Source: a phage
Strand: one strand, 5' to 3'
Sequence record: PZ402300.1
Length of the DNA stretch: 64,000 bases
A program made the position numbers and the translations under genes. Below the pieces are notes generated by a model that searched no databases, was not told where the DNA came from, and saw nothing but the letters and a program-made list of their open reading frames with translations. How positions within the stretch are numbered: position 1 is the stretch's first letter; every line of letters starts with the position of its first letter. Below, piece by piece: positions 1-64,000 of this stretch.

Positions 1-690
1 ATGAGTGAACTTACTAAGCAGCAGATTATTAATGCCTTACCAGCTAACTTCAAAAACAGTGTAACCCAGGAGTTGGTAGACACAATTAACAACATAACCC
101 AAGACCAACTGGTTGCTGAGTCCTTCCGTGAAAACTTTATCTCCTACTCTGGTGTAATGAAGGAAGGTAAGTTTAAGACTCAGGACTACATGAATGCAGT
201 TCAGTATGTGACTTACAAACACATGGGCTACTCAAATAAGGAAGCCTACTTCAAAACATTCCCTAACCGACAAGCAGAACTTGTAGCACGAGGAACCAGT
301 GAGAAAGATATTAGTGCTTATGTATCTGCTTACCACAGAGGTAAGCTAGTTAACCTCATCATGGAACAAAGTTTGGTTCCAGTGTGGATTGTGAACCAGG
401 ACAACTATCAGAAGGCAATCAACGTTCAGGTTGAACTGATGACTACAGCAGCAAGCGAGAAGGTAAGATGCGATGCAGCTAACTCTATCCTTACTCACTT
501 AGCTAAACCAAAAGATCAGGTAACAAATATCAATCTGGACTTGAGAGAAAACTCTGGATTGACTGACCTCAAGGCAACACTTGCTGCATTAGCTGAACAG
601 CAGATTAATGCAATCAATAGTGGTGTACCTACTAAAGAGGTTGCTGGTTCTAAACTAGTACGTGCAGATGAGGACATTACAGATGTCTGA
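1..690 (+). CDS. hypothetical protein immediately upstream of terminase large subunit; possible small terminase subunit (may extend upstream of window)
   Basis: 229-aa ORF starting at position 1; 3' end overlaps the terminase start by 8 nt; no diagnostic motif seen. Confidence 0.3.
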   Translation: MSELTKQQIINALPANFKNSVTQELVDTINNITQDQLVAESFRENFISYSGVMKEGKFKTQDYMNAVQYVTYKHMGYSNKEAYFKTFPNRQAELVARGTSEKDISAYVSAYHRGKLVNLIMEQSLVPVWIVNQDNYQKAINVQVELMTTAASEKVRCDAANSILTHLAKPKDQVTNINLDLRENSGLTDLKATLAALAEQQINAINSGVPTKEVAGSKLVRADEDITDV

Positions 691-2272
691 GTTAATTAAA
701 CAGGAACTTGATGAATGGCTAGACCAGGTGGATTACTCCCACCTTAATTCTTCTAACTATGTTCCTAGTCAGTTTGCTCTTACCTTTGCCAACTTTATTA
801 AGTTGGTTAATGGTAAAGAAGGTGAATCCAACAAAACACCACCAGTTCACCTGAAGATGCTGGATAAAATGATTAGCCCGAACCAGTATGTAGTTAATCT
901 GTGCTTCCGTGGAGCAGGTAAGACTGCTGTGTTCATGGAATACTTTACTTTGTTCCTGGCAGTATTCGGTCACTTACCAAGCCTGGGTAAAGTAGAAGGA
1001 ATGATTTACGTATCCGACTCAATGGATAACGGTGCTAAGTCTGCTCGTAAGAACATTGAGTTCCGTTACAAGAATAGTGAGTTCCTCCAGCAATGGATAC
1101 CTGAAGCTACCTTTACGGATAACCTACTGGAGTTTCGTAATGTAGAAGGGCATCGTCTAGGTGTTAAGCTGTTCGGTGCTAAAACAGGTCTTCGTGGTAC
1201 GAAGATATATGGTAAGCGTCCTACACTCTGTGTACTGGATGACTTGATTAGCGATGGTGATGCTAACTCCAAGACTAGCATGGAAGCTATTAAGGATACC
1301 GTCTATAAAGGTGTTAACCATGCTCTTGACCCAACCCGTCGTAAAGTAATATTCAATGGTACTCCCTTTAATAAGGAGGACATTATCATCGAAGCAGTAG
1401 AGTCTGGTGCATGGGATGTAAACGTATGGCCTGTATGTGAGAAGTTCCCTTGTAGTAGAGAAGAATTTCAGGGTGCATGGGACGACCGTTTCTCTTACGA
1501 CTATATCAAAGCTCAATACGATATGGCAGTTAAGACTGGTAAGCTGGCAGGCTTCTATCAGGAACTTATGCTACGTATTAGTTCTGAGGATGAGAGACTG
1601 GTTCAGGATAGCGAAATTAGGTGGTATAGCAGACAACAGCTATTAAGGATGAAGTCCTGCTATAACTATTACATTACAACCGACTTTGCTACTTCGGAGA
1701 AACAGACCAGTGACTACAGTGTCATATCAGTTTGGGCTTATAGTTCTAATGGAGATTGGTTCTGGGTTGATGGTGTGGCTAATCGTCAGCTTATGGATAA
1801 AAACTTTGATGACCTGTTCCGTCTGGTTCAAGAATACCAACCACAAAATGTTGGGGTCGAAATCACAGGTCAACAAGGTGGGTTCATTTCACTTCTTCAG
1901 AAGGAAATGATTAACCGTAATGTCTTCTTTAACTTTGCATCCTCCGAGGGTGGTAAGCCGGGTATCCGTCCTGTAACCTCTAAACTGTCACGTTTTAATC
2001 TGGTAGTTCCATGGTTCAAAGCTGGTAAGATGTACTTCCCGGAAGAGTTGAGAGATTCAACTATTATGGGTTTGTTCATGGGCCAAATTAAACTAGCTAC
2101 CATTAATGGAATCAAAGGTAAGGATGACTGTATTGATACTATCTCCATGCTGGGTTATCTCAATCCCTGGAAACCACAAGCAGGTATTACTCTGGTGGAT
2201 AACAAAGGTGACCCAATGTGGGATGATGAAGAAGAAGATAGTGTTAACCCACTTCGTTCATACATTGTGTGA
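683..2272 (+). CDS. terminase large subunit
   Basis: Walker A-like CFRGAGKT near N-terminus; acidic-residue-rich C-terminal half; position at head of structural module; start moved to ATG 683 behind GAGGA. Confidence 0.7.
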   Translation: MSELIKQELDEWLDQVDYSHLNSSNYVPSQFALTFANFIKLVNGKEGESNKTPPVHLKMLDKMISPNQYVVNLCFRGAGKTAVFMEYFTLFLAVFGHLPSLGKVEGMIYVSDSMDNGAKSARKNIEFRYKNSEFLQQWIPEATFTDNLLEFRNVEGHRLGVKLFGAKTGLRGTKIYGKRPTLCVLDDLISDGDANSKTSMEAIKDTVYKGVNHALDPTRRKVIFNGTPFNKEDIIIEAVESGAWDVNVWPVCEKFPCSREEFQGAWDDRFSYDYIKAQYDMAVKTGKLAGFYQELMLRISSEDERLVQDSEIRWYSRQQLLRMKSCYNYYITTDFATSEKQTSDYSVISVWAYSSNGDWFWVDGVANRQLMDKNFDDLFRLVQEYQPQNVGVEITGQQGGFISLLQKEMINRNVFFNFASSEGGKPGIRPVTSKLSRFNLVVPWFKAGKMYFPEELRDSTIMGLFMGQIKLATINGIKGKDDCIDTISMLGYLNPWKPQAGITLVDNKGDPMWDDEEEDSVNPLRSYIV

Positions 2273-2278
2273 GGAACC

Positions 2279-2989
2279 ATGCAAAAATTATCGGAAGTAT
2301 ATCGTGGCTTGGCACTAAGTACCTTAAAAGGTACTGGTGCAGTCACTGATAACAGATTAGATATTGAACCGGATAGTAAGCCAGAAATATTGGCTGCTAT
2401 TAATGAGGGGCTGGTACGTCTGCATAGTCGTTTCCCTCTTAGGACTAATAACTGCATTGTGGAAATGAAGGAAGGTCGTACTGATTATCCCCTTCAATCC
2501 AAATATGCTTACTCCAGATTTACTAAGCCTACTCTTGAGATTCAATATCCATACATCATGGATGGGTTCATGAAACCTTTCCAGGATGATGTTATTAAAA
2601 TCTTAAATGTGTTTGATAACTCAGGGAATCGACGTAGACTGAACGACGATTCAGACCCTCATGCAATCTTCACCCCAAGACCGGATACTATTCAGTGTAT
2701 GCGACCTCGACACTTCGAGGCACTTAACGTAACTTATCAAGCTAAGCACCCAGTGCTTACGGGTGACGAAGAACAGGAAGTTGATTTAGCAGATACGCTA
2801 ATGACAGCACTTCATAACTGGGTGGGTTATCGTTACCACACTGGTTTGAATACTCCAGAGGCTAATGCTAAGGCAGCAGAGTATCTGCAAACGTATGAAA
2901 GCATCTGTGGTGAGGTTGTTGATTACGACCTGGCTAATGGAAGTATTTCAATTACCGAAACTAAATTTGAACAACGAGGATGGCGATGA
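2279..2989 (+). CDS. virion structural protein (hypothetical)
   Basis: 236-aa ORF with GAGGA upstream, between terminase and tail genes. Confidence 0.4.
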   Translation: MQKLSEVYRGLALSTLKGTGAVTDNRLDIEPDSKPEILAAINEGLVRLHSRFPLRTNNCIVEMKEGRTDYPLQSKYAYSRFTKPTLEIQYPYIMDGFMKPFQDDVIKILNVFDNSGNRRRLNDDSDPHAIFTPRPDTIQCMRPRHFEALNVTYQAKHPVLTGDEEQEVDLADTLMTALHNWVGYRYHTGLNTPEANAKAAEYLQTYESICGEVVDYDLANGSISITETKFEQRGWR

Positions 2990-5724
2990 ACGCACATACC
3001 CCCTTTGATGCAAATCAGGATTGGTCCAATCCTTACTGCCAGAACAGTTCCAATGACCCAATGGTAGATGCACTACTTGGTAATGCTTACCATGTGGTTC
3101 GAACTGTTTACTGTAACCTGGGTAACCTTAAACTCATTTATGATTTCTTGAATAAATATGGAATGGTGTTAGGTGTTCAATCAGAAACTGAACTGAAGGC
3201 CATGCCTACCCGTGCATCTTATGTACGACTATATGGTTTTGATAACACCAATAAGAGAGTTGTTACAGACTATCTGTATGTAGATGGTGATCGTACAGGT
3301 GTAATCCCGGATGACCCTTCCGCTACTGGTTCCTGGATTCTGGTTGCCACTTCTAATTCAGATAGTGGTGGAGATGATGGCGAAGGTAAAGCATCACCAC
3401 CATACATTCCATACTCATATAATAATGGTTCTGCTATTGGTGGTGAAACCACTATACCAGTACCTGCTGGTACGGTTGGCGTACCGATGATTGTAATTGA
3501 TGGCTATACCAACTTAGTTGGTTATGGTTTTACTTACGATGCATCTACACTAACTGTTTCTCTGGCTCAACCATTGGAACCTGGTGATGAAGTACATCTG
3601 TTCTTGACTGGTACTCCAGCAGTTCCTAATAACCCTAATGTGTCTGATTGGGTTCAGATCAACTGGTTGTACAACGGTGGGTATGCTTCAGGTGGTGAGC
3701 AAGTAATTGCTATTCCTTACACATTTGAGTCAGTACCGGCTATCTATAAGAATGGAGAACGTTACTACGCAGGTTTAGCAGATAAGTCTTATGCAGTTGA
3801 TGCTGCTAACCAACGTATCCTTTTAACGGAACCATTGGAAACTAACGACCGTCTGATTATCACGATTGGTGGTGAGTCTACTACTCTGGTCATGTCTGAC
3901 CGTACTGTACAAGAAGTAGCACGCTCAACCAATGTTAAGGATTCAGAAGTAATTCTTAGCTCTAATACTTCCCAATACCTCAATGGTATGAAGGTAGTGT
4001 ATGACGTAGTATCTCAAAAGAGTTATGGTTTACCTTCATTGCCTACTAACGTCTATATCAATAAAGTAGAGAATGGTCAGTTAACTTATTCACCAGGTAA
4101 TACTACTGTTGACCTGTTACCTGTTCCTGATTCCGGTAAAGAAGTAAAAGATTTACTAGCAAGCACTAATGGTGCGAACAGTGTAGTAACTACTTCTGGA
4201 GATACTGTACAAGAATATATTAATAATTATATTCGTGTATTTCCTACAGTTGCAGCCGTACAGTCAGCTACGAATGTTCATGTAGGTGATACTATTCGAG
4301 TTCGGGCTTATCATGCTGGTGTTCCTTTCTCTGGTGCAGAGTGGGTTAAAACTTCTGAGATAGCTGCAATCAATCAGCATCCTGTTAACTTACAACGCTT
4401 AGCATTCACCGATAATCAGGGGTATGTGTACACACTGGTACAAGACCCAATGGCTGGTATTAACATTGAACAGATTGGTGGTCGCCCTTACAATTCTGCT
4501 GATTTACCAGGTTGTGATACTTCTGCTTTGTGGCTAGCTTTGCTTAACTACAAGCGTACTATTCCAACAAGTCGCTTAACAATTAACTTACCAGCAAGGG
4601 AATACTACTCATCTAAGGGCATCCCTGTATATCAATGGACTACTGTACGTTCTTCTGGAAAGTTTGATACTCAATTCAGAATTGGTAAAGGTTTATGGAC
4701 TGAGGCTGAGATACCTCCTACTGGCTTTTCCGGTGCTAACACATTCTGGAGTACTAAATCTTTCCATTTCTCCATTGTGCATCCAGAAAATATTCATGCT
4801 TCTAATGTTAAACTAGAGGGCATTGATTTCGTTACTAATGCCGGGGAATCAACTGATTATGGGCTGTATTTCCCATACTTTAATGACGTTATTGTCAGCA
4901 ATGTTCGTAACATCGGGCAGGATATTGGCTTATACTACATCAATGGTTACTCCAGTATTTTCCATCGACACTTATCTACTGCACGGACTAATACTCCAAC
5001 TACTGCTGGTAGTTGGAGTGTTCGTTGCGTAGAACGTGTAGTTGGTGGTGGATGTGGTACAAGTATAATTTTTTCCCAATGTGGACATACCGACTATATT
5101 TTAGGTTGGTCTTTAACTGGCATGACTTATACCCACCTAGACACCTGTTATACAGAAGGCACTAAGTCTGAAGTTGTTGGTAACTTTATCGATTGCCCTG
5201 ATTTGGTAATTACCAGTTATGGTATCGAACGATTAACTTCAGCAAGAACAGCAGCATTAATTAAAATTACTAATGGTTCTGTAGTAATTAATGGTATTAA
5301 TGCTGCATACGCCGTTAATGCTAATAATAATACTTTCTTACATATTGATGGTAACTGTAAGTTTTCTGTTAATGGGTTAGATATGAAATATCTAGTCAAT
5401 GGTCCTACCACTGGCTTAATTTATACTAGCTCTAGTGCAGAAGGTTTCATCAGCCCGGTCGTTTACCCTACTACAGGTACATATGCAAACATCCTAGGTG
5501 CTAACACATTTATGCTGGGTACTGGTGGTAACGTTACCCCACAGACTGCAAGTGCTGCTGCTGCTAACTTCAACTCCCTAACTGATGCTATAAACACAGT
5601 TGGTAAGTTCCAGGGCAAAGGGATTTATGATCGTACACTGGGGTGTGTAGTGTACGCGTCTGATTCTACTCCTGAATCAGTATGGCGAAATGGTACTGGT
5701 GCTGTTGCTTATACCCCAGCTTAA
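2980..5724 (+). CDS. tail protein (tail fibre or tube-like), 914 aa
   Basis: Large Gly/Ser/Thr-rich ORF in tail module; followed by a hairpin at 5731-5748. Confidence 0.45.
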   Translation: MAMNAHTPFDANQDWSNPYCQNSSNDPMVDALLGNAYHVVRTVYCNLGNLKLIYDFLNKYGMVLGVQSETELKAMPTRASYVRLYGFDNTNKRVVTDYLYVDGDRTGVIPDDPSATGSWILVATSNSDSGGDDGEGKASPPYIPYSYNNGSAIGGETTIPVPAGTVGVPMIVIDGYTNLVGYGFTYDASTLTVSLAQPLEPGDEVHLFLTGTPAVPNNPNVSDWVQINWLYNGGYASGGEQVIAIPYTFESVPAIYKNGERYYAGLADKSYAVDAANQRILLTEPLETNDRLIITIGGESTTLVMSDRTVQEVARSTNVKDSEVILSSNTSQYLNGMKVVYDVVSQKSYGLPSLPTNVYINKVENGQLTYSPGNTTVDLLPVPDSGKEVKDLLASTNGANSVVTTSGDTVQEYINNYIRVFPTVAAVQSATNVHVGDTIRVRAYHAGVPFSGAEWVKTSEIAAINQHPVNLQRLAFTDNQGYVYTLVQDPMAGINIEQIGGRPYNSADLPGCDTSALWLALLNYKRTIPTSRLTINLPAREYYSSKGIPVYQWTTVRSSGKFDTQFRIGKGLWTEAEIPPTGFSGANTFWSTKSFHFSIVHPENIHASNVKLEGIDFVTNAGESTDYGLYFPYFNDVIVSNVRNIGQDIGLYYINGYSSIFHRHLSTARTNTPTTAGSWSVRCVERVVGGGCGTSIIFSQCGHTDYILGWSLTGMTYTHLDTCYTEGTKSEVVGNFIDCPDLVITSYGIERLTSARTAALIKITNGSVVINGINAAYAVNANNNTFLHIDGNCKFSVNGLDMKYLVNGPTTGLIYTSSSAEGFISPVVYPTTGTYANILGANTFMLGTGGNVTPQTASAAAANFNSLTDAINTVGKFQGKGIYDRTLGCVVYASDSTPESVWRNGTGAVAYTPA

Positions 5725-5730
5725 TACCAA

Positions 5731-5748
5731 GCCCCTCTCCGGAGGGGC
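5731..5748 (+). terminator. GC-rich hairpin after tail gene, terminator-like
   Basis: gcccctc-tccg-gaggggc inverted repeat immediately after stop codon; weak U-tract. Confidence 0.35.
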
Positions 5749-5774
5749 ATTACATAGAATAAAACGAGGTACGT

Positions 5775-7226
5775 ATGAAAGACATGTTTGCTCAAGGTGG
5801 TTCTGGTTCTGTTGGAATCAAAACCAATAAACAAGCTATAGCTAGACACTTTGGTGTTAAGCAATCTGATGTTGTTTATTTCTCTCCCGGTGTTCCCCTT
5901 ACCGGTTACAAAGTTATCTATGACAAAGAATCACAGAGGGCTTACTCATTACCCACCGACATTGGTTCAGGGGTGACTGCTGTAAGCCTTAGCAAACAGG
6001 CTGTCCTGGTTCATTCAGCAGGTACAGTTGATTTGGGGGAACTGGCTGCTACACGAAGAGAGTTTGTGAGCTTATCCGACTCGTTTGCTACTGGTTTGGT
6101 AGTAAATACCCGAAATGAGCTTTTGATGCATAATGGTATAGGATATACCTACTTAGGTGCTCTACCGGTAACAATTACCGCAGGAACTAACCCTGTTGGT
6201 AACTCTGATTGGAAACCGCAGACAGACCCTAATTTAAGGGGAGAGTTATCTACATATGGCATTGGCACTGGTTCTCAGATGGTGGATGGTTTGGCAGTAG
6301 AGTCACTTAACCTAACCTCACCACAGACTAACATAACCCCCCTTGGGCGACATGCGTTAGGTAAAAATGCTAGTGGTCTGGGTATGATGTATCGGGTAGT
6401 GGAATCAGCCGAAGCTTCAGCTGACGGTACTGTCGTCATAGACCGTACAGACGGCAATAAGTTGGTACTTAACATCACTGATTCAATTGATGTTCGGTTT
6501 TTTGCTAACGGTATGAGAACTGATCAGCAAATTCTACAGGCGGCATTAGACTATGCAGGTAGTGTTGCTGGATTCTGTGAAGTTAAGATAACTCCAAAAA
6601 ATTTAAATGGGGATCCATGGGTATTTTCCGGGCTTCATATTGGGCCAAAAACTATATTAAGTGGTGCAGGTGGCTGGCTTAAGTTTGCCGATAACATCTG
6701 TACCAATGCCTCTACATCATATTACCTCATCGAGAATTTTGACTCAGATGACGTGCACATAAGAAACCTCTACATAGACGGAAACCAGGTTAACAATACC
6801 CAGTATCTGGTGGCTGACATCCTTACATTTGGTGGCAATAGGTGTTCACTTACAAATGTATCTTTAGTTAATGCTCCCGATTCTGGATTAATGTTCGCTA
6901 CAACTAAGAACTGCTGGGTTAATGGCCTCTATGTAGAAAACACCCGTGACCTCGGAATCTATTTATCTGCTGGTGTAGTTGGTGGTACACGTAACTGTGC
7001 TATGTCCAATCTGGTGTTACGTAACTGCGCTCATGGAGCTATGGGGTTCAAACGCTATGTTGCTGATATTATTGTGGATAATGTTATAGCTACAAACTGC
7101 GGCAATGGAATAACGTTTGAAGGGTTTGAATCGGAAACCCCAGGCATGAACCCATCTAACATCACTATGAGTAACATACGCCTTCGTGATATTGGTTTCG
7201 GTTACAGAAGCGTAAGTGCGGCTTGA
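5775..7226 (+). CDS. tailspike-like protein with right-handed beta-helix repeats, N-terminal fragment truncated by a frameshifting duplication
   Basis: Repeated N-x-x-(V/I)-x-N/G-C motifs typical of pectate-lyase-like beta-helix; good RBS GAGGT; premature TGA created at 7224-7226. Confidence 0.6.
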   Translation: MKDMFAQGGSGSVGIKTNKQAIARHFGVKQSDVVYFSPGVPLTGYKVIYDKESQRAYSLPTDIGSGVTAVSLSKQAVLVHSAGTVDLGELAATRREFVSLSDSFATGLVVNTRNELLMHNGIGYTYLGALPVTITAGTNPVGNSDWKPQTDPNLRGELSTYGIGTGSQMVDGLAVESLNLTSPQTNITPLGRHALGKNASGLGMMYRVVESAEASADGTVVIDRTDGNKLVLNITDSIDVRFFANGMRTDQQILQAALDYAGSVAGFCEVKITPKNLNGDPWVFSGLHIGPKTILSGAGGWLKFADNICTNASTSYYLIENFDSDDVHIRNLYIDGNQVNNTQYLVADILTFGGNRCSLTNVSLVNAPDSGLMFATTKNCWVNGLYVENTRDLGIYLSAGVVGGTRNCAMSNLVLRNCAHGAMGFKRYVADIIVDNVIATNCGNGITFEGFESETPGMNPSNITMSNIRLRDIGFGYRSVSAA

Positions 7227-7300
7227 ACCCATCTAACATCACTATGAGTAACATACGCCTTCGTGATATTGGTTTCGGTTACAGAAGCGTAAGTGCGGCT
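7147..7300 (+). repeat. perfect 77-bp tandem direct duplication (7147-7223 and 7224-7300) inside the tailspike gene
   Basis: Two identical adjacent 77-nt copies read directly from the sequence; 77 is not a multiple of 3. Confidence 0.9.
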
Positions 7301-7936
7301 GAACGAGCTATCAGTTTCAACTACGCCAGTGGTATTCGTATCAATAACCTAAGTGTTCAGAATTGCTCTGGAGTTGGTATATTCTTTGGTGCTAATACCA
7401 ATACCGGCATTTTTATTAATGGTGCAAATTTAACTGGGTATGCTTCTAACCCACAAATAGCAACAAGTGGTGTACCGAACAATGATGGCATCCAATGCAA
7501 TGGTGCATCAGGATTTGAGCTTGTAAACGTTAACCTGGAAGGTTTCGCTAGATATGCTGCGTACTTCTTAAATTGCAGCAACGGTAGTGTGATCGGTGGT
7601 CGTTGGACTAATGCCCAGGCTAGCGGATATAATGCGTACAACGGCGCACGTGTAAATGCAGCCTGTAGTTTCACTAAGTTTACACCTGAGTTTATTAGTG
7701 GTGTTAGTGGCACGGATCTAGAGTGGTTTAACGGTGCAACGGGGATCACTAAAGATTTTATCTTAAACAATGCTACAGGACCGGCTAAGTATGGGTACGT
7801 CGCGGTATCTGGCCCTACCCCTGTAGCTACAGTAATACCCCGCTTCATAGGGCAAGAAGTATGGAGTATCAGCGCTAACTCATGGTGGAAGTCCCATGGC
7901 CTAACCTCCTCTGATTGGAAACAGATATCTAACTAA
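7223..7936 (+). pseudogene. C-terminal part of the same tailspike gene, out of frame because of the 77-bp duplication; only a TTG start in the ORF track
   Basis: Begins with the same 26 residues that end the upstream ORF; removing one repeat copy gives a single 694-aa ORF 5775-7936. Confidence 0.6.
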
Positions 7937-7937
7937 G

Positions 7938-7962
7938 CTAAGCCCCCAATTCGGGGGCTTTT
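7938..7962 (+). terminator. rho-independent terminator
   Basis: gccccc-aattc-gggggc hairpin followed by TTTT. Confidence 0.75.
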
Positions 7963-8179
7963 CTTATATAGAGTTTACTGTTTGCATTACCCTAACGGAT
8001 ACTGCTGTTAGGGTAATTACTTGCCCAAAGATATTAAGCATACCTAACTGAATACCATTCCCCATGGATTGATGCCAGACACTATGTCTGGATGTACCTC
8101 ATCATACTAAGTATTATCTAGGAGTCATCTTATGATATGACCCTATTGGGGACTCTAACTACACAACTACGGTAATATT

Positions 8180-8509
8180 ATGAATGAATCTGGTGAACTG
8201 CTCCTAGTCAGACTGGAGGAACGATTGAAGACTCTGTTTGAGAACCAGACAAGGGAAAGACAGGACCGTGAGAAACTGGAGGAAACTCTGGTAGAACTAC
8301 GGGATTCAATCAATGACATAGGTAATAGATTAAAGAATGTGGAGGATAGCTTAGCTAAGAATGAACCTACTATTGAAGAGTTCATTACCATTAAGCATAA
8401 AGTTGTTGGTGCTGGAATTTTCGGTAAGTGGGTGTGGGCTGGGGCAGGTGCAATTATTGGTGTATTGGCTGCTGCAAGACGGGAGATATTCGCATGGTTC
8501 GCAGGCTAA
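8180..8509 (+). CDS. coiled-coil protein with C-terminal transmembrane helix, first gene of lysis cluster
   Basis: Charged heptad-like N-terminal region, C-terminal hydrophobic GAGAIIGVLAAA segment. Confidence 0.4.
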   Translation: MNESGELLLVRLEERLKTLFENQTRERQDREKLEETLVELRDSINDIGNRLKNVEDSLAKNEPTIEEFITIKHKVVGAGIFGKWVWAGAGAIIGVLAAARREIFAWFAG

Positions 8510-8754
8510 AAAGAAAGGTAGAGTTAGTACCTAACTGGAAAAGATGCTGGAAATGGGCATCCATTCAGATTAGTACACTTGGTTTAATTATGTTTTCTGC
8601 CATAGATATCATACAGCCAATGATGACAGGATTACCTCGTCACATCCTGGAAGATATCCCCCATGGTTCCAATATTGCAATTGCACTGTTTGCCTTAAAT
8701 ATTGTAGGCAGATTAATACGTTTCCGACCAAAGGAAGATTCACATGAAAGCTAA
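8494..8754 (+). CDS. putative holin (two predicted TM helices)
   Basis: 86 aa with two hydrophobic segments; GGGAGA RBS before ATG 8494; directly precedes endolysin. Confidence 0.45.
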   Translation: MVRRLKRKVELVPNWKRCWKWASIQISTLGLIMFSAIDIIQPMMTGLPRHILEDIPHGSNIAIALFALNIVGRLIRFRPKEDSHES

Positions 8755-9379
8755 ACAGAAACTTGCTGCGAAAGGTGGTGCAGTGGGAGGAGTTGTCGCT
8801 GCTATCCTGGGGGCAGTGTTTTATATGGAAGGGGGTTATGTAAACAATCCTCGTGACCCAGGTGGGGAAACTAATCATGGTATTACTCAATCAGTTGCTA
8901 AGACTCATAAAGAAGTACTAGCTACTGAATACGGTTGGGATGGTTCTATGAAAGGTTTATCTAAAGAGATGGCTGCTGAGATATACATTGATGACTACGT
9001 ACTTAAGCCTAACTTCGTAGCCTTTGCTGATATATCTCCTGCTGTAACACACAAGCTGGTAGATGCTGGTGTTAACACTGGTGTAACCCGTCCTGCTAAG
9101 TGGTTGCAGTTATCTCTTAATGAGATGTCCCGTAATGGCAAAGACTACCCTAAAATACAGGTTGATGGTAAAGTCGGTACAAGTACTGTTAATGCATATA
9201 AAGCATTACAGAAAAAACGAGGCAAAGTTGCAGCATGTCAGGTAATGATTAAGTTACTTGATGCCAAACAACTGAACCACTACACCTCATTAAACATGCC
9301 AGACTTTACGTATGGTTGGGTAGCTAACCGAATAGGCAATGTGCCACTGGAGGCATGTAATGAAGATGCTAATCACTAA
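8744..9379 (+). CDS. endolysin, GH108-type N-acetylmuramidase with N-terminal signal-anchor (SAR-like) and C-terminal peptidoglycan-binding region
   Basis: EGGYVNNPRDPGGETNHGIT motif characteristic of GH108; hydrophobic N-terminus GGAVGGVVAAILGAVF. Confidence 0.7.
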   Translation: MKAKQKLAAKGGAVGGVVAAILGAVFYMEGGYVNNPRDPGGETNHGITQSVAKTHKEVLATEYGWDGSMKGLSKEMAAEIYIDDYVLKPNFVAFADISPAVTHKLVDAGVNTGVTRPAKWLQLSLNEMSRNGKDYPKIQVDGKVGTSTVNAYKALQKKRGKVAACQVMIKLLDAKQLNHYTSLNMPDFTYGWVANRIGNVPLEACNEDANH

Positions 9380-9866
9380 GGGTTGGCCTTATCTTCTGGT
9401 GGTGGTCCTAGGGGCCACCATTTACTTTTGGGGAAATTCCAATGGGCAGTCTACTGTTCAAAAGAAATGGGATGACCAAAAGGTTGAAGATCAGAAGGCA
9501 ATACAAAAAATACAGGACAAATACAATGCTCTCCAAAGAAACCATAGTTATGAAGTCGGGTTACTCACTTCCCGGTTGCAGACGGCTGAGAGTAATTACG
9601 CAAGCGAGCTTGCTCGCGTTAGCAGTGATTATGACAGCCGGATGCAACAGTCTGAAAGACGAGCATCGGTATATAAACGTCAAGCCGAAGCCGGAACCTT
9701 TGAGTGCAGAAGTCTTGCAAGCCATGCAGCCAGACTCGACAACAGTCTTGAAGAAGGCAGACGTTTGGTTGAAGAACTCAGGGCAACTGTTAGACTCCGT
9801 GACAGCCAACTAATTGAGTTGGGTAAACAGATTCAGGCTGACCGTAAACTTTTTGAACAGGAATAA
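9360..9866 (+). CDS. i-spanin (Rz-like)
   Basis: N-terminal TM helix followed by long charged coiled-coil region; GGAGG RBS before ATG 9360; follows endolysin. Confidence 0.55.
9550..9813 (+). CDS. o-spanin (Rz1-like lipoprotein) embedded in +1 frame inside the i-spanin gene; start uncertain (ORF track 9442)
   Basis: Lipobox-like LAVIMTAGC followed by Pro-rich sequence; fully embedded in another frame. Confidence 0.5.
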   Translation: MKSGYSLPGCRRLRVITQASLLALAVIMTAGCNSLKDEHRYINVKPKPEPLSAEVLQAMQPDSTTVLKKADVWLKNSGQLLDSVTAN

Positions 9867-9868
9867 CT

Positions 9869-12139
9869 ATGGAACACCAAGACACTTTTAAGCCTTTACC
9901 AGACCCGGCTCAATCAGAGAAGTTAACGGACTGGAAGAAGGAACCAAGTATCCAATTACTGAAAGGTGATTTGGAATCAGCTAAACCTGCTCACGATGCA
10001 ATCATGGCTCAGATTCGTGAGTGGAATGATTTGATGGAAGTTAAGGGTAAGGCTAAACCCCCAAAGGTTAAAGGACGTTCACAAGTCCAACCTAGACTGG
10101 TTCGCCGTCAGGCAGAGTGGCGTTATGCACCATTGTCTGAACCATTCCTCTCATCCAACAAACTCTTTAAGGTAACTCCCGTTACTTTTGAAGATGAGTT
10201 AGCTGCACGACAGAATGAACTAGTTCTTAACTACCAATTCCGTACCCAGCTTAATAAAGTAAAACTGGTAGATGATTACGTACACAGTGTAGTGGATGAT
10301 GGTACAGGTATTGCTCGTATTGGTTGGGAACGTAAGACTGTTAAGATTAAAACGGAAACTCCAGTATTCCAGCTGTATCCAATTGAGAACCAGGAACAAG
10401 CAGACATTCTTCAGCAGGCTCTTCAGCTTCAGGCAGAGAATCCTCGTGAATATGATGAAACAATGCCCGAAGATATTAAGGAAGCTGTTAACTACTTCAA
10501 TGAAACTGGAGAAGCTACCTATGCAATCCAGACTGGCGTTACTGAAGTAGAGGTAGAGAAGGCACTGGTTAACAGACCTACTGTTGAAATGCTTAACCCA
10601 AATAACGTAGTTATTGACCCAAGCTGTAATGGTGATTTGGACAAGGCTCTGTATGCAGTTATCTCATTTGAGACTTGCAAAGCAGACCTAATGAAGAACA
10701 AAGACCGTTACCACAATCTGGATAAGATTGACTGGGAAAGTTCCAGTCCTATGACTGATCCAGACCATGAAAGTAAAACTCCTGGTGATTTCCAGTTTAA
10801 GGATGCACTTCGTAAAAAAGTCATTGCTTATGAATACTGGGGATTCTATGACATCAATGATGACGGTTCACTTGAACCTATTGTTGCTACCTGGATTGGT
10901 TCTACTCTTATTCGTATGGAGAAGAACCCATTCCCTGACGGTAAGTTACCGTTGGTAGTTGTTCCCTATATGCCACGTAAACGTGAACTCTATGGTGAAG
11001 CTGATGCTGAACTGTTAGGGGATAACCAAGCAATTCTTGGTGCAACTATGCGTGGGATGATTGACCTGTTAGGTCGAAGTGCAAATGGTCAACGTGGTTA
11101 TCCTAAAGGGATGTTAGATACCCTTAACCGTCGTCGATATGACGATGGGCAGGATTATGAATACAACCCAATGCAGGGTAATCCTAGTCAGGCCATTATG
11201 GAGCACAAGTTCCCTGAGTTACCTCAGTCGGCAATAGTAATGACTCAGATGCAAAACCAGGAAGCAGAAGCACTAACAGGTGTTAAAGCATTTTCTGGTG
11301 GTGTAACTGGTGAAGCTTACGGTGATGTTGCTGCTGGTATTCGTGGTGTACTAGATGCAGCATCAAAACGTGAAATGGCAATCCTTCGTCGATTAGCTAA
11401 AGGCATGGCAGACATTGGTACTAAGATTTGTGCAATGAATGCTGTGTTCTTATCTGAGAAAGAAGTGGTACGTATTACTAATGAACAGTATGTAGAAATT
11501 AACCGAGAAGACCTTAAAGGTAATTTCGATATTGAAGTTGATATTAATACTGCTGAAATTGATAACCAGAAATCTCAGGATTTGAGCTTCATGGTTCAAA
11601 CATTAGGTAATACGGTTGATCAGACTATTACGTTATCTATTGTAGCTAAGATTGCAGAACTTAAACGTATGCCAGACCTCGCACATGAATTACGTACATG
11701 GAAACCACAACCAGACCTTATGGAAGAACAGCTTAAGCAGTTGGCAATTCAGAAAGCCCAGCTTGAGAATGAAGAGCTGAAAAGTAAGATTGCACTCAAT
11801 AATGCTAAGGCTAAAGAAGCTATTTCTAGTGGTGACCTTAAAGACCTGGATTATCTGGAACAGGAATCTGGTACTAAACATGCTCGTGATATGGAAAAAC
11901 AAAAAGCACAATCCCAAGGAAACCAGAACCTTCAGATAACTAAGGCGTTGACAACACCTACTAAAGAAGGTGAAACTACCCCCAACATATCTGCTGCTGT
12001 CGGATATAACGCTTTGACTAACGGGAACTCTTTACAGGAACGTGACTTAGCTGCACAGCAAGACCCGACTTATTCACTTAGTTCCCAGTATTATGACCCT
12101 AGCCAAGACCCAGCATCGGCTCTTGGTATGAACTTATAA
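9869..12139 (+). CDS. portal protein
   Basis: 756-aa ORF upstream of scaffold-like and capsid genes; size and position only. Confidence 0.55.
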
Positions 12140-12152
12140 GGCAGACCTTCAC

Positions 12153-12497
12153 ATGAGTAAAGAATCAACAATCGCAGGACTGGAACATCGACTGGAAGCT
12201 GCTAAAGGTGCAGTTGCACATGCAGAGGATGTACGTAAACTTCTGGAAAACCCACTGTTCCGTAAAGTAATCCTTCGTCAGTTCTGTGTGGAAGATTGTG
12301 CACGTTACGTGCAGGAGTCTGGTGACCCACTGCTTGAACCTAATAACCGTGCAGATGCACTTAACATGGCTCAAGCTGCTGGTCACTTACGTCGTTGGCT
12401 CGACCTCGCCATTCGTATGGGTGAGAATGAAGCTGACGTTATTCTACAGGTAGAAGAAGAACTTGATGCAGTTCGTGCTGAACCTGAAGACGAATAA
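12153..12497 (+). CDS. hypothetical protein (head module)
   Basis: 114-aa ORF between portal and scaffold-like gene. Confidence 0.4.
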   Translation: MSKESTIAGLEHRLEAAKGAVAHAEDVRKLLENPLFRKVILRQFCVEDCARYVQESGDPLLEPNNRADALNMAQAAGHLRRWLDLAIRMGENEADVILQVEEELDAVRAEPEDE

Positions 12498-12516
12498 TTA
12501 ACCGGAGATATTTCCT

Positions 12517-13737
12517 ATGACTACGGAAGCTGCAACCACAGCTTCCGACATTCTCGCAATGTCGGATGATGAGATTCTGAATATGGAAGCCCCAGCTATT
12601 ATTGCTGAGGAAGACACTTCCACTCAGAACAACCCAGAAACCAACGGCGTACAGACTCCTGATGAAGAAGTTGACCCCTCTGCTGTTGAAGACCTACCAA
12701 CCAAAGAAACTTCCCCTGAAACTGAACCAGTTGAAGATGATTCAGCAAATTCTTTAACTTCTGATAAAGTTGATGATAAAGTTGTTGACACAGAAGTTGA
12801 TAGTAACGGCAAGCCGATTACTAAAGCTGAACCTTCTACTACTGAACCAGGCCAGGAACAGAAAGAAGAAGGCAAACAGTCTGAAGGTCTGCCTGCTGAC
12901 TTCAACTATAAGGAAGGTTATGAGAAGTTGATGGCTCCTTTTAAAGCTAACGGCAAGATGATTACTCCCCGTTCTCCGGAGGAGGCCATTAGCCTGATGC
13001 AGATGGGTGCTAACTATACTCGTAAGATGCAAGAACTTCAGCCGTACCGTAAGGTAATGCTGATGCTACAGAACAACGGTTTAATGGATGAGGAAAAACT
13101 TTCTTTCCTGATTGACCTGGATAAGAAGAATCCTGAAGCCATTAAAAAGTTGTTGAAAGACTCTGGTACAGATCCTCTGGATTTTAATCCAGAAGAGGAA
13201 ATTAATTACCAGGGTGGCAAACACCGTGTTACAGACACCGAAGCAGATTTTGCAACCGAAATTGACGACTTAAAGTCTACTCAAGAAGGACAAGCTACAT
13301 TAGGTGTTATTAGCTCGACATGGGATGCTGCCAGTAAAGATGCTCTTTATCATAATCGTGGCTTACTCCAGACTATTCACGAACAGCGTGAGAATGGTAT
13401 TTATGACACCATTGCTAACGAAGTGAATCGTCTCCAGATGTTAGGCCAGATTCCGGTAGGTACTCCATTTATTCAGGCTTATAACCACGTTGGTAACCTC
13501 CTTGCACAGCAGGGTGCATTTAACCAAGTGGCTAAGCCTGAACCGGTACAAGCAGTTAAACCAGCAGTTCAGCCGGTAGTGCGTGTAGCACGACCTAAGC
13601 AGACTCTGGCTAATAACGAGCAAGCTAAAGCAGCTTCCCTTAATCGGGCTGCTACACGTAAAGCTACACCTATTGTAAACCCACTCGCTATGAGTGATGA
13701 AGATTTCGCTAAACTCCCAGTACCGGGTAGTCTTTAA
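12517..13737 (+). CDS. putative scaffolding protein
   Basis: Strongly acidic, low-complexity N-terminal half; directly upstream of major capsid protein gene. Confidence 0.4.
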   Translation: MTTEAATTASDILAMSDDEILNMEAPAIIAEEDTSTQNNPETNGVQTPDEEVDPSAVEDLPTKETSPETEPVEDDSANSLTSDKVDDKVVDTEVDSNGKPITKAEPSTTEPGQEQKEEGKQSEGLPADFNYKEGYEKLMAPFKANGKMITPRSPEEAISLMQMGANYTRKMQELQPYRKVMLMLQNNGLMDEEKLSFLIDLDKKNPEAIKKLLKDSGTDPLDFNPEEEINYQGGKHRVTDTEADFATEIDDLKSTQEGQATLGVISSTWDAASKDALYHNRGLLQTIHEQRENGIYDTIANEVNRLQMLGQIPVGTPFIQAYNHVGNLLAQQGAFNQVAKPEPVQAVKPAVQPVVRVARPKQTLANNEQAKAASLNRAATRKATPIVNPLAMSDEDFAKLPVPGSL

Positions 13738-13753
13738 ACAGGAATGAGATGAT

Positions 13754-14956
13754 ATGTTAAACTATAACGCTCCAATTGACGGTCAGAAATCTAGCATTGA
13801 TGGTGCTGGTTCCGACCAGATGAATACCTATTACTGGCTGAAGAAGGCTATTATTCAGTCCCGTAAAGACCAGTATTTCATGCCTCTGGCTAACACCGTT
13901 AACATGCCGAAGAACTACGGTAAGACTGTTAAGGTGTATGAATACGTTCCTCTGCTCGATGACAAGAACATTAACGACCAGGGTATTGATGCTAATGGTG
14001 CTACCATTGTTAATGGTAACCTGTACGGTTCTTCCAAAGACGTTGGTAACATCACTTCTAAACTGCCCCTGCTGTCAGAAAATGGTGGCCGTGTTAACCG
14101 TGTAGGCTTTACTCGTATTGCTCGTGAAGGCTCTATTCATAAGTTCGGTTTCTTCTACGAATTTACCCAAGAGTCCCTGGACTTTGATTCTGATGACCAA
14201 CTGAAAGAACACCTGTCTCGTGAACTGATGAACGGTGCTGTACAGTTGACTGAGGCAGTTCTCCAGAAAGACCTGCTGGCTGCTGCTGGTACTGTACTGT
14301 ATGCAGGTGCTGCTGTTTCTGATGCTACCATCACTGGTGAAGGTGATACCCCGTCTGTAGTTTCTTATAAGAACCTGATGCGTCTTGACCAGATTCTTAC
14401 TGAGAACCGTACTCCGACCCAGACTACTATCATCACTGGTTCTAAGCTGACAGATACCAAAGTACTTGGTGGTACTCGTGTAATGTACGTTGGTTCTGAA
14501 CTGGTTCCAGAACTGAAAGCGATGAAAGACCTGTTCGGTAACAAAGCATTCATCGAAGTTCAGCACTATGCTGATGCTGGTACTCTGATGAACGGTGAAA
14601 TCGGTTGTATTGATAAGTTCCGTATTATCCAGGTTCCTGAGATGCTTCACTGGGCAGGTGCTGGTAAAAAGGTTGGCACTAACCCAGGCTACCGTTCCTC
14701 TATGGTTAGTGGTGAAGAGCACTACGACGTATTCCCGATGCTGGTAGTTGGTGACGACTCCTTCTCTACCATTGGCTTCCAGACTGATGGTAAGTCTGTT
14801 AAGTTCACCATCATGACTAAGATGCCTGGTAAAGAAACTGCTGACCGTAATGACCCGTATGGTGAAACTGGATTCAGTTCTATCAAGTGGTACTATGGTA
14901 TTCTGGTTAAACGCCCAGAACGTCTGGCTCTGATTAAGACTGTTGCTCCTCTGTAA
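13754..14956 (+). CDS. major capsid protein
   Basis: 400-aa ORF after scaffold-like gene and followed by a strong terminator hairpin. Confidence 0.6.
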
Positions 14957-14966
14957 TAGTCATAAA

Positions 14967-14990
14967 TAAAACAAGGGGGACGTATGTCCC
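14967..14990 (+). terminator. terminator hairpin after capsid gene
   Basis: ggggga-cgtatg-tccccc hairpin followed by T-rich run. Confidence 0.6.
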
Positions 14991-15023
14991 CCTCTTAATA
15001 AAACTAAATGAACCACAGGAAAT

Positions 15024-15662
15024 ATGAACATGAGCATTAACGATAAACCGACCACTGACGTAGAAGTAAACGTACAGGGCAACGAAGATACCGTTAACGA
15101 TATTGCAATGCCTAGCGAACTTGAAGTTCTTAAGCAACGTGCAACGTTGATGAATATCAAGTTCTCTAACAACATTTCCGTTGAGAAGCTTCGCGAGAAG
15201 ATTGAAGCTGCACAAGTAAAAGATGAACCAGTAGTAGAAGCTGCTGTTAACCCATTGGGTGCTAATCAGGAATCTGGTGTTAAGAAGATGACCCTGGGTC
15301 AGAAGATTCGTGCAGAACAAACTCGACTGATTCGTGTACGTATCCAAAACCTTGACCCTAAAAAGAAAGACCTGCCAGGTGAGATTATCACCGTAGCTAA
15401 CGAATATATGGGTACTGTACGTAAGTTTGTTCCGTTTGGTGAAGTAACCGACAATGGTTATCATATTCCGTACTGTATCTACGAGTTCCTTAAAGAGCGT
15501 AAGTTCATCAACATTACGACTCGTAAAGGTAAGAATGGTTTACCGGATATCCGTGCAACCGAAGCACGTGAGTTCTCCATTGAAGTACTGCCTCCGTTGA
15601 CCGAAGCTGAATTAGCTCAGCTGGCTCAAGCACAGATTGCTGCTGGTAGCCTTAACGATTAA
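15024..15662 (+). CDS. hypothetical virion protein
   Basis: 212-aa ORF with AGGAA RBS. Confidence 0.4.
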   Translation: MNMSINDKPTTDVEVNVQGNEDTVNDIAMPSELEVLKQRATLMNIKFSNNISVEKLREKIEAAQVKDEPVVEAAVNPLGANQESGVKKMTLGQKIRAEQTRLIRVRIQNLDPKKKDLPGEIITVANEYMGTVRKFVPFGEVTDNGYHIPYCIYEFLKERKFINITTRKGKNGLPDIRATEAREFSIEVLPPLTEAELAQLAQAQIAAGSLND

Positions 15663-15682
15663 CGTATAAGCTACAGTTCAAC

Positions 15683-15720
15683 ACGGCTCACTGGGGTAAC
15701 TCCGTGGGCCGTTTCTTTTT
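15683..15720 (+). terminator. rho-independent terminator
   Basis: acggctcac/gtgggccgt imperfect stem followed by TTCTTTTT. Confidence 0.55.
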
Positions 15721-15738
15721 GAACCAAGAGGAATGATT

Positions 15739-16575
15739 ATGTCTTGTTCTGCTGAGGTAGAAGCTAACCGACTCCTAGAAGAGTTAACTAAGGGTGATGA
15801 CTTTACCCTTCCTGATATTGATATGTCTGGTCCTGAATGGGATATCCCTGGTGGGGATACTTCTCCAATCTTTGGTGCCATTACCAAAATAACCAATGAA
15901 TCTCTTACTACCCGTGAAGTAGGAGGTAGTGGTACGTTTGATGCATTAATGGAATCTGCACACAATCACCTTAAAGCTGAGTTTAAGGCTAACCGAATTA
16001 CAGGTGGTGAATATACCAAAGCCTATATTGCTATGATGGAATCATGCATGAGTAATGCTGTTCAGTTCTTACTTGGTCGTGACCAGGCATACTGGGCTGC
16101 TGCATTGGCACAGATTCAAGCAGTTACTGCTCGTGTTACATTGGCTACTTCTAAAGCTCAGTATGTGCTGGCTAAGATTCAAGCACTGTCTTCTAAGAGT
16201 GAATACGCTCTTACTAAGATGAAGATTGCTACTGAGTCCGAGACGTACTGTGCTGCACTGTTTAACGTCGACCAGATGTTACCCCAACAGCTTAAGCTGA
16301 TTACTGAACAGACCGAATCACAACGTGCACAGACACTGGATACTCGTACCGATGGTGCAGTAGTTAAGGGTTCTGTAGGCAAACAGAAAGAACTGTACTC
16401 CCAACAGATTACCTCTTACCAACGTGACGCAGAAGTTAAGGCATCTAAGTTGTTTACTGATGCATGGATTACTCAGAAGACTATTGATGAAGGCTTGAAT
16501 CCACCTAATGGTTTCACTAACGCAAGTATTGATACCATTTTGACCAAGTTGAAGTCTAACAACGGGCTGAACTAA
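15739..16575 (+). CDS. hypothetical virion protein
   Basis: ORF with AGAGGA RBS; start chosen at ATG 15739. Confidence 0.4.
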
Positions 16576-16576
16576 T

Positions 16577-19234
16577 ATGGGCTTATTCAGTGGGAAGACC
16601 AAAGTATACGTAGCATCCTCTGTCTATAACATGGCAGGGGATATACATAAACGTCCTAACTATATGAAGACCGTAGTTATTGGGAACATCATTTCCAATA
16701 CAGGATTCACTATGGCAGATACTATCTCTGATAGTTATCTGAATGGGCCTGGTATACGTATGCGACTGTTCTCCAGCTGGAGTAAGAACCACTATGATTC
16801 AGAAGTTGGTATGGCTGGTTCTTCATTGGGTGTACTAGCTAAGATTGACCCTACTGTAATAGAGGGTCAAATTACACCACCTGCTGGAGAGTCTGTCTAT
16901 GTTCAGGCAGCAGAGATTGGCTTTGCTGACTTTGAACAATGGTGTGACCAGTATCTTTATGAGAATGCCCCAAGTCGAATCATGGAACGATTCGATATAG
17001 ACATTAACGAAGATACCAATGAAATTACTATGACCTCCCTGGATGGAGGTTCTACTATTAAATTCACACCTACTAACTTTGAACCAGGTGCTTTGTATCT
17101 CTATGCTGATTACTCTTTCTATAAGTCTCCTACTACCAATCCACCAGTAGTAGGACCGACTACTGTCTATGATGATGAGGATGATTTACCATCCACTTTG
17201 CTATGGACTACCGTCTCAAGTGATACGACGGCTAATACAACCAATCTTACTAAGACCATACAGACTCATTCTGTTTACTCTGATGGTAGACCAGATGAAG
17301 ATAGTACTGTCACCGAACCAAGTGTGGATAACTGGAATTCCTACGTTAAGGTCTACCGTAGAGGATTCACTGAGAAACCTGATGATGTAACTGTAGTTGT
17401 ATCTGACAGGGTAATGACCCATAAAAAGTTTGGTGAGGTTCAATCCAGTACTACTGTAACTACTAATGTAGTTGATATAGGTGGTGGTGTTACTCGTACT
17501 GATACAATTACTACAACCACAGAGACACTGGTTCGTAAGTATTCATCCCAGACTACTCGTACCGATACTGAGATGACTTCTGTTGGTACACCTAAGATGC
17601 TTATTTATAAACATAACTCTGGTAATGTTGCACTGGATTCACTGTTTGAGACTGAGGCTACTGACAACCGATTCTACCCATTCATTCCAATAAGGAATGA
17701 TAAACGATGGGTAGAGAATGACCCAATCTACCCACACTGTAAGAAAGCTCTTTATAAAGCTACAGGTGGTAAGCTCAATGATGTAGTAACTGAGCTTAAG
17801 AAGAATAAGGATATAGGAGATATCCAATACATTTATGGCACATTCGGTGTATCTCTTAATTCCCCTGAGGATACTGCTAAGGAATACATCTATCGTTTCT
17901 TTCAGATGGCTACTGAAGCATTCCCACCTGACCCAACCTATCCGACTTTGGAAGCAGTGATTGCAGGTTATCAGGCAGCAAACGATGCAGTCGATGCATA
18001 CGTAAAATGGTGGAACAAGCCAGTAGGACAGCTTGCTGGAACACCTCCACCACCACTACCTGATTACCCAGTTATCCCCAAGAGGGAATTTAGAGTACAT
18101 AGTAGTAAACACTACAAGTACGATATGACCATTGGTTGGAACTACGTATCAGAAACCACACATTCTGGTAAAGCATGGTCTGGTGCTAAGCAGGGGCAAC
18201 TTCGATCCAGATATGCTGGAGATATAACTCTTACTCGCAAGAACATGAGGACAGTTCCTGGCTCCGGTTCTGCTAAGAAACTGGAGGTAACATACGCATT
18301 CTATTCAATGCAAGAGTATGAGTTACTTTGGCAGGATGGTAATAATTCCTACCGTAAACTCAGAATACTGGGTCTAAACCACAACAATAGGGTATATAAG
18401 AATAAGTCTGTACACATTGATGTTGCCGGGGCAATGGGTGATGCAGAAGAGAGTGGGTTCATTATTCCACTGCACACTAACATCTACCGATCCATGTCAC
18501 TGGTTCGTAGTACCCAATTATCCACTGCTTGCTCCTACTTAGTGATGAACTCATATAAGAAGGTTAAGAAGAAATGGTATCAGACCGGGGCATTTAAAAT
18601 TGTTGTTGTTGTGGTTGCTGTGGTTATCTCTGTATTTACAGCTGGTGCTGGTGGTGCAGGCATACTTGGGGCATATGGTGCAGTTGGTGCATCTCTGGGT
18701 TTTGTCGGATTAGCTGCTGTGATAGTTGGTGCTGTAGCAAACGCTATTGCTGGAATGATTCTGGTATCTATTATCACTGAAGTATCCGCCTCAATGTTCG
18801 GGGATAAGTTGGGATTTATTATTGCAGCTATTGCTTCAATGGTAGCTATGAATGTTGGTACTGCTATGTCTACAGGTACATCCCTATCTACCCTGGCAAG
18901 TGAAATGATGAATGCACAAAACATCATGCAGCTCACCAGTTCAGTAGGTAATGGTATTAGCCAGTATATTAATGCATCTACGGCTGCTACTATTCAGAAA
19001 GCAGAGAAAGTAATGCAGCAGTACAATACTGATATGATGGCAATCAATAAGCAGTATGAAGAAATGTTTGGTACTGCTGGACAGGGTGTAATTGACCCAA
19101 TGCAATTCGTGTCAATGGAGTCACTGGATTCATTCTTATCACGTACTCTCATGACTGGTTCAGATATAGCTGACCTGTCCCTAGATATGATAGGTAACTA
19201 CTCTGACATGACCCTTAATACTGACCTTGTTTAA
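16577..19234 (+). CDS. large virion protein with long hydrophobic Gly/Ala-rich segment (possible internal/ejection protein)
   Basis: 885 aa; residues ~670-760 are strongly hydrophobic and Gly/Ala/Val-rich. Confidence 0.45.
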   Translation: MGLFSGKTKVYVASSVYNMAGDIHKRPNYMKTVVIGNIISNTGFTMADTISDSYLNGPGIRMRLFSSWSKNHYDSEVGMAGSSLGVLAKIDPTVIEGQITPPAGESVYVQAAEIGFADFEQWCDQYLYENAPSRIMERFDIDINEDTNEITMTSLDGGSTIKFTPTNFEPGALYLYADYSFYKSPTTNPPVVGPTTVYDDEDDLPSTLLWTTVSSDTTANTTNLTKTIQTHSVYSDGRPDEDSTVTEPSVDNWNSYVKVYRRGFTEKPDDVTVVVSDRVMTHKKFGEVQSSTTVTTNVVDIGGGVTRTDTITTTTETLVRKYSSQTTRTDTEMTSVGTPKMLIYKHNSGNVALDSLFETEATDNRFYPFIPIRNDKRWVENDPIYPHCKKALYKATGGKLNDVVTELKKNKDIGDIQYIYGTFGVSLNSPEDTAKEYIYRFFQMATEAFPPDPTYPTLEAVIAGYQAANDAVDAYVKWWNKPVGQLAGTPPPPLPDYPVIPKREFRVHSSKHYKYDMTIGWNYVSETTHSGKAWSGAKQGQLRSRYAGDITLTRKNMRTVPGSGSAKKLEVTYAFYSMQEYELLWQDGNNSYRKLRILGLNHNNRVYKNKSVHIDVAGAMGDAEESGFIIPLHTNIYRSMSLVRSTQLSTACSYLVMNSYKKVKKKWYQTGAFKIVVVVVAVVISVFTAGAGGAGILGAYGAVGASLGFVGLAAVIVGAVANAIAGMILVSIITEVSASMFGDKLGFIIAAIASMVAMNVGTAMSTGTSLSTLASEMMNAQNIMQLTSSVGNGISQYINASTAATIQKAEKVMQQYNTDMMAINKQYEEMFGTAGQGVIDPMQFVSMESLDSFLSRTLMTGSDIADLSLDMIGNYSDMTLNTDLV

Positions 19235-19247
19235 CAGGAGAATCCCC

Positions 19248-19691
19248 ATGGATTTGTCATTCTTAACAGGCAACCAAACCCCACAGCCAGCTGCTATGTC
19301 TTGGATGTCTAATAACAATCAAAACTTTAATACCCCGGCTATGAACTATAATCCCGGTGCAGCTATTGGTATGGGTACGAATTTTGGAGCATCTGCCCCT
19401 AATACTTTCATGTCTGGCTCGGCTAGTCAGTTAGGCATGAACATACCTACCTTCCAATTAGGACTGGGTGCACTTGGTTCATTAGCTAATATCTACAGTG
19501 GTTTCCAGGCTAATAAGTTAGCCAAAGACCAGTTGAACTTTGCTAAGAGTGTTACTAACACTAACCTGAATAATCAGATTAAGTCTTATAACACTGCACT
19601 GGAAGACCGTGCTCGTAGCCGTGCTGTTGCAGAGAACCGTGACCAATCTACTGCTGATGCTTACATTGCAGCTAATAAATTAACCCGTTAA
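19248..19691 (+). CDS. hypothetical virion protein
   Basis: ORF with AGGAGA RBS; track start 19227 is TTG. Confidence 0.4.
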   Translation: MDLSFLTGNQTPQPAAMSWMSNNNQNFNTPAMNYNPGAAIGMGTNFGASAPNTFMSGSASQLGMNIPTFQLGLGALGSLANIYSGFQANKLAKDQLNFAKSVTNTNLNNQIKSYNTALEDRARSRAVAENRDQSTADAYIAANKLTR

Positions 19692-19703
19692 TAGGAAACC
19701 ATC

Positions 19704-21650
19704 ATGGCTCAAATTACATGGCGTAATGTTGATGCACCCAACTTCTCTGGAGTTGGTGACAGCATTCGCACATTTGGCAATATGATTGGTAACGCCACCT
19801 CCGGCTTAAGTGATGCACTGGGTAATTTCCAGAACGCTGCCAAGCAGGAGGCTGGCAATGCCGTCATGATGAATGCTATGCAGTATCAAGACCCTACTGA
19901 GTATCGTAATGCTCTGGCATCCGGTGCATTATTTCAGGGGGTTGATCCTTCATTGGTAAGCCAGCGTACTCTACAGAATCTGGATGAGCGAGCAGGTACT
20001 CTTCTGACTCAACAAGGTCAACAGGGAATCAATGACTACAATGCTTATCGTTTTGGTCGTTTACAGAATACTGACTCTGCATTAGATAATGCATCTCCAG
20101 CTATTCGTTTACTGTCTGAGGCTTATCAGTCTGGTGACCAGAACCGTATTAATGCTGCATTGAGTCAGACTCGTGAGGCACTGTCTGCACTTCCTGCTGA
20201 CCAACAACTGGATATGTTGAGTCGTCTGCAAGGTCAGGGTGGTCAGGCCATTAACCAAGCACAGAACCGTTTTGATTTGGGTGTGGCTCAGCGTAATGAT
20301 GCTGATTCACAAGCTGCATCCGGTATATTGACAGATATTTTCCGCAGTGCTTCTACGCCTATGGATGCTCTTACACTGGCAGAATCTGCCATGAAGAATG
20401 CTTCTCCTGGTGTACGTGCTGCAATTATGCGAGGTGTGAACCAGAGATTCCCAGGTACTTATGCCACGTCTGCTTCTGGCTCTGCTCCTGGTACTGCCGG
20501 TACTCGTTCTGGTTCTCCTTATGATGTAACCTACACTTTTGCTGCTACTGATAAGCCCATTACCGAGATGACTCTCGGTGAGGTTACTAATCATCAACAA
20601 ACTATGATTAATAACCCATCGCAAGGTCATTCTCCTGTAGGTGCATTCCAGATTAATAAAGCCACTCTGGAAGACTATGCTCCTAAGGTGCTTGGTTCAG
20701 ATTGGCGTAATCAGCAAATGACTCCTGAAGTACAGGACAAAATAGCTGAAGCAATCTTCAATGACCGTAAGAGTGGTAACCTTTCTAAGACTTGGGCTGC
20801 ATTGCCTGACCTGGGTGTAGGTGGTTATAAGGATATGCCTTGGAGTGAAGCACGTCAGTTAATTGCACAGGCAGAAGTAGGTGCATCCCTTGAACAGTTA
20901 CAGACCCAGCAAGTAGTCTCAAACATGGCAGGCAATACAGTTGCTGCTCGTCAGTCTGAAGATAATACTGGAACCATTACTGCTAACTATGCTCGTGCAT
21001 TACGTGATAACTCTACCATTGGTGAAGTAGCAGACCGTCTTCTTAAGGATGCTTTTAAAGGTTCTGAGAAAGGATGGATGATTGCTCGATTGAATGATGT
21101 TATGCAGGAATCTGGGCAGTCTCCTGCTGTAGCTGCTGAGATTCTTAAGCAGTCTACTACTAACGTACCGGAAAGAATGATTAGTCGGGCACTTGATGCA
21201 CTTAACCCGTTCATCTCCAATGAAGGTGGTAATGGTATTCGTATTGATGATACCGTTGCCAGAGAACTAGCACGTTCAGTACGACGTGGGGAAGGTATTG
21301 AAGCTACTGCTCGTGATAATGTTCTTACTCAGGTACAGGGTAATATTGCTAATGCCCAGAACCAGGTAAACCAAGCAGAAGCTTTGCTTGCTGATACCCG
21401 TCGTCGTGTAGCTGCTGGACAAAGTGGACTTGCTGCTACTATCCCTGCTCGTGAAGCTGAGTTAGCAAGAGCACGTGCTGCACTGGATGCTGCTGTTAAT
21501 ACTGTGGTAGCTAACCAGGGAAATCTGGTTCCACAGAACTTCCGTTCTAATGCTTCAGTAGAACGTGAGCGTAGTCGTGAAGATGAAGAACGAGCTAAAC
21601 GTTATCGAAAATTGGCAGAGGGTTTACCTCCCTATATGCAACCTCGATAA
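19704..21650 (+). CDS. hypothetical virion protein, 648 aa
   Basis: ORF with AGGAA RBS; precedes virion RNA polymerase gene. Confidence 0.4.
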   Translation: MAQITWRNVDAPNFSGVGDSIRTFGNMIGNATSGLSDALGNFQNAAKQEAGNAVMMNAMQYQDPTEYRNALASGALFQGVDPSLVSQRTLQNLDERAGTLLTQQGQQGINDYNAYRFGRLQNTDSALDNASPAIRLLSEAYQSGDQNRINAALSQTREALSALPADQQLDMLSRLQGQGGQAINQAQNRFDLGVAQRNDADSQAASGILTDIFRSASTPMDALTLAESAMKNASPGVRAAIMRGVNQRFPGTYATSASGSAPGTAGTRSGSPYDVTYTFAATDKPITEMTLGEVTNHQQTMINNPSQGHSPVGAFQINKATLEDYAPKVLGSDWRNQQMTPEVQDKIAEAIFNDRKSGNLSKTWAALPDLGVGGYKDMPWSEARQLIAQAEVGASLEQLQTQQVVSNMAGNTVAARQSEDNTGTITANYARALRDNSTIGEVADRLLKDAFKGSEKGWMIARLNDVMQESGQSPAVAAEILKQSTTNVPERMISRALDALNPFISNEGGNGIRIDDTVARELARSVRRGEGIEATARDNVLTQVQGNIANAQNQVNQAEALLADTRRRVAAGQSGLAATIPAREAELARARAALDAAVNTVVANQGNLVPQNFRSNASVERERSREDEERAKRYRKLAEGLPPYMQPR

Positions 21651-21666
21651 AATCTTACATACTAAT

Positions 21667-21692
21667 AAAGCCCCATCCGGGGCTTTTCTCTT
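21667..21692 (+). terminator. rho-independent terminator
   Basis: agcccc-atcc-ggggct hairpin followed by TTTTCTCTT. Confidence 0.75.
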
Positions 21693-21753
21693 ACATTCAC
21701 TTACTGTACAGTGAATCTTCTTATACGATATAAGTTTGAACAGGAATCATGCT

Positions 21754-24700
21754 ATGTCAACATTTGACCGTCTGGCAGGTTTCGCAGACAGCATCACTAC
21801 TGCTAAGCAAGTCGATGTCTCTACTGCAACCTCTCGGAAACAAGCTGAACAAGGGCAAAGCCCTTTCCAACTAACCCCACAGAACGCTTACCAATTACAG
21901 GCAGGTCGTGCTGGTGACTTAGGTGCTGGTGCATTTGACCCAGGTTCTATTCAGGCAGATTTTACTAATGCCTCCCCCCTTGAAATCGTAAACAAATATG
22001 GCAATGAGCAGGGAATGGACATTCTCAATGCTCGTGTCAATGCAGCTAATGCTGTTCGTCGTGATTTAACTAAGAGTCGTACATATGGTGAAGCACTTGG
22101 TGATACCCTTTTTGGTGTTGGTCTTGGTGTTGCTAATACCCTTGGGGGCATTGCTGCTCTTGGCACAGGTTTGGTCAATGATAATGCCGGGGCATCCATT
22201 GCTTCCGGTCTTGACTGGTTAAACAAAGGTGTACACAACCTACAGTCTGATGCACTGAATGCTCGTCGTAATGTAGTACAGAACCAGAACGTAATATCTG
22301 CACAGGAAAATGAGAAACTCTATAAGCAGGATGTTGCTAAAGGGGAAAGTGAACTCGTTGCTTCTCTGTCTCGCATTGGTCGTGATGCTTACGATTCCGT
22401 TGCTAACACTTTATCCAATGGTATGGCTGCTACAGATGGTCTGGCTGAGGGTGTTGGTTCTCTGTTTACAGGTGGTCCATTAATTCGTGGTGTATCTGCA
22501 CTTGGTAAAGTAATGGTAGGTGGGGATAAAGCTGTTAAGGGTATTACCTTAGCTGCTGAATTAGGTTCACGTCCTGCACGTACTGCATTAGCTACTGGTC
22601 GTGTTGCTGCACCTGCTATGGCAATTGGTGGTATGGAAGCTGGTGGTGCATACCAACAGACTGCTAATGAAATTATGGAAATGCCATTCAGTGAACTGGC
22701 TGCTAAATCTTCTGTATACCAACAGCATATTAAAGACGGTCTGCCTCCTGAAGAAGCTCGTCGTCAGACTGCATCTGAAACGGGTATTACTGCTGCTGGT
22801 TTAACTGCTCCGATTGCTGCTCTTACTGGCCCATTAGTATCCAAGTTTGAACTTAACCCACTTAAGGTAGGTTCACTGGCTGGTGCTGGTTCTAATATGC
22901 TACGTGAGACTGTAGAAGAAGGTATTCAGTCTGGTACAAGTCAGTTTGCACAGAACAAGGCAATTCAGGGTAATGTAGATGCTAATCGTGACCTGCTTAA
23001 AGGTGTTGGTGAACAAACCGGGCTTGGTGCATTGTATGGCTTTGGCTCTGCTGGAGTTGCTCAAGCTCCTGGTGCAACTGTTAAGGCTGCTGGTGCTGCC
23101 GTTGGTCCTGCTGTACGTACTACCCTGGCTGGTGCTTCTCTGGCTGGTAAGGCACTAGCAAAAGTAGCTTCTCCTATTACTAACATCCTGGTTCAACGTG
23201 GAGAAGAAGTAGCTAAACGTAACGAACAAGCATCCCCTGTATCAGACGCTACAGTTAATGCTGCTGCACAAGAAGCTACTGCTCAGGCAGAACAAGCGCA
23301 AGCAACTGTACAGGAAGCAGTAGATGCAATGGACATTTCTCCAGAAGAGAAAGCTGCTGCTACCCAATATGCTGCTGACTTAACTCAGGTAATGAAGTTT
23401 GACCCAGTAGAACTGGAACAAGCTAGTCCTGCAATCCGTGAAGCTGTTTCTGGTTCCACTAACCGTGTTGAAGCTATTCAGAAGATGGCTGACTTGGTTA
23501 ATACTGCTGAAGACCCTAATGTTCAAATGGAAGCTGCAATCCAGATGTATGACAACATCATGTCTATGGATAGCTTCATTAACCGTGACCCGGGTGCATT
23601 AGCTAATCTGGAACAAGGTTCTCCTGCTGCTAATATTGTTGACCAGTTCTCTGGTCTGATGGCTAACGTTCAGAATACACCAAAGGTACTTCGTGCATTC
23701 CGTGCTATTCATTCTATGATTCAGGAACAGGCTGAAGCAGGTAAACTGAAAGCTACTGAGGAAGCCAATCAAGCTCAGGCAAACAATATTGCTATGGCTG
23801 CTGATATGTCTCCAGAAGTACTGGATGCAGATTCAGTGAACATGGTTCTGAAACATGCAAGTGAAGGTAAGATTACACTGGGGAATCGTCAGCGTGCTGC
23901 CCTGCAATCTGCTGCTGCTCTATTGCAAGGAGCACGAGAATTTGACGCTAAAGCAGAAGAACTAGGCTTACGTCCTCAAGACATTGTTAGTAAACAGATT
24001 AAAACCGACGAATCTCGTTCTAATGAAGGCCAGTACTCTGCGTTGCAACATGCTAAACGCATTCGTTCTGCGTACAACTCTGGTAACTTCGATTTGGCTT
24101 CCGCTTATCTCGACGACTTTATGAAGTTCGCCCAGCACATGCAGAATAAGGTCGGAGCGTTGAATGAGCATCTGATTTCTGGGAATGCGGATAAAAATAA
24201 GTCTGTTCATTATCAGGCTCTTACTCCCTCGCGTGAATGGGTACGTAGTCGTACTGGCCTCGGTGTCAATCCGTATGATACCAAGTCGGTTAAGTTTGCC
24301 CAGCAAGTAGGACTGGAGGCCAAGACCGTAGCTGATATTGCTAACGCACTTGCTACGGCTTACCCGGAGCTTAATGTTTCTCATGTGAAAGTTACCCCAT
24401 TGGATTCACGTCTGGACAAACCTGCTGCCCAGGTAGTTAAAGAGTTCCGTCAGGGCAATCTTGATGCTGCTCAATCCCAACAGACCAATGAACCAGTGAA
24501 TCAGGTTGATGAAACTCCTGTTACGAAACAGGAACCAGTTACCCCTACTGTACAGACTAAACCCTCTGTTAGTGAAGCTGTTAAAACAGAATCCACTATT
24601 AAAGAGTCTAAACCACAGTCTGTAAAAGAACCTGAGAACCAGTCTGAAAAACAGGATGTTACCCTCACTAATGAGGATACCACTCAGGAAGTGGCTGAAA

Positions 24701-27700
24701 CTAAAACAGAAATGGAAACAGTGTTCCCTGTCTATAACAATGAAAAGACACCGAACCAGTTCATTAAAGCATTTTCTCTACCAGAAGAACCTAAGTCTCG
24801 TACCATTGGTTCTGAGTCTCCTCTGACCGATGTTAAGAAAGCACTGTCTTCTGCTGCTCGTTTCGAAGCATTCACTCAAAAAGAAAATAACGCCCTCACA
24901 AGTGATGTGATTAAGCGTTATCAGGACTTATTTGATTTTGGTGAAATTCTGAAGACTACCCTGTCTGACCGTCTGGCTAAGTTCCTTGCTAATAAGAATG
25001 TTGGTAAACGTTTTGCAGAAGGTACTGAGGCTAACCGTTGGGTAGGTGGTAAGTTACTTAACATCGTAGAAAAAGATGGTGACACCTTTAAGTTCAATGA
25101 CCAGTTGTTAGAGACTGCTGTACTTGCTGGTCTGCAATGGCGATTAACTGCTACACAGAATGCTGCTGTTAAAGACATGAAAGACGTAGCTGCTATTACT
25201 GGTGTAGAAGCATCTCTGCTACCAGAAGGCATTTTGGCTGATTTCGAAAATGCTCAGACATTGGTTGAAGCTACTAACTCACTGGCTCAAAAGATTGAAT
25301 CTTATTGGGGACTTAACCGTAATGCTGATGCACCACTTGGTTATACCAAGGGTATCCCAGTGGCAATGGCTACAGAGATTCTATCTTCTTTTATTGAGAT
25401 GGGTGTAGTTAAAGAGTCTATGCTGGATGTGTCTGAGATTGACCCAGAATCTAAAAAGACTGTTGGTCTGTATACCATTGATAAGTTAGAGGATAATGAT
25501 GCCATTAATAATTTCCCTACTGCTATTGAGGAAGCTGTCCTTGTAGAACCAGCAGAGAAACTGTACCTAGGTGATGATATTCCTTCCGTGGCTCCTACTC
25601 AGTTACGTAACCCTGCTGTCCGTAATACTCCAGAACAGAAAGCTGCTCTTAAAGCAGAACAGGCTACTGAGTTCTTTGTACATACTCCAATGGTTCAGTT
25701 CTATGAGGCGTTAGGTAAAGACCGTATCCTCGAACTGATGGGTGCAGGTACTCTGGATAAAGATTTACTTAATAAGAACCATGCTAAATCTTTGGAAGGC
25801 AAGAATCGTTCAGTAGAGGATTCTTATAACCAATTGTTCTCTGTTATTGAACAGGTAAGAGCACAGAGTGAAGACATTTCCACTGTGCCTATTCACTATG
25901 CATACAATATGACTCGTGTTGGTCGTATGCAGATGTTAGGTAAATATACCCCCCAATCAGCTAAGCTGGTTCGTGAGGCTATTTTACCTACCAAAGCTAC
26001 TCTGGATTTATCGAACCAGAACAACGAAGATTTCTCTGGCTTCCAGCTTGGACTGGCTCAGGCATTAGGTATCAAAGTTCATAAAATGACTCGTGAAACT
26101 ATGTCAGAGGAACTTACCAAAGCTCTGGAAGGTAAGCTGAAACCTGCTGTAGATATGATGGTTGAGTTTGATAAGTCTGGATACTTACCTACTGATGCAG
26201 TGGATATCTTAAGAACATCTCTGGGTAATGATAAATCCTTTGTGGCTCTCATGGCTCTTATGGAATATGCCCGTTACCTTAACAGTGATGACCGTGCCAA
26301 CTTTAATACTCCTTTGTACGTTGAAGCCGATGGGGTAACCAACGGACCAATCAACGCAATGGTATTAATGACTGGTGGTAAGTTCACTCCAAACTGGATT
26401 AAGAATACTGCCAAAGGTGGTTTGTTCTTTGGTAAAGCTGGTAAGACTATGAATGAGCATCATACGCAGGATGACAGTGTTGACCTGTATGAAGCATCTA
26501 CAAATAGTCTGCAATTCTATCTGAATGAATTACGTAATACTTACAGTAAAAATATTCCAGTTATAAACCAGATGGACCATCTCCAGAAGTTAATGAACTT
26601 GTTCATTAAAGACTTCAATCTTAAGGAAGACGGTACTCTGGACCTGAAGCGTGGTATCGCTAAAAACCCACTTACCATTACCATCTATGGTTCTGGTGCT
26701 CGTGGTATTGCAGGCAAGATGGTAAGTGCAATTACTGATACCATCTATGAACGCTTAAGCGACGTTCTGAAAGCCCGTGCTGTTGACCCTAACATTCCCC
26801 CAGCTATGGCGATGTTTGGTAAGGAGGCTGCGTCTGAGGCTGATGCTCAGGCTATGCTGGATACCTTCCTTACTTCTATGAAAGCGTTGACTGGGAATAT
26901 TCCAGCTAAGCGTAAAGGTAAGTTATTCATTAAGGAAGTAGACGGTGTTCTGACTGGTAAGTTAGACCCCCAGGAGTTTACTGTATCTGGTAATGCTCTT
27001 AAGAACTTACAAGAGAATATGCTGCATTTCTTTGTTGAGCCAATGAGGCAAAGTATCCGGTTCACTGTTGGTGAGGGGTTGATGCACTCTACTGAGAATT
27101 TGCAGAAAGCTACCCAGATTCAATCTCTGGTATTGCAGGATATGTTCCAACAAGCAGTACAGGCTAAGCTGGCAGAAAAAGAAAAAGACCCAACATGGAA
27201 GAAGGGTGATTTCTTAACGCAGAAAGAATTGAATGAAATCCAGAATAGCTTAGCTCCACTGGCTCCAATGATTAAGACTGGTTCCCAGACTTTCTACATT
27301 GCTGGAAGTGAGAATACTGACGTTGCTAACCAAGTATTGGCTACCAACTTAGATGACCGTATGCGTGTGCCAATGAGTATCTATGCTCCTTCGCAGGCAG
27401 GTGTTGCAGGTATTCCCTTTATGACCATCGGTACTGGTGATGGCATGATGATGCAGACCCTTTCTACTATGAAAGGTGCTCCGAAGAATACCCTGAAAAT
27501 CTTTGATGGTATGAACATTGGTATCAATGACATTACTGATGCAAGTCGTAAAGCTAATGAGGCTGTATATACTTCCTGGCAGGGTAATCCTATTAAGAAT
27601 GTATATGAGTCTTTCTCTAAGTTTGTTAAGAATGTTGATTTAAATAAGCTGTCCGATTCAGCAATAGATGCTATTGCAAAGTCTGCTTTAGACTTTGAGC

Positions 27701-30700
27701 AACGTGCTCATATTGCCAGGGTAGATGGTGATAGAGATTATAAAATTTCTATGATTAGAGATTCTGGTATTGCATTAATTGAGCGTAACCTACGTAACAT
27801 TGCTTTGGGTGTAGATATTCGTCACAAGGTAATGGACCAGGTACAGGTCACTGTTGACCAGATGGCTGCTGTTGGTGCTCCTTATGTGAACAACGGTAAA
27901 ATCTCTCTGGAAGGTCTGACTATAGACCAGCAAGTAGCCAAGCTGAACGAACTGTTTGATGCTGAATTAAACAAGCGTCGTGATGCAGTACGTGCTGCTA
28001 AAGCGGAACCAACGAAGGCAGAACCAGTGAAGGAAGTGCCGGTGAAAGTTGTACCAGCTATGGAGAAGGTAGGTCGTGTACTGAAGTCTGGTGTACGCCT
28101 GTTGTCTAATGCTGCTATTACTAAGCTGGCTAAAGAGATGTCTCCTGAACAGCAAGCAGTATTGAAAGAAATACAGAAATCTCTTGCTGCTAAAGACTAC
28201 AAGGTTGTTTACGGTACACCTTCTCAACTGGATGCCTACGCTATTGAGAAGAACATTACTCGCCCAGCACCAGAAGATATTGAAGCTGCTGAAGCAGGTA
28301 ATGCATATGGCTGGACTAACTTTGAAGATAAGACCATCTACTTAGTTACCCCTTCCTTAGAGACTTTGGTTCATGAATTAGTACATGCTTCTACTTTTGA
28401 ATCTGTACTGGCTCACTACGAAGGCACCCCTAATGAAGCTGTCCAGAACATTGAAGACCTGATGAACCAGTTCCGTGCTTTGGATGTTAAGGATGAATCC
28501 CCGGTAGTACGTGAAGCATATGCCGATGCACTGAATACCATTAATGGTCATTTGTCTAATGGCTTTATTGAACCAGCAATGGCTAAAGCTGCTGCACTGA
28601 ATGAGTACATGGCTTGGGGTTTAACCAACCGTGAACTTATTAGTAAGCAGAAGAAAACCACTGCACTTAAGACTATGGTTCAGGCTGTATATGAAGCAAT
28701 CAAACGTTTGGTATTCGGACGTAAGAAAGCTCCAGCTAATGCAGATGATATGTTCTCGGGCTTATTGTTTAACTCTGCTGTAGTTATGCGTGGGCAGGCT
28801 CCTACTGCTGCTGTAGCCAAAGACACTACCCTGTTCCATAACAAAGCATATGGTGACAATACTCGTCTGGAAGAGTTAGGGAAAACCTTCGATAAGTTGA
28901 TTACTGACTACATTGGTTCAGAACCAGTACAGCAAGTAATTCGTAAAGGTAAGTTTTCCGATGCAGTAGTGAATGCAACTAAAGTAACTCGTGATGTTCA
29001 GGCTCATGGCTTCACCATGAATATGCAGGAACAGCGTCTCTTTACTAACATTGTTGCTGCTCTCGCTACCGAGGCTGCTATTAACCCTGCTGCTCTGGCT
29101 CGTGCACAGGAATACTACACGCATGTTACTAAGAATCTGACTGTTGAAGCATTTATGTCTGACCCTGATAGTACTAACCCTGCTGACCGTTACTATGCAC
29201 AGCAGAAGTTCGATACCATCATGGGTGCTAACAACATTGAGTTTGATGCACAAGGTCGTTCTTCCTTACTGCCTACCTTTGTTGGTCTGGCAATGGTAAG
29301 CGAAGAGGTACGTAAGGTACTGGCTTATATTCCTGTTATGAAAGCAGATAAGAAATCAGGCAATACCGTTGATGCAATGCTGACTAATATCGGTACTGCT
29401 GCAATGGCTAGTTTGAATGCTCGTGTAGCAGGCGATACTAAAGCCACTAACGTACAAGAAGGTATGGATGCACTGGCTCAGACAATCATGCAGACCAGCC
29501 TTAATGCAGAGTCCTTCTATGATTCCGTTGCTACTCCTACCGGTAATGCTATTGACCGTGCTAACCAGTATCTGGTGGATTCTATTGATGTACTGTCTAC
29601 CCGTGCTTTAGAAGGTGCTCGTGAAGTTGCAGCTAATACCAAGAACCCATTGGTTAAAGGTGCTGCTCATGCTGCACAACTGGTAGCTGCTATTGCTACA
29701 GAGAAGAATGGTTCAATCGTAGCTGAGGGTGTTATGGCTGCAATGAACCAAGGTAAAGTATGGCAACCTTTCCATGACCTGGTTAATGACATAATCGGTC
29801 GTACTAAGAGCAATGCTTCTGTATACGATTTGATTAAAGCAGTACGTGCACAGGTACAAGCTGACCGTCAACAGTTCCGTGAACACCTACCTACCACTAT
29901 CGCATCCAAATTCAGCCGTAAGCTGACTAATGATGAGTGGAAAGCAATGCATACCGGTATGGGTAAAACTGACTTAGCTGTTCTGCGTGACACTATGTCT
30001 CTGGCTGAAATCCGTGACCTACTGACTGACCAAAAGATTGTTGACCGTGAGGTTAATAAACTGGAAGCAGATTTGCAGAAACAAGCAGGACGTAACTGGC
30101 CTCTGATTAATCGTAAATCTAAGCAACTGGCTCAGTACATGATTAATGGTACAGTCGGTAATAACCTGCTGCGTAATGCTACTGCAATTTCACGTTTGCT
30201 GGGTGAACGTAAGACTACACGTTCTGTTGTAGATGTAGCTCAGCTGGATAAACTGATTACTTTATATGCACTGGAAGCAATGAATAAGACTGACCGTGAG
30301 ATGTTATCTTCACTGGCTCAGACAGAAATTGAAGGTATGGACTTTGCTACATCTTACCTGGTTGGCCAGCGTAAAGATGAAATGGCTAAAGTCAAGTCTG
30401 ATAGTCGTGCAACTCTGAACCAGTACAAAGGGTATATTCCTGGTGAGACTAAACAGGGTGTTAACCTGATTGTTGCTGAAGATAGTCAGTTTGTTGATTT
30501 GATTGAGAAATCCTATGTACGTCTGGGGACTTATCAAGGTAGCTCTGCTAATCGTGGTCCAGCACGTAGTTACTACTTTGCACCAGTACAGGCACAGGCT
30601 CCATTCTCACAGGGTATCCTACAGAACGTTCGCAATACTGCTGGTGGTGTAGACCTCGGCACAGGCTTTACGATGGGAACCATGGTAGCCGGTCGTATTA

Positions 30701-32175
30701 CAGACAAACCTTCCGTAGACCGTATCACTAAAGCACTGGCTCGTGGTGAACGTGGTAATGAACCACTGCTGCCTGTATATGATGCTAATGGTAATGTGGT
30801 TGCTTACGAGCAATCCATTGACCCTAACATGCTGAAGCACATCGAGGGTGAGAACCATCTTGCTAGTGCAATCGGTGTATGGCGAGGTCGTCAGGTAGAA
30901 GAGGCTAAGGCTCAGCGTTTCAACGATATGTTGATTGAGAACCTGCATAGCATGTATGAGAACGACATTAAGATGTCTGCCTCTAATAAGTCCCAGTACG
31001 TTAACCTTCTTGGTTCTAAACTGGACCCAGTAACTGCTGATGCTCTTAAGCTGATGAACAGTGAAACACGTCAGAAAGCAGAAAGTCTGTTTGGCCCTGA
31101 TGAACTGTGGGTACGTCGTGACATGCTTAATGATGCTTTGGGTTATCGTGCAGCTTCTGTTGGTGATGCCTGGTCTGGTAATTCTCGATGGTCCCCAGAA
31201 ACACTGGATACCTTCAAGAAAGCTATGCTAGGTGTATTTGGTAACCGTGCTTATAAGTATGTAATGGGTGGTGAGAACCTGGTTCAGAACTTAGTTAAAG
31301 AAGCTAAAACCCTGATTGTAGTTAAGTCAGTGGTTGTACCTGCTGTTAACTTCTTAGCTAACCTTTACCAGATGGTTGCTCGTGGTGTACCTGTTAAGAA
31401 CATTGCTAAGAGCATTCCACAGAAGACTGCTGAGATTAACCAGTACCTGAAATCTCGTCTGCGTCAGGTAGATGCAGAAGCAGAATTACGTGCAGCTACG
31501 AATCCGAACCAGATTCGTAAACTTAAGGCTGAGATTCAGTCCATCACGGATAGTCATAAGCGTTTGAGTATCTGGCCTCTGTTAGAAGCTGGTGAGTTCT
31601 CTTCGATTGCAGATGCTGGTATTGGACGTGATGATATTCTGATTACTGAAGGTAAACTTCACGAATACATGGAAAAGCTGGCTGATAAGTTGCCTAAGTC
31701 TGTACGTAACGCAGGTCGTTATGCTCTTATCACTAAGGATACTGCTCTTTTCCAGGGTATCCAGAAGACGGTTGAGTACTCTGACTTTATTGCTAAAGCA
31801 ATCATCTATGATGAACTGACTCAGCGTAAAGGTAAGACTCGTGAAGAAGCACTTGGACGTGTAACGGAAGAGTTCATTAACTATGACCGTCTGCCAGGTC
31901 GCTTCCGTGGGTATATGGAAAGTGTTGGTCTTATGTGGTTCTACAACTTTAAGATTCGTTCTGCAAAAGTTGCAGTGTCCATGATTCGTAACAACCCAGT
32001 ACACGCTGCTATGGCTATGCTGGCCCCAACTCCTACCATGTTTGGTAACGTTGGTCTGCCTATTCAGGACAACATCTTTAGTATTGCTGCACAGGGCAAT
32101 CTCGGTTACTCATTCGGTTTCGGACAAGGCTTACGTGCTCATACCCTGAACCCATGGCTCAACCTCACTAACTAA
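21754..32175 (+). CDS. virion-encapsidated RNA polymerase (N4 vRNAP-like), ~3470 aa
   Basis: Giant ORF; internal T7-like motifs PLYVEADGVTNG (motif A-like), KRGIAKNPLTITIYGSG (motif B-like), FDGMN; AGGAA RBS before ATG 21754. Confidence 0.85.
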   Translation: MSTFDRLAGFADSITTAKQVDVSTATSRKQAEQGQSPFQLTPQNAYQLQAGRAGDLGAGAFDPGSIQADFTNASPLEIVNKYGNEQGMDILNARVNAANAVRRDLTKSRTYGEALGDTLFGVGLGVANTLGGIAALGTGLVNDNAGASIASGLDWLNKGVHNLQSDALNARRNVVQNQNVISAQENEKLYKQDVAKGESELVASLSRIGRDAYDSVANTLSNGMAATDGLAEGVGSLFTGGPLIRGVSALGKVMVGGDKAVKGITLAAELGSRPARTALATGRVAAPAMAIGGMEAGGAYQQTANEIMEMPFSELAAKSSVYQQHIKDGLPPEEARRQTASETGITAAGLTAPIAALTGPLVSKFELNPLKVGSLAGAGSNMLRETVEEGIQSGTSQFAQNKAIQGNVDANRDLLKGVGEQTGLGALYGFGSAGVAQAPGATVKAAGAAVGPAVRTTLAGASLAGKALAKVASPITNILVQRGEEVAKRNEQASPVSDATVNAAAQEATAQAEQAQATVQEAVDAMDISPEEKAAATQYAADLTQVMKFDPVELEQASPAIREAVSGSTNRVEAIQKMADLVNTAEDPNVQMEAAIQMYDNIMSMDSFINRDPGALANLEQGSPAANIVDQFSGLMANVQNTPKVLRAFRAIHSMIQEQAEAGKLKATEEANQAQANNIAMAADMSPEVLDADSVNMVLKHASEGKITLGNRQRAALQSAAALLQGAREFDAKAEELGLRPQDIVSKQIKTDESRSNEGQYSALQHAKRIRSAYNSGNFDLASAYLDDFMKFAQHMQNKVGALNEHLISGNADKNKSVHYQALTPSREWVRSRTGLGVNPYDTKSVKFAQQVGLEAKTVADIANALATAYPELNVSHVKVTPLDSRLDKPAAQVVKEFRQGNLDAAQSQQTNEPVNQVDETPVTKQEPVTPTVQTKPSVSEAVKTESTIKESKPQSVKEPENQSEKQDVTLTNEDTTQEVAETKTEMETVFPVYNNEKTPNQFIKAFSLPEEPKSRTIGSESPLTDVKKALSSAARFEAFTQKENNALTSDVIKRYQDLFDFGEILKTTLSDRLAKFLANKNVGKRFAEGTEANRWVGGKLLNIVEKDGDTFKFNDQLLETAVLAGLQWRLTATQNAAVKDMKDVAAITGVEASLLPEGILADFENAQTLVEATNSLAQKIESYWGLNRNADAPLGYTKGIPVAMATEILSSFIEMGVVKESMLDVSEIDPESKKTVGLYTIDKLEDNDAINNFPTAIEEAVLVEPAEKLYLGDDIPSVAPTQLRNPAVRNTPEQKAALKAEQATEFFVHTPMVQFYEALGKDRILELMGAGTLDKDLLNKNHAKSLEGKNRSVEDSYNQLFSVIEQVRAQSEDISTVPIHYAYNMTRVGRMQMLGKYTPQSAKLVREAILPTKATLDLSNQNNEDFSGFQLGLAQALGIKVHKMTRETMSEELTKALEGKLKPAVDMMVEFDKSGYLPTDAVDILRTSLGNDKSFVALMALMEYARYLNSDDRANFNTPLYVEADGVTNGPINAMVLMTGGKFTPNWIKNTAKGGLFFGKAGKTMNEHHTQDDSVDLYEASTNSLQFYLNELRNTYSKNIPVINQMDHLQKLMNLFIKDFNLKEDGTLDLKRGIAKNPLTITIYGSGARGIAGKMVSAITDTIYERLSDVLKARAVDPNIPPAMAMFGKEAASEADAQAMLDTFLTSMKALTGNIPAKRKGKLFIKEVDGVLTGKLDPQEFTVSGNALKNLQENMLHFFVEPMRQSIRFTVGEGLMHSTENLQKATQIQSLVLQDMFQQAVQAKLAEKEKDPTWKKGDFLTQKELNEIQNSLAPLAPMIKTGSQTFYIAGSENTDVANQVLATNLDDRMRVPMSIYAPSQAGVAGIPFMTIGTGDGMMMQTLSTMKGAPKNTLKIFDGMNIGINDITDASRKANEAVYTSWQGNPIKNVYESFSKFVKNVDLNKLSDSAIDAIAKSALDFEQRAHIARVDGDRDYKISMIRDSGIALIERNLRNIALGVDIRHKVMDQVQVTVDQMAAVGAPYVNNGKISLEGLTIDQQVAKLNELFDAELNKRRDAVRAAKAEPTKAEPVKEVPVKVVPAMEKVGRVLKSGVRLLSNAAITKLAKEMSPEQQAVLKEIQKSLAAKDYKVVYGTPSQLDAYAIEKNITRPAPEDIEAAEAGNAYGWTNFEDKTIYLVTPSLETLVHELVHASTFESVLAHYEGTPNEAVQNIEDLMNQFRALDVKDESPVVREAYADALNTINGHLSNGFIEPAMAKAAALNEYMAWGLTNRELISKQKKTTALKTMVQAVYEAIKRLVFGRKKAPANADDMFSGLLFNSAVVMRGQAPTAAVAKDTTLFHNKAYGDNTRLEELGKTFDKLITDYIGSEPVQQVIRKGKFSDAVVNATKVTRDVQAHGFTMNMQEQRLFTNIVAALATEAAINPAALARAQEYYTHVTKNLTVEAFMSDPDSTNPADRYYAQQKFDTIMGANNIEFDAQGRSSLLPTFVGLAMVSEEVRKVLAYIPVMKADKKSGNTVDAMLTNIGTAAMASLNARVAGDTKATNVQEGMDALAQTIMQTSLNAESFYDSVATPTGNAIDRANQYLVDSIDVLSTRALEGAREVAANTKNPLVKGAAHAAQLVAAIATEKNGSIVAEGVMAAMNQGKVWQPFHDLVNDIIGRTKSNASVYDLIKAVRAQVQADRQQFREHLPTTIASKFSRKLTNDEWKAMHTGMGKTDLAVLRDTMSLAEIRDLLTDQKIVDREVNKLEADLQKQAGRNWPLINRKSKQLAQYMINGTVGNNLLRNATAISRLLGERKTTRSVVDVAQLDKLITLYALEAMNKTDREMLSSLAQTEIEGMDFATSYLVGQRKDEMAKVKSDSRATLNQYKGYIPGETKQGVNLIVAEDSQFVDLIEKSYVRLGTYQGSSANRGPARSYYFAPVQAQAPFSQGILQNVRNTAGGVDLGTGFTMGTMVAGRITDKPSVDRITKALARGERGNEPLLPVYDANGNVVAYEQSIDPNMLKHIEGENHLASAIGVWRGRQVEEAKAQRFNDMLIENLHSMYENDIKMSASNKSQYVNLLGSKLDPVTADALKLMNSETRQKAESLFGPDELWVRRDMLNDALGYRAASVGDAWSGNSRWSPETLDTFKKAMLGVFGNRAYKYVMGGENLVQNLVKEAKTLIVVKSVVVPAVNFLANLYQMVARGVPVKNIAKSIPQKTAEINQYLKSRLRQVDAEAELRAATNPNQIRKLKAEIQSITDSHKRLSIWPLLEAGEFSSIADAGIGRDDILITEGKLHEYMEKLADKLPKSVRNAGRYALITKDTALFQGIQKTVEYSDFIAKAIIYDELTQRKGKTREEALGRVTEEFINYDRLPGRFRGYMESVGLMWFYNFKIRSAKVAVSMIRNNPVHAAMAMLAPTPTMFGNVGLPIQDNIFSIAAQGNLGYSFGFGQGLRAHTLNPWLNLTN

Positions 32176-32177
32176 AT

Positions 32178-32206
32178 GAAAAAGCCCCTCTAATGAGGGG
32201 CTTTAC
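32178..32206. terminator. bidirectional terminator between convergent late and early blocks
   Basis: gcccctc-taat-gaggggc hairpin flanked by A-run on one side and T-run on the other. Confidence 0.7.
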
Positions 32207-32207
32207 T

Positions 32208-32447
32208 TTAGAATCGAGAAATTCTCAATTCAAGTACACGGGCATATGCAGACATAGTATCTAATTGCGTGCGTAGTAATGCCTGGTCAAACTGGTCCAG
32301 TTTGGTAAATGTTTCATTTGTATTGATAAACACTGATAGATCATGAATTTTTTGATTCAGTGAACCCAATTCATCTAATACACGAAGTTGATGTGCTGCA
32401 AAAGATTTAGTCATGTGTTCCCCACATTTTAGGCTTACGCCCTTCAC
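32208..32447 (-). CDS. hypothetical protein
   Basis: 79-aa ORF; overlaps upstream ORF so start may be internal. Confidence 0.35.
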   Translation of the reverse strand: MKGVSLKCGEHMTKSFAAHQLRVLDELGSLNQKIHDLSVFINTNETFTKLDQFDQALLRTQLDTMSAYARVLELRISRF

Positions 32448-32640
32448 TTGGAAATTTACCAGTCTCTTTAATCTTCCGTAATGTTTCCTCTGATGGGAAC
32501 CACAGGAATGTGAAGTAAAGTTTCTTAGCTACGTAACGAGTTACTCCCAGTTTCTCTGAGATTTCATCAAATGAATATGTACGAACGGTATTGTTGAGAA
32601 TGGCCTCACGAACAACAGAAGTAATAGATACTTGTGTCAT
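32407..32640 (-). CDS. hypothetical protein
   Basis: 77-aa ORF. Confidence 0.35.
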   Translation of the reverse strand: MTQVSITSVVREAILNNTVRTYSFDEISEKLGVTRYVAKKLYFTFLWFPSEETLRKIKETGKFPSEGRKPKMWGTHD

Positions 32641-32763
32641 GCTATTTTCCTATAAATGAGAAAGCCCTCACTAGGAGGGCTTGTTTTGTTTTGGCTTCAT
32701 GAGCCTTACTACTTTGTCGGGTAGTTCAGTACCTTTCGGTAAAAACTACCTTACACCTTTGAA

Positions 32764-33144
32764 TCAGATTGTACAACCACCACCGTCACAGGTGTTGTTT
32801 TCTGCAAAGGAAGCCAATGCTTTAGCAGTCTCTTCTTTATCATGCAGTGCCTGACGTAGCAGGTAACCTTCTAATTCCCAAATCTTATTGAATGCATTTT
32901 CATATGCATACTGACGCCCCTTCTGCTCATCATAGATAGCTGGATCAACGCAGGCAGATACGCCTTCAACTTTGAATCCATTTTCCAGGATGATAATGCA
33001 ATAGGTTACCAGTCCCAGGTTAGCCAAATCATCTGCTGGAAGTGCAGAAGGGTCAACGAATGCAGACTTCACTGCATCAGCACCATTGAAATAGTAAACG
33101 CTCTTAATCTTAGCTTCGATTGCTTCTTTACTTACTGTTGCCAT
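32764..33144 (-). CDS. hypothetical protein
   Basis: ORF with GAGG RBS before ATG at 33144. Confidence 0.4.
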   Translation of the reverse strand: MATVSKEAIEAKIKSVYYFNGADAVKSAFVDPSALPADDLANLGLVTYCIIILENGFKVEGVSACVDPAIYDEQKGRQYAYENAFNKIWELEGYLLRQALHDKEETAKALASFAENNTCDGGGCTI

Positions 33145-33206
33145 TATTAACCTCATAGAGTGGTTTGAGTTTGTACTTAAACATGATTGTGTTTATTAAT
33201 ACTCAA

Positions 33207-33232
33207 ATAAAAAAATCCCTCCGAAGAGGGAC
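33207..33232 (-). terminator. rho-independent terminator downstream of tRNA region
   Basis: tccctc-cgaa-gaggga hairpin with poly-U on minus strand. Confidence 0.65.
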
Positions 33233-33470
33233 TTAGTAGCTTTAACGCAGCTAACGAGGCTAGGTCGTCAAACTACTATCACTAGTGTGCTAAGCGACGG
33301 TGGGTTGTTAGCCTGATAGTAGTAAGACGTAGGTTTGGATTTTTAAGTGTTACCTTCACTAGCGAAATTCCCATCGAGGGGAATAACAATACAATAGCAG
33401 CCACTGGACTGTCTTACCAGTGTTGTCTTTAGAGTGCGATGCAATCAGGACTATGTTACTGCTAAATGAG

Positions 33471-33544
33471 TACCCACTACTGGATTTGAACCAGTGACCT
33501 TCCGATTATTAGTCGGTTGCTTTCCCCGTCTAAGCTAAGTGGGC
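33471..33544 (-). tRNA. tRNA, 74 nt, no encoded CCA; anticodon loop CUAAUAA (anticodon read as AAU)
   Basis: 7-bp acceptor stem, D-arm GCUU/AAGC, T-arm ACUGG-UUCAAAU-CCAGU folded by hand. Confidence 0.6.
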
Positions 33545-33549
33545 ATAAA

Positions 33550-33625
33550 TGGTTACCCGGACAGGATTCGAACCTGTGTCCTAGTTGGTTTACTAGTGGG
33601 GCTTTACCACTAAGCCTACCGGGTA
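33550..33625 (-). tRNA. tRNA-like gene with encoded CCA; anticodon arm atypical, isotype undetermined
   Basis: Perfect acceptor stem UACCCGG/CCGGGUA, D-arm GGCU/AGCC, T-arm ACAGG-UUCGAAU-CCUGU; anticodon stem is palindromic CUAG with 8-nt loop UAAACCAA. Confidence 0.5.
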
Positions 33626-33828
33626 TTAATGAGTGAGTCATGCCAGGCTTTAACTGGCTCCTTCTTCGCAATCCTTACATACCCCTACATAATTATTGCG
33701 TTAAGCTTTTTTGTTTAAGTTTAAATGAAGGCGTTCTTGCTGACTCATAATTGGGTTGGGCGTTTGACGAATGACTAGTTCGTTACTACCCATTTGCCAT
33801 AAGTACCTGGCGACTTCGGATAACGGGG

Positions 33829-34000
33829 GATGGAATCGAACCACCAGTATTAAGTCTTATTCGTGCACCAAGCACGCTAGTAGATTACTCTACCGGAGGG
33901 AATCGAACCCTATCTACTTCACCAGACCCACCATAATTCTTCTAATTCAGAGTAGCACTGTTGCAGTCGTCACTGCTCATAGGTAAGGATTCGAACCTTA
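33829..34000 (-). other. three T-arm-like hairpins without identifiable acceptor stems (possible tRNA remnants)
   Basis: gatgg-aatcgaa-ccacc (33829-33845), gaggg-aatcgaa-cccta (33896-33912), taagg-attcgaa-cctta (33984-34000). Confidence 0.3.
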
Positions 34001-34062
34001 CAATACCGTTGGTTTGCAACGTCGCTGTACCTTTTCGCGTTCTATGCAATGCTACTTTGAAT

Positions 34063-34186
34063 TGGTTACCAGTGAGGGATTCGAACCCCCGGTTGGAGTC
34101 TATAGCTTACCGCAGCAGCCCTCCAATCTAGCGGTGTCACACTTAGCCCAAACTTGAACATGTCAAGCCATCTCGTGCAACTGGTA
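34063..34186 (-). ncRNA. tRNA-like element, 124 nt, with encoded CCA and exact 7-bp acceptor pairing
   Basis: T-arm GGGGG-UUCGAAU-CCCUC; acceptor ACUGGUA pairs perfectly with UACCAGU 107 nt away. Confidence 0.3.
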
Positions 34187-34188
34187 AT

Positions 34189-34254
34189 TGGTTCCGGCGT
34201 CTGGACTCGAACCAGAACACTCATGCCGTGCACGACACTAGTACCTACACCGGA
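34189..34254 (-). ncRNA. tRNA-like element, 66 nt including CCA, apparently lacking a canonical D-arm
   Basis: T-arm UCUGG-UUCGAGU-CCAGA; acceptor CGCCGGA pairs with UCCGGUG (one G-U). Confidence 0.3.
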
Positions 34255-34335
34255 ATTAATTGCCAGGGATTACACCTGGCTCCATCTGTTTTTATAGTCA
34301 CTCAGATATCGTCTGGACTTGTTGTGTTTGCATTC

Positions 34336-34434
34336 CACAACGGAAAGAGCACTGGAACTTGGGCTGGGTATTACCGCATGTCTTTCGACTTCGAACCAAG
34401 GCTGACATTACCCAATGCTCTTACCTGTTGTGTG
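34336..34434. repeat. direct repeat unit 1 (begins cacaacggaaag, ends cttacctgttgtgtg)
   Basis: Shares both terminal motifs with 34539-34624. Confidence 0.5.
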
Positions 34435-34538
34435 TTGTGGAGTGACGCACCATCTCACTCTTGAATGTTAACCCACTCCCAGCCCAGCAACACACGCTAC
34501 GGTTAAGATTATTGCGCGCGCTGTATGGTCTTGCTGGT

Positions 34539-34624
34539 CACAACGGAAAGGGCACTTAACAGAAGATAGGTCTGATTGCCTCGGATGATTTCTCAGTAGC
34601 CTAAATGCCCTTACCTGTTGTGTG
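34539..34624. repeat. direct repeat unit 2
   Basis: Same terminal motifs as 34336-34434. Confidence 0.5.
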
Positions 34625-35039
34625 CCCATTATTAATCACAGCGGGCCACTGCGCCGAATTTGTTTACAAGGAATCGGAAGACCCTGCTGACTTACAGGCT
34701 ATTACGCCACCATCAGAACAACATCATCGTTTGCATTTATGTTATTGGTTCGTTTCTAAAAAACCGCATAATCGCTTACGAAAACTATCAAAGAGTACAC
34801 TAAGCACAGGTAGCTATCCTGCCGTCTTCTCCATCTACACCGGCTACAGTGTAAACCTCCGCACGTTAGCTTAATGTACTCATTGATAGGATGTCATAAT
34901 AGGGGAGGGAGGACGAGTCCCTCTTTACCCTATGATTTAGTTTACATGTAAGACCTAACATTTCAATGCTGGATGGATAGCGTAATGAACTATCCGACAT
35001 TAATGGTTAATGTTGTGCTCAGCATGAGCGTTAGTTGAT

Positions 35040-35130
35040 AAGGGATCTGAAGCCTTATCCCAAAGATACTAACCTTTGGGATATAGCCTAAGATTCAGAA
35101 ATGGCCCCTATAGGGAGAGGCCATTGATTA
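35040..35130. promoter_or_regulatory. three consecutive stem-loops in long non-coding region (regulatory or origin-like)
   Basis: gataagg..ccttatc, tcccaaag..ctttggga, aatggcc..ggccatt inverted repeats back to back. Confidence 0.25.
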
Positions 35131-35600
35131 ACCCGAATGTTGCTTTACATTTGCTGTGATAACCCATTCTTAAAATAGTCTACCTGACGGATGGGCATCA
35201 ACCCTAGCGTCAGTGCCATACGGCAAAGATTAAGCTAAGAAAGGTTATGATAGGAGTTCCTATCTCAAAGGATTCTAACAGAACCCTTCACGATATTAAC
35301 TACTCAATGTGAAATTCTTTGATTCCTTCTACAGGTTCTACACCCAAGAAAAAGCTAATTTTTCCATTTAGTTTAGATTGAACCAATGGACTGGGGAGAG
35401 TATTCCAATCCACTGGTTCGGTTGTTGTTGTTACTCTGGCGGCTTGTCACCACCGTGTTTACCACTGCATTTCCACAGGATAATGACAGTGATGATAAAA
35501 GCTATGTATGGAGCCGACACGTCTATAATCCTGACCAGTAGTAGCATCAGGACTATAAACACTACCACACCTAGCAGCAGCTTCTGAGCCACCTACCAGA

Positions 35601-36041
35601 TTAACTACGTTTAAGGCCAGCGAACAGTGAAGGCTTAGTAGCAGGTTTCTCTGCTGGTTCTTCAGCCTTAACCTCTTCCTGCACAACTTCTTCTTGTGCT
35701 TCTGGTTCAGCTACTGCTTCTTCTTCAGGTTCCGGCGTAGAACTCTCGTTCGGACCACCAGTAGAGGTCTGGGCTTCTTCTACCTTTACCTCTTCTACCA
35801 CACCCCCAGTCTCTGGTTCTACCGGACGGTGTTTGGCTTCCTGTGGGTTCTTACGAGAACGGCGAGTTTTCTTCTCTACTCCCATGGGTGGAATATCTTC
35901 GTGAACCTCTTCGTTGATACCAACGGAGGCTGTACCGTCTGCATTGATGACAATATTAATGTCACCAGCAAGATTGATTTGATCATCGACATAAGCCTGT
36001 ACAGCAGCTTCTACTTCGGACTGGTTCAAAATGATTTGCAT
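35601..36041 (-). CDS. hypothetical protein with acidic low-complexity C-terminal tail
   Basis: 146-aa ORF; E/P/V-rich C-terminal half. Confidence 0.4.
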   Translation of the reverse strand: MQIILNQSEVEAAVQAYVDDQINLAGDINIVINADGTASVGINEEVHEDIPPMGVEKKTRRSRKNPQEAKHRPVEPETGGVVEEVKVEEAQTSTGGPNESSTPEPEEEAVAEPEAQEEVVQEEVKAEEPAEKPATKPSLFAGLKRS

Positions 36042-36042
36042 A

Positions 36043-36597
36043 TTACGCCTTTAATAACTTAATAAGGTTCTGGAAAGCTGGGAGATTTACACCAGCATGG
36101 ATTGCACCGATTGCATCAGCTAAGTGCTCATTCTTATTCAGAAGTTTGCCCTTCTTATCAGTGAGCCAGTTGGCTTCAGGATAGATGGCATGAGCAGCAC
36201 GAATCATCGTGTCCTTAGATGCAGTTTTATCACCGACCAGTGCAAGTTTGTTTTCAATTGGGGATACTTCAAAGATTGGACAACCCAATGCACGAAATGC
36301 ACCTATTAACCCTACGCATATGCCATAGGATTTCATACCATTAGCAGACTGAGAGCCTACCGGTACTTCTACGAATACTGCTTTAGCAGACCGTAACCAT
36401 TCCTCACAACCAAGAAACAAATCGTGAGCGGCTTGTATATCTTTGGAGTTGGTTCGAACTTGTTTGTTGTGGTCAACTTCAGTTTGAACCAGTTTAAGTT
36501 CGACCTGCTCGAAGACGCCGGACTCAATGTCCAGCATCCCACGAGCTAAACCCCAATTGCGGAGACTAATGTCTGCACCAACAATTGGGATTTTCAT
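36043..36597 (-). CDS. RuvC-like Holliday junction resolvase
   Basis: N-terminal IVGADISLRNWG, central VFVEVP, C-terminal EHLADAIGAI resemble RuvC catalytic motifs. Confidence 0.55.
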   Translation of the reverse strand: MKIPIVGADISLRNWGLARGMLDIESGVFEQVELKLVQTEVDHNKQVRTNSKDIQAAHDLFLGCEEWLRSAKAVFVEVPVGSQSANGMKSYGICVGLIGAFRALGCPIFEVSPIENKLALVGDKTASKDTMIRAAHAIYPEANWLTDKKGKLLNKNEHLADAIGAIHAGVNLPAFQNLIKLLKA

Positions 36598-37394
36598 TAA
36601 CGTTTACCGAACAGTGATTTACCACCAGCAGGAGTAGTACCTGTGCCAGCACCCGGTTTAGGAGGTAAGCCACCTTTACCATTACCACCAGCAGAACTCT
36701 TAGTCTTGTCACGAGTCTTGCCTTTGTTCTTTTCCAGCCATGCTGTAAAGAATACAGCCAGTTCTGGGGTCAGTTCTTTCTCAGCCTTCTCTGCTTCCTG
36801 AGCCTCGACGACTGTGACCAGCAGTTCCGGGTGAAACACTTTCTGAATCTCATTTACTTCACGAGTTTCACCGGAGTCAACGTAGCCGTTGTCACCTTTA
36901 ACCTGCTTGGATTCCAGAACCTTTTCCAGAGCGAAGGTGACAGTCTGTCCTACCAGGTCAACTGGAACCATGACAGATTTATTAACTTCTGCTTTAGCAT
37001 CGAAGTCATAGACTTTAACAATCTTCTCTTCGAAGTCTGCTTCAGGCAGTTCAGTACCGGTAGCCATCAGCATCATGTCGTTAATGACAGTGTAACCAGG
37101 CAGGAAGTATTCTTTACCGTTCTTCTCGTAAGTCGGCTTATTGCCTTTAGCATTACCAGAAGTGAAGTACACCTGAGCACGGAACTCACCGGCAGGTACG
37201 CCATCTGAGTTTTTCAGGTCATCAATGATTAACTGCATCCAGTCTGCACCAGAGTCAGCTTTGCCTACGTAAGCTACTTTTACATTACCGGTGTAGATAT
37301 CGGTTTCTTTTGCACCGAAGCCACCACCACCAAGGGAGTCTTTTACAGCTTCAACGTTTTTGGTTTTTTCTTTCAGATTACTGAACAATGACAT
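36597..37394 (-). CDS. putative single-stranded DNA-binding protein
   Basis: 265 aa with Gly-rich flexible C-terminal tail; sits in replication operon. Confidence 0.4.
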   Translation of the reverse strand: MSLFSNLKEKTKNVEAVKDSLGGGGFGAKETDIYTGNVKVAYVGKADSGADWMQLIIDDLKNSDGVPAGEFRAQVYFTSGNAKGNKPTYEKNGKEYFLPGYTVINDMMLMATGTELPEADFEEKIVKVYDFDAKAEVNKSVMVPVDLVGQTVTFALEKVLESKQVKGDNGYVDSGETREVNEIQKVFHPELLVTVVEAQEAEKAEKELTPELAVFFTAWLEKNKGKTRDKTKSSAGGNGKGGLPPKPGAGTGTTPAGGKSLFGKR

Positions 37395-37433
37395 ATGATT
37401 TTCCTAATAAGTGATTAACAACCAGGCAAACGC

Positions 37434-38186
37434 TTAAGCGTAGTATTCAGCCAGATGGTCTAAGAGTTTCTGGGCATCGTTGTCGATGTAAGTCTCGGAT
37501 TTATCGAACATACCCATTGGGGAACGAAGTCGTTTACCAACAGACTTCTTGGTTGGACGGGTCTGGAATACGTGCTTATATCCTAAGTCACGTTCTTCTT
37601 CCGTAATTTCTAACATCTTGTTCCCATACTTCTCCAGTTCTTTAATGTCTACACGTTCTGCGTAAACCACTGTAGAGAAGTAGGCTTCAAGCCCGTTATT
37701 CTTCAGAGAGCCTTTCACTGGGATGAACGTTTTCATCACACCAGCAGCTTCATCCAGTTCGTCTTTAGCATGAGCAGTAATAATTACTGGCTTACCAAAC
37801 TTAACGACTTTCTGTTGCAGCAGTATCTTAAAGAACTGTGCAAAATCACCCCAAGCCTTTTGTGTGTTTGCAGAAGGCAATACGTATTGAGATTCCAGCA
37901 TATCCATCATAAAGGTTGCTGAGTCAATGATGATACCATCGACATCATCTGCCATCTCCCCACCAGGAGATGCAACATCAAATGCTTCCCAAATCTGATA
38001 TGGGTCTTCGATGTTGTAGGTATTGAACTTATTACGGAAAGGCAGACGTTTACCTGCTTCAGTATTCAGATAGAGCCAGCGTTCCTGGTTCCGGATGTTA
38101 CGCAGTGATGCTGATTTACCACTCGCTGAGAATCCTGCAATCAGGATTAGCTGAGTGTTCATATCATTGGGAATTACTTCGGACAT
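37434..38186 (-). CDS. P-loop ATPase (recombination/replication-associated)
   Basis: Walker A AGFSASGKS near N-terminus. Confidence 0.5.
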   Translation of the reverse strand: MSEVIPNDMNTQLILIAGFSASGKSASLRNIRNQERWLYLNTEAGKRLPFRNKFNTYNIEDPYQIWEAFDVASPGGEMADDVDGIIIDSATFMMDMLESQYVLPSANTQKAWGDFAQFFKILLQQKVVKFGKPVIITAHAKDELDEAAGVMKTFIPVKGSLKNNGLEAYFSTVVYAERVDIKELEKYGNKMLEITEEERDLGYKHVFQTRPTKKSVGKRLRSPMGMFDKSETYIDNDAQKLLDHLAEYYA

Positions 38187-38242
38187 TATTTTTCCTCATT
38201 TAATTTAGGAGTCCTTCAAACCAAAGAAAGACTCCTGTTTGC

Positions 38243-40396
38243 TTACTTGCCAGCGAAGCGTTTAGCCACGGTGACCATTACGGTTGCATTCAATTCATCA
38301 TCTGGTAATGGATTAGCCAGTTTCTTATTGAATGAGTGGACGGCTTGCTGTACTCGGGCAAAATCCCAACCACTGTCAACCAATGCCAGTGCGTACTTAA
38401 TCATTTGATTATTACGATTACCGGTAGCAATACGACTAGCGAACCAACGCTCCAGATTATCCAACGACTGTACTTCCTTCATCTGGTTCTGGAACTGCTC
38501 GTTCTTACTAGTACGAGGAATAAAGTCACGCACGTCCAACAGATTTGCTTCAAGATTGTAATGATAAGAACCAGTCTCACAGGACATCCACTTCTTGGCT
38601 CGCTGGTTAGCAGATTCATCCGTTTCGAACGGTAGCCAAGACATAACGTTATTCATGAACTCTTTGTATTCCTCAGTGTCTAGGTGCAACTCATAGTTCA
38701 TTGGAATAATCAGTCGGAAGCGGTTCTCTTCATCAGAATGACGTTTAGTGGTATAGGTCATGAACTTATATTCCTTCATCAGTTCATGGCACGTATGCAG
38801 TGGCACTCCACCATCACAGTCAATAACAATCATGTTAAATCCTGGAATAACGTTCTCTTCAGAACGGTGTCCATTCTTCATGTGATGGTTTACCCAGTGC
38901 ATACCGGGAGCTTGGGTTAACACATGCAACTGGTCGAACGGTACACGTTCACCAATGTAGTCATAAGCAAAGCTATCACTATATGCCACTATCATCTCAT
39001 TGATGTCAGTTTCTTTCAGAGTCTCACCACGGAAGAACTCAATACCTTCGTTGAAGGTTTTCTTAATGATGATGTGCTGTTTGTAGCCCCATGCTGTAGC
39101 AAGGGTCATCATTTCATTACGAGCTGCATTGCCACTCTTATAGAACGGTAACGACTCCACCAAGTCAGCATGAGTTACTTCTTTACCTACAGAAGCAATG
39201 TACTTAGCCAGCTTCACATAAGCCTTCTCACGATTGAGGATTGTCTGAAATGCTGTTCCAGATTCTTCTACAAGTAGAATTGCTTGTTTAAGATGAGACA
39301 TCTCAATGAATGAACTTTGATCAACAAACGCCAGTGCACCTGCCAGCTTAAGTGCTTTGAAATAACGGTGGGAAATTTCAGCTTTACGAATATCTTCGTG
39401 GTCAGCCATAGCTTCTGCTTGTTTCTCACAATCAATTTTGTAAGCAATCAGAGCAATACCCACTGCATCTTCTACAACCATCTTAAAGCCGAATAAGTTT
39501 GGATCAGCCAGACTATGGAAATGGTTAGCCCACTTACCAAGAGTCTGTACGTTATCTTGTTTAATCAGGTTACGGTAGATTTCTTCCGGGGTTAGTGTTG
39601 CATGTGCTCTCTTGTCTAAGTGACCAATGGCAAACAGACAGCGACGTGCATACCCTATATCAAGAAAGCCATAGAACTGGTCCTCGGTCTGACCACCATC
39701 CAGTAGCTTACTTGGCGTACCAAACAGCAACAGGTTAGTTGGAGTTTTGCCATCCAATTCTTCGCCACGAATGCTTTCAGCAGTATTCTTGGTTAGTTTC
39801 TGTTTTACTTTTCCCTGGTCATATAACTCCAGGAACAAAGTTAGTACATCCATGTTAGCCAACAGGTTCGAACCAATTTCATCAATCTGAAGGTTAATTG
39901 AACCACACCCAGCCATTAACAGTTTATGGCGTAGCTGTTTAACTGCTGGTGGAGTACCGGAGTCAAATGTAAACGGATATGCTCCGGCACGTTTATACTC
40001 TGCTTCAACTTTATCAAACTCATCATTCTGGTCTGTACCCTGACGAGCAGCACGTTCGTTAGCAATCTTCCATAAACGGTCATTTGCAATGACGGGCATG
40101 GTGTCTTCCATAAAACGTTTACGGAATCCAGACATAAACCCGTCTTCAATGATATTTACTGAGTGACCTTTACCGAAACCAGATGTAGCCAACGCAATAG
40201 CGTAGATGTTTACCGGCAGGTCACCACGGTCTTTAGTTACAATGGTTGCACCCATGCAGGATGCCATTTTAGCCAAGAAGTAGGCTACTTCGACACGGAA
40301 GAATCCCCGGTCATTATTCTGGGTTTTATTGCAGAGCACATCTACGATTTCTTCAATCGCCGGATGATGCACTACTCCGGTAAGGTCAATACTCAT
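38243..40396 (-). CDS. putative DNA primase-like replication protein
   Basis: 717-aa ORF in replication operon; start chosen at ATG overlapping upstream stop (ATGA); assignment by size and context. Confidence 0.4.
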   Translation of the reverse strand: MSIDLTGVVHHPAIEEIVDVLCNKTQNNDRGFFRVEVAYFLAKMASCMGATIVTKDRGDLPVNIYAIALATSGFGKGHSVNIIEDGFMSGFRKRFMEDTMPVIANDRLWKIANERAARQGTDQNDEFDKVEAEYKRAGAYPFTFDSGTPPAVKQLRHKLLMAGCGSINLQIDEIGSNLLANMDVLTLFLELYDQGKVKQKLTKNTAESIRGEELDGKTPTNLLLFGTPSKLLDGGQTEDQFYGFLDIGYARRCLFAIGHLDKRAHATLTPEEIYRNLIKQDNVQTLGKWANHFHSLADPNLFGFKMVVEDAVGIALIAYKIDCEKQAEAMADHEDIRKAEISHRYFKALKLAGALAFVDQSSFIEMSHLKQAILLVEESGTAFQTILNREKAYVKLAKYIASVGKEVTHADLVESLPFYKSGNAARNEMMTLATAWGYKQHIIIKKTFNEGIEFFRGETLKETDINEMIVAYSDSFAYDYIGERVPFDQLHVLTQAPGMHWVNHHMKNGHRSEENVIPGFNMIVIDCDGGVPLHTCHELMKEYKFMTYTTKRHSDEENRFRLIIPMNYELHLDTEEYKEFMNNVMSWLPFETDESANQRAKKWMSCETGSYHYNLEANLLDVRDFIPRTSKNEQFQNQMKEVQSLDNLERWFASRIATGNRNNQMIKYALALVDSGWDFARVQQAVHSFNKKLANPLPDDELNATVMVTVAKRFAGK

Positions 40397-41373
40397 GATG
40401 GAAAATATCTCTCTCTTTGTTTGCAAATGGATGCTACAGGGCAGTACAGACAACGCTTAACCTGCCCCTCCACGACCTTGATAGCACCCTTGCCACCTTT
40501 TTCAGCCATGAAGATACGAGCAGATGCCATATCGTCAAAGTTTTTGGTACTTCTGGCTCCAGGTACATCTACCTTAGAAGCATCAGAGAAGTACTTGAAC
40601 TGTGGTTCTGTTCGCCACAACTCCTCGTCAGTACATTCAGGAATTTCTTCTTCAGGTGCATTCCAGTACTTCTCAATGAGGTGAATCTTCTCTTCTACCC
40701 AACGTTCAGTCTTATCGACAGATAGCAACGGAATATCCTTATGCATAATACGATTAGCAGGATAGTTCGGATTGCTATTAGCCATATGCTTCATGAAGTC
40801 AGTGAAGATGTAGTTAATACGAATTACATCCTCGGTAATGATGTCGTTGTGAATCCAACGATACAAGCTACCTTGTATCTTGTGTTCATCATCACGGGAA
40901 CCAGCAACCCAGGAATAGGTTGAGGTAGACTTAAAGTCTTGCAACAGACCTTCTGTTACGATGTCAAACTTACCACCGATAGTCCAACCCTTAACTACCC
41001 TGGTTCCACGTTGTTCAATGTAGATTGGGATAAGGTCAGGGTTAGCATCAAAGTCTGCTTTGGTTGGGTTAATTACTACTGCATCAATTACTCGCTGAGG
41101 ATACCCCAACTTTTTCAATGCAGTCTTATGACCTAGCTTCCAGGCTTTCTCGATAGAATCATGTAAACCAGTACCCATTGATGTGGAGACGAAATCCATA
41201 ACATCAATTGACTGGTCACTTAAATCTACACGATGTTTCATAACGATTTGCTTAATAGGCTTAAGCAATGTAGTAACAGACAGATACTTAGGATTGTCTA
41301 CGTAGTCATACTCGTCATGTAATAGCCATACAGCCAGAGCCAGTGAGACATCATGATTGTTGGTTATCTTCAT
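40393..41373 (-). CDS. putative PD-(D/E)XK-type nuclease with C-terminal Cys cluster
   Basis: C-terminal CxxC(x5)C motif (RCLYCPVASIC) typical of Fe-S containing RecB/Cas4-like nucleases. Confidence 0.4.
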   Translation of the reverse strand: MKITNNHDVSLALAVWLLHDEYDYVDNPKYLSVTTLLKPIKQIVMKHRVDLSDQSIDVMDFVSTSMGTGLHDSIEKAWKLGHKTALKKLGYPQRVIDAVVINPTKADFDANPDLIPIYIEQRGTRVVKGWTIGGKFDIVTEGLLQDFKSTSTYSWVAGSRDDEHKIQGSLYRWIHNDIITEDVIRINYIFTDFMKHMANSNPNYPANRIMHKDIPLLSVDKTERWVEEKIHLIEKYWNAPEEEIPECTDEELWRTEPQFKYFSDASKVDVPGARSTKNFDDMASARIFMAEKGGKGAIKVVEGQVKRCLYCPVASICKQRERYFPS

Positions 41374-41846
41374 CGGTAAATAATCCTGTATTTATGTACT
41401 TTACCCCAATGGATTGCTCCAATATTATCCGCATAATAGGTAAATGGTGGAGACGCCTCATGCTGGTCCTTGTACATAACCTCAATAAACGTGATCGGTT
41501 TAGTGAGTAGTGGTTTCTCATTGGAATAAATCCAATTACTCCACACAGAGTTAAGGACATTTTTGACTGTTGGCTCTTCTGCAATCTTCTCTTTAGCGAG
41601 AATACGATTAGCGTAATGAACCAATTTCTCACAGTCATAAACTGCGGTGTTTCCAGGTTTACCATTACCCATACGGGCAGCAGCATTTCGCCATAGAGCT
41701 TTAAAGGCACAACCTTCATCGAAGGTCATGCCCAGTGCTTGGATAATATCCTCACACTCTGCTTGGTATGGCTCTTGCTCTTCCCGTTGGGGATTCTTAA
41801 TTAGAACTACATAGTAGTTATTAAGACCACCGGAGAGCTTAGTCAT
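41370..41846 (-). CDS. hypothetical protein
   Basis: 158-aa ORF, 4-nt overlap coupling. Confidence 0.4.
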   Translation of the reverse strand: MTKLSGGLNNYYVVLIKNPQREEQEPYQAECEDIIQALGMTFDEGCAFKALWRNAAARMGNGKPGNTAVYDCEKLVHYANRILAKEKIAEEPTVKNVLNSVWSNWIYSNEKPLLTKPITFIEVMYKDQHEASPPFTYYADNIGAIHWGKVHKYRIIYR

Positions 41847-42151
41847 TATTCCCCCTTGGGAATCATGTTTGCCTGGAACTCTGGTTCAGACATCAGACCC
41901 AGGTTACTAAGAGACAGATAAACAATGTCTTTCAAATCAACTGAAGTGTCGAAACGTTGGTCCAGACTAATCTTCAGTGAGTGATTGGCACGAGCCAAAT
42001 CTTTATAGGTCACATAAGGTTCATCAGTGAGCAACATTGTGTTCATGGTAAGCAGGGAACCATCATCCACTTTAGGAAGCTGGAAAACTACCTGTGCTGC
42101 TACCATCCAATGATATTTTCTGACTACAGTTTCTTTAGTACTTTTGGTCAT
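41846..42151 (-). CDS. hypothetical protein
   Basis: 101-aa ORF, overlaps DNA polymerase stop by 4 nt. Confidence 0.35.
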   Translation of the reverse strand: MTKSTKETVVRKYHWMVAAQVVFQLPKVDDGSLLTMNTMLLTDEPYVTYKDLARANHSLKISLDQRFDTSVDLKDIVYLSLSNLGLMSEPEFQANMIPKGE

Positions 42152-44727
42152 GCGAATGCCTTTTGAATTATTTGACGAACTTCTTCTGGGGTAGCGTGAT
42201 TTGGAATTTCAATCTCGTTAGCCCACGTTGGGTAAAACAAGGATAGTTCCCCACCCAAACCAACTTCTGGATGAGCAATATCAGGATGGTCTTGCCAGTT
42301 AACGGCTTCAACCAAATGTTTGTTCGTGAACTGCAAGGTATCCATGTTGTCACGAATCATGAAGTACTGAGCATCGTGAATGTGAATACTAGGACGAATA
42401 TCTAACCTGAACTCACTGGCTCTGACTTTACGCATAAACTCTGAACCAGCACGGTTATTCAGTAGACACCAGCTTTGCCCTAAAGCATTACCAGCAGTTC
42501 TGCCTTCTGCTTCTGCTTCATACGGAGTCTTACATGTCCCACGTAATACCTGAGCCAGTAAAGGAGTACGCACTCTCAAACCGAATGCGGCAGTAACATA
42601 ACCAGTTTTGGCAGCTTCGTCTAGTTTAGCCTGAACCCACATGTCACTAACTACATAGAGGTCGTGATAACGTTTCTCTGTAGTCTTAGCCTTCTCTTCA
42701 GAGAAGCCACAGTTTTTCATTAAGCCCATATATGTACCACCATAAGTAAGCAAGAAGGTTGGAGCCTTCGAGTCACTACGTAATGATTTGTACTTATGCT
42801 GAATGGAGTTAATGGATTCTACTGTGTCTTCTATGTCTGGCATCTGCTCACCAAAGTAAGCATATGCACGGAGACTGTGTCCATCATAGCCATCGGTATA
42901 TACCTTAAGCTTCTGTGGGTCTTTAGTAGTTAAAGCTGAGATACGGTCTTCAAGGCTCGCAAAGTCCAGTCCACAAAAGATCCAACCTGGTGGTGCTTCG
43001 AAGCATTTCTTAATCTTCTTGGCGTATTTGGAACCAGACGGAATGGTTTGCAGATTTGGTTCAGAGGCGGATAATCTACCAGAAACCGTTCCCCCCAGAT
43101 TGAGGTTGCCGAATAGGTAGTGCCATCCATCCGGCCCAGGTTGGGCATTCCTGAAAGCTGGTATAAAGCTAGTGATAATCTTATCCACGAGCTTATAGTC
43201 GATAAGTGCATTGAGCAGTTCCTTAACATCTTCACTCTGCGTATGTGTTCGCAGTGCTTTAATAGTGTCACCGTCAGTAGCAGGTTGCTTGCTCTTAGTA
43301 AGACCAAGAACTGGTAAGCCAATATAATCAAATAACAGCTTCTGTAGTTGTGGACCGGAGTTAGGATTAAACTCGATATCACAATCAGCGAGTGTTACTT
43401 GTTTCTTTTTGAGCTTAGCATTCTTATCGTCTACCCATTCCTGACGAAGCATCAGGGTGAAGTTCTTCATGAGCTTAGACTCACGAATAGTTTTCAGAGC
43501 CTGGTTCCTGTCAGTTTCCATCTCCTTAGCTACCTGGTTAACGGTATCCATATTCATAGGCATACCGGTTAACTGCATCTGGATAATATCTTCACAGGCT
43601 GGCTTAAAGATGTTGTTGTAAACATCCAGTTGGTCATCAGCAATGAGAGTATCCCAGTGCTTCTCGTAGGTGTACCAGGTACACAGACCATCAATGAGGT
43701 TGTAGCGTAACAGTTGCTCATTAGGAATAAGACGAATGTCTTTAATATCATCCTGAGCATAGTTACCAGCATACTCCTGAGCCTGGTCTTTCAGACTAAG
43801 GTGATTACCAGCACAACTGTTAGTAGCCAGGTAGGTGATTAGCTTAGTACAGTCCCAATTACGTAGCATGATTTCCATGCCATGTAGTAAGCCTTCTGTA
43901 TCAATCAGGTTATCCATGAATAATTGATAGATAAGTACATACACGTCATAGCTAATGTTGTGATACATCTGCCGTTGGGTGTACTTAATGAAGAACTCAC
44001 GTAGAAGATTTCGAACAATATCATTTCTGTTGATACGCCCATATGGTGCTTCAGTAGCCCCAGGAATCGGCTCGTAGTCCACATTAAAGGCTATGCCTTG
44101 TGTCTTACTCCAACAGAATGTAATTGTCCCTATACCGGCGTTATAGTGCTTTAAACCGAATGCTTCAATGTCTATAGCCAATGGCTTATTCATCTCAAGC
44201 AACTGGTCTAGCCAGGCTTTAATCTTCTCTGGAGTATCCGGATAGGCTTCAAACTCAATGATTCCTTGACCTGGTTCTGCATACTGTCCACGAATGTGGT
44301 TAAGTAATGCATCCATACCCTGAGCAATCTTGGATTTTACTACAGGTGGGTCATAAAAGACCTGCCTGTAGCTAGGTGCATAGATAACCTTCTGCTTACC
44401 CCATACTGAGTCACAAACATAGCCGAGGTTAGCCTCTGCTTTAGCTTCTTTAGTCAGTATTTTGAAGTAATCAGAATCGGTACAGATAATGTACTGAGTC
44501 TCTGCATCATCCAGTACTTGTTGCAACTCCTGCTGTATGAACTCCTTAATTTCCCTTGCAGGAGTCTTCTTCTTGCCGGGGGCAGAATGAAGTTCAATGA
44601 AGATGAAATCTTCCATGCTTAGGTCATTAGGCAGCAGGTAGGTTTTAATCATCTCCTCCCTTCGGATTTGATGACCGAGGATAGCAATAGGATACTTACC
44701 CGTATCTTGAGAGGTGATGTAACGCAT
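42148..44727 (-). CDS. DNA polymerase, family A, with 3'-5' exonuclease domain
   Basis: Exo motif IDIEAFG; Pol A motif A DFASLEDRISA, motif B KAPTFLLTYG, motif C IHIHDAQ. Confidence 0.9.
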   Translation of the reverse strand: MRYITSQDTGKYPIAILGHQIRREEMIKTYLLPNDLSMEDFIFIELHSAPGKKKTPAREIKEFIQQELQQVLDDAETQYIICTDSDYFKILTKEAKAEANLGYVCDSVWGKQKVIYAPSYRQVFYDPPVVKSKIAQGMDALLNHIRGQYAEPGQGIIEFEAYPDTPEKIKAWLDQLLEMNKPLAIDIEAFGLKHYNAGIGTITFCWSKTQGIAFNVDYEPIPGATEAPYGRINRNDIVRNLLREFFIKYTQRQMYHNISYDVYVLIYQLFMDNLIDTEGLLHGMEIMLRNWDCTKLITYLATNSCAGNHLSLKDQAQEYAGNYAQDDIKDIRLIPNEQLLRYNLIDGLCTWYTYEKHWDTLIADDQLDVYNNIFKPACEDIIQMQLTGMPMNMDTVNQVAKEMETDRNQALKTIRESKLMKNFTLMLRQEWVDDKNAKLKKKQVTLADCDIEFNPNSGPQLQKLLFDYIGLPVLGLTKSKQPATDGDTIKALRTHTQSEDVKELLNALIDYKLVDKIITSFIPAFRNAQPGPDGWHYLFGNLNLGGTVSGRLSASEPNLQTIPSGSKYAKKIKKCFEAPPGWIFCGLDFASLEDRISALTTKDPQKLKVYTDGYDGHSLRAYAYFGEQMPDIEDTVESINSIQHKYKSLRSDSKAPTFLLTYGGTYMGLMKNCGFSEEKAKTTEKRYHDLYVVSDMWVQAKLDEAAKTGYVTAAFGLRVRTPLLAQVLRGTCKTPYEAEAEGRTAGNALGQSWCLLNNRAGSEFMRKVRASEFRLDIRPSIHIHDAQYFMIRDNMDTLQFTNKHLVEAVNWQDHPDIAHPEVGLGGELSLFYPTWANEIEIPNHATPEEVRQIIQKAFA

Positions 44728-44736
44728 AGCTTTACC

Positions 44737-45267
44737 TTAAAAAATCAGATGGGAAGCTGCATAGTACTCAATAGAGGGAAGAATCTTCTCATACTGTTTT
44801 ATTGCCATGGGATCCCCAGTAAGAGTCCAGGCTGCTTCACGAGTACGTGGCAGTTCCTTGTACTTACCAGTCTGGTCCTGAGCTATCAGGCATTCAGGCA
44901 AAGCATCACGTACATCCTGATAGGACATACAACCACGAACCAGGCGATAAACAGTCTGGTTCACAAGGTGTACTTCCATAATCAGACGACTGGAGGCTTT
45001 CAGATACTTGTCCATTGCAGGCCATAGTTCTGGATTAAGTGTTAATCGTTCACCGTAGGTTGGAGGTCTGGAAGCATTAGAACGCTGATAGAACTCCCCT
45101 TGATAAAGGAATCCAGCCGATACATCAATACCATTGATACGGTCGTTCTTATCAATGATACCGTTTAACACACTATCAAGACGAACCAGTTCCGCTAAGA
45201 ACAGGTGTTTGACTATCTCACTGCTATTGGCAACTTGACCAATAGTCGCTGAACCAATCTGAGGCAT
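44737..45267 (-). CDS. hypothetical protein
   Basis: 176-aa ORF. Confidence 0.4.
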   Translation of the reverse strand: MPQIGSATIGQVANSSEIVKHLFLAELVRLDSVLNGIIDKNDRINGIDVSAGFLYQGEFYQRSNASRPPTYGERLTLNPELWPAMDKYLKASSRLIMEVHLVNQTVYRLVRGCMSYQDVRDALPECLIAQDQTGKYKELPRTREAAWTLTGDPMAIKQYEKILPSIEYYAASHLIF

Positions 45268-45277
45268 ATATCCTCCC

Positions 45278-46588
45278 TTAGAAAGTTAGACCACCATACT
45301 TACTGGCAAGATTTCCATAGAACACTACTCGCTTACGGGCACGAGACACAGCGACGTAAAGCAGACGGGCAACCATATCGGGTTGGCGACAGCTTGAGAG
45401 GTCATTTGCATCAATGAAGATTGTGTCGTAAGTAGAGCCTTGTGATTTATGGACAGTACATGCATGAGTAGCACGTAGGTCTGGAATGGTTTCTTTAAGA
45501 CGAAAGTAAGGTTCCCAGTTCTTCTCTTTACCAAGCCACTTAACTAAACGGTTGAAGTATTCCGGGTCGGTAGGTACTGGAACTTCACTTACAATACCAC
45601 CATAACCAAGGTCCAGAGTACTGTCACGAACTTCTAGTTCCAGGTCACCCGTAACAGGAATCATGCGAGTACTACTATCCTGGTCGATAAGTTTTACGTC
45701 CTGCTCGATAGACAGACGATCATCCACACCTAAGTGAACAGCTGAGTTAGATACTAGTTGTTCACCGATGGAGTATTCACCCACGTAGCCATTGGCTTCA
45801 CGAATGTAGTTATTGTAATTAATAACCTGGTCATTTGTGTAAGCAACAATACGGCTATTGGTAGGTTGAGTGAAGTGACTGAGAACCAGTTTCTCCATCT
45901 CTTCCCCTTGTACCCAGTCAATGATGCCTGGAATACATTTAATAGGCAGGAAGCCTGTCTTACCTTCTACCGTATCACGCAATTGCTGGTGCAATGTTTT
46001 GAGTTCCGGTGCATCGGTACGCATCTGTTCAGTCAGATAGTGTGTTGGGATATTGCCTGCATATACTGGAGACTTATTCTCTTTAACAGGCAGAAGCTGA
46101 GAGGCATCGCCTACGAATACCAGTTTACACTGGTGAGTACCTTCACGAGCATACTTAAGTAACTGACGGTCAATCATGGATGCTTCGTCTACGAAGATGA
46201 TTTTGTTCTTCTTAATATTGAATGATTTAGACGGTACGACATTAGCCTCACCTGTCTTAAAGTCATTCTTAACAATCAGTCCCTGGAAGGAATGATAGGT
46301 AGATGTTGGACGCCCAGTAGCCTGAGCCAGAACTTCAGCAGCTTTGTTCGTGGTCGCAGTCATAACAACTTCGTTATACAGTGGCTTGGTTCCCATCAGA
46401 GAACAAGTTTCCATATATGCAGGCATAGTGTCATCAATGAGGTGCGACATCAGGAATGTCTTGCCAGTACCACCTGGGCCTGAAATTCCAAATTCGGTAG
46501 CATTAGGGTCGAGCAGGAAATCGAAGAACTCCTTCGCAACCGCTTCTTGCCCCTTGTTCAGCGGGGCTTTGGTAGGTTTGGAAAACAT
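45278..46588 (-). CDS. SF1 DNA helicase (Dda-like)
   Basis: Walker A GPGGTGKT; Walker B-like IIFVDEASM; C-terminal VHKSQGST. Confidence 0.8.
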   Translation of the reverse strand: MFSKPTKAPLNKGQEAVAKEFFDFLLDPNATEFGISGPGGTGKTFLMSHLIDDTMPAYMETCSLMGTKPLYNEVVMTATTNKAAEVLAQATGRPTSTYHSFQGLIVKNDFKTGEANVVPSKSFNIKKNKIIFVDEASMIDRQLLKYAREGTHQCKLVFVGDASQLLPVKENKSPVYAGNIPTHYLTEQMRTDAPELKTLHQQLRDTVEGKTGFLPIKCIPGIIDWVQGEEMEKLVLSHFTQPTNSRIVAYTNDQVINYNNYIREANGYVGEYSIGEQLVSNSAVHLGVDDRLSIEQDVKLIDQDSSTRMIPVTGDLELEVRDSTLDLGYGGIVSEVPVPTDPEYFNRLVKWLGKEKNWEPYFRLKETIPDLRATHACTVHKSQGSTYDTIFIDANDLSSCRQPDMVARLLYVAVSRARKRVVFYGNLASKYGGLTF

Positions 46589-46599
46589 TAAAATCTCCA

Positions 46600-46623
46600 G
46601 TAAAAAACCCTCCGTAGAGGGTT
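46600..46623 (-). terminator. rho-independent terminator
   Basis: aaccctc-cgta-gagggtt hairpin followed by poly-U on minus strand. Confidence 0.65.
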
Positions 46624-47080
46624 AGATGTAAGGGGTTAAATCCGGGGGAGTGTAGTCTTTCCCTTTCATAACTTTCTTATTCTCGTTGAAGACGGGTTCT
46701 CCATCTTCAAACTTAGAATAGTTTGAGCGATTGACTTCAGCCAATGCTCCAGGGACATTCATCCCAAGGAAAGTACCGACGCCAGTTGCTGTAACAATCT
46801 GGTCTGCCAGTGAGTCCAGTAGTTCTACTGAATCTTTGATAACAATATTGTTATCCTTTTTAAGCAGATTACCTACATGGTCAATTGCTGCCCGTAATGC
46901 ATCAATTTGTGAGGCACGTTCCAGGTTATTACTGGTAATAGCATTAAGCATTTCTGCTACTTCTTCCAGATGACAGCCAATCTGGGTACTAATATTTTTA
47001 CTTGTCGGATTTGGTACTGCTTTCCGGAACCAGGCTTCCGTATTTGCCAGCGTACAAACGGATGAACTTGTCATGCTCAC
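46622..47080 (-). CDS. hypothetical protein (possibly MazG-like nucleotide pyrophosphohydrolase)
   Basis: 152 aa; weak resemblance only; overlaps upstream ORF by 83 nt so start uncertain. Confidence 0.3.
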   Translation of the reverse strand: MSMTSSSVCTLANTEAWFRKAVPNPTSKNISTQIGCHLEEVAEMLNAITSNNLERASQIDALRAAIDHVGNLLKKDNNIVIKDSVELLDSLADQIVTATGVGTFLGMNVPGALAEVNRSNYSKFEDGEPVFNENKKVMKGKDYTPPDLTPYI

Positions 47081-47393
47081 TCTCTTGGTTAAGGTGGCGA
47101 TTGTTATATGCCTCCAGAATCAAGTCTCTTACATATGAGCGAATCTCATAAGCAGGACCAACTTGTTTTGATAGCCAATCAGCCACATGGGTTGGTAAAG
47201 GACGTAATACGTTTTCCATGAACGTCCGACGTGTATCGGCTGGTTCAATGTTTAGAGAACGCAATCGCAAAGTAACCGTAGTGGGGTGAACCCCCAACGT
47301 CTTAGCGATAGTTGCGAGGGACAAACCAACAGCATTCATACGAATGATGTCTTCATCAGTTGCTTTGCGATTACTTCTGAATACTTTAGACAT
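46998..47393 (-). CDS. putative DNA-binding protein (HTH)
   Basis: GLSLATIAKTLGVHPTTV helix-turn-helix-like segment. Confidence 0.4.
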   Translation of the reverse strand: MSKVFRSNRKATDEDIIRMNAVGLSLATIAKTLGVHPTTVTLRLRSLNIEPADTRRTFMENVLRPLPTHVADWLSKQVGPAYEIRSYVRDLILEAYNNRHLNQESEHDKFIRLYAGKYGSLVPESSTKSDK

Positions 47394-47455
47394 AGCTTAT
47401 TTCCTCTTCAAAGATAGCCTCACTTTATTATAAGTGAGGCTATTTGAACAGGCTA

Positions 47456-49504
47456 TTACTTAGCAGCTTTGACCAGCTTGGTAGCTAACTTAGCTTCTTC
47501 TTCAGTCAGACCCATTGCAGTGAATGACTTCTTAGCATGACGTTTGTAGTCTTGCAGGGCATGGCCTTTCTGATAGTCAGAGTACGTCATATCGTTCAGG
47601 ATGCTACGTAGATTATCAGCATGTTTACCAGACGGAGCTACTTTAGTGGCAGAAGCAGAGCGAGTAGGTTTAACTGTCTTATCCTGCTTAACAGCTTTAG
47701 GTGCAGGAATGCGAGTACTACGGATAGTAGCAATTGCATCCACCACATCGGAACTAACTCCTAAAGCAGCCCATGGCTTACGAGCCTTGCCTCGCATTTC
47801 CACAAGCAAATCAGCAGCAGCTAATTTATCTTCTGGTGTTGTTGCATTAAGGAACTCTTTAACCAGTTCCTGGATTTGTTCTTTCACAGTAGGAGCCTTC
47901 TTAATAACAGGTTTAAGGTCAGTAGCCTTCACTGGTTCAGCAGCTACAGCTTCATTTAGTGACTCTTCCATGTTCAGTGCTTCTTTACTAGCGACTGTAC
48001 GGAATTGTTCTACAGAACCAGATGTGAGATTAGTGTATTTGAGGTTAGTACCATAATGACCACCAACCATAATAAGTGTGGTAGGTGAGCTATGGTTCCC
48101 AACGATGGCATCATTAAGCAGTTTCTTACCTACTTCTGTCTTAGACAGGTAGATACCATTGTTAACGTTATTACGTTCCTCTTCCGGTAGTTCAGCAATA
48201 ATATGATATGCAGATACACGCATCTTATTGGTGCTGTACTGAGGAACAGCAAATACATCTTCCGGTGCTACTTTACCAAGGATGGTCACATTACCACCGA
48301 AGCCACGTAGATAGCTCATGGATGCTACGTGCAGACCGTTAGAACAATCCTGACGACGGTCAGGGTCTACCAGGTCTTCACGTACCTGCACTTTACAGCC
48401 TACCCATTGACGAATGTTACCCGAGTGACAGTCAACGAATACACGCTTACCGCCATTTACCTCTTTATACTTCAGACGTTTCAGGAATAGGATAGAACCA
48501 TCATCAGCAATAGGCAGTTCAGCAGTTTCCATGAATTTCATCAAGTCTTCCACTGAGTGCAGACGGTCTTTAATAACCGGAGCCAGACGCTCAAGGAACT
48601 TAGTAAAGCCCTTGTAGTCTTTCAGCTTGGCTGACTGACGTAAGTGACGATGCAGGTTCTCAACTCCGGGGATAACCCCATTGTTGGTAACAGCAACAAC
48701 TACTTCATCTTCCTTCACATCAGTGTGGAAGTTAGCATCATCAGTACTGATAGCACCCAATGCAGCTAGCTTCTCAGAAGCAGCAGCCAGCTTATCCTGG
48801 TTCGTAGTTTTAACTACTTCAATGTAAGGCAGTGGTGTTTGCTCACGACTGGTAAATACAATGTGTACTCCTTTGATGTGCTTAGCTTGTTTAACAAACT
48901 CACCCATTTCATCATCGGATACTGCACGGATTCCAATAGGCCATTCCCGTGCAAGGATGCGATTAGTATGGTCATAGCCCCAACCCAGTACGTCGTTAAT
49001 AAAACGAACCAGTGCAAGATGGTTATGGTCCTTATCCCAGCCAGTAACCCACATCAGATTGTCACGCCTGTCGTAGCAACCATTTGATATTGTTACTTCT
49101 GGTTCATTAGCCTGTACAGCCAGGAAGGTATCCATGGCTTTAGATACTAATGTCTTAGTAGGATTACCTAACTTAATATCTGAGACGATACGTGCAGGCG
49201 GAACACCTGTACCATCCTGGAAGAACTCTTTAAGTTTAGCTTTAGCTACCTTGAAGAAACGGACGAATCCGTTAGTGTTCTTCTCTGCTTCCAGATATTC
49301 AGTACGCAGGTTTATTTCCGGTGCAATGTTTACTTCTATTTGGTCTTTGGTAGTTCCCAGACCCTTGGTTTGTGCTTCAGATACGATGCGAGCAACCCGT
49401 GGGTCGCTCTGAGGATACACAACCGTGGAGCCATCAGGCTTCCACAGTGTAAGGTTACGACTGTCAACTGCCAGTGCAATGATAGAAATCAGTTCGATTT
49501 TCAT
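47456..49504 (-). CDS. hypothetical protein, possibly rIIB-like
   Basis: 682-aa ORF immediately downstream of rIIA-like gene; assignment by synteny only. Confidence 0.3.
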   Translation of the reverse strand: MKIELISIIALAVDSRNLTLWKPDGSTVVYPQSDPRVARIVSEAQTKGLGTTKDQIEVNIAPEINLRTEYLEAEKNTNGFVRFFKVAKAKLKEFFQDGTGVPPARIVSDIKLGNPTKTLVSKAMDTFLAVQANEPEVTISNGCYDRRDNLMWVTGWDKDHNHLALVRFINDVLGWGYDHTNRILAREWPIGIRAVSDDEMGEFVKQAKHIKGVHIVFTSREQTPLPYIEVVKTTNQDKLAAASEKLAALGAISTDDANFHTDVKEDEVVVAVTNNGVIPGVENLHRHLRQSAKLKDYKGFTKFLERLAPVIKDRLHSVEDLMKFMETAELPIADDGSILFLKRLKYKEVNGGKRVFVDCHSGNIRQWVGCKVQVREDLVDPDRRQDCSNGLHVASMSYLRGFGGNVTILGKVAPEDVFAVPQYSTNKMRVSAYHIIAELPEEERNNVNNGIYLSKTEVGKKLLNDAIVGNHSSPTTLIMVGGHYGTNLKYTNLTSGSVEQFRTVASKEALNMEESLNEAVAAEPVKATDLKPVIKKAPTVKEQIQELVKEFLNATTPEDKLAAADLLVEMRGKARKPWAALGVSSDVVDAIATIRSTRIPAPKAVKQDKTVKPTRSASATKVAPSGKHADNLRSILNDMTYSDYQKGHALQDYKRHAKKSFTAMGLTEEEAKLATKLVKAAK

Positions 49505-49508
49505 CAGA

Positions 49509-52076
49509 TTAGTTACCTTTCAGTTTATTTAGACGATTACGGTAGAGGGACTTAAACCCAGGAATATCCTCTGGATTCTTCTTGAGGTGTTTGACCAGAC
49601 TACCTAAGTCCAGCGTCTGTAGGATGTCATTTTTATTCCAGCTATAGCTGAATAATCCTTTGTAATCATTAAGTATTTGGAAATACTTATGATTGCGTGG
49701 ATTAACCATCATTGTATATGGCTCTAAGTCATCTACTGATTTAATACAACCCATTTCAACAAGTTTTTCTTTGTTGTCATGTGGGCGATTACGTAGAAAG
49801 TCGTATGCCCATTCATACTCTGGTTTAAAAATCAGATTCTGTAATGGTTTGAATGTTAGACCCAGTATGTCTAGAATTTCCCAGTATTCCCTGTCATCTA
49901 GTCCTACATATTCCAGAATACCAATACGGTGTTCAGTAACATATTTCTTAAATCCCTTACTGGAAATAACAGACATCAATTCGTTAAGACGAACGTCATC
50001 AATATGAATAGCACCTCGCCGTTTGGCCTTGTTAGCTTCGATTTGATTTCGGCAGACAACTGTCTCTGCTTTCATCTCATCGGATAACTCATACCATTTC
50101 CACATGGTTCCAATTCGAGCAGTCATTGGACTACCGGAACCAACCTGATTGGCTAGTACGTAGTACTTAGGCTGTTCTACCTCAACGAAACCATATTTCT
50201 CATGACGACTTGGGTCAGCAAATTCTTTCTGAATATACGGCTTGGGTTCCCAATCTCCATTTTTATTCCGCACCTGAGTAGCACCAAGAACTGCATTCAA
50301 TGAAATCAGAGCATTGGTTTTACCTCCTGCTTTGATTTTATTTACAGCTATTGTCTTAGCACGTTTCTCAGCAGCTATCCTAGCTTGCTCTCTGCGGAAG
50401 TTAGTTGGTTTGTCCCACTCATTATATTGAGTAAGGTCAATTACCCGATAACCCATAGCAGTGAACTTAGCTACAGCTTCTTCTGCTGCACCCTTCTTAG
50501 GACCAACGACGTGAACAAAAGCTGTACGCTCCAGGTCACCTCGGTTGTATTCCGGGAAGTATGAGAAAGAGTCTGCACAATCAGATAAACGTCGGGTAAC
50601 TACAACGTTCTTGGTAGTGAATATGCCAATACTCTGATGAGAGTTATGGAATATCCTAAAGTAGTCAGCGAGTTTACCCTTCTCCAAGTCAACACTGTTA
50701 CCCTGGTTCACTATGTAACCAGACCACTTAATACCAGTAGCTTTTAAAGCAGCAAGCTGGGGTAAGTGCAGATGACGATATATTAATTCATGGAATGGCG
50801 AGTATGTACTTTCTTCACGAGTATCCTTAAGTGCACGCATAGCTTTACCATAAAGCTTCTTAAGACCTGCATATTCAGGACGAGCTAATAATGCTTTATT
50901 AGATAAGTTACGCCAGTGCTTGATATGATGTTTACGTTGCTTAGCCCACAAGCTAGAGGACATATAGCGTTGAACAGTTCTGTCTGTAACAGCAAGTAGG
51001 AAAGACGGATATTCCCAAAAGCGGGTAGAGGATTCAGAAGCGTATTCTTCAACCTGTTTAATAGCTTCAGGAATCTTAGCTTTAATCTCTTTCTCCATAC
51101 GGTCTACTAAATCTACACACAGAGTAGTAATACCATCGTCAGTTAACTTCTGGTTAGACAGTGTTTCTCGGCTGGGAGCAATAGCTAGAGTATCTGGTGC
51201 AGCCTGAACTACTAAATTGTCAGCACCAATAATATTCATGAAGTTGAGGATAAGACCCACAGCCTCTTCACTAGCTGGGCTGGATACAATTGGGTACATT
51301 ACGTTACCGTAACGAACGAATATGTTACTGTTACCCATATATCTTTTATACCAGCTATCAGACATATCGTATGAACCAGGTTCAAATGACATGCCTAATG
51401 TATTCAGTAGAGTGTAGTCACCTTGTTGAATACTATTGCCTGCTTCTGTTTTAACAAGTTTAGGGATACTAAGCTCAGCTTTAATCTCACCGTTAAATAC
51501 AATTGATGTGATGTAATGCACGAAAGTATTTACATCATGCTTACCTAACTGGAATTTAACTTCCAGACCAGATTCCTCAGTAGGAATATTAGTAACAATA
51601 GGAACAATGCCAGGCTTACCATCATTCTCAATTGCAGCCTTAGCTACATTATATACCGACATTTTCCCTTGGTTCCATGAAGTAACCTGGAAGCTATCTG
51701 TATAAGCGAATGGGGATTTACATCCCAGACCAAAGCCACCAGTAACACTACTGTTAGACTTCTTAGTAGATGCACCATAGACACCATAAATGGAACCAAT
51801 GAGTTCATCGGGAATGCCATTACCGTAATCACGGAAGGTAATAAAGTTGTCTGTATCAATGGTGATACGAATAGGAGTATCAGTCTTGCCTGCTTCAATA
51901 TGAGCATCCCAACTGTTACAGATAGTTTCACGAACTACTGCCAGCGTAGGATTGTTATACAAGGAAGTACTTAATACGTGAAAGAATGTCGGATCATCAG
52001 AGATGCCAAAGGCAATCGTTTCTTTGCCACCCAGTGTCGCTGAGGTAGCTACTTCATTGGTGTCTGCAACTAACAT
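49509..52076 (-). CDS. rIIA: rIIA-like protein with N-terminal GHKL-type ATPase domain
   Basis: N-box-like ETICNSWDAH, G-boxes DYGNGIP and GGFGLGCKSPF in the N-terminal 130 aa. Confidence 0.55.
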   Translation of the reverse strand: MLVADTNEVATSATLGGKETIAFGISDDPTFFHVLSTSLYNNPTLAVVRETICNSWDAHIEAGKTDTPIRITIDTDNFITFRDYGNGIPDELIGSIYGVYGASTKKSNSSVTGGFGLGCKSPFAYTDSFQVTSWNQGKMSVYNVAKAAIENDGKPGIVPIVTNIPTEESGLEVKFQLGKHDVNTFVHYITSIVFNGEIKAELSIPKLVKTEAGNSIQQGDYTLLNTLGMSFEPGSYDMSDSWYKRYMGNSNIFVRYGNVMYPIVSSPASEEAVGLILNFMNIIGADNLVVQAAPDTLAIAPSRETLSNQKLTDDGITTLCVDLVDRMEKEIKAKIPEAIKQVEEYASESSTRFWEYPSFLLAVTDRTVQRYMSSSLWAKQRKHHIKHWRNLSNKALLARPEYAGLKKLYGKAMRALKDTREESTYSPFHELIYRHLHLPQLAALKATGIKWSGYIVNQGNSVDLEKGKLADYFRIFHNSHQSIGIFTTKNVVVTRRLSDCADSFSYFPEYNRGDLERTAFVHVVGPKKGAAEEAVAKFTAMGYRVIDLTQYNEWDKPTNFRREQARIAAEKRAKTIAVNKIKAGGKTNALISLNAVLGATQVRNKNGDWEPKPYIQKEFADPSRHEKYGFVEVEQPKYYVLANQVGSGSPMTARIGTMWKWYELSDEMKAETVVCRNQIEANKAKRRGAIHIDDVRLNELMSVISSKGFKKYVTEHRIGILEYVGLDDREYWEILDILGLTFKPLQNLIFKPEYEWAYDFLRNRPHDNKEKLVEMGCIKSVDDLEPYTMMVNPRNHKYFQILNDYKGLFSYSWNKNDILQTLDLGSLVKHLKKNPEDIPGFKSLYRNRLNKLKGN

Positions 52077-52103
52077 TTATTTACTCTCCAGATTAAATGT
52101 TGC

Positions 52104-52295
52104 TTACATTAGAACTTGTTTACACTTATTAAAAATAGCTTTACGAAGTTCAGCTTCTTCCTGTGGTTCATCATTAGGGTGGTAACCCAGTGGACTGTTT
52201 TGAAAAGCATTCATTAGGAATAAGACCTGATACTCAGTTAAGCCATTAATCTGAATGCTATACGTTTTCTCTGAGGCGATATTTACATTAGCCAT
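52104..52295 (-). CDS. hypothetical small protein
   Basis: Start chosen at internal ATG with AGGT RBS. Confidence 0.3.
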   Translation of the reverse strand: MANVNIASEKTYSIQINGLTEYQVLFLMNAFQNSPLGYHPNDEPQEEAELRKAIFNKCKQVLM

Positions 52296-52602
52296 TTCGT
52301 TTACCTGCCATTGCTTGAAGGACAAATACCACAGCGTCTGAAATTTGGTCATCAGTTGGTTCAACTAATTGACCGTTCTCATCATACATTTCTTTCAGAA
52401 GAGCATTCAGTTCAGCCATACCAGCCAGTATCATTTCCTTGCTTGGTTCCAACCATAACTTACGTTCTTCTGCTAGTGCAGCGATGCACATACATAGAGA
52501 AACAATGTTTGCAGGGCAAGCAGCAATATCACCTGTAACTGCAATCTCACTAAGCGGGACAGCCTTACCGGTTTTACTATGAATTACTTCAGGGTTAATC
52601 AT
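52288..52602 (-). CDS. hypothetical small protein
   Basis: Start chosen at internal ATG with GGAG RBS. Confidence 0.3.
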   Translation of the reverse strand: MINPEVIHSKTGKAVPLSEIAVTGDIAACPANIVSLCMCIAALAEERKLWLEPSKEMILAGMAELNALLKEMYDENGQLVEPTDDQISDAVVFVLQAMAGKRNG

Positions 52603-52807
52603 GGATTTGCTCCAGGTTATGGGCAGGAATAGGAAAGCATGGATAGTCACCGGTAGGGTCCAGTGTTACTGACACATGCAGTGTATTGGTCATTTGGGTT
52701 AACATCTGAGCAGCATTGAAATCATCCTGTATACAGGCATATACAATGTCACCCTTCTCACCCTCACACATTACGGGTGTGTCTTTGATACGGTATTTAG
52801 CAGGCAT
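52595..52807 (-). CDS. hypothetical small protein
   Basis: 70-aa ORF. Confidence 0.3.
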   Translation of the reverse strand: MPAKYRIKDTPVMCEGEKGDIVYACIQDDFNAAQMLTQMTNTLHVSVTLDPTGDYPCFPIPAHNLEQIHD

Positions 52808-52834
52808 ATGCCCTCCTGAAAGAGTTAATTGAAA

Positions 52835-52862
52835 CCAAAAAAAGACCTCCCGGGGGAGGTCT
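52835..52862 (-). terminator. rho-independent terminator
   Basis: gacctcc-cggg-ggaggtc hairpin with poly-U on minus strand. Confidence 0.7.
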
Positions 52863-52867
52863 TAGGT

Positions 52868-53107
52868 TTACTTACGAATTTGTTCTACATAGCGTATCAT
52901 TTGTTTTCTCGCTTCTTCTTGCTCACGAATTGCTTCGTAGTCACGAGCAAAGTAATAGACACACCATAAACCAATTTCACTTACAAAGAACAGAATACTT
53001 GCTCGAATGAACTGCATATCTGTTTCTACGACAAAGGCAATTTTGTATGCGTAGGTCAGTGTTAGTAAGGCACTAATTAGCATTGTGTATAGAGCTAGTT
53101 TTTTCAT
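52868..53107 (-). CDS. small membrane protein
   Basis: Two hydrophobic segments in 79 aa. Confidence 0.4.
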   Translation of the reverse strand: MKKLALYTMLISALLTLTYAYKIAFVVETDMQFIRASILFFVSEIGLWCVYYFARDYEAIREQEEARKQMIRYVEQIRK

Positions 53108-54048
53108 TCAGTAATAGTCTCGCCAGGGATTAATTTACGGAATTGGATAAAGTGAAGCAGGTTACCTGAGTACAGATTCCCTTCTTTATCCATGGATGTA
53201 ACACCTTGTTCCCATGTAACTGGGTTCATGTTATTCACATATTTCTCACCAAGGTTCATAGGCGTAGCTTGATGTTCCGTTGGAGAAGCATGAATAGGTT
53301 GGTTTTCCACTAACTTAGTAAATAAGCCAAGGTCTTCTTCAATAGTAGAAGGTCGTCCTTCAAAGTTGTTATATGAAGCACGGGCACAACGTGCAGCACT
53401 TACTTTAAGAAGTAGGCCATGCACTTCTGCATCACTTGGTTCATCGCGTGTAATTCGATTACGTTTGCAGAAATTGTAAGCCCCAACACGGTCAATATGA
53501 GCAATATACGGCATATGCCATTGTCCATACGGTAATGCCCTTGGTGTACTTTCTTCATGTGCCTTACGCATTGCTTGAGCCAGTTCACGAATCTCTGGTT
53601 GTGCATCTTTGTGGTCACGCAGTCCATAGAAATTAGCCCAGCTAGTTGAGGTTACCACCACACGGATATGTGTGAATGGTTCTAGAATACGGTTAACAAT
53701 CTGCTTATGTACTTGCCCACGACGTAGCTGTTCAGCATACACAGCAGCAGCAGATGCAGCGTTATCCCAGATAAACTTGGCATCCTCAATCTCCATAGGA
53801 GTGAGTTCTTTCTCTGCTTGCATACCTTTCTGGTTCTTGCCCCAGTGACTTGGCATCACTGGTTCATTACGAACCTGTTCGATAAGCTTAGAGGTGGGAA
53901 TAGCACGACTGCTTGAAGCGTTACGGTTAAATACACGGTGGGTCATAAACTCACTGTGAATGAATCTGGGATAAACCAATTCAAAGGTTGTGATACGGGT
54001 TCCTGTTTCTGGATGAACGGAATCTGCAATTACTGATGCCTTAATCAT
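53104..54048 (-). CDS. thyX: flavin-dependent thymidylate synthase (ThyX)
   Basis: ThyX signature RHR(x7)S in FMTHRVFNRNASSSRAIP. Confidence 0.75.
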   Translation of the reverse strand: MIKASVIADSVHPETGTRITTFELVYPRFIHSEFMTHRVFNRNASSSRAIPTSKLIEQVRNEPVMPSHWGKNQKGMQAEKELTPMEIEDAKFIWDNAASAAAVYAEQLRRGQVHKQIVNRILEPFTHIRVVVTSTSWANFYGLRDHKDAQPEIRELAQAMRKAHEESTPRALPYGQWHMPYIAHIDRVGAYNFCKRNRITRDEPSDAEVHGLLLKVSAARCARASYNNFEGRPSTIEEDLGLFTKLVENQPIHASPTEHQATPMNLGEKYVNNMNPVTWEQGVTSMDKEGNLYSGNLLHFIQFRKLIPGETITE

Positions 54049-54491
54049 TAGAATGACCTTAGATAGTTGGTGATACCACTTCTCGTCTCTGTGATTCTCT
54101 TAACCTGAACGTATACCAGCTTAAACTCACTACGGGGTAGTTCTTGTAATACTGCTACACCTTCAGTAAGGGCCACAGAACACGCTATAGCGGTTTCTTC
54201 TTTAAAGGAGTACAAGTCTTCATACATGAGGGCTTCATACTCTTTACGGAGCATACAGAGAGCATGTCTTGCTTTATCACTTACTTCTCGTGAACCAGCA
54301 GACATAGCTAAGCTGTATATGATAAAGACTTGTTCAAAAACAAAGTCCAGTAATCTATCAGGATTGTTAGTCCCCATGAATAGTTTTGTTGTGTAGGAAC
54401 GAGCTTTACGGTTGAGTTCATACTCATTCTCTATACCTTTCTTATAAAGAACATGTCTTTGTTCTCTTTTTCTTAGGAATGGGATACGCAT
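54048..54491 (-). CDS. hypothetical protein
   Basis: 147-aa ORF. Confidence 0.4.
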   Translation of the reverse strand: MRIPFLRKREQRHVLYKKGIENEYELNRKARSYTTKLFMGTNNPDRLLDFVFEQVFIIYSLAMSAGSREVSDKARHALCMLRKEYEALMYEDLYSFKEETAIACSVALTEGVAVLQELPRSEFKLVYVQVKRITETRSGITNYLRSF

Positions 54492-54874
54492 TAGTATTTA
54501 CTACCTCTTCTATACCAGGGGTAGTGGTGAGTAGTACTTTTACTCTTGAACAAGTCACGAGTAATGGGATTCTTTCGTAATTGCTCCAGGTATAGGTACA
54601 TGTGACCTTCTCCTGGATATGCCCAGAACTTATCTATGATTCGGTCTACCTTAGATTTCAGATGTGGTTCCGGGGGAATGTATGGATGAAAAGATCTGCT
54701 AGTAGTCCATCCTTTTTGAACAAGAACCTGCATTGCTGCATAAACATCAGGATCAATTCCATTATCTTCTACTAGGTCATGGATAGTTTTACCCAAAGTG
54801 AGTATTGCAGTTTGTTCTAGTTTACTTAAGTCCAGCCCATACAAGATAGACTTACCATTTCGTCTGTTTGTCAT
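54491..54874 (-). CDS. hypothetical protein
   Basis: Start moved to ATG 54874 (AGGT RBS) because upstream ATG lies inside a terminator hairpin. Confidence 0.35.
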   Translation of the reverse strand: MTNRRNGKSILYGLDLSKLEQTAILTLGKTIHDLVEDNGIDPDVYAAMQVLVQKGWTTSRSFHPYIPPEPHLKSKVDRIIDKFWAYPGEGHMYLYLEQLRKNPITRDLFKSKSTTHHYPWYRRGSKY

Positions 54875-54888
54875 AAGAGTACCTGTAA

Positions 54889-54915
54889 TTAAAAAGCCCA
54901 CGGGTTAGGTGGGCT
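54889..54915 (-). terminator. rho-independent terminator
   Basis: gcccac-gggttag-gtgggc hairpin with U-run on minus strand. Confidence 0.6.
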
Positions 54916-54990
54916 TGGGTTAGGAGATGGATAAGCAATGAGCTGGAAGTAACTTCCACAAGCACCACTATGTAATGATGCTTAGGTTAG

Positions 54991-55269
54991 TTACTCTTCT
55001 TTGCTGCCACCATTGGTTTGTACAACAGTTACATTTGTAACCTGGCTCTGGCCTTTGTTGGACAATGCCCAAATCAGTGCTACTACCCAGAATACTAGTG
55101 TCCAGCCTAATACGATATTGAGTACACCAATACCCCACTTAGAGGCATGACCTCGCGAAAAAGCAATGATAGTAGGGATAAGGTATACAGCTAATACAAA
55201 CAACATAACAAGGATTGCTGCTAAAGATTCCATGATGGTTCCTATGTGGGGTTGAGTTAGTTTCTTCAC
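54991..55269 (-). CDS. small membrane protein
   Basis: Two long hydrophobic segments. Confidence 0.4.
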   Translation of the reverse strand: MKKLTQPHIGTIMESLAAILVMLFVLAVYLIPTIIAFSRGHASKWGIGVLNIVLGWTLVFWVVALIWALSNKGQSQVTNVTVVQTNGGSKEE

Positions 55270-55306
55270 AGATAGCCCAACTATGTTGGGCTATTTAGGC
55301 AGCTAC

Positions 55307-55510
55307 TTACTCAGCATCTTTACTTGCAGGAGCAAGGGCTTTCTTCAGGTAACCACGCACAGAGCGATAGCTTTCTTTCACAGATACAGAACGACCATCA
55401 ATCAGATGGATTACAGCACCAGCCGGAGTTTCATCTACGTCTACTACGTTAGTTGCAACAATAGTTTTACGCATAGTGCTGTCGGTAGGGGTTACTTGAA
55501 ATACTGACAT
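55307..55510 (-). CDS. hypothetical small protein
   Basis: 67-aa ORF. Confidence 0.3.
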   Translation of the reverse strand: MSVFQVTPTDSTMRKTIVATNVVDVDETPAGAVIHLIDGRSVSVKESYRSVRGYLKKALAPASKDAE

Positions 55511-55519
55511 GTTGTTTCC

Positions 55520-56026
55520 TTATTTACTGCTTCTTGCAGCTACTGGTTTGTTTTCCTGGTTCATGTACTTGCCATTGTAATTAGCAGGTTCCTGAACCAG
55601 ATGAAATAATACTTGAGCTATCCCGGAACCAGCCGGGATATGTAATTTCTTACGACCATGATAGACCAGTTCAAGGGTAAGATACCCTTTCCATCCTGGT
55701 TCTATTACGGTATTGAACACTGATAGTGCACGTCTTGCCCATGTAGACTTATCGTGAACGATTGCTACACAGGAAGGAGACATGTTGAACTTCTCAATTG
55801 CTGAAGCCAATGTGAATTTACCGAAATGTCGTGATACTTGATTTCCATCAACGACCTTCACCATTGGAATCAAACCAAATAAGCGATAGAAGGTAATATC
55901 TTGTTTGATACGAATATCATAACCAGCTTCACCCAATCCATAGCTTACACCGTGCTCTGATACCTTACGGTCTGGGACGTCCAGCAACTGAGATGAACGA
56001 TATAGAGAATTACCATTAACAACCAT
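55520..56026 (-). CDS. dCTP deaminase / dUTPase-family protein
   Basis: GLGEAGYDIRI and EPGWKGYLTLEL motifs typical of dCTP deaminase family. Confidence 0.6.
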   Translation of the reverse strand: MVVNGNSLYRSSQLLDVPDRKVSEHGVSYGLGEAGYDIRIKQDITFYRLFGLIPMVKVVDGNQVSRHFGKFTLASAIEKFNMSPSCVAIVHDKSTWARRALSVFNTVIEPGWKGYLTLELVYHGRKKLHIPAGSGIAQVLFHLVQEPANYNGKYMNQENKPVAARSSK

Positions 56027-57213
56027 TATTTCATTCCTTTAGGGATATGAACTACCTCCCCAAAAGGTACGGTAGCATTGGGATTATTCAGAACACACCA
56101 GATGATAGGAATATCAAATGGCAATTCTTCCATAGGGTGAACATACATATCGGAGAATATGATTGCAGCGGTTGGCTTATTCTTAACAATCCATTCGCGT
56201 ACTGGTTCAAGGTTTGTACCACCACGACCAGTAATCTTAATCTCTTCAAAAGTATCTTCTTCAGTGATGTCTATCTCTTCCTGGATAACATCGTCGAAGG
56301 TGATTAGGGTCATCTTCTTAGGATTGAACTGGCTTTTAACGTAGGCAACCTCTGAGTTAAAACGCAGAGAGTCAGCACTACTGATGGAACCAGATACATC
56401 TTCAAAGTAGGCTAGGTGTCGCAAACGTCCTTCATCATCTTCCAAAGAAGGTAGATAGATATCAGTGTAACGACGGTTAGGTCTGGCCCACGTATAGTGA
56501 GTGTCATCAATGTCGGTAAAGAAGTTCATGAGTACTTCTTGCCATGGAACCACTGGTTTAAGGAATTGGGTAATAACCTCTTCCATACGACCAGCACCTT
56601 TACCAGGCATTGTTCCACCAGCCATTTTCTGGCTCTGCATTGCACGTACTACGTTGTTGACGACAGCACCCTGGGACTGCCCCGAAGTGGGGGATTTCAT
56701 GTCGCCAGCAAGACCTGCTCCAGCACCCCCTGACGGCTTCTGCCTTTTCTGAGGGTTTTTCATCAGGTCATCATAGATGTCTTCTTCGACCCACCCTTTA
56801 TATTGAGGGTCTTTGCAAATACCTTCATCAATACCAGTGAACTTGTAACCATCCTCCTCTAACTGAAGGTTAATGAAGTGATCACATGCCTGGTTCCAGA
56901 CTTCTGGGTCACGGCTTCCACGACGGATGTCATGTAGATATGCCACATGCCAGAGTTCGTGCATTAATACTGTTTCTCTTGCATCTGGACACATCCAGAT
57001 AAAGAAGTCTGGGTTGAAATGTAGTTCTATCCCATCAGTACATGCAGTGGGACAATCCTCACGTTTCCATGAGAATTTAAGACTACATAGTAATGAACCA
57101 AAAAAGGCTGCGCTGCGTCCCAGAAATGCCTGAGCCTGAATACGGTCATACTCACGCATGAGTTGTTCATCACTAAGAGTGTGCTGAGGAAATTGGTTCA
57201 TTGTTTTATCCAT
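56026..57213 (-). CDS. VWA-domain protein with HExxH metallopeptidase-like motif
   Basis: HELWHVAYLH motif; paired with downstream AAA ATPase. Confidence 0.45.
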   Translation of the reverse strand: MDKTMNQFPQHTLSDEQLMREYDRIQAQAFLGRSAAFFGSLLCSLKFSWKREDCPTACTDGIELHFNPDFFIWMCPDARETVLMHELWHVAYLHDIRRGSRDPEVWNQACDHFINLQLEEDGYKFTGIDEGICKDPQYKGWVEEDIYDDLMKNPQKRQKPSGGAGAGLAGDMKSPTSGQSQGAVVNNVVRAMQSQKMAGGTMPGKGAGRMEEVITQFLKPVVPWQEVLMNFFTDIDDTHYTWARPNRRYTDIYLPSLEDDEGRLRHLAYFEDVSGSISSADSLRFNSEVAYVKSQFNPKKMTLITFDDVIQEEIDITEEDTFEEIKITGRGGTNLEPVREWIVKNKPTAAIIFSDMYVHPMEELPFDIPIIWCVLNNPNATVPFGEVVHIPKGMK

Positions 57214-58258
57214 GAATGTAGCGAGAGATATTAGCAGCAGCCTTACGCCATTCAGAAGTAGCCTGAAGTTCTGGCAATGCTCTGCCTACTGTACGGAAGT
57301 ACAGAATCTTATGGGTGAACGTTTTAAAGCGTTCAATGTACTGAAGAACATCAGCGAAGTTCTCTTCAGTAGTCTTGTTAGCCAGATGGTTAACAGTAGC
57401 CCAGCATAGGTTGTTATCTTCCGGTAGTGCACAGCCTAATGGGTCTTTGACTACCTTTTCAATCGTAATGATACGATTGTACACCTGAGTAAACTGAACA
57501 AATTCTGTAGCCTTACCAGCAGTAACGTGTCCTGCGTAGTAAAGAGAATCTTCATCAGGCAGAGCACCTTCTGGCAGGTTCTTGAGGTCTTTGTTAACAA
57601 AGTCCCATGTACGAGGGCAACAGAACGTTTTATTCTTGTGGGCTGGGTCGAAGTCATGTAAATAACCTGGGTTAGCATGTAAGAATGCAACCAGACGTTC
57701 ATCCCATTGCTGAGGAATCATTACGTCTTCAACAAAGATGTCGAAGTTAAGTTCCATTTCAAAATGAACCACACGAGACTGCATTGCAGTACCTAGTGGG
57801 TTAACAATGGCACGGTCAGTGGCTTTGTTACCAGCACAGACAATCATCACATTAGGATGAAGTTTTTTCTGACCAGTCATGCGGTCCAGAATCAGTTTGT
57901 ATGCAGCAGCTACCACTTCTTTCTTAGCTGAGTTGAATTCGTCAAGGAACAAAATCCACCCGTTATATCCTTCTGGTACTTCATCTCCCTCAATGGGGAA
58001 TAAGTCAGCGAATGGAATAAACTCTGCACGGTCACCATTACGGAATGGCAGACCAGAAAGGTCTTCTGGGGCAGAAGTAGACAGACGATGATCTATCAGC
58101 TTCATACCAAATTCTTCTGCAATAGAACGAATGATTGCGGATTTACCCATGCCTGGAGATGAAGTCAGGAACGGTACGTTACCCGCTTTCAGAGCACGGA
58201 TAATAAAGTTGCGAGCTTGACGTGAATTACATACAGTCAAGGAGTCGATGTTTGCCAT
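57206..58258 (-). CDS. AAA+ ATPase (MoxR-like)
   Basis: Walker A SSPGMGKSAI, Walker B ILFLDEFN. Confidence 0.6.
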   Translation of the reverse strand: MANIDSLTVCNSRQARNFIIRALKAGNVPFLTSSPGMGKSAIIRSIAEEFGMKLIDHRLSTSAPEDLSGLPFRNGDRAEFIPFADLFPIEGDEVPEGYNGWILFLDEFNSAKKEVVAAAYKLILDRMTGQKKLHPNVMIVCAGNKATDRAIVNPLGTAMQSRVVHFEMELNFDIFVEDVMIPQQWDERLVAFLHANPGYLHDFDPAHKNKTFCCPRTWDFVNKDLKNLPEGALPDEDSLYYAGHVTAGKATEFVQFTQVYNRIITIEKVVKDPLGCALPEDNNLCWATVNHLANKTTEENFADVLQYIERFKTFTHKILYFRTVGRALPELQATSEWRKAAANISRYIHG

Positions 58259-58292
58259 TTACTTACTCTCCTAAAGCTAATGGAATTACTAA

Positions 58293-58619
58293 TTAAGATT
58301 TAATACATGGATATGCTGTATCAATTGCTAACAGAACCATGTCTGATGGTACTTTTACTGCATTAACCTTTCGGTCATACAGAATAATAGTGGCTACTTT
58401 GTCAAAGACATTTCCTAACTTTAAACTATCTGGTACGCAGTTCTTACCTGCCTCTACGCCCATAGTAACCATGCCCATGAAGTAACCCTGGTTCACAAAG
58501 TTTGCATTATTGGCTTTGTAGTCAGCAGCAGCGTCTAACAGAGTTTCACGGCTAGATGCTTGAGCATTGAATGACAGAACTGATAAAGCTACTACAGCAA
58601 CAGCAATTAAAGTTTTCAT
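58293..58619 (-). CDS. small secreted protein
   Basis: N-terminal signal peptide MKTLIAVAVVALSVLSFNAQA. Confidence 0.4.
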   Translation of the reverse strand: MKTLIAVAVVALSVLSFNAQASSRETLLDAAADYKANNANFVNQGYFMGMVTMGVEAGKNCVPDSLKLGNVFDKVATIILYDRKVNAVKVPSDMVLLAIDTAYPCIKS

Positions 58620-58805
58620 TTAGTTACCTTTTAACTCGTTGAGTTGAAGTACTCCGGTAGGGGTTAATGACCACCCAAGACCAGTATTGAACTGTACTAA
58701 GCCCAGCTTCTTAAGAGACTGTGCAGTTTTGTTATTACGGTTGCTGGTGGCAGAACCACCTTGAACCATACGAAGGAAGATTGCTTGGGACTGAGTTAAT
58801 TTCAA
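58620..58805 (-). CDS. hypothetical small protein
   Basis: 61-aa ORF. Confidence 0.3.
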   Translation of the reverse strand: MKLTQSQAIFLRMVQGGSATSNRNNKTAQSLKKLGLVQFNTGLGWSLTPTGVLQLNELKGN

Positions 58806-59011
58806 AGGTAATATCCTTCCAGGTTTATTGGTGTTACGAATGTACTTGCTGATAGACAGAAAGACTTACCAGTCTCTACTGCAACAGCAGCAGGTTTACC
58901 ATCAGGTAGGTGAATCTTTAGACATACCGTCTGGTTATAAATAAACCCATTAGCAGGCTCTACATCACCGAAAGTTACTTCATTACTTTCAGAACGATTT
59001 GTTACTTTCAC
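58802..59011 (-). CDS. hypothetical small protein
   Basis: 69-aa ORF, 4-nt overlaps. Confidence 0.3.
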   Translation of the reverse strand: MKVTNRSESNEVTFGDVEPANGFIYNQTVCLKIHLPDGKPAAVAVETGKSFCLSASTFVTPINLEGYYL

Positions 59012-59268
59012 TCATCTTCTCCTTCATCCGGTAGCGGTGACAAATCTACACCTAAATACTTCAGGCGTTTCTCTAAGTCATCTACCTTATTTTGATAAAA
59101 CGACAGTAGATCAGGAAGTATTCTTGTACGAGCTTGTGGTCCTAAATCCGTATCGTAGAAGGATACTTTCACCATATGTGGAGCTTTCTTCAAACTAGCT
59201 AATTGCTGACGGTTGTCGTTGTATTCTTCATACAATTTTTCAACCAAATGTATGTTATGAATATTCAT
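59008..59268 (-). CDS. hypothetical small protein
   Basis: 86-aa ORF. Confidence 0.3.
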   Translation of the reverse strand: MNIHNIHLVEKLYEEYNDNRQQLASLKKAPHMVKVSFYDTDLGPQARTRILPDLLSFYQNKVDDLEKRLKYLGVDLSPLPDEGEDE

Positions 59269-59486
59269 TTCTTCTCCGGTACGAACTGCATTACACAGTT
59301 TTGATTACGAGGGATATTAAGTTCACATTCATACTTGAGGGTTTGTGTTACAGAGTTTGGAGTATAACCAAAGTAGGTATTAGAAATAGCTACAAATCCT
59401 GCACCTATCAAACCACCGAGTAAGAATGAGAAGAATGCAATCTCTTTATACATTTCCTGGCTCCAGATGTAGAAAACCCCAGTCAA
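59265..59486 (-). CDS. small membrane protein
   Basis: One TM segment. Confidence 0.3.
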   Translation of the reverse strand: MTGVFYIWSQEMYKEIAFFSFLLGGLIGAGFVAISNTYFGYTPNSVTQTLKYECELNIPRNQNCVMQFVPEKK

Positions 59487-59514
59487 TGCTGGGGTTTACC
59501 TATCAGTTCATGCT

Positions 59515-59775
59515 TTATAGACCATGTGGTCGGCATAGACTACCCGAACCAAACGAACGGTGTCCAAGTCGGCCCAGGATTAGATTGCTTACTTCAGCAG
59601 CAGCACGACTGAACGCTTTAAAATCAAAGACTACGACACCAAAGAGTGGGGCTGCAATAGCAGCTACCATGACTGGCGTCAGGTCAATCAATGACATACC
59701 CAAGATTACATGGGCAGCGTAGGCAATTAAGCCCATTACAGCACCACAACCATATCCAATAGCAATTTTACGCAT
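59515..59775 (-). CDS. small membrane protein
   Basis: Two hydrophobic segments. Confidence 0.3.
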   Translation of the reverse strand: MRKIAIGYGCGAVMGLIAYAAHVILGMSLIDLTPVMVAAIAAPLFGVVVFDFKAFSRAAAEVSNLILGRLGHRSFGSGSLCRPHGL

Positions 59776-59830
59776 AGTTACCTTCTTAGTTAGTAGATTG
59801 ATACATATTCATATAACAGACAAACAATAG

Positions 59831-59862
59831 TCAAAAAAAGACCTCCCTTCAATAGGGAGGTC
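59831..59862 (-). terminator. rho-independent terminator
   Basis: gacctccc-tcaata-gggaggtc hairpin with poly-U on minus strand. Confidence 0.7.
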
Positions 59863-59912
59863 AAACTTGAGGGTTTCACTTCAGGGTTTATAACCCCAAA
59901 CAAAGAATACCC

Positions 59913-60809
59913 TTATTCTGCAACAGTAACAGGGATGGTTACATCGACAGTACCGTTGGTAACTACTACAGAAGTAGCATCACCAGCAGCTACTGGTTTA
60001 ACTGTCAGTACGTTACCGGCAATGGTAGCCGTAGCACGTCCAGACTCTGGAGCAGTCTTGATAGACAAAGCACCAGAAGAAGAACCAACAGGCATAGCAA
60101 CAATTGTTACGGTCTTACCATCAGTAGTATCGGCAGCAACAGACAGAGCCAGTGAAGCAGGAGTAGCTACCAGAGAGCTTGCTTCGTAGTAGCCTACAGC
60201 CAGCAAAGACTCATCTTCTACCGTGGTTCCATTAGCATCAGTAACAATCACCTTATAAGTACCGGCAGAGGCAGCTGTTACGTCTTTAAGAGTCAATGTT
60301 GCAGCAGCAGCGGATGGGTTAGTACTGGAGCTAATATCAGCGAATGCTGCACCAGCAGTATCAGCTTTGAACTGCCATTTATAAGTAAATGGTGCTTTAC
60401 CACCTGCTACATCAACATGCCAGTTAATATCTTCACCTTCGATAGCAGAGACTACACGAGGCAGTTTGGTAGCAATAGTCAGTCGTGGAGTAGCTTTCAT
60501 ATCAATAGAGATAGACTGCATATCTACGATATTGTTAGGCCAGAAGCCTTCTTCAGATGGGTCTTTAGCAGAGCGTTTATACAGCAGATCACGAACACCA
60601 TGGAAGATAACTAAGCTATCTGGGTAAGTGGCATCTGGGTGTATAAAAGTACCTACTTCTACGGAACCACCCGGGATAGAACCACTGGCATCCAGTACAG
60701 TTGCGACATTAGTGGTTTTGTTAAAACCTACTTTCAAAGTTGGCATATCAATTTCCTCATAAGTAAATGGCAGAGTTAGTATACATGACAGATAAAAAAA
60801 TAAACCCAC
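59913..60809 (-). CDS. Ig-like domain protein (candidate capsid decoration protein)
   Basis: Thr/Ala/Val-rich beta-strand repeats resembling bacterial Ig-like domains; good expression signals and terminator. Confidence 0.4.
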   Translation of the reverse strand: MGLFFYLSCILTLPFTYEEIDMPTLKVGFNKTTNVATVLDASGSIPGGSVEVGTFIHPDATYPDSLVIFHGVRDLLYKRSAKDPSEEGFWPNNIVDMQSISIDMKATPRLTIATKLPRVVSAIEGEDINWHVDVAGGKAPFTYKWQFKADTAGAAFADISSSTNPSAAAATLTLKDVTAASAGTYKVIVTDANGTTVEDESLLAVGYYEASSLVATPASLALSVAADTTDGKTVTIVAMPVGSSSGALSIKTAPESGRATATIAGNVLTVKPVAAGDATSVVVTNGTVDVTIPVTVAE

Positions 60810-60822
60810 CTAGTGGTGGGTT
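60793..60822 (-). terminator. rho-independent terminator
   Basis: aacccacc-tagt-ggtgggtt hairpin with poly-U on minus strand. Confidence 0.65.
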
Positions 60823-61036
60823 AGCTATTTACACAGTAAATAGCAAAAGCTATCCATCCTGTCATTACAAAGCAACCAAGTGAGTATGCCCCATAGTAGT
60901 AGTAAGCAAACTTAGACTTGTGGGCACGGACTATTGTAGTCAGAACCAGTACAGATAAAGCTATCAGTATTAACTGAAAGATTACTTCAAAAGTGATTAG
61001 CATAGTTGCTACCTCCAAGCAAAAAATATGCCTCAC
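60821..61036 (-). CDS. small membrane protein
   Basis: Two hydrophobic helices in 71 aa. Confidence 0.35.
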   Translation of the reverse strand: MRHIFCLEVATMLITFEVIFQLILIALSVLVLTTIVRAHKSKFAYYYYGAYSLGCFVMTGWIAFAIYCVNS

Positions 61037-61053
61037 TCCCGAAGGAATGAGGC
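61017..61053 (-). terminator. terminator after RNA polymerase gene
   Basis: gcctcactcc/ggaatgaggc imperfect hairpin with U-run on minus strand. Confidence 0.55.
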
Positions 61054-61060
61054 TAGTTTA

Positions 61061-61248
61061 TTAACTTAATGCATAATCTGTTTCAAGGATGTCCTGCCAG
61101 AGGCTGTCATCCAGCTTACCAGCAGAGAACTCTTGTCCCAGTACCTGAGTCAGGATGAATCCCAGTAAGTCACTCTTAGCAATGTCAGACAGAATCTGAT
61201 TGTACTGACGACGCAGGTCATTACCGTAGTTAGGATGGCATCTAAAAC
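61061..61248 (-). CDS. T7-like single-subunit RNA polymerase, exon 3 (C-terminal 62 codons)
   Basis: Spliced reading gives ...HD-CFRCHPNYGNDL...DILETDYALS, aligning with the T7 RNAP C-terminus HDSFGTIP...DILESDFAFA. Confidence 0.55.
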
Positions 61249-62216
61249 CATTAGTTAAACGAGTCGTTAGCTCGCCCTTACCTTCCATGATTAACATGGA
61301 AGCCATACGTAGCATCTGCTTCTTTACGAGCAAGCATTGCCTCCTCAAGTGTGTCATACGTACCCAGACCGATCTGTTTACGATTGACTGTGATGTGTGC
61401 CTGGAATCTACCAGAAGGTAATATTCTTACACCATTCACTTTGCTTGATGTATTACGTGATAAACCCATATTCATCTGGTTCTGTCTACTGGTTACATTT
61501 CTCAGATTAGACCAACGGTTGTCGTTTCTAATGTGATTGATGTGATCCACCTGGTTAGGTGTTTCCCCTGTTTCCATTATCCAGATTATTCGATGCAGTA
61601 AGTACTCTTTACGACCCAGACTAACAGATAAATAGCCTTCTTTGTGAGGATACCCCACAATTGTTCCGGCTAATCCACTAGCAGAGTCGTAACGATGAGT
61701 TACTAGCCCACTTTCTCTGTCATACCGTAAAACCTTCTTCAAAGATTCTTGGGTAATAGTATCCAAGTCTTTTATCAGGTTCTTACAGGTAGGACATAGG
61801 TGGCCTATTGGACTCTTTTTAGCATCATAGAAGTTGCAAACAAACTCACTAGAGCATTGCTTACAACTACAGATAGCTGTGTACTTACCAGTTTTACGTA
61901 ATATTTGGGAGTTATCTAACATATGGATTCCTTAGTAATTTTGCATACAATTTCAGATTGTATCCTAACCAAGGAAGTAAGTCTCCAGTTTTCACTGGAG
62001 TATCGGACTATATCATCACCCACTAATCAGTGGGGCAAGGCGCTTGGGTGGTCACTTGACTCACCTACTCTACTCACATACGAAATGTTTTCGATAGTCT
62101 CTGAACCTTCCCTCATGGAGGGCTTGGCTGCTGATTGGCATATCCATAGGACTTAGCTTTCCAGCAATTCACCTTGTTTTCGACACGGATTACTCCGTGA
62201 AGGATCATTTATGTTT
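61249..62216 (-). mobile_element. group I intron 2 with HNH-AP2 homing endonuclease ORF
   Basis: P gaattgctggaaag 62170-62156, Q aatcagcagcc 62136-62126, R gttcagagactatcg 62106-62092, S gatgatatagtccga 62017-62003; ends in G; boundaries +/- a few nt. Confidence 0.65.
61278..61922 (-). CDS. HNH homing endonuclease with AP2-like DNA-binding domain (intron-encoded)
   Basis: HNH motif DHINHIRNDNRWSNLR; AP2-like GVRILPSGRFQAHITVNRKQIGLGTYDTLEEA. Confidence 0.75.
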   Translation of the reverse strand: MLDNSQILRKTGKYTAICSCKQCSSEFVCNFYDAKKSPIGHLCPTCKNLIKDLDTITQESLKKVLRYDRESGLVTHRYDSASGLAGTIVGYPHKEGYLSVSLGRKEYLLHRIIWIMETGETPNQVDHINHIRNDNRWSNLRNVTSRQNQMNMGLSRNTSSKVNGVRILPSGRFQAHITVNRKQIGLGTYDTLEEAMLARKEADATYGFHVNHGR

Positions 62217-62824
62217 AATCATGTACAGTCATTACAGGGAATGGCTTCTTAGGTAAAGTATTGAGCATAGTCAGGATTACATCTGTATCAACCAATGCAA
62301 TGGTTTCTGAGTCCAGATAATCAAAGATACGGGTAGACAGAAAGCCTGATTTCTCATAGCTAGCCCACAGTGTATTAACCGTTTCATGACTAGCACCAGG
62401 GACAACTATGTATTCACCAGTTCCTTCACAGAGGGACTTAATATAGTTCACCTGGTTCACGTTGAAGTTACAACGACGCAGCATCTCACGTACCACCATC
62501 CCATCAATAGAGTGAGTGATGTTAGCAGAGAGCATACGGGTCTTCTCTTCAGTACCCTGAACCATACGAGTGATGTCGAATGGCTTACCTAAGAAGTTAA
62601 CAGTCTGTACTTCAGGAACCATGACCTTAATGACAGCATGGAAGTTGTCAGGAAGTACCCATACGTAACGGTTAGCATCAGGATTACCACATTGCAGTAA
62701 GAACTTGTTAAGTGCCCAAGGACCACTAGCAACAGTTTCCATTACATTCTCAAAAGTCTTGAGACGAATACCTTCACCGAATACTTCTTTAGGCTTGGCT
62801 TCTGAGCCGTAGAATGCAGTCATA
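62217..62824 (-). CDS. T7-like single-subunit RNA polymerase, exon 2 (motif B to catalytic HD)
   Basis: MTAFYGS aligns with T7 MTLAYGS; ends PVMTVHD aligning with T7 FALIHD; UAA stop sits at the junction. Confidence 0.65.
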
Positions 62825-63631
62825 CATTATGTTCAAGGGAGGTCGTTAGTCTCCCCCAGCAGCTTTACCTGCATCTCACTGTTACCAGTGAGTTCGGACT
62901 ATATCATCTAGACTGATAGTCTAGCCGGGCGCTTCGACCCACTTGGGCCTACTCTACTAAGTTCAGCTTTCGCTGCTTTTCGATAGTCTCTGCACCTTTT
63001 GGTTATTCAAAACAGCATCACACATATCAATAAAGTCATTGGTTGAGAGGTCACCCTTTGCTCGGTTTACACACCAAGCTAACCATTGAACATTACCAAT
63101 ACTGTATCCTTTACTTGGTTCTATCTGATCTAGTGATAGACACAAAGGATGCCCCGATTCAATTACTAAGGTTGCTCCAGTTAAAGCACATTTAAATTCC
63201 TGTGATTTAAGGATTTCAAATAAATACTCTACTGTACAATCTGGCATAGGCTTACCAAACTTTTTACACCGACTTCTTGCATCCTTTAGTCTATGGGAGA
63301 CTGCGGAATACCATTTACGGTGTTCTTTTGGTATTGCTTTACGAACTCCAGTTCCATTGTAACCTGGGTTCTTTTTACGCCATTCACGAGCTACAGCAGC
63401 CTTACAGGGTCTGCAACGATTCTCGTAATTAGTTTTGAATCCTGTGAGTGATTTTTTAGTCTCTGGGAATACTTCGATAGGAAGTAATTTTTTACATCGA
63501 CTACATGTTTTGAATTCTGACATAGAATGCTCCTTATTGAACTTTCTACGCTACCAACTTGGCTCATGATTGTCCACTAGGGATGTTCCATGAGTTCACC
63601 CGGTTTTAAGGCCGCCATGACTTAAAGGTTA
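62825..63631 (-). mobile_element. group I intron 1 with HNH homing endonuclease ORF
   Basis: P1: exon AGGCCGU pairs with GCGGCCU (63615-63609); P10 GUCAU/AUGAC; P gaactcatgg, Q caatcatgagcc, R 62996-62981, S 62908-62894; last nt G. Confidence 0.7.
62963..63523 (-). CDS. HNH-family homing endonuclease (intron-encoded)
   Basis: N-terminal CxxC...CxxC; C-terminal SLDQI..GY..GNVQWLAWCVNRAK motif; AAGGAG RBS. Confidence 0.65.
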   Translation of the reverse strand: MSEFKTCSRCKKLLPIEVFPETKKSLTGFKTNYENRCRPCKAAVAREWRKKNPGYNGTGVRKAIPKEHRKWYSAVSHRLKDARSRCKKFGKPMPDCTVEYLFEILKSQEFKCALTGATLVIESGHPLCLSLDQIEPSKGYSIGNVQWLAWCVNRAKGDLSTNDFIDMCDAVLNNQKVQRLSKSSES

Positions 63632-64000
63632 ACGGCCTGCTTAGTGTCACTACGCTTAATACGTGATGCTTCACCAAGGATGTCCAGCATCTTGTGATAG
63701 ATAACTGTATAGGCATCACGGCGTAATGGCTTACCATTCTCATCCATGTAGTTAACTACGTTACACAGTTCAGCAGCAGAGCGGTCACCAGTCAGACAGG
63801 CCAGTAACTGTAAGCCTGATGATGTAGCATCCAGAGCTACAGCATAACCAATAGGCTTACCTGCTTTCATATCTTTCCATGCATTTACACCTGCAAAGAA
63901 CAGAGCAGAATCCTCTGCTTCATCTACCAGATTAAGCAGGTTAGCTTCATTCTCATCGAACCAGGCAATACGTTCATCCCATGTCTTTTTATCTAAGCCA
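63632..64000 (-). CDS. T7-like single-subunit RNA polymerase, exon 1 (partial; continues beyond window end)
   Basis: LDATSSGLQLLA aligns with T7 FDGSCSGIQHFSA; RSDTKQAV aligns with T7 RSVTKRSV. Confidence 0.65.

What the first reader, a model, noticed from the sequence alone, without database searches (positions are those of the whole stretch)
7147..7300. Perfect 77-bp tandem duplication frameshifts a beta-helix tailspike gene
Positions 7147-7223 and 7224-7300 are identical. The duplication creates a TGA at 7224-7226 and shifts the remaining 237 codons out of frame; deleting one copy restores a single 694-aa ORF (5775-7936) with continuous beta-helix repeats. This is either an assembly artefact, a recent inactivating mutation in a likely receptor-binding protein, or a reversible duplication acting as an on/off switch.
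Basis: seen in the sequence. Interest (0 to 1): 0.7.

Follow-up and report, generated by a model that had tools for sequence, protein, structure and literature searches.

The report
Leftover 77-bp assembler overlap in tailspike
The perfect 77-base repeat that breaks this phage's tailspike gene is almost certainly not biology: it looks like the end-overlap that the SPAdes assembler leaves on circular contigs, kept by mistake when the genome was rotated to start at a chosen gene.

Summary
Window 7147-7223 and 7224-7300 are identical. The second copy creates TGA at 7224-7226. Deleting one copy restores a 694-aa ORF.

The gene is the gp63.1-position tailspike of a Gamaleyavirus, a G7C/N4-like E. 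coli podophage. It has the G7C/CBA120 N-terminal module and a right-handed beta-helix.

The duplication is best explained as a finishing artefact:
- The length equals SPAdes' default largest k (77). Published phage assemblies report identical 77-bp contig ends from SPAdes.
- The junction has no microhomology.
- It is the only perfect tandem duplication of period 20-400 in the 64 kb.
- The window starts exactly on an ATG, at the same gene as GenBank PV252060, so the sequence was rotated after assembly.
- A 99%-identical relative, two more distant DNA relatives and 17 protein-cluster representatives all have one copy.
- The out-of-frame 3' part shows no decay.
- The closest GenBank homologue (phage ZH4) still carries a 127-bp k-mer end overlap inside the same gene, abutting the same nucleotide.

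A real, very recent duplication cannot be excluded without reads (about 7%). A programmed switch has no support. Interest is low, except as a correction: the gene should be annotated as one 694-aa ORF.

The parts
7147..7223 (+). Copy 1 of the 77-bp unit. Under the artefact model this is the last 77 nt (the final k-mer) of the original circular contig.
   Evidence: Identical to 7224-7300. Read in the native frame it encodes (M)NPSNITMSNIRLRDIGFGYRSVSAA.
7224..7300 (+). Copy 2 of the 77-bp unit. Under the artefact model this is the first 77 nt of the original circular contig. Its first three bases give the premature TGA in the upstream frame.
   Evidence: The relatives ZH4, SRR22424573_4878 and SRR21977507_105 have only one copy.
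5775..7226 (+). 5' fragment of the tailspike gene as it stands (483 aa). It holds the gp63.1/CBA120-type N-terminal module and the first part of the beta-helix.
   Evidence: ORF list. PDB 4qnl E = 2e-54 over residues 1-148. PHROG tail spike families.
7223..7936 (+). 3' fragment of the tailspike gene in its native frame (237 codons counted from a fortuitous TTG). It holds the rest of the beta-helix and the C-terminal domain.
   Evidence: All 5 nucleotide differences from the 99% relative in this part are synonymous in this frame.
2980..5724 (+). Neighbouring 914-aa gp66-type tail protein. It is the second receptor-binding protein of the module and is given as context.
   Evidence: phrog_12242 tail protein, E = 1e-256 over residues 3-432. 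Synteny with L002, L006 and PV252060.
1..690 (+). 229-aa ORF upstream of the large terminase gene. The window begins exactly on its ATG, which marks a sequence rotated after assembly.
   Evidence: GenBank PV252060 has the same start (CDS 1..690). In the uncut Logan contig L006 this ATG is internal, at position 1335.

Best explanation
The duplication is a genome-finishing artefact. The phage genome was assembled from short reads with SPAdes at its default largest k of 77. A genome that assembles as a circle comes out as a linear contig whose first and last 77 nt are the same k-mer. The contig was then rotated to begin at the ATG of the gene upstream of the large terminase, and one copy of the overlap was not removed. 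The old contig ends were therefore joined head to tail inside the tailspike gene, leaving two perfect adjacent copies. Because 77 is not a multiple of 3, the join produces an apparent frameshift and a TGA. The real phage most likely carries one copy and an intact 694-aa tailspike. Shown directly: the repeat and its exact length, the blunt junction, the rotated start, the single copy in all relatives, and the lack of decay. Inferred: which assembler was used and the failure to trim.
For: 1. The length is exactly 77 with 100% identity. [quoted passage not shown] The same 77-bp end identity is reported in bioRxiv 10.1101/2022.04.05.487141, which used SPAdes -k 21,33,55,77, and in PMC8767329.
2. 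The junction has no microhomology. The ancestral sequence has a 5-nt direct repeat TGAAC spaced 76 nt apart, which would favour a 76-nt slippage product, not the observed 77 (read).
3. It is the only perfect tandem duplication of period 20-400 in the 64 kb.
4. Window position 1 is the A of an ATG. GenBank PV252060, a record marked circular, starts at the same gene with identical CDS coordinates 1..690 and 2279..2989. The ATG is internal in uncut contigs. The sequence was therefore rotated after assembly.
5. One copy is present in a relative 99.2-99.6% identical over 14.3 kb (SRR21977507_105). Its intact 694-aa protein is 689/694 identical to the repaired protein. One copy is also present in SRR22424573_4878 and in ZH4. 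All 17 protein-cluster representatives carrying this module have it once.
6. There is no decay. All 5 differences downstream of the repeat against the 99% relative are synonymous in the native frame. Over the whole gene, 28 codons differ: 23 synonymously and 5 by an amino-acid change.
7. The closest GenBank homologue shows the same class of artefact in the same gene. The ZH4 record (OM355495) has its first 127 nt equal to its last 127 nt, and 127 is another standard SPAdes k. Its break lies inside the tailspike gene. Joining its ends untrimmed gives a frameshift, and trimming restores the ORF.
Against: No reads are available, so the single-copy state of this particular phage is not observed directly. 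The assembler and its k are inferred, not known. I also infer, rather than know, that window position 1 is position 1 of the source record. G7C-type phages carry two receptor-binding proteins, so loss of one is not necessarily lethal on every host, and a real mutant could have been sequenced.
Confidence: 0.9

Rival explanations
1. The duplication is a real, very recent 77-bp tandem duplication fixed in the sequenced phage stock. It truncates the gp63.1-type tailspike at residue 483. The phage would then rely on the gp66-type protein or on a host that does not need this spike.
For: The sequence as given contains it. Tandem duplications do arise in phage stocks (general knowledge). A second receptor-binding protein of 914 aa lies next door. 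The absence of decay is also compatible with a very recent event.
Against: A natural event landing on exactly 77 nt, the SPAdes default k, would be a coincidence. The junction is blunt although a TGAAC microhomology pair lies 76 nt apart at the same place. The break falls in a stretch that is invariant across homologues, in high-confidence helix rungs. In G7C the gp63.1 activity is essential for infecting its host (PMC10743462). A relative 99% identical is intact. The sequence shows signs of post-assembly rotation.
Confidence: 0.07
2. The duplication is a programmed or recurrent reversible switch. Gain and loss of a copy would turn one of the two tailspikes off and on, as at a contingency locus.
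For: A 77-bp perfect direct repeat would be lost readily by recombination, so if real it would revert (general knowledge). The contig break in the ZH4 record abuts the same nucleotide, which could hint at a site-specific instability.
Against: No relative shows two copies or any variation in copy number. The unit is not a short repeat array. No recombinase or other dedicated machinery was found next to the gene. The ZH4 junction k-mer ends at the homologue of 7147, which is not what the same 77-bp duplication would produce in a k = 127 graph (my reasoning, not a computation).
Confidence: 0.02

Closest known systems
Terminal k-mer overlap of circular contigs from SPAdes (k = 77 by default for ~150-nt reads; 127 for longer reads)
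   Same: The length is exactly 77 nt, the copies are 100% identical, the setting is a phage genome that assembles as a circle, and genes span the contig ends (PMC9409062).
   Different: The two copies here are adjacent inside the sequence instead of at its two ends. That is what results when the contig is rotated without removing one copy.
GenBank OM355495.1, Escherichia phage ZH4 (Kayfunavirus) tailspike
   Same: The 3' 0.9 kb of the gene is 90% identical in nucleotides. The record has one copy of the unit. It retains an untrimmed k-mer overlap (127 nt) inside the same gene, ending at the homologue of window 7147.
   Different: It is a T7-like phage with a different N-terminal adaptor. Its overlap sits at the record ends, so the gene is split across the ends rather than frameshifted internally.
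Phage G7C gp63.1 tailspike (PDB 4QNL) and the G7C gp66/gp63.1 branched adsorption module
   Same: The gene order is the same: terminase, structural protein, gp66-type protein, then the gp63.1-type protein. The N-terminal ~150 residues are homologous (E = 2e-54; P0105).
   Different: The receptor-modifying part differs. G7C gp63.1 is an esterase (PF00657 on P0105; PMC10743462), whereas this protein has a right-handed beta-helix.
Beta-helix tailspikes CBA120 TSP1-4, HK620 and Sf6
   Same: The predicted fold of the 92%-identical homologue matches them (Foldseek E down to 2e-18, probability 1.00).
   Different: Sequence identity is low (11-20%). Substrate and catalytic residues were not determined here.
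Contingency loci and phase variation by repeat copy number
   Same: A change in copy number that is not a multiple of 3 switches the reading frame.
   Different: Those loci use arrays of short units whose copy number varies among strains. Here a single 77-nt unit is duplicated once in one sequence only.

Membership tests
SPAdes k-mer end-overlap artefact carried into a rotated genome | The repeat length equals the assembler's final k (55, 77, 99 or 127) | tested here: met
   The length is exactly 77 nt. A 77-nt overlap is documented for default SPAdes phage assemblies.
SPAdes k-mer end-overlap artefact carried into a rotated genome | The two copies are perfectly identical and directly adjacent, with no junction microhomology or filler | tested here: met
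   The copies are 77/77 identical and the identity run at offset 77 is exactly 77.
SPAdes k-mer end-overlap artefact carried into a rotated genome | The sequence was re-oriented after assembly | tested here: met
   The window starts on the ATG of the ORF upstream of terL, exactly as GenBank PV252060 does. That ATG is internal in uncut contigs. I infer, rather than know, that the window start is the record start.
SPAdes k-mer end-overlap artefact carried into a rotated genome | No sequencing read spans the copy1|copy2 junction, and depth over the unit is not doubled | not testable with these tools
   No reads are available. The exact proteins of this phage are absent from the 15-billion-protein collection, so no independent assembly of the same sample could be found.
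G7C gp63.1 / CBA120-type tailspike | N-terminal gp63.1/TSP attachment module | tested here: met
   PDB 4qnl E = 2e-54 (residues 1-148), 4oj5 E = 9e-50, 5w6f E = 3e-42.
G7C gp63.1 / CBA120-type tailspike | Right-handed parallel beta-helix body | tested here: met
   The AF2 model of P0001 (92% identical) has pLDDT 85, and above 95 over roughly residues 250-620. The top Foldseek hits are tailspike beta-helices. Pfam PF13229 is below its cut-off on this protein itself (20.6 against 25.9 bits).
G7C gp63.1 / CBA120-type tailspike | Homotrimer with polysaccharide-degrading or polysaccharide-modifying activity | not tested
   Only a monomer was modelled, and no catalytic residues were assigned.
Repeat-mediated phase-variable (contingency) gene | Copy number of the repeat varies among close relatives or within populations | tested here: not met
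   One copy in 3 DNA relatives, including one 99% identical, and in 17 protein-cluster representatives. None has two copies.

The most novel reading that the evidence does not exclude
The duplication is real, and the nucleotide at window 7147 is a recurrent breakpoint in this tailspike module. The contig break of the unrelated phage ZH4 abuts the same base. Under this reading, both stocks contain subpopulations rearranged or mutated at the codon of the invariant Met458, and the 77-bp duplication would be a reversible off-state of one of two receptor-binding proteins.
Probability: 0.03. Interest if true: 0.6.

Novelty: not a real feature. Interest (0 to 1): 0.1.

Why it matters
The value is curation, not discovery. 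As it stands, the sequence would be annotated with two truncated tail proteins, or a pseudogene, in the main host-range determinant. That would mislead receptor-binding-protein catalogues, host-range prediction and any claim of a defective tailspike. Removing 77 nt restores a 694-aa tailspike that is 99% identical to one found in an independent assembly. The result also gives a simple screen: perfect tandem duplications of 55, 77, 99 or 127 nt in 'complete' phage genomes that start on a gene. The same check flags a second public record, ZH4, whose tailspike is split by an untrimmed 127-nt overlap.

Tried and rejected
Searches for the source sample or another assembly of it all came back empty:
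- The exact 483-aa product is not on record.
- The junction 26-mer, the single-copy right junction and a 29-mer internal to the unit have no exact match in IMG/VR. The internal 29-mer also has none in JGI metagenome contigs or GTDB genome contigs.
- The repaired 694-aa, the truncated 483-aa and the neighbouring 914-aa proteins are absent from the 15-billion-protein collection.
- There is no megablast match in complete E. coli genomes or in PLSDB plasmids.
- The phage itself is not in the INPHARED collection. Its best whole-genome relatives are 93-94% identical.

I checked whether phage nithesis, which has the same record start, carries a similar k-sized tandem repeat. It has none.

I considered slippage between microhomologies. 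TGAAC/TGAAC spaced 76 nt apart would give a 76-nt unit. GGC/GGC spaced 77 nt apart would put an A, not the observed T, at 7223. Neither reproduces the sequence.

I considered translational coupling at the TTGA overlap at 7223-7226, which would produce both halves of the protein. I rejected it because no Shine-Dalgarno motif lies upstream and the overlap follows automatically from the duplication.

I considered that SPAdes might cut circles at a lexicographically extreme k-mer, which could explain the ZH4 coincidence. I rejected this by inspection, since neither end k-mer starts with an extreme prefix. I did not compute it genome-wide.

A literature search for a paper on ZH4 gave nothing useful.

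Full report
**1. The observation.** Window 7147-7223 and 7224-7300 are identical over 77 nt. Comparing every base with the base 77 positions further on gives an identity run of exactly 77, so the junction is blunt and shares no extra base at either boundary. The upstream frame (ORF 5775-7226, 483 aa) ends at the TGA formed by the first three bases of copy 2. The rest of the gene continues in its own frame as ORF 7223-7936. Deleting one copy gives 2085 nt, which is 694 codons plus a stop. No other perfect tandem duplication with a period of 20-400 nt occurs anywhere in the 64 kb.

**2. What the gene and the genome are.** The window is a Gamaleyavirus, a G7C-like member of the N4-like Schitoviridae. 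It is 93-94% identical over 20 kb to phages EC1-UPM, St11Ph5 and nithesis, and it is not itself in the phage collection.
- The local gene order is a 229-aa ORF, the large terminase, a structural protein, a 914-aa gp66-type tail protein, and then the gene in question. This is the position of G7C gp63.1.
- Residues 1-150 match the N-terminal module of G7C gp63.1 (PDB 4qnl, E = 2e-54) and of CBA120 TSP1, TSP3 and TSP4.
- An AlphaFold model of a 92%-identical homologue (P0001) has a mean pLDDT of 85, and above 95 over roughly residues 250-620. It is a right-handed beta-helix whose best structural matches are CBA120 TSP1-4, HK620 and Sf6 tailspikes.
- The duplicated 26 residues (458-483, MNPSNITMSNIRLRDIGFGYRSVSAA) lie in high-confidence rungs of that helix. 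Apart from three positions near its end, that stretch is invariant in the eight-sequence alignment.

**3. Relatives all have one copy.**
- The closest GenBank match to the 3' 0.9 kb, the Kayfunavirus ZH4, is 90% identical and has a single unit.
- A Logan contig from SRR22424573 (72,210 bp) encodes an intact 692-aa protein, 92% identical, with a single unit.
- A Logan contig from SRR21977507 is 99.2-99.6% identical to window 1-14361. It encodes an intact 694-aa protein that is 689/694 identical to the repaired protein, again with one unit.
- Among the protein-cluster representatives that carry this module, 17 have the peptide once and none has it twice.
- The repaired gene differs from the 99% relative at 29 nucleotides in 28 codons: 23 synonymous and 5 amino-acid changes. 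All 5 differences downstream of the repeat are synonymous in the native frame.

The 'out-of-frame' part therefore shows no decay. The event is either extremely recent or not present in the phage at all.

**4. Why an artefact is the best explanation.** Four independent lines point the same way.
- *Length.* The repeat is exactly 77 nt, which is SPAdes' default largest k. [quoted passage not shown] It adds that this was seen with circularly permuted genomes, that genes spanned the extremities, and that one copy had to be removed. Two unrelated papers report the same 77-bp end identity, and one of them states SPAdes -k 21,33,55,77.
- *Rotation.* The window begins on the A of the ATG of the 229-aa ORF upstream of terL. 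GenBank PV252060 (phage nithesis, marked circular) begins at the same gene, with identical CDS coordinates 1..690 and 2279..2989. In uncut contigs this ATG is internal and has an ordinary intergenic region upstream. The sequence was therefore rotated after assembly. Rotating a contig that still carries its k-mer overlap places the two copies head to tail at the old ends, which is exactly the structure seen.
- *Junction.* There is no microhomology at the junction. The ancestral sequence offers a TGAAC direct repeat 76 nt apart, which would give a 76-nt slippage product. It also offers a GGC pair 77 nt apart, which would give a different junction base. Neither reproduces the sequence.
- *Biology.* The break falls in a conserved structural gene. 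In G7C the enzymatic activity of this gene's counterpart is essential for infecting its host (PMC10743462).

**5. An in-family demonstration, and an unexplained coincidence.** The GenBank record of ZH4 (OM355495.1, 39,496 bp, 'linear complete genome') has its first 127 nt identical to its last 127 nt, and 127 is another standard SPAdes k. The record is cut inside its tailspike gene, and the C-terminal 272 aa is annotated as a separate hypothetical protein. Joining its ends without trimming produces a frameshift of the same kind. Trimming restores an intact ORF. This shows that untrimmed k-mer overlaps do survive into public 'complete' phage genomes.

In gene orientation the ZH4 overlap corresponds to window 7021-7147. 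ZH4 record position 1 is thus the homologue of T7147, the first base of the window's unit. By chance this would happen about 4 times in 39,496.

I cannot explain it with the tools available. My conjecture is that both assembly graphs had a persistent junction at the ATG codon of Met458. The window's end k-mer starts just after A7146, and ZH4's ends just before G7148. The junction could come from a real minor variant or from a sequence-specific Illumina error. The site follows a GGC motif and nearby inverted repeats, which are the two triggers named in PMC3141275. I also conjecture that a circular edge is cut where the last such junction was collapsed. This is inference only. I reasoned, without computing it, that the same 77-bp duplication in a ZH4 subpopulation would not give the observed k = 127 end k-mer. 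The coincidence therefore does not favour a shared real duplication.

**6. Rivals.** A real, very recent duplication fixed in the sequenced stock cannot be excluded without reads. The phage has a second receptor-binding protein, and loss of one spike need not be lethal on every host. I put this at about 7%. The main reason is that a natural event would have to land on exactly 77 nt with a blunt junction, in a sequence that shows other marks of manual or automated rotation. A programmed on/off switch has no support (about 2%). There is no copy-number variation in any relative, no repeat array and no dedicated machinery nearby.

**7. What could not be done.** No independent assembly or read set of this phage could be found. 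The junction, single-copy-junction and internal-unit patterns have no exact match in IMG/VR, and the internal-unit pattern has none in JGI metagenome contigs or GTDB genome contigs. The exact proteins are absent from the large protein collection. There is no match in E. coli genomes or plasmids. The decisive test is therefore outside these tools: search the reads for the junction 26-mer, or size a PCR product across 7100-7350.

**8. Verdict.** It is a leftover 77-nt assembler overlap at the point where a circular contig was closed and rotated. The gene should be read as a single 694-aa gp63.1-position beta-helix tailspike. Interest as biology is low. The practical value is correcting the annotation and flagging the same class of error in ZH4.

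Noticed in passing
L001 / L007 (GenBank OM355495.1, phage ZH4; record 1-127 and 39370-39496): The first 127 nt of the record equal the last 127 nt, an untrimmed k = 127 overlap. The 'linear complete genome' is cut inside its tailspike gene, and the C-terminal 272 aa is annotated as a separate hypothetical protein. Trimming and circularising restores one ORF.
   Followed up: yes
window 7146-7148 (codon of Met458) and its homologue in ZH4: The end k-mers of two independent assemblies of unrelated phages abut the same nucleotide, T7147. By chance this is about 4 in 39,496. It may reflect a shared minor variant or a sequence-specific sequencing error at this codon. It remains unexplained.
   Followed up: partly
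window 7024-7936; P0004-P0016, P0014, P0023: The beta-helix module of this tailspike is shared at 56-92% amino-acid identity across very different phages. They include N4-like podophages, phages on 40-47 kb contigs whose module carries a different N-terminal adaptor (as in the T7-like ZH4), the 158-kb Shigella phages MK-13 and ChubbyThor, and E. coli chromosomal proteins with a P22-type head-binding domain. This is a clear case of horizontal exchange of a receptor-binding module onto different N-terminal adaptors.
   Followed up: partly
window 2980-5724 versus L002 6728-9949 and PV252060 2986-6072: The neighbouring gp66-type tail protein keeps a conserved N-terminal ~430 residues (phrog_12242), but its length varies between close relatives (914, 912, 1073 and 1028 aa). 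Both receptor-binding proteins of the module are therefore mosaic.
   Followed up: no
window 33470-33625 (- strand): There is a tRNA-Ile (anticodon AAT) followed 5 nt later by a tRNA-like gene for which ARAGORN reports a two-base anticodon loop anomaly. Phage nithesis annotates the equivalent pair as tRNA-Ile and tRNA-OTHER.
   Followed up: no
window 1-690 and 662-2272: The 229-aa ORF overlaps the start of the large terminase ORF by about 25 nt in another frame. The terminase aligns only to positions 273-726 of the 760-position phrog_38 profile, so some family members carry an N-terminal extension that is missing here.
   Followed up: no

What the first reader, a model, noticed from the sequence alone, without database searches (positions are those of the whole stretch)
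21754..32175. Giant virion RNA polymerase ORF
A ~3470-aa ORF with weak T7-like polymerase motifs in its central part is the hallmark of N4-like phages, and its position at the end of the structural module fits that architecture. It anchors the taxonomic interpretation of the whole window.
Basis: partly seen in the sequence, partly recalled or inferred. Interest (0 to 1): 0.4.

Follow-up and report, generated by a model that had tools for sequence, protein, structure and literature searches.

The report
N4-type virion RNA polymerase gene
This 10.4-kb gene encodes the giant RNA polymerase that N4-like phages pack into the virion and inject with their DNA; it is a 97%-identical copy of already annotated phage genes, so it is correctly identified but ordinary.

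Summary
The observation and the interpretation both hold. One uninterrupted ORF runs from ATG 21754 to the stop at 32173-32175 (3,473 aa, + strand). It aligns end to end with coliphage N4 gp50, the virion RNA polymerase (vRNAP; 5,156 bits, 68% identity). It is 97% identical to the annotated vRNAPs of Gamaleyavirus phages St11Ph5 and ZQ2. Residues 997-2082 match the crystallised mini-vRNAP. All tested catalytic residues are conserved (R1391, D1526, K1637, Y1645, D1918), as are the N4 promoter-hairpin contacts R1086 and W1096. Four vRNAP-specific Pfam domains hit, including the plug. The gene is the last of the late operon, after gp53-, gp52- and gp51-like genes. It also shares two published family traits: no cysteines and a C-terminal HExxH motif. 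The only structural difference from the closest relatives is the lack of a ~132-aa insertion in the linker before the polymerase domain. N4 and other Gamaleyaviruses also lack it. Verdict: a known enzyme in a known genus, of low interest. Side observations: the HExxH module is homologous to part of phiKMV-type internal virion protein gp37, and the RNAPII gene at the window end is split by intron/endonuclease insertions.

The parts
21754..32175 (+). vRNAP gene (N4 gp50 orthologue), 3,473 aa, about 378 kDa, no cysteine
   Evidence: ORF and translation. End-to-end match to N4 gp50 PDB chains at 5,156 bits. PHROG 2206 at 4,104 bits. 97% aa identity to St11Ph5 and ZQ2 and 68% to N4. No Rfam family inside the gene. 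Antisense ORFs of 102-139 aa have no PHROG hit.
21742..21746 (+). Shine-Dalgarno-like AGGAA, 7 nt before the ATG
   Evidence: Read directly from the sequence.
21667..21692 (+). G+C-rich hairpin (AAAGCCCC-ATCC-GGGGCTTT) with a T-rich tail just after the gp51-like stop; terminator-like. A second 7-bp hairpin lies at 21695-21716.
   Evidence: Sequence. RNA fold of 21651-21753 gives -20.2 kcal/mol, z = -2.5. The consensus terminator scan did not call it, so its function is inferred.
21754..24456 (+). N-terminal domain (aa 1-901, equivalent to N4 1-906). Ala/Gly-rich, with hydrophobic segments at aa 115-142, 237-255 and 343-365. Proposed membrane-association/ejection domain.
   Evidence: Mapped from the N4 alignment, 60.7% identity. 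Hydropathy peaks fall at the same positions in N4. N4 NTD inserts into nanodiscs and has predicted membrane helices at 224-278 (PMC13434306).
24457..24705 (+). Linker 1 (aa 902-984), low-complexity and T/E/V/Q/P/K-rich. Lacks the ~132-aa insertion carried by ZQ2 and St11Ph5 (by gene length, also EC1-UPM and pSb-1).
   Evidence: Composition. Indel located at aa 970-994. Short form shared with PW8, PGN829.1, CU10EC and N4. Not a DNA tandem repeat. The N4 linker 907-1006 is described as a flexible tether.
24706..27996 (+). Polymerase domain (aa 985-2081, the mini-vRNAP equivalent)
   Evidence: phmmer aligns query 997-2082 to 2PO4, 3C2P and 3Q0A. 72.8% identity to N4 and 96.5% to St11Ph5. Pfam vRNAP_dom_2 at 1294-1410, N4_RNAP_helical at 1586-1802 and vRNAP_dom at 1884-2038.
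25009..25041 (+). Promoter-hairpin -11G recognition segment (R1086 and W1096, equal to N4 mini-vRNAP R119 and W129)
   Evidence: Both residues are conserved in identical local sequence. Their role is described in PMC13492108. They are conserved only in the closest clades (window, N4, Axy24) among 9 vRNAPs.
25912..25926 (+). T/DxxGR motif (TRVGR, R1391)
   Evidence: Identical to N4. R is invariant in 9 vRNAPs. Aligns to T7 DWRGR.
26029..26277 (+). Plug module (aa 1426-1508), the N4-specific autoinhibitory insertion
   Evidence: Pfam PF21624 vRNAP_plug, E 1.4e-25. Its function in N4 is described.
26323..26349 (+). Motif A (EADGVTNGP, catalytic D1526)
   Evidence: Identical to N4. D is invariant in 9 vRNAPs. 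hhalign pairs it with T7 FDGSCSG.
26650..26697 (+). Motif B (RGIAKNPLTITIYGSG; K1637, Y1645)
   Evidence: Identical to N4. K is invariant, and Y is present in 8 of 9. BLASTP pairs it with T7 RSVTKRSVMTLAYGS.
27493..27516 (+). Motif C (LKIFDGMN, catalytic D1918)
   Evidence: Identical to N4. D is invariant in 9 vRNAPs.
27997..28068 (+). Linker 2 (aa 2082-2105), V/K/P/A/E-rich
   Evidence: Mapped from N4 2102-2123. Composition.
28069..28800 (+). C-terminal subdomain C1 (aa 2106-2349) with HELVH at aa 2207-2211 (nt 28372-28386) and invariant E2284 (nt 28603-28605)
   Evidence: 63% identity to N4 C1. HExxH is present in 8 of 9 vRNAPs. In the 8-sequence C1 alignment (the 9 minus BUCT194) the invariant residues cluster on E..HE..H..T and E2284/N2292. 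The motif is noted for N4. The module is homologous to LUZ19/phiKMV-type gp37 residues 417-558.
28801..32172 (+). C-terminal subdomain C2 (aa 2350-3473), alpha-helical. In N4 the CTD packs on palm and fingers and holds the polymerase autoinhibited. The CTD is needed for encapsidation. In DEV it binds the ejection protein gp72, which that paper matches to N4 gp51.
   Evidence: 71.6% identity to N4. Functions taken from PMC13434306, PMC13492108 and PMC11445570.
32181..32204 (.). Bidirectional terminator hairpin between the vRNAP stop and the convergent - strand genes
   Evidence: Terminator scan finds it on both strands. Folds give -19.9 and -20.5 kcal/mol, z = -5.4 and -5.9.
16577..21650 (+). 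Upstream partners: gp53-like (16577-19234), gp52-like (19227-19691) and gp51-like (19704-21650)
   Evidence: PHROG 2220, 2646 and 6126. Same order as in N4 and LUZ7. The gp51-like and gp52-like proteins have no cysteine.

Best explanation
This is the virion-encapsidated, single-chain DNA-dependent RNA polymerase of an N4-like coliphage of genus Gamaleyavirus, orthologous to N4 gp50.

Inferred from homology with the experimentally studied N4 and DEV proteins:
- A few copies are packaged in the capsid, which requires the C-terminal domain.
- On infection they are expelled through the tail after the small ejection proteins (gp52-like and gp51-like).
- The N-terminal domain anchors the protein at the inner membrane through hydrophobic segments, and a flexible linker tethers the polymerase.
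- The polymerase is held inactive by the C-terminal domain, the plug and the motif B loop.
- It becomes active on hairpin-form promoters extruded from supercoiled phage DNA. It reads the -11 G with R1086 and W1096 and catalyses RNA synthesis with D1526 and D1918 (two-metal site), K1637, Y1645 and R1391.
- It thereby transcribes the early genes independently of host RNA polymerase and helps pull the genome in.

Shown here: the intact gene, full-length homology, conservation of every tested catalytic and promoter-contact residue, the family-specific domains, the synteny, and the absence of cysteine.

Inferred: packaging, ejection and activity.
For: - Full-length homology: N4 gp50 PDB chains at 5,156 bits over 1-3472; mini-vRNAP chains match 997-2082.
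- Family models: four vRNAP-specific Pfam domains including the plug; PHROG 2206 at 4,104 bits.
- Close relatives: 94% nt and 97% aa identity to annotated Gamaleyavirus vRNAPs.
- Residues: R1391, D1526, K1637, Y1645, D1918, R1086 and W1096 are identical to N4 in identical local sequence. R, D, K and D are invariant across 9 vRNAPs down to 20% identity.
- Synteny: gp53/gp52/gp51-like genes lie upstream, and the gene is the last of the late operon as in N4 and 7 distant schitoviruses.
- Cysteine: 0 in 3,473 residues, against 29.5 expected from the other ORFs. This matches the published family trait (PMC11445570).
- HExxH is conserved.
- Cognate promoters: hairpin promoters of the N4 type (CCWWAA-N3-GCGRAGC) occur three times on the template strand of the early region of the close relative nithesis.
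- Mechanism: taken from PMC13434306 and PMC13492108.
Against: - There is no direct evidence from this sequence for packaging, ejection or activity.
- The window holds no N4-type early promoter: no exact match to CCWWAA-N3-GCGRAGC, and only chance-level near matches. The early region appears to lie beyond position 64000.
- Pfam's T7-type RNA_pol model does not hit, and NCBIfam has no model for the family.
- The exact protein sequence is not in the 15-billion-protein collection, so it is a new allele.
Confidence: 0.97

Rival explanations
1. The gene is a decaying or polymerase-dead copy that serves only as a structural or ejection protein. In this reading the central domain is retained as a scaffold and early transcription is done by another enzyme.
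For: Only the absence of N4-type promoters in the window, plus the fact that activity was not tested.
Against: The 10.4-kb ORF is uninterrupted. All catalytic residues and promoter-contact residues are identical to N4. The polymerase domain is the most conserved large block, at 96.5% identity to St11Ph5 and 73% to N4. The missing promoters are explained by the window ending inside the RNAPII gene, before the early region. The close relative nithesis carries three such promoters.
Confidence: 0.02
2. It is an ordinary T7-like phage RNA polymerase, made after infection and not packaged, fused to unrelated large domains.
For: The T/DxxGR, A, B and C motifs are colinear with T7 RNAP.
Against: There is no significant match to T7 RNAP (BLASTP E 0.17; hhalign probability 7%) or to Pfam RNA_pol. 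Homology to N4 gp50 covers all 3,473 residues, including the NTD and CTD. The gene sits in the late structural/ejection operon. The protein is cysteine-free like the other ejection proteins. The window carries a separate N4 RNAPII-type polymerase gene at 61064-63999.
Confidence: 0.01

Closest known systems
Escherichia phage N4 gp50 (virion RNA polymerase; PDB 2PO4, 3C2P, 3Q0A, 9PNQ-9PNW, 11GP and others)
   Same: Colinear over the full length at 68% aa identity (NTD 61%, Pol 73%, C1 63%, C2 72%). Same motifs, plug, -11G contacts, HExxH, cysteine-free composition, linker architecture and gene neighbourhood.
   Different: 27 residues shorter, with small indels in the linker and C1. Belongs to a different genus (Gamaleyavirus versus Enquatrovirus).
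Gamaleyavirus vRNAPs (St11Ph5 gp50, ZQ2, EC1-UPM, pSb-1; short-linker forms PW8, CU10EC, PGN829.1)
   Same: 94% nt identity to EC1-UPM, ZQ2, pSb-1 and St11Ph5. 97% aa identity to St11Ph5 and ZQ2, and 91-94% aa to PW8, CU10EC and PGN829.1. Same position in the genome.
   Different: The most similar relatives carry a ~132-aa insertion in linker 1 that is absent here. The short linker matches PW8 and N4. The exact sequence is not in the public protein collection.
Pseudomonas phage DEV gp71 / LUZ7 gp73 (distant schitovirus vRNAPs)
   Same: Same three-part architecture, catalytic residues, HExxH, cysteine-free composition, and position after gp52/gp51-like genes.
   Different: Only about 20% identity. 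The -11G contact residues are not conserved, which suggests a different promoter specificity.
T7 RNA polymerase (single-subunit RNAP family)
   Same: Colinear T/DxxGR, A, B and C motifs. The right-hand fold is established for N4 by crystallography.
   Different: No significant overall sequence similarity. Four times larger, packaged and ejected, and uses hairpin promoters on single-stranded DNA rather than duplex promoters.
phiKMV-type internal virion protein gp37 (LUZ19, LKD16; PDB 9SFN chain G), largest ejectosome component of Phikmvvirus
   Same: A ~140-aa module, HExxH...(N/K)E(F/L)(M/V)AWGLT, is shared with vRNAP C1. The vRNAP C1 profile hits 9SFN_G at E 6e-9. hhalign gives 84% probability, E 7e-6. 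The reciprocal tblastn hits schitovirus vRNAPs at about 1e-8. Both are ejected proteins.
   Different: Homology is detected only for this module. gp37 has no polymerase domain and is annotated with an endolysin domain. Pairwise BLASTP with the window protein is not significant.

Membership tests
Schitoviridae virion RNA polymerase (N4 gp50 family) | Single giant ORF of about 3,100-3,700 aa | tested here: met
   3,473 aa. Nine family members range from 3,068 to 3,679 aa.
Schitoviridae virion RNA polymerase (N4 gp50 family) | End-to-end homology to N4 gp50, including NTD and CTD | tested here: met
   phmmer aligns 1-3472 to 1-3499 at 5,156 bits. PHROG 2206 covers 25-3472.
Schitoviridae virion RNA polymerase (N4 gp50 family) | Central polymerase domain with T/DxxGR, A, B and C motifs and catalytic R, D, K, Y, D | tested here: met
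   R1391, D1526, K1637, Y1645 and D1918 are identical to N4. R, D, K and D are invariant in 9 vRNAPs.
Schitoviridae virion RNA polymerase (N4 gp50 family) | vRNAP-specific modules (plug insertion, helical domain) | tested here: met
   Pfam PF21624, PF21894, PF21867 and PF21769 all score far above their cut-offs.
Schitoviridae virion RNA polymerase (N4 gp50 family) | N4-type hairpin promoter readout (R119 and W129 contacts to -11G) | tested here: met
   R1086 and W1096 are conserved.
Schitoviridae virion RNA polymerase (N4 gp50 family) | Cognate hairpin promoters upstream of early genes in the same genome | tested here: inconclusive
   None in the window. The window ends inside the RNAPII gene, before the early region. 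Three exact CCWWAA-N3-GCGRAGC sites occur on the template strand in N4 and in the relative nithesis.
Schitoviridae virion RNA polymerase (N4 gp50 family) | N-terminal domain with hydrophobic, membrane-associating segments | tested here: met
   Kyte-Doolittle peaks at aa 115-142, 237-255 and 343-365, at the same positions as in N4. Membrane insertion itself was not tested.
Schitoviridae virion RNA polymerase (N4 gp50 family) | Suppression of cysteine in the ejection operon | tested here: met
   0 Cys in the vRNAP, gp51-like and gp52-like proteins, against 0.85% in the other ORFs. 9 of 9 vRNAPs are Cys-free. The trait is published in PMC11445570.
Schitoviridae virion RNA polymerase (N4 gp50 family) | Last gene of the late operon after gp53/gp52/gp51 homologues, convergent with the replication module | tested here: met
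   Same arrangement in N4 and 7 other genera.
Schitoviridae virion RNA polymerase (N4 gp50 family) | Physically packaged in the virion and ejected; transcribes single-stranded hairpin templates | not testable with these tools
   Needs virion proteomics and in vitro transcription.
T7-like single-subunit RNA polymerase (Pfam PF00940) | Significant sequence match to the family model or to T7 RNAP | tested here: not met
   No PF00940 hit at E <= 1. BLASTP against T7 RNAP gives best E 0.17. hhalign gives E 0.0048 but probability 7%. The relationship rests on motif order and on the published N4 structures.
Genus Gamaleyavirus (Schitoviridae, Enquatrovirinae) | High nucleotide identity to genus members across the genome | tested here: met
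   92-94% identity over 76-100% of three segments covering about 47 kb of the window. Identity is below 95% in each segment, so it may be a separate species. Whole-genome identity was not computed.
Zincin-type metallopeptidase (HExxH) | HExxH plus a third metal ligand, membership of a peptidase family, and bound metal or activity | tested here: inconclusive
   HELVH at 2207-2211 and invariant E2284. Pfam gives only sub-threshold SprT-like (E 0.049) and Peptidase_M91 (E 0.034) hits. The single-sequence AF2 model was too poor to search with (pLDDT 58.7).

The most novel reading that the evidence does not exclude
The HExxH module of the C-terminal subdomain C1 (aa ~2201-2347) may be a functional metal-binding, zincin-like unit. 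Within C1 it holds nearly all residues that are invariant across eight diverse schitovirus vRNAPs. It is also homologous to a segment of the phiKMV-type ejectosome protein gp37. This would suggest that the giant vRNAP arose by inserting a T7-like polymerase into a gp37/gp16-like ejection protein, and that the module has a conserved, possibly enzymatic, role during ejection. I did not find this link in the three structural papers I read or in one full-text search. It is a property of the whole family, not of this window.
Probability: 0.2. Interest if true: 0.45.

Novelty: already known. Interest (0 to 1): 0.1.

Why it matters
It fixes the identity of the window: a Gamaleyavirus, that is an N4-like coliphage whose early transcription does not depend on host RNA polymerase. 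It also allows the domain and residue map from the 2026 full-length N4 structures to be transferred to this allele with confidence. Beyond annotation it adds little, because the enzyme, its architecture, its cysteine-free composition and its HExxH motif are all published. One practical point for curators: several GenBank records label this gene 'DNA polymerase', 'hypothetical protein' or 'gram positive anchor domain protein', or split it into three ORFs.

Tried and rejected
- NCBIfam scan: no model hits.
- Pfam: no T7-type RNA_pol hit.
- Exact-sequence look-up in the 15-billion-protein collection: absent.
- vRNAP promoters in the window, searched as the P2 hairpin with mismatches, the GCGRAGC core, and the extended CCWWAA-N3-GCGRAGC pattern: chance level or below. 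I concluded the early region lies outside the window, not that promoters are missing.
- Antisense ORFs inside the gene (102-139 aa): no PHROG hits, and their sizes are within the range expected by chance.
- Tandem repeats in the low-complexity linker: none of note.
- Rfam across 1-32300: nothing, so there is no intron in the vRNAP gene.
- Single-sequence AlphaFold2 model of C1: pLDDT 58.7, so it was not used for fold search.
- Pfam on eight C1 domains: only sub-threshold HExxH-family hits.
- Cysteine-free composition: considered as a possible new observation, but it is already published.
- The three large-database protein searches and the representative-library search were not used, because close annotated relatives and solved structures already settled the question.
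Full report
**Observation.** A single ORF occupies 21754-32175 on the + strand. It starts at ATG 21754, preceded by AGGAA at 21742-21746, ends with the stop at 32173-32175, and has 3,473 codons. The mechanical ORF list begins 18 nt earlier at a TTG, but the ATG-initiated N-terminus aligns with residue 1 of N4 gp50. Such an ORF cannot be chance. The per-codon stop probability from the base composition is 0.058, so log10 P is about -90. The longest stop-free run in 100 shuffles of the window averaged 156 codons (maximum 245), against 3,486 observed. Five antisense ORFs of 102-139 aa inside the gene are within that chance range and have no PHROG match. No Rfam family, and so no intron, lies in 1-32300.

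**Identity.** A phmmer search against all PDB chains returns only N4 'Virion DNA-directed RNA polymerase'. The full-length chains (3,500 aa; 11GP, 9PNQ/R/T/V/W) align over query 1-3472 at 5,156 bits. The crystallised mini-vRNAP chains (2PO4, 3C2P, 3Q0A) align to query 997-2082. Pfam finds four vRNAP-specific domains: vRNAP_dom_2 at 1294-1410, the plug at 1426-1508, N4_RNAP_helical at 1586-1802, and vRNAP_dom at 1884-2038. PHROG 2206 'virion RNA polymerase' scores 4,104 bits. Megablast against 50,697 phage records gives 85 hits, and the listed hits are all N4-like phages. The best are about 94% nt identical over the whole gene: EC1-UPM, ZQ2, pSb-1 and St11Ph5, genus Gamaleyavirus. At the protein level the window is 97% identical to St11Ph5 and ZQ2, 94% to PW8, 93% to CU10EC, 91% to PGN829.1 and 68% to N4. 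The exact sequence is not in the 15-billion-protein collection, so this is a new allele of a known gene.

**Anatomy.** I mapped the published N4 domain limits (PMC13434306 and PMC13492108) through the alignment.

| Part | Window residues | Identity to N4 |
|---|---|---|
| NTD | 1-901 | 61% |
| Linker 1 | 902-984 | 66% |
| Pol | 985-2081 | 73% |
| Linker 2 | 2082-2105 | 48% |
| CTD-C1 | 2106-2349 | 63% |
| CTD-C2 | 2350-3473 | 72% |

- The residues shown by mutagenesis and crystallography to matter in N4 are all present in identical local sequence. These are R1391 (T/DxxGR), D1526 (motif A), K1637 and Y1645 (motif B), D1918 (motif C), and the -11G promoter contacts R1086 and W1096.
- In an alignment of nine vRNAPs from eight further genera, down to 20% identity, R1391, D1526, K1637 and D1918 are invariant. 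Y1645 is present in 8 of 9.
- R1086 and W1096 are conserved only in N4 and the next clade (Axy24). This fits a shared N4-type promoter specificity.
- The NTD has hydrophobic segments at 115-142, 237-255 and 343-365, at the same places as in N4. The N4 NTD inserts into nanodiscs.

**Relation to T7.** BLASTP of the Pol domain against T7 RNAP is not significant (best E 0.17). Yet the top HSP is IHYAYNMTRVGR against IWFPYNMDWRGR (T/DxxGR), and another HSP pairs RGIAKNPLTITIYGSG with RSVTKRSVMTLAYGS (motif B). A family profile aligns T/DxxGR through motif A to T7 residues 412-575 with E 0.0048 but only 7% probability. Pfam's T7-type model does not hit. Membership of the T7-like superfamily therefore rests on motif order and on the published N4 structures, not on sequence statistics obtained here.

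**Context.**
- Upstream on the same strand lie the portal, major head protein, gp54-like, gp53-like (16577-19234), gp52-like (19227-19691) and gp51-like (19704-21650) genes.
- A G+C-rich hairpin with a T-rich tail (21667-21692) lies between the gp51-like gene and the vRNAP gene.
- A strong bidirectional terminator (32181-32204) separates the vRNAP stop from convergent - strand genes. These lead into the SSB, primase and DNA polymerase genes.
- N4 has the same order, and so do Axy24, Zuri, ort11, DS-1410Ws-06, FSL SP-058, LUZ7 and BUCT194.
- Two other window segments are 92-94% identical to Gamaleyavirus genomes over 76-86% of their length.

The taxonomic reading is therefore sound and can be narrowed to Schitoviridae, Enquatrovirinae, Gamaleyavirus.

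**Mechanism (inferred by orthology).** About four copies are packaged, which requires the CTD. After receptor binding, the small ejection proteins gp52 and gp51 build the conduit through the envelope. The vRNAP follows as flexibly linked 'beads on a string'. The NTD stays at the inner membrane, and linker 1 tethers the Pol-CTD unit. The CTD, the plug and the motif B loop keep the active site closed until hairpin promoters appear. These hairpins are extruded from negatively supercoiled DNA with host gyrase and SSB. Early genes are then transcribed, starting with GTP, and transcription helps draw in the genome. None of these steps was tested here.

**Promoters.** The cognate promoters could be checked only indirectly.
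- In N4, the pattern CCWWAA-N3-GCGRAGC occurs exactly three times in the first 9 kb. All three sites are on the template strand, upstream of gp1, gp2 and gp15.
- The Gamaleyavirus nithesis has three such sites on the template strand of its early region.
- The window has none, only chance-level near matches.
- The window ends inside the RNAPII large-subunit gene, before the early region would begin.

**What differs from the nearest relatives.** St11Ph5 and ZQ2 carry about 132 extra residues in linker 1, after window residue 970. EC1-UPM and pSb-1 have genes of the same long length. The window, N4, PW8, PGN829.1 and CU10EC lack this insertion. The insertion is not a DNA repeat expansion. Both forms already exist in GenBank, so this is not new. 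It does show that the tether tolerates an extra module.

**Family traits re-found.** The protein has no cysteine, against 29.5 expected from the 0.85% frequency in the other ORFs (Poisson P about 1e-13). There are 431 out-of-frame TGT/TGC triplets in the gene but none in frame. The gp51-like and gp52-like proteins are also Cys-free, and all nine vRNAPs compared are Cys-free. This trait is published for 191 schitoviruses, with the periplasm-transit rationale (PMC11445570). The HExxH motif in C1 (HELVH, 2207-2211) is also published.

**A possible addition: the C1 module and gp37.** Across eight diverse vRNAPs (the nine minus BUCT194), the only invariant C1 residues are G2186, Y2196, E2203, H2207, E2208, H2211, T2214, E2284 and N2292. 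That is the motif plus a Glu 73 residues downstream.
- A profile of C1 hits PDB 9SFN chain G at E 6e-9, in addition to N4 itself.
- The matched 139-residue stretch of that chain is 100% identical to the phiKMV-type internal virion protein gp37 of LUZ19 and LKD16.
- Reciprocal tblastn of the gp37 fragment hits schitovirus vRNAPs at about 1e-8.
- hhalign of the family profile against LUZ19 gp37 gives 84% probability and E 7e-6, aligning window 2201-2347 with gp37 417-558.
- Pairwise BLASTP is not significant, and Pfam gives only sub-threshold SprT-like and M91 hits.
- I did not find this link in the three structural papers I read or in one full-text search.

This is a family-level lead, not a property of this window.

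**Verdict.** The finding is correct and ordinary: a close orthologue of a well-characterised enzyme in a described genus. Novelty is 'already known' and interest is 0.1.

Noticed in passing
window 61064-63999 (- strand): The N4 RNAPII large-subunit (gp16-like) gene is in three pieces. N4 gp16 aa 19-156 maps to 63999-63589 and runs off the window end, aa 142-342 maps to 62823-62218, and aa 344-404 maps to 61246-61064. The gap 62217-61247 holds a group I intron (Rfam RF00028, 61983-62226, 92.8 bits) and an HNH endonuclease ORF (61278-61922). The gap 63588-62824 holds an endonuclease VII/HNH-like ORF (62963-63523) and a sub-threshold group I intron hit (62875-63147, 36 bits, E 7e-7). Many relatives lack these inserts, since megablast coverage is only 76-80% in 5-8 pieces.
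   Followed up: partly
window 28354-28794 (aa ~2201-2347 of the vRNAP); L018 (LUZ19) gp37 aa 417-558: The HExxH module of vRNAP subdomain C1 is homologous to a segment of the phiKMV-type internal virion (ejectosome) protein gp37, solved as PDB 9SFN chain G. The C1 profile hits it at E 6e-9, hhalign gives 84% probability, and reciprocal tblastn gives about 1e-8. I did not find this in the papers I read.
   Followed up: partly
window 24661-24735 (aa 970-994); L001 (ZQ2) and L008 (St11Ph5): There is a length polymorphism in linker 1. St11Ph5 and ZQ2 carry a ~132-aa non-repetitive insertion between the NTD and the polymerase domain; EC1-UPM and pSb-1 have genes of the same long length. The window, PW8, PGN829.1, CU10EC and N4 lack it. 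The nature of the inserted module was not examined.
   Followed up: partly
window 33470-33625 (- strand) and the ORF-poor stretch about 33200-35400: Two adjacent tRNA genes sit here: tRNA-Ile(AAT) at 33470-33544, and a second at 33550-33625. ARAGORN cannot assign an anticodon to the second, but Rfam scores it as tRNA (42 bits). They lie in about 2 kb without convincing ORFs between the gp48/49-like genes and the gp47-like gene.
   Followed up: no
L004 (N4) 93-108, 562-577, 4551-4566; L005 (nithesis) 4539-4554, 9365-9380, 10178-10193: The pattern CCWWAA-N3-GCGRAGC (5-bp stem, GRA loop, +1 C eleven nt from the loop centre) picks out exactly three template-strand sites in the early region of N4 and of a Gamaleyavirus, and nothing in 16 other loci. 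The window has no exact match, so its early promoters lie beyond position 64000.
   Followed up: yes
window 19227-32175: The three ejection-operon proteins (gp52-like, gp51-like and the vRNAP; 4,275 residues in total) contain no cysteine, against 0.85% in the other ORFs. The vRNAP gene has 431 out-of-frame TGT/TGC triplets and none in frame. This is already published as a family trait.
   Followed up: yes
GenBank records listed: Orthologues of this gene are mislabelled in several records. HK2, PD205, U1G and PBM-2 call it 'DNA polymerase', and ST4 does likewise. ECBP1 (JX415535) calls it 'gram positive anchor domain protein', CU10EC calls it 'hypothetical protein', and pSb-1 (KF620435) splits it into three hypothetical proteins.
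   Followed up: no
window 21667-21716: A terminator-like hairpin and a second 7-bp hairpin lie in the 103-nt spacer between the gp51-like gene and the vRNAP gene. They might lower vRNAP expression relative to the upstream structural genes, since only about four copies are needed per virion. This is speculative. The consensus terminator scan did not call the site.
   Followed up: partly

What the first reader, a model, noticed from the sequence alone, without database searches (positions are those of the whole stretch)
33471..33625. Two tRNA genes with unusual anticodon arms
The first tRNA folds canonically but its anticodon loop CUAAUAA gives anticodon AAU with an unmodified-looking A34, which is rare. 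The second has a perfect acceptor stem, D-arm, T-arm and encoded CCA, but its anticodon stem is the palindrome CUAG with an 8-nt loop UAAACCAA (or 5 bp with a 6-nt loop). An 8-nt anticodon loop is the architecture of frameshift-suppressor tRNAs.
Basis: seen in the sequence. Interest (0 to 1): 0.5.

Follow-up and report, generated by a model that had tools for sequence, protein, structure and literature searches.

The report
Two odd phage tRNA genes
An N4-like E. coli phage carries a conserved isoleucine tRNA with a rare A-starting anticodon, and beside it a conserved tRNA-shaped RNA whose anticodon loop is the wrong size to read codons normally; both are real and already annotated in relatives, and nothing supports a frameshift-suppressor role.

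Summary
Both genes exist, on the minus strand of a Gamaleyavirus (N4-like coliphage) genome.

**tRNA1 (33544..33471)** is a strong tRNA (Rfam 64.8 bits) with loop CUAAUAA and anticodon AAU.
- The loop is invariant in 13 distinct relatives, and its stems show compensatory changes.
- Its anticodon arm equals that of tRNA-Ile2(CAU) (Stx-phage ileZ, siphovirus Bas80) except for C34 to A.
- Published E. coli data show that AAU stays unmodified and reads AUU. AUU makes up 61% of this phage's Ile codons.

**tRNA2 (33625..33550)** has normal acceptor, D and T arms.
- Its anticodon arm is 5 bp with a 6-nt loop (AAACCA), or 4 bp with an 8-nt loop. No 7-nt loop is possible.
- It is as conserved as tRNA-Ile. 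Acceptor and T pairs covary, and so does the tertiary 15:48 pair.
- It lacks U33, its putative anticodon varies between relatives, distant homologues carry 9-nt loops, and some relatives lack the gene.
- I read it as a selected, probably non-decoding tRNA-like RNA. The frameshift-suppressor idea is unsupported.

In passing: the same RNA island holds a widespread, unannotated tmRNA-like tag template (ANDDVVLMVA) with no tRNA-like domain.

The parts
33471..33544 (-). tRNA1: tRNA-Ile, anticodon AAU, no encoded CCA
   Evidence: ARAGORN; Rfam 64.8 bits; 13 distinct orthologues with compensatory changes at 2:71 and 29:41.
33508..33510 (-). Anticodon AAU of tRNA1 (A34 = 33510), within loop CUAAUAA
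   Evidence: Read from the sequence. The loop is invariant in all orthologues. The arm is identical to Stx-phage ileZ and the Bas80 tRNA(CAU) except at position 34.
33550..33625 (-). tRNA2: non-canonical tRNA-like gene with encoded ACCA tail (33553..33550)
   Evidence: ARAGORN 'tRNA-??? (ac)'; Rfam 42 bits; cloverleaf is the minimum-free-energy fold; covariation.
33581..33596 (-). tRNA2 anticodon arm: stem CUAGU (33596..33592), 6-nt loop AAACCA (33591..33586), stem ACUAG (33585..33581)
   Evidence: The fifth loop base is C, U or G in relatives, and the closing pair is U-A or U.G.
33630..33760 (-). Conserved leader upstream of the tRNA cassettes, containing AUGUAGGGGUAUGUAAGG; present also in relatives that lack the tRNAs
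   Evidence: Alignment; the same motif precedes tRNA(CAU) in siphovirus Bas80.
33213..33234 (-). Intrinsic-terminator-like hairpin plus U run that closes the RNA-gene island
34063..34187 (-). Context: about 125-nt tRNA-like module with acceptor UACCAGU/ACUGGUA, discriminator A, T arm GGGGGUUCGAAUCCCUC and encoded CCA; not called by ARAGORN or Rfam
   Evidence: 87% identical in Klebsiella phage KP8.
34189..34255 (-). Context: D-arm-less mini tRNA-like module (9-bp acceptor stem, long hairpin, T arm, CCA)
   Evidence: Fold (z = -2.6); the KP8 homologue is annotated 'tRNA-OTHER'.
34699..34734 (-). Context: tmRNA-like tag template GCA AAC GAT GAT GTT GTT CTG ATG GTG GCG TAA TAG (ANDDVVLMVA**)
   Evidence: Sub-threshold Rfam tmRNA hits; conserved with synonymous changes in many phages; no start codon.

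Best explanation
These are two adjacent phage tRNA cassettes at the 3' end of a mosaic, roughly 2-kb RNA-gene island. The island lies between the gp47-like and gp48-like genes of a Gamaleyavirus (N4-like coliphage).

tRNA1 is a working isoleucine tRNA. It descends from the AUA-reading tRNA-Ile2 (anticodon CAU, lysidine-dependent) through a fixed C34-to-A change. With unmodified A34 it no longer needs the host enzyme TilS and cannot be mistaken for tRNA-Met. It reads AUU by full Watson-Crick pairing, and AUU is the phage's most used Ile codon. The lineage, the conservation and the codon usage are shown here. The decoding specificity is taken from published E. coli experiments. Charging by IleRS is inferred.

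tRNA2 belongs to a small family of tRNA-shaped RNAs found in phage tRNA clusters. Selection keeps the acceptor stem, T arm, D arm, anticodon helix and the 15:48 tertiary pair, so the L-shape is preserved. The anticodon loop, however, is never 7 nt. It most likely does not decode. It probably acts through its acceptor end and elbow, either as a substrate or competitor for a tRNA-binding host factor or as a processing module in the tRNA-Ile precursor. That selection acts on the fold is shown here; the actual role is inferred and remains open.
For: tRNA1:
- Rfam 64.8 bits.
- The loop CUAAUAA is invariant in 13 distinct orthologues. Pair 2:71 switches between C-G and U-A with a U.G intermediate; pair 29:41 appears as C-G, U.G or U-A; pair 1:72 as G.U or G-C.
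- The anticodon stem-loop CGACU[A]AUAAUCG equals that of Stx-phage ileZ(CAU). It also equals the tRNA(CAU) that sits at the same place of the same composite cassette in siphovirus Bas80.
- Ile codon usage in the window: AUU 61% (34 per 1000 codons), AUC 28%, AUA 11%.
- In E. coli an orthogonal AAU tRNA decoded AUU 4.5%, AUC 0.43%, AUA below detection and AUG 0.27%, with no inosine detected (PMC11066159).
- Overexpressed Ile-tRNA(AAU) raised growth rate and final OD in at least two media (preprint).

tRNA2:
- Mean pairwise identity among 15 loci is 95.9%, against 95.5% for tRNA-Ile, 77% for the spacer and 87% for the downstream flank.
- Four acceptor or T-stem pairs change on both sides; 0 of 500 shuffles reach this.
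- The Levitt pair 15:48 covaries: G:C in 9 sequences, A:U in 4, G:U in 1; 2 of 500 shuffles reach this.
- The anticodon helix is kept: U-A becomes U.G in NAN33P5, and CCCAG/CUGGG becomes CCCAA/UUGGG between the Enterobacter podophage and the Klebsiella myophage versions.
- Loop length is 6 or 9 nt, never 7.
Against: - No expression, processing, aminoacylation or modification data exist for either RNA.
- Yeast IleRS recognises unmodified A34 poorly (PMC11685878), so charging of tRNA1 may be inefficient.
- The host tRNA-Ile(GAU) already reads AUU, so the benefit of tRNA1 may be small.
- Both genes are dispensable: of 19 Gamaleyavirus-type loci examined, 2 lack tRNA2 and 2 lack both.
- The encoded CCA of tRNA2 is not conserved (ACCA, AUCA, AUUA or CUCC).
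- The sampled genomes are close relatives, so high identity alone is weak evidence for selection.
- No binding partner or target for tRNA2 was identified.
Confidence: 0.5

Rival explanations
1. tRNA2 is a decoding tRNA with an abnormal loop: a +1 (8-nt loop) or -1/doublet (6-nt loop) frameshift suppressor.
For: The loop length is 8 or 6 nt, depending on one U-A pair. The L-shape and the anticodon helix are under selection, as expected for an RNA that enters the ribosome. Natural and engineered tRNAs with 8-nt loops are known (PMC3113583, PMC9094753).
Against: There is no U33 in either reading. The putative 4-base anticodon varies between close relatives (AACC, AACU, AACG). The closing pair is conserved as U-A or U.G. 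Homologues have 9-nt loops or other arms. The gene is absent from PhAPEC5, ECBP1, St11Ph5 and EC1-UPM, which have otherwise collinear genomes.
Confidence: 0.08
2. tRNA2 is a decaying tRNA pseudogene. It looks conserved only because the sampled phages are close relatives.
For: It shows presence/absence polymorphism and the CCA tail is not conserved. Its Rfam score is low (42 bits, against 52-74 for canonical phage tRNAs). The neighbourhood holds several clearly degenerate tRNA-like remnants. In ECBP1 a neighbouring tRNA is annotated 'tRNA-Pseudo-ACA'.
Against: In the Gamaleyavirus sequences every stem substitution preserves pairing, and across all 14 aligned sequences the acceptor and T stems are 99-100% paired. 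The tertiary 15:48 pair covaries. Identity equals that of tRNA-Ile and exceeds that of the flanks. The same unusual architecture persists, with compensatory changes, in three unrelated phage groups: Gamaleyavirus, Enterobacter N4-like phages and a Klebsiella Stephanstirmvirinae myophage.
Confidence: 0.22
3. A34 of tRNA1 is deaminated to inosine by host TadA. This would give a eukaryote-style IAU tRNA that reads AUU, AUC and AUA and so keeps the ancestral AUA-reading role without TilS.
For: tRNA1 descends from an AUA reader. An IAU anticodon would cover all three Ile codons but not AUG. I34 raises isoleucylation 16-fold in yeast (PMC11685878). The 2026 preprint suggests some flexibility in TadA substrates.
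Against: In E. coli, inosine was found only on ACG, AUG and AAG orthogonal tRNAs, not on AAU, and AUA decoding by AAU was below detection (PMC11066159). The loop reads UAAU rather than the UACG of the natural TadA substrate (established knowledge). A crude scan of all ORFs in the window found no CDA/TadA-type zinc motif.
Confidence: 0.1
4. One or both RNAs are counter-defence tRNAs. tRNA1's altered wobble base, or tRNA2's altered loop, would escape or soak up a host tRNA-targeting nuclease or toxin.
For: Phage tRNAs with changed anticodon loops evade anticodon nucleases, retron effectors and PARIS (PMC10264068, PMC11555353, PMC11464382). Relatives of tRNA2 sit in clusters with Asn, Asp, Tyr and Gln tRNAs, classes that include known anticodon-nuclease targets (my own knowledge, not tested here).
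Against: I know of no nuclease specific for tRNA-Ile in E. coli phage defence. A non-decoding tRNA2 cannot replace a cleaved tRNA. tRNA2 resembles no E. coli tRNA at blastn level.
Confidence: 0.1

Closest known systems
Bacterial and phage tRNA-Ile2 (anticodon CAU, modified to lysidine by TilS; E. coli ileX, Stx-phage ileZ)
   Same: tRNA1 has the same anticodon stem-loop except at position 34, a similar T arm and discriminator A73. The tRNA(CAU) of siphovirus Bas80 has the same anticodon arm with C34 and occupies the equivalent position of the same cassette.
   Different: Position 34 is A, not C. It is therefore not a TilS substrate and would not read AUA; it is expected to read AUU.
Eukaryotic tRNA-Ile(AAU), matured to IAU by ADAT2/3
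   Same: The genomically encoded anticodon is the same, AAU.
   Different: Bacteria have only TadA, which did not modify an AAU tRNA in E. coli (PMC11066159). tRNA1 has a bacterial tRNA-Ile2 body.
Engineered E. coli tRNAs with A-starting anticodons (Ile-tRNA AAU; bioRxiv 10.64898/2026.05.15.725136; PMC11066159)
   Same: Same anticodon in the same host cell. They were shown to be translationally active and specific for AUU.
   Different: Those are laboratory constructs. tRNA1 is a natural gene fixed in a phage lineage.
+1 frameshift-suppressor tRNAs (SufB2, SufJ) and yeast mitochondrial tRNA-Thr1 with an 8-nt loop
   Same: An 8-nt anticodon loop is possible if the U-A pair of tRNA2 is open.
   Different: Those are canonical tRNAs with one inserted base; from my own knowledge (not checked here) they keep U33 and a purine at 37. 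tRNA2 has no U33, has a 3-nt D/anticodon connector and a 3-nt variable region, and its loop size differs among homologues.
Non-decoding tRNA-like RNAs of phages, such as the tRNA-like-domain-only RNA of mycobacteriophage DS6A
   Same: They share a conserved acceptor/T 'upper half' with no usable anticodon, encoded among phage tRNA genes. DS6A-type RNA inhibits host tmRNA, possibly by titrating SmpB (PMC4131195).
   Different: tRNA2 keeps a full cloverleaf with D and anticodon helices and has C3-G70, not the G3.U70 alanine identity pair.

Membership tests
Canonical elongator tRNA (Rfam RF00005 cloverleaf) | 7-bp acceptor stem, D arm, 5-bp anticodon stem, 5-bp T stem with a T-loop of UUCRAnU type | tested here: met
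   Both genes: Rfam 64.8 and 42.0 bits against a gathering score of 29; ARAGORN; fold.
Canonical elongator tRNA (Rfam RF00005 cloverleaf) | 7-nt anticodon loop with U33 and purine 37 | tested here: not met
   tRNA1 meets it (C-U-AAU-A-A). tRNA2 does not: its loop is 6 nt (AAACCA) or 8 nt (UAAACCAA), with no U at the second position.
Canonical elongator tRNA (Rfam RF00005 cloverleaf) | Tertiary signature: G18-G19, U8, A14, R15:Y48 Levitt pair | tested here: met
   These bases are present in both genes. For tRNA2, pair 15:48 covaries: G:C 9, A:U 4, G:U 1.
Canonical elongator tRNA (Rfam RF00005 cloverleaf) | Expressed, processed, CCA-ended and aminoacylated | not testable with these tools
   No RNA data are available. 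CCA is not encoded in tRNA1; in tRNA2 it is encoded but not conserved.
tRNA-Ile2 (lysidine-dependent AUA reader) | C34 in a CAU anticodon, the substrate of TilS | tested here: not met
   A34 in all 13 orthologue variants. The rest of the arm is identical to ileZ.
TadA-dependent I34 tRNAs | Anticodon loop of tRNA-Arg2 type (U33-A34-C35-G36) | tested here: not met
   The loop reads U-A-A-U. No inosine was found on an AAU tRNA in E. coli (PMC11066159).
+1 frameshift-suppressor tRNAs | 8-nt loop of the form N32-U33-NNNN-R37-N38 | tested here: not met
   The 8-nt reading, UAAACCAA, has A at the second position. The minimum-free-energy fold closes the U-A pair and gives 6 nt.
+1 frameshift-suppressor tRNAs | A defined 4-base anticodon kept among orthologues | tested here: not met
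   AACC, AACU or AACG among Gamaleyavirus variants; 9-nt loops in more distant homologues.
tmRNA tRNA-like domain | G3.U70 alanine identity pair in the acceptor stem | tested here: not met
   tRNA2 has C3-G70 and tRNA1 has C3-G70. Only the 'tRNA-OTHER' of KP8 (L007:2245-2319) has G3.U70.

The most novel reading that the evidence does not exclude
The two odd tRNAs may belong to a mobile phage RNA island devoted to manipulating translation. In this reading, an unannotated tmRNA-like tag RNA that lacks a tRNA-like domain, and that is widespread in phages, works together with anticodon-less tRNA-like RNAs such as tRNA2 and its neighbours. Together they would form a split or hijacking ribosome-rescue system. 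Beside them sits a TilS-independent tRNA-Ile with natural unmodified A34.
Probability: 0.08. Interest if true: 0.85.

Novelty: new variant of a known kind. Interest (0 to 1): 0.42.

Why it matters
tRNAs with an unmodified A at the wobble position are almost absent from prokaryotes, and why this is so remains an open question. Here a natural tRNA-Ile(AAU), derived from a lysidine-dependent tRNA-Ile2, is fixed and under purifying selection across a lineage of E. coli phages. That offers a ready natural test case in the best-studied host: is A34 left unmodified, is the tRNA charged by IleRS, and does it speed up AUU decoding or cause mistranslation at AUG?

tRNA2 and its homologues with 9-nt loops show that phage "tRNA-Undet" or "tRNA-OTHER" calls are not all junk. 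Some keep a tRNA fold under selection while having given up a normal anticodon loop, which points to non-decoding uses of the tRNA shape during infection.

Tried and rejected
- **Alternative folds with a 7-nt loop for tRNA2:** none is possible.
- **A canonical parent for tRNA2:** global alignment against 21 canonical phage tRNAs from 05F01, SABI and KP8 gave no close relative. blastn against 5,426 E. coli genomes gave no match.
- **More diverse homologues:** two IMG/VR scans and the one metagenome scan with acceptor/T-arm patterns gave only 8 loci, all of the two types already seen.
- **Pairing between tRNA2's anticodon arm and the neighbouring RNA region (split-tmRNA idea):** the best duplex is -16.8 kcal/mol, weaker than for shuffled arms (mean -19.6). 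Rejected.
- **A phage-encoded adenosine deaminase:** no [HC][AV]E...PCxxC motif in any ORF of 60 aa or more in the window. This is a crude test, and the window is not the whole genome.
- **A tRNA-like domain with G3.U70 near the tag template in the window:** none found among the tRNA-like modules. The G3.U70 'tRNA-OTHER' of KP8 has no homologue in the window or in the other loci.
- **Literature on tRNAs or tmRNA in N4-like phages**: the only relevant statement is a bare listing of tRNA-Ile-AAT, Undet-NNN and Cys-ACA.
- **The second A34 tRNA of relatives, 'tRNA-Cys(ACA)':** absent from this window and poorly folded, so I did not lean on it.

Full report
**What is there**

The window is a Gamaleyavirus, an N4-like coliphage of the family Schitoviridae. 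The 2.5 kb around the finding is 85-96% identical to phages EC1-UPM, PhAPEC5, ECBP1, nithesis and others.

ARAGORN finds exactly two tRNA genes in the 64 kb, both on the minus strand: tRNA-Ile(aat) at 33544..33470 and "tRNA-??? (ac)" at 33625..33550. Rfam's tRNA model scores them 64.8 and 42.0 bits against a gathering score of 29.

The minimum-free-energy fold of tRNA2 is a cloverleaf with these parts:
- a 5-bp D stem
- a 3-nt connector
- a 5-bp anticodon stem, CUAGU/ACUAG
- a 6-nt loop, AAACCA
- a 3-nt variable region
- a normal T arm

Opening the U-A pair gives the 8-nt alternative. A 7-nt loop cannot be formed.

**Setting**

The genes lie at the end of a stretch of about 2.2 kb (33200-35400, minus strand) with no convincing ORF. 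This stretch sits between a gp47-like gene (35601..36041) and a gp48-like gene (32764..33156), opposite the virion RNA polymerase gene. A terminator-like hairpin closes it at 33234..33213.

The stretch is a mosaic of RNA modules. It contains several T-arm-like motifs that the tRNA finders do not call. Two of them have acceptor stems and encoded CCA (34255..34189 and 34187..34063).

Relatives carry different subsets of modules:
- tRNA-Ala(cgc)-like and tRNA-Cys(aca)-like genes in ECBP1 and St11Ph5
- full clusters in Klebsiella phage KP8 and Enterobacter phage SABI (Asn, Asp, Tyr, Gln, Pro)

The two tRNAs of the finding behave as clean cassettes. Both are present in 15 of 19 Gamaleyavirus-type loci. 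tRNA2 is missing in PhAPEC5 and ECBP1, and both are missing in St11Ph5 and EC1-UPM, with breakpoints at the gene ends.

**tRNA1**

*Conservation.* The loop CUAAUAA is invariant in 13 distinct orthologue sequences, and the stems change in a compensatory way:
- 2:71 is C-G or U-A, with a U.G intermediate
- 29:41 is C-G, U.G or U-A
- 1:72 is G.U or G-C

So the AAU gene has been under selection for tRNA structure since A34 was fixed.

*Origin.* Its nearest relatives outside the genus are tRNA-Ile2-type genes with anticodon CAU. These include Stx-phage ileZ and genes annotated tRNA-Met or tRNA-Ile in Aeromonas, Listeria and other phages. The anticodon stem-loop CGACUAAUAAUCG differs from that of ileZ only at position 34.

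In the unrelated siphovirus Bas80, the same composite cassette ends in a tRNA(CAU) whose anticodon arm differs from tRNA1's only by C34. That cassette consists of a tag RNA, a long CACAACAGG...CCGUUGUG hairpin, an AUGUAGGGGUAUGUA motif and then the tRNA. tRNA1 is therefore a tRNA-Ile2 that underwent C34-to-A.

*Published data on AAU in E. coli.*
- An orthogonal tRNA with anticodon AAU decoded AUU 4.5%, AUC 0.43%, AUA below detection and AUG 0.27%. No inosine was detected (PMC11066159).
- Overexpressed Ile-tRNA(AAU) raised growth rate and final OD in at least two media (10.64898/2026.05.15.725136).
- The same preprint calls A-starting anticodons nearly absent from prokaryotes.

*Codon usage.* AUU accounts for 61% of Ile codons in the window's genes (34 per 1000 codons). 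AUA accounts for 11%.

*Reading.* The best reading is a TilS-independent Watson-Crick reader of AUU.

*Weak point.* Yeast IleRS handles unmodified A34 poorly (PMC11685878). The inosine alternative (an IAU anticodon reading AUU, AUC and AUA) is not excluded, but the E. coli data argue against it. A crude motif scan also found no deaminase in the window.

**tRNA2**

*Distribution.* Homologues at 90% identity or more occur in 23 phage records and in four metagenome contigs.

*Variation within Gamaleyavirus.*
- The fifth loop base is C, U or G.
- The loop-closing pair is U-A or U.G.
- Pair 49:65 is A-U, G.U or G-C.
- One acceptor pair becomes G.U.
- The tail after the discriminator is ACCA, AUCA, AUUA or CUCC.

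*More distant homologues.* These occur in Enterobacter N4-like phage SABI, three IMG/VR contigs, one metagenome contig and the Klebsiella myophage 05F01. They keep nearly the same acceptor, D and T arms but carry a 5-bp anticodon stem with a 9-nt loop, (A/G)ACUUAAGA. Between SABI and 05F01 one anticodon-stem pair changes on both sides (CCCAG/CUGGG to CCCAA/UUGGG), and acceptor pair 4:69 changes from C-G to U-A. The KP8 version has yet another arm.

*Covariation across 14 sequences.*
- Four acceptor or T pairs change on both sides; 0 of 500 shuffles reach this.
- The tertiary Levitt pair 15:48 covaries: G:C in 9, A:U in 4, G:U in 1; 2 of 500 shuffles reach this.

*Conservation level.* Mean pairwise identity of tRNA2 among 15 loci is 95.9%, the same as tRNA-Ile (95.5%) and above the spacer (77%) and the downstream flank (87%).

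*Conclusion.* Selection maintains an L-shaped tRNA fold, including the anticodon helix, but not a 7-nt loop or a fixed anticodon. This argues against a simple pseudogene and against a dedicated quadruplet decoder.

*What was not found.* No canonical parent, no host homologue and no complementary partner in the island turned up. With discriminator A73 and no usable anticodon, the only E. coli synthetase that could plausibly charge it is LeuRS. That is my inference from known identity rules and was not tested.

*Proposed role.* I commit, with modest confidence, to a non-decoding tRNA-like RNA that acts through its acceptor end and elbow. It would be a competitor or substrate for a tRNA-binding factor, or a processing module for the dimeric precursor with tRNA-Ile.

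**Comparison with what is known**

Both genes are already in GenBank records of relatives, as "tRNA-Ile(aat)", "tRNA-OTHER", and once mislabelled "tRNA-Thr". [quoted passage not shown]

Four points appear to be new relative to the papers I could search:
- the descent of the AAU tRNA from tRNA-Ile2
- its purifying selection
- the covariation evidence that tRNA2 is a maintained fold
- the existence of a cross-family set of tRNA-like genes with 6-nt or 9-nt loops

**Seen in passing: a tmRNA-like tag template**

At 34734..34699 (minus strand) lies a tmRNA-like tag template, ANDDVVLMVA followed by two stop codons.
- It has sub-threshold Rfam tmRNA hits.
- It has no start codon.
- A helix-5-like hairpin follows it.

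The 10-residue frame is conserved, with synonymous changes, in these phages:
- N4-like phages of E. coli and Klebsiella
- siphovirus Bas80
- a lambdoid prophage of E. coli O26, between the Q and S genes
- Salmonella phage Det7
- Citrobacter phage Michonne
- Vibrio phage pYD38-A

The variants seen are ANDDVVLMAA, ANDDVILMAA, ANEEAYLMVA, ANDNTFLAVA, ANDNVFLAVA and ANEEMYLAVA.

The element matches 394 phage records and 570 of 5,426 E. coli genomes, mostly on plasmids, and is almost never annotated. ARAGORN calls no tmRNA in any locus. In Bas80 and Michonne a sigma-70-like promoter sits so close that there is no room for a 5' acceptor strand.

The tmRNA literature I could search lists phage tmRNAs only in mycobacteriophages and Bacillus phage G (PMC4131195, PMC11915505).

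I could not link this element mechanistically to the two tRNAs, apart from their repeated co-location.

**Verdict**

- The frameshift-suppressor interpretation is not supported.
- Interest is moderate. The side observation of the tag RNA deserves its own follow-up.

Noticed in passing
window 34699-34792 (minus strand); also L007:2649-2760, L028:1500-1640, L029:2010-2150, L030:~880-1010, L031:~890-1010, L032:~900-1000: A tmRNA-like tag template with no detectable tRNA-like domain. It encodes ANDDVVLMVA followed by two stop codons, has a tmRNA-like upstream context (..ACAUAAAU-GCA AAC GAU..) and is followed by a helix-5-like hairpin. The 10-residue frame AN[DE][DEN]xxL[AM][AV]A is kept, with synonymous changes, in N4-like phages, siphoviruses, Ackermannviridae, Ounavirinae, a Vibrio phage and a lambdoid prophage. 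It matches 394 phage records and 570 of 5,426 E. coli genomes, is almost never annotated, and I found no description of it in the searched literature.
   Followed up: partly
window 34063-34255 (minus strand): Two tRNA-like modules with encoded CCA that no tRNA finder calls. One is a D-arm-less mini-tRNA (34255..34189: 9-bp acceptor stem, long hairpin, T arm). The other is a roughly 125-nt element (34187..34063) whose acceptor stem starts UACC and has discriminator A, like tRNA2. Both are 84-87% identical in Klebsiella phage KP8, where the first is annotated 'tRNA-OTHER'.
   Followed up: partly
window 33815-34058 (minus strand): Three further degenerate T-arm motifs (GUAAGGUUCGAAUCCUUAC, UAGGGUUCGAUUCCCUC, GGUGGUUCGAUUCCAUC) with weak or partial acceptor pairing. 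They look like remnants of an ancestral tRNA cluster.
   Followed up: partly
window 34335-34440 and 34540-34630 (minus strand): Two copies of a long hairpin, CACAACAGGUAAG(A/G)GCAUU ... AGUGC(U/C)CUUUCCGUUGUG, with different apical inserts (fold z = -2.8 for each). The same element follows the tag RNA in siphovirus Bas80 and in the O26 lambdoid prophage.
   Followed up: partly
window 34795-34888 (minus strand): A long, well-folded helix domain (CCUAUCAAUGAGUACA... / ...UGUACUCUUUGAUAG; fold of 34680-34900 has z = -3.8) directly upstream of the tag template. The closing helix is conserved in KP8, but the interior differs.
   Followed up: no
L007:2245-2319 (Klebsiella phage KP8): A 'tRNA-OTHER' with the alanine identity pair G3.U70, discriminator A73, encoded CCA and a 4-6-nt anticodon loop. 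It is an anticodon-less, possibly alanine-accepting tRNA-like RNA about 400 nt upstream of the KP8 tag template. It has no homologue in the window.
   Followed up: partly
L012:3084-3162 and L001:3353-3432 (ECBP1, UE-S5a): Relatives carry a second A34 gene, 'tRNA-Cys(ACA)', which is poorly folded and annotated as pseudo in ECBP1. It sits where the window has the hairpin repeats. UGU makes up 72% of Cys codons in the window.
   Followed up: partly
window 61983-62226 (minus strand): A group I catalytic intron (Rfam RF00028, 92.8 bits, E 1.5e-22) lying between two minus-strand ORFs (61278..61922 and 62215..62823).
   Followed up: no
L003:~2356-2500 (phage KKP 3715): An extra structured insert of about 140 nt lies between the conserved leader and tRNA2 in this relative only. 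This is another example of cassette-like turnover in the island.
   Followed up: no
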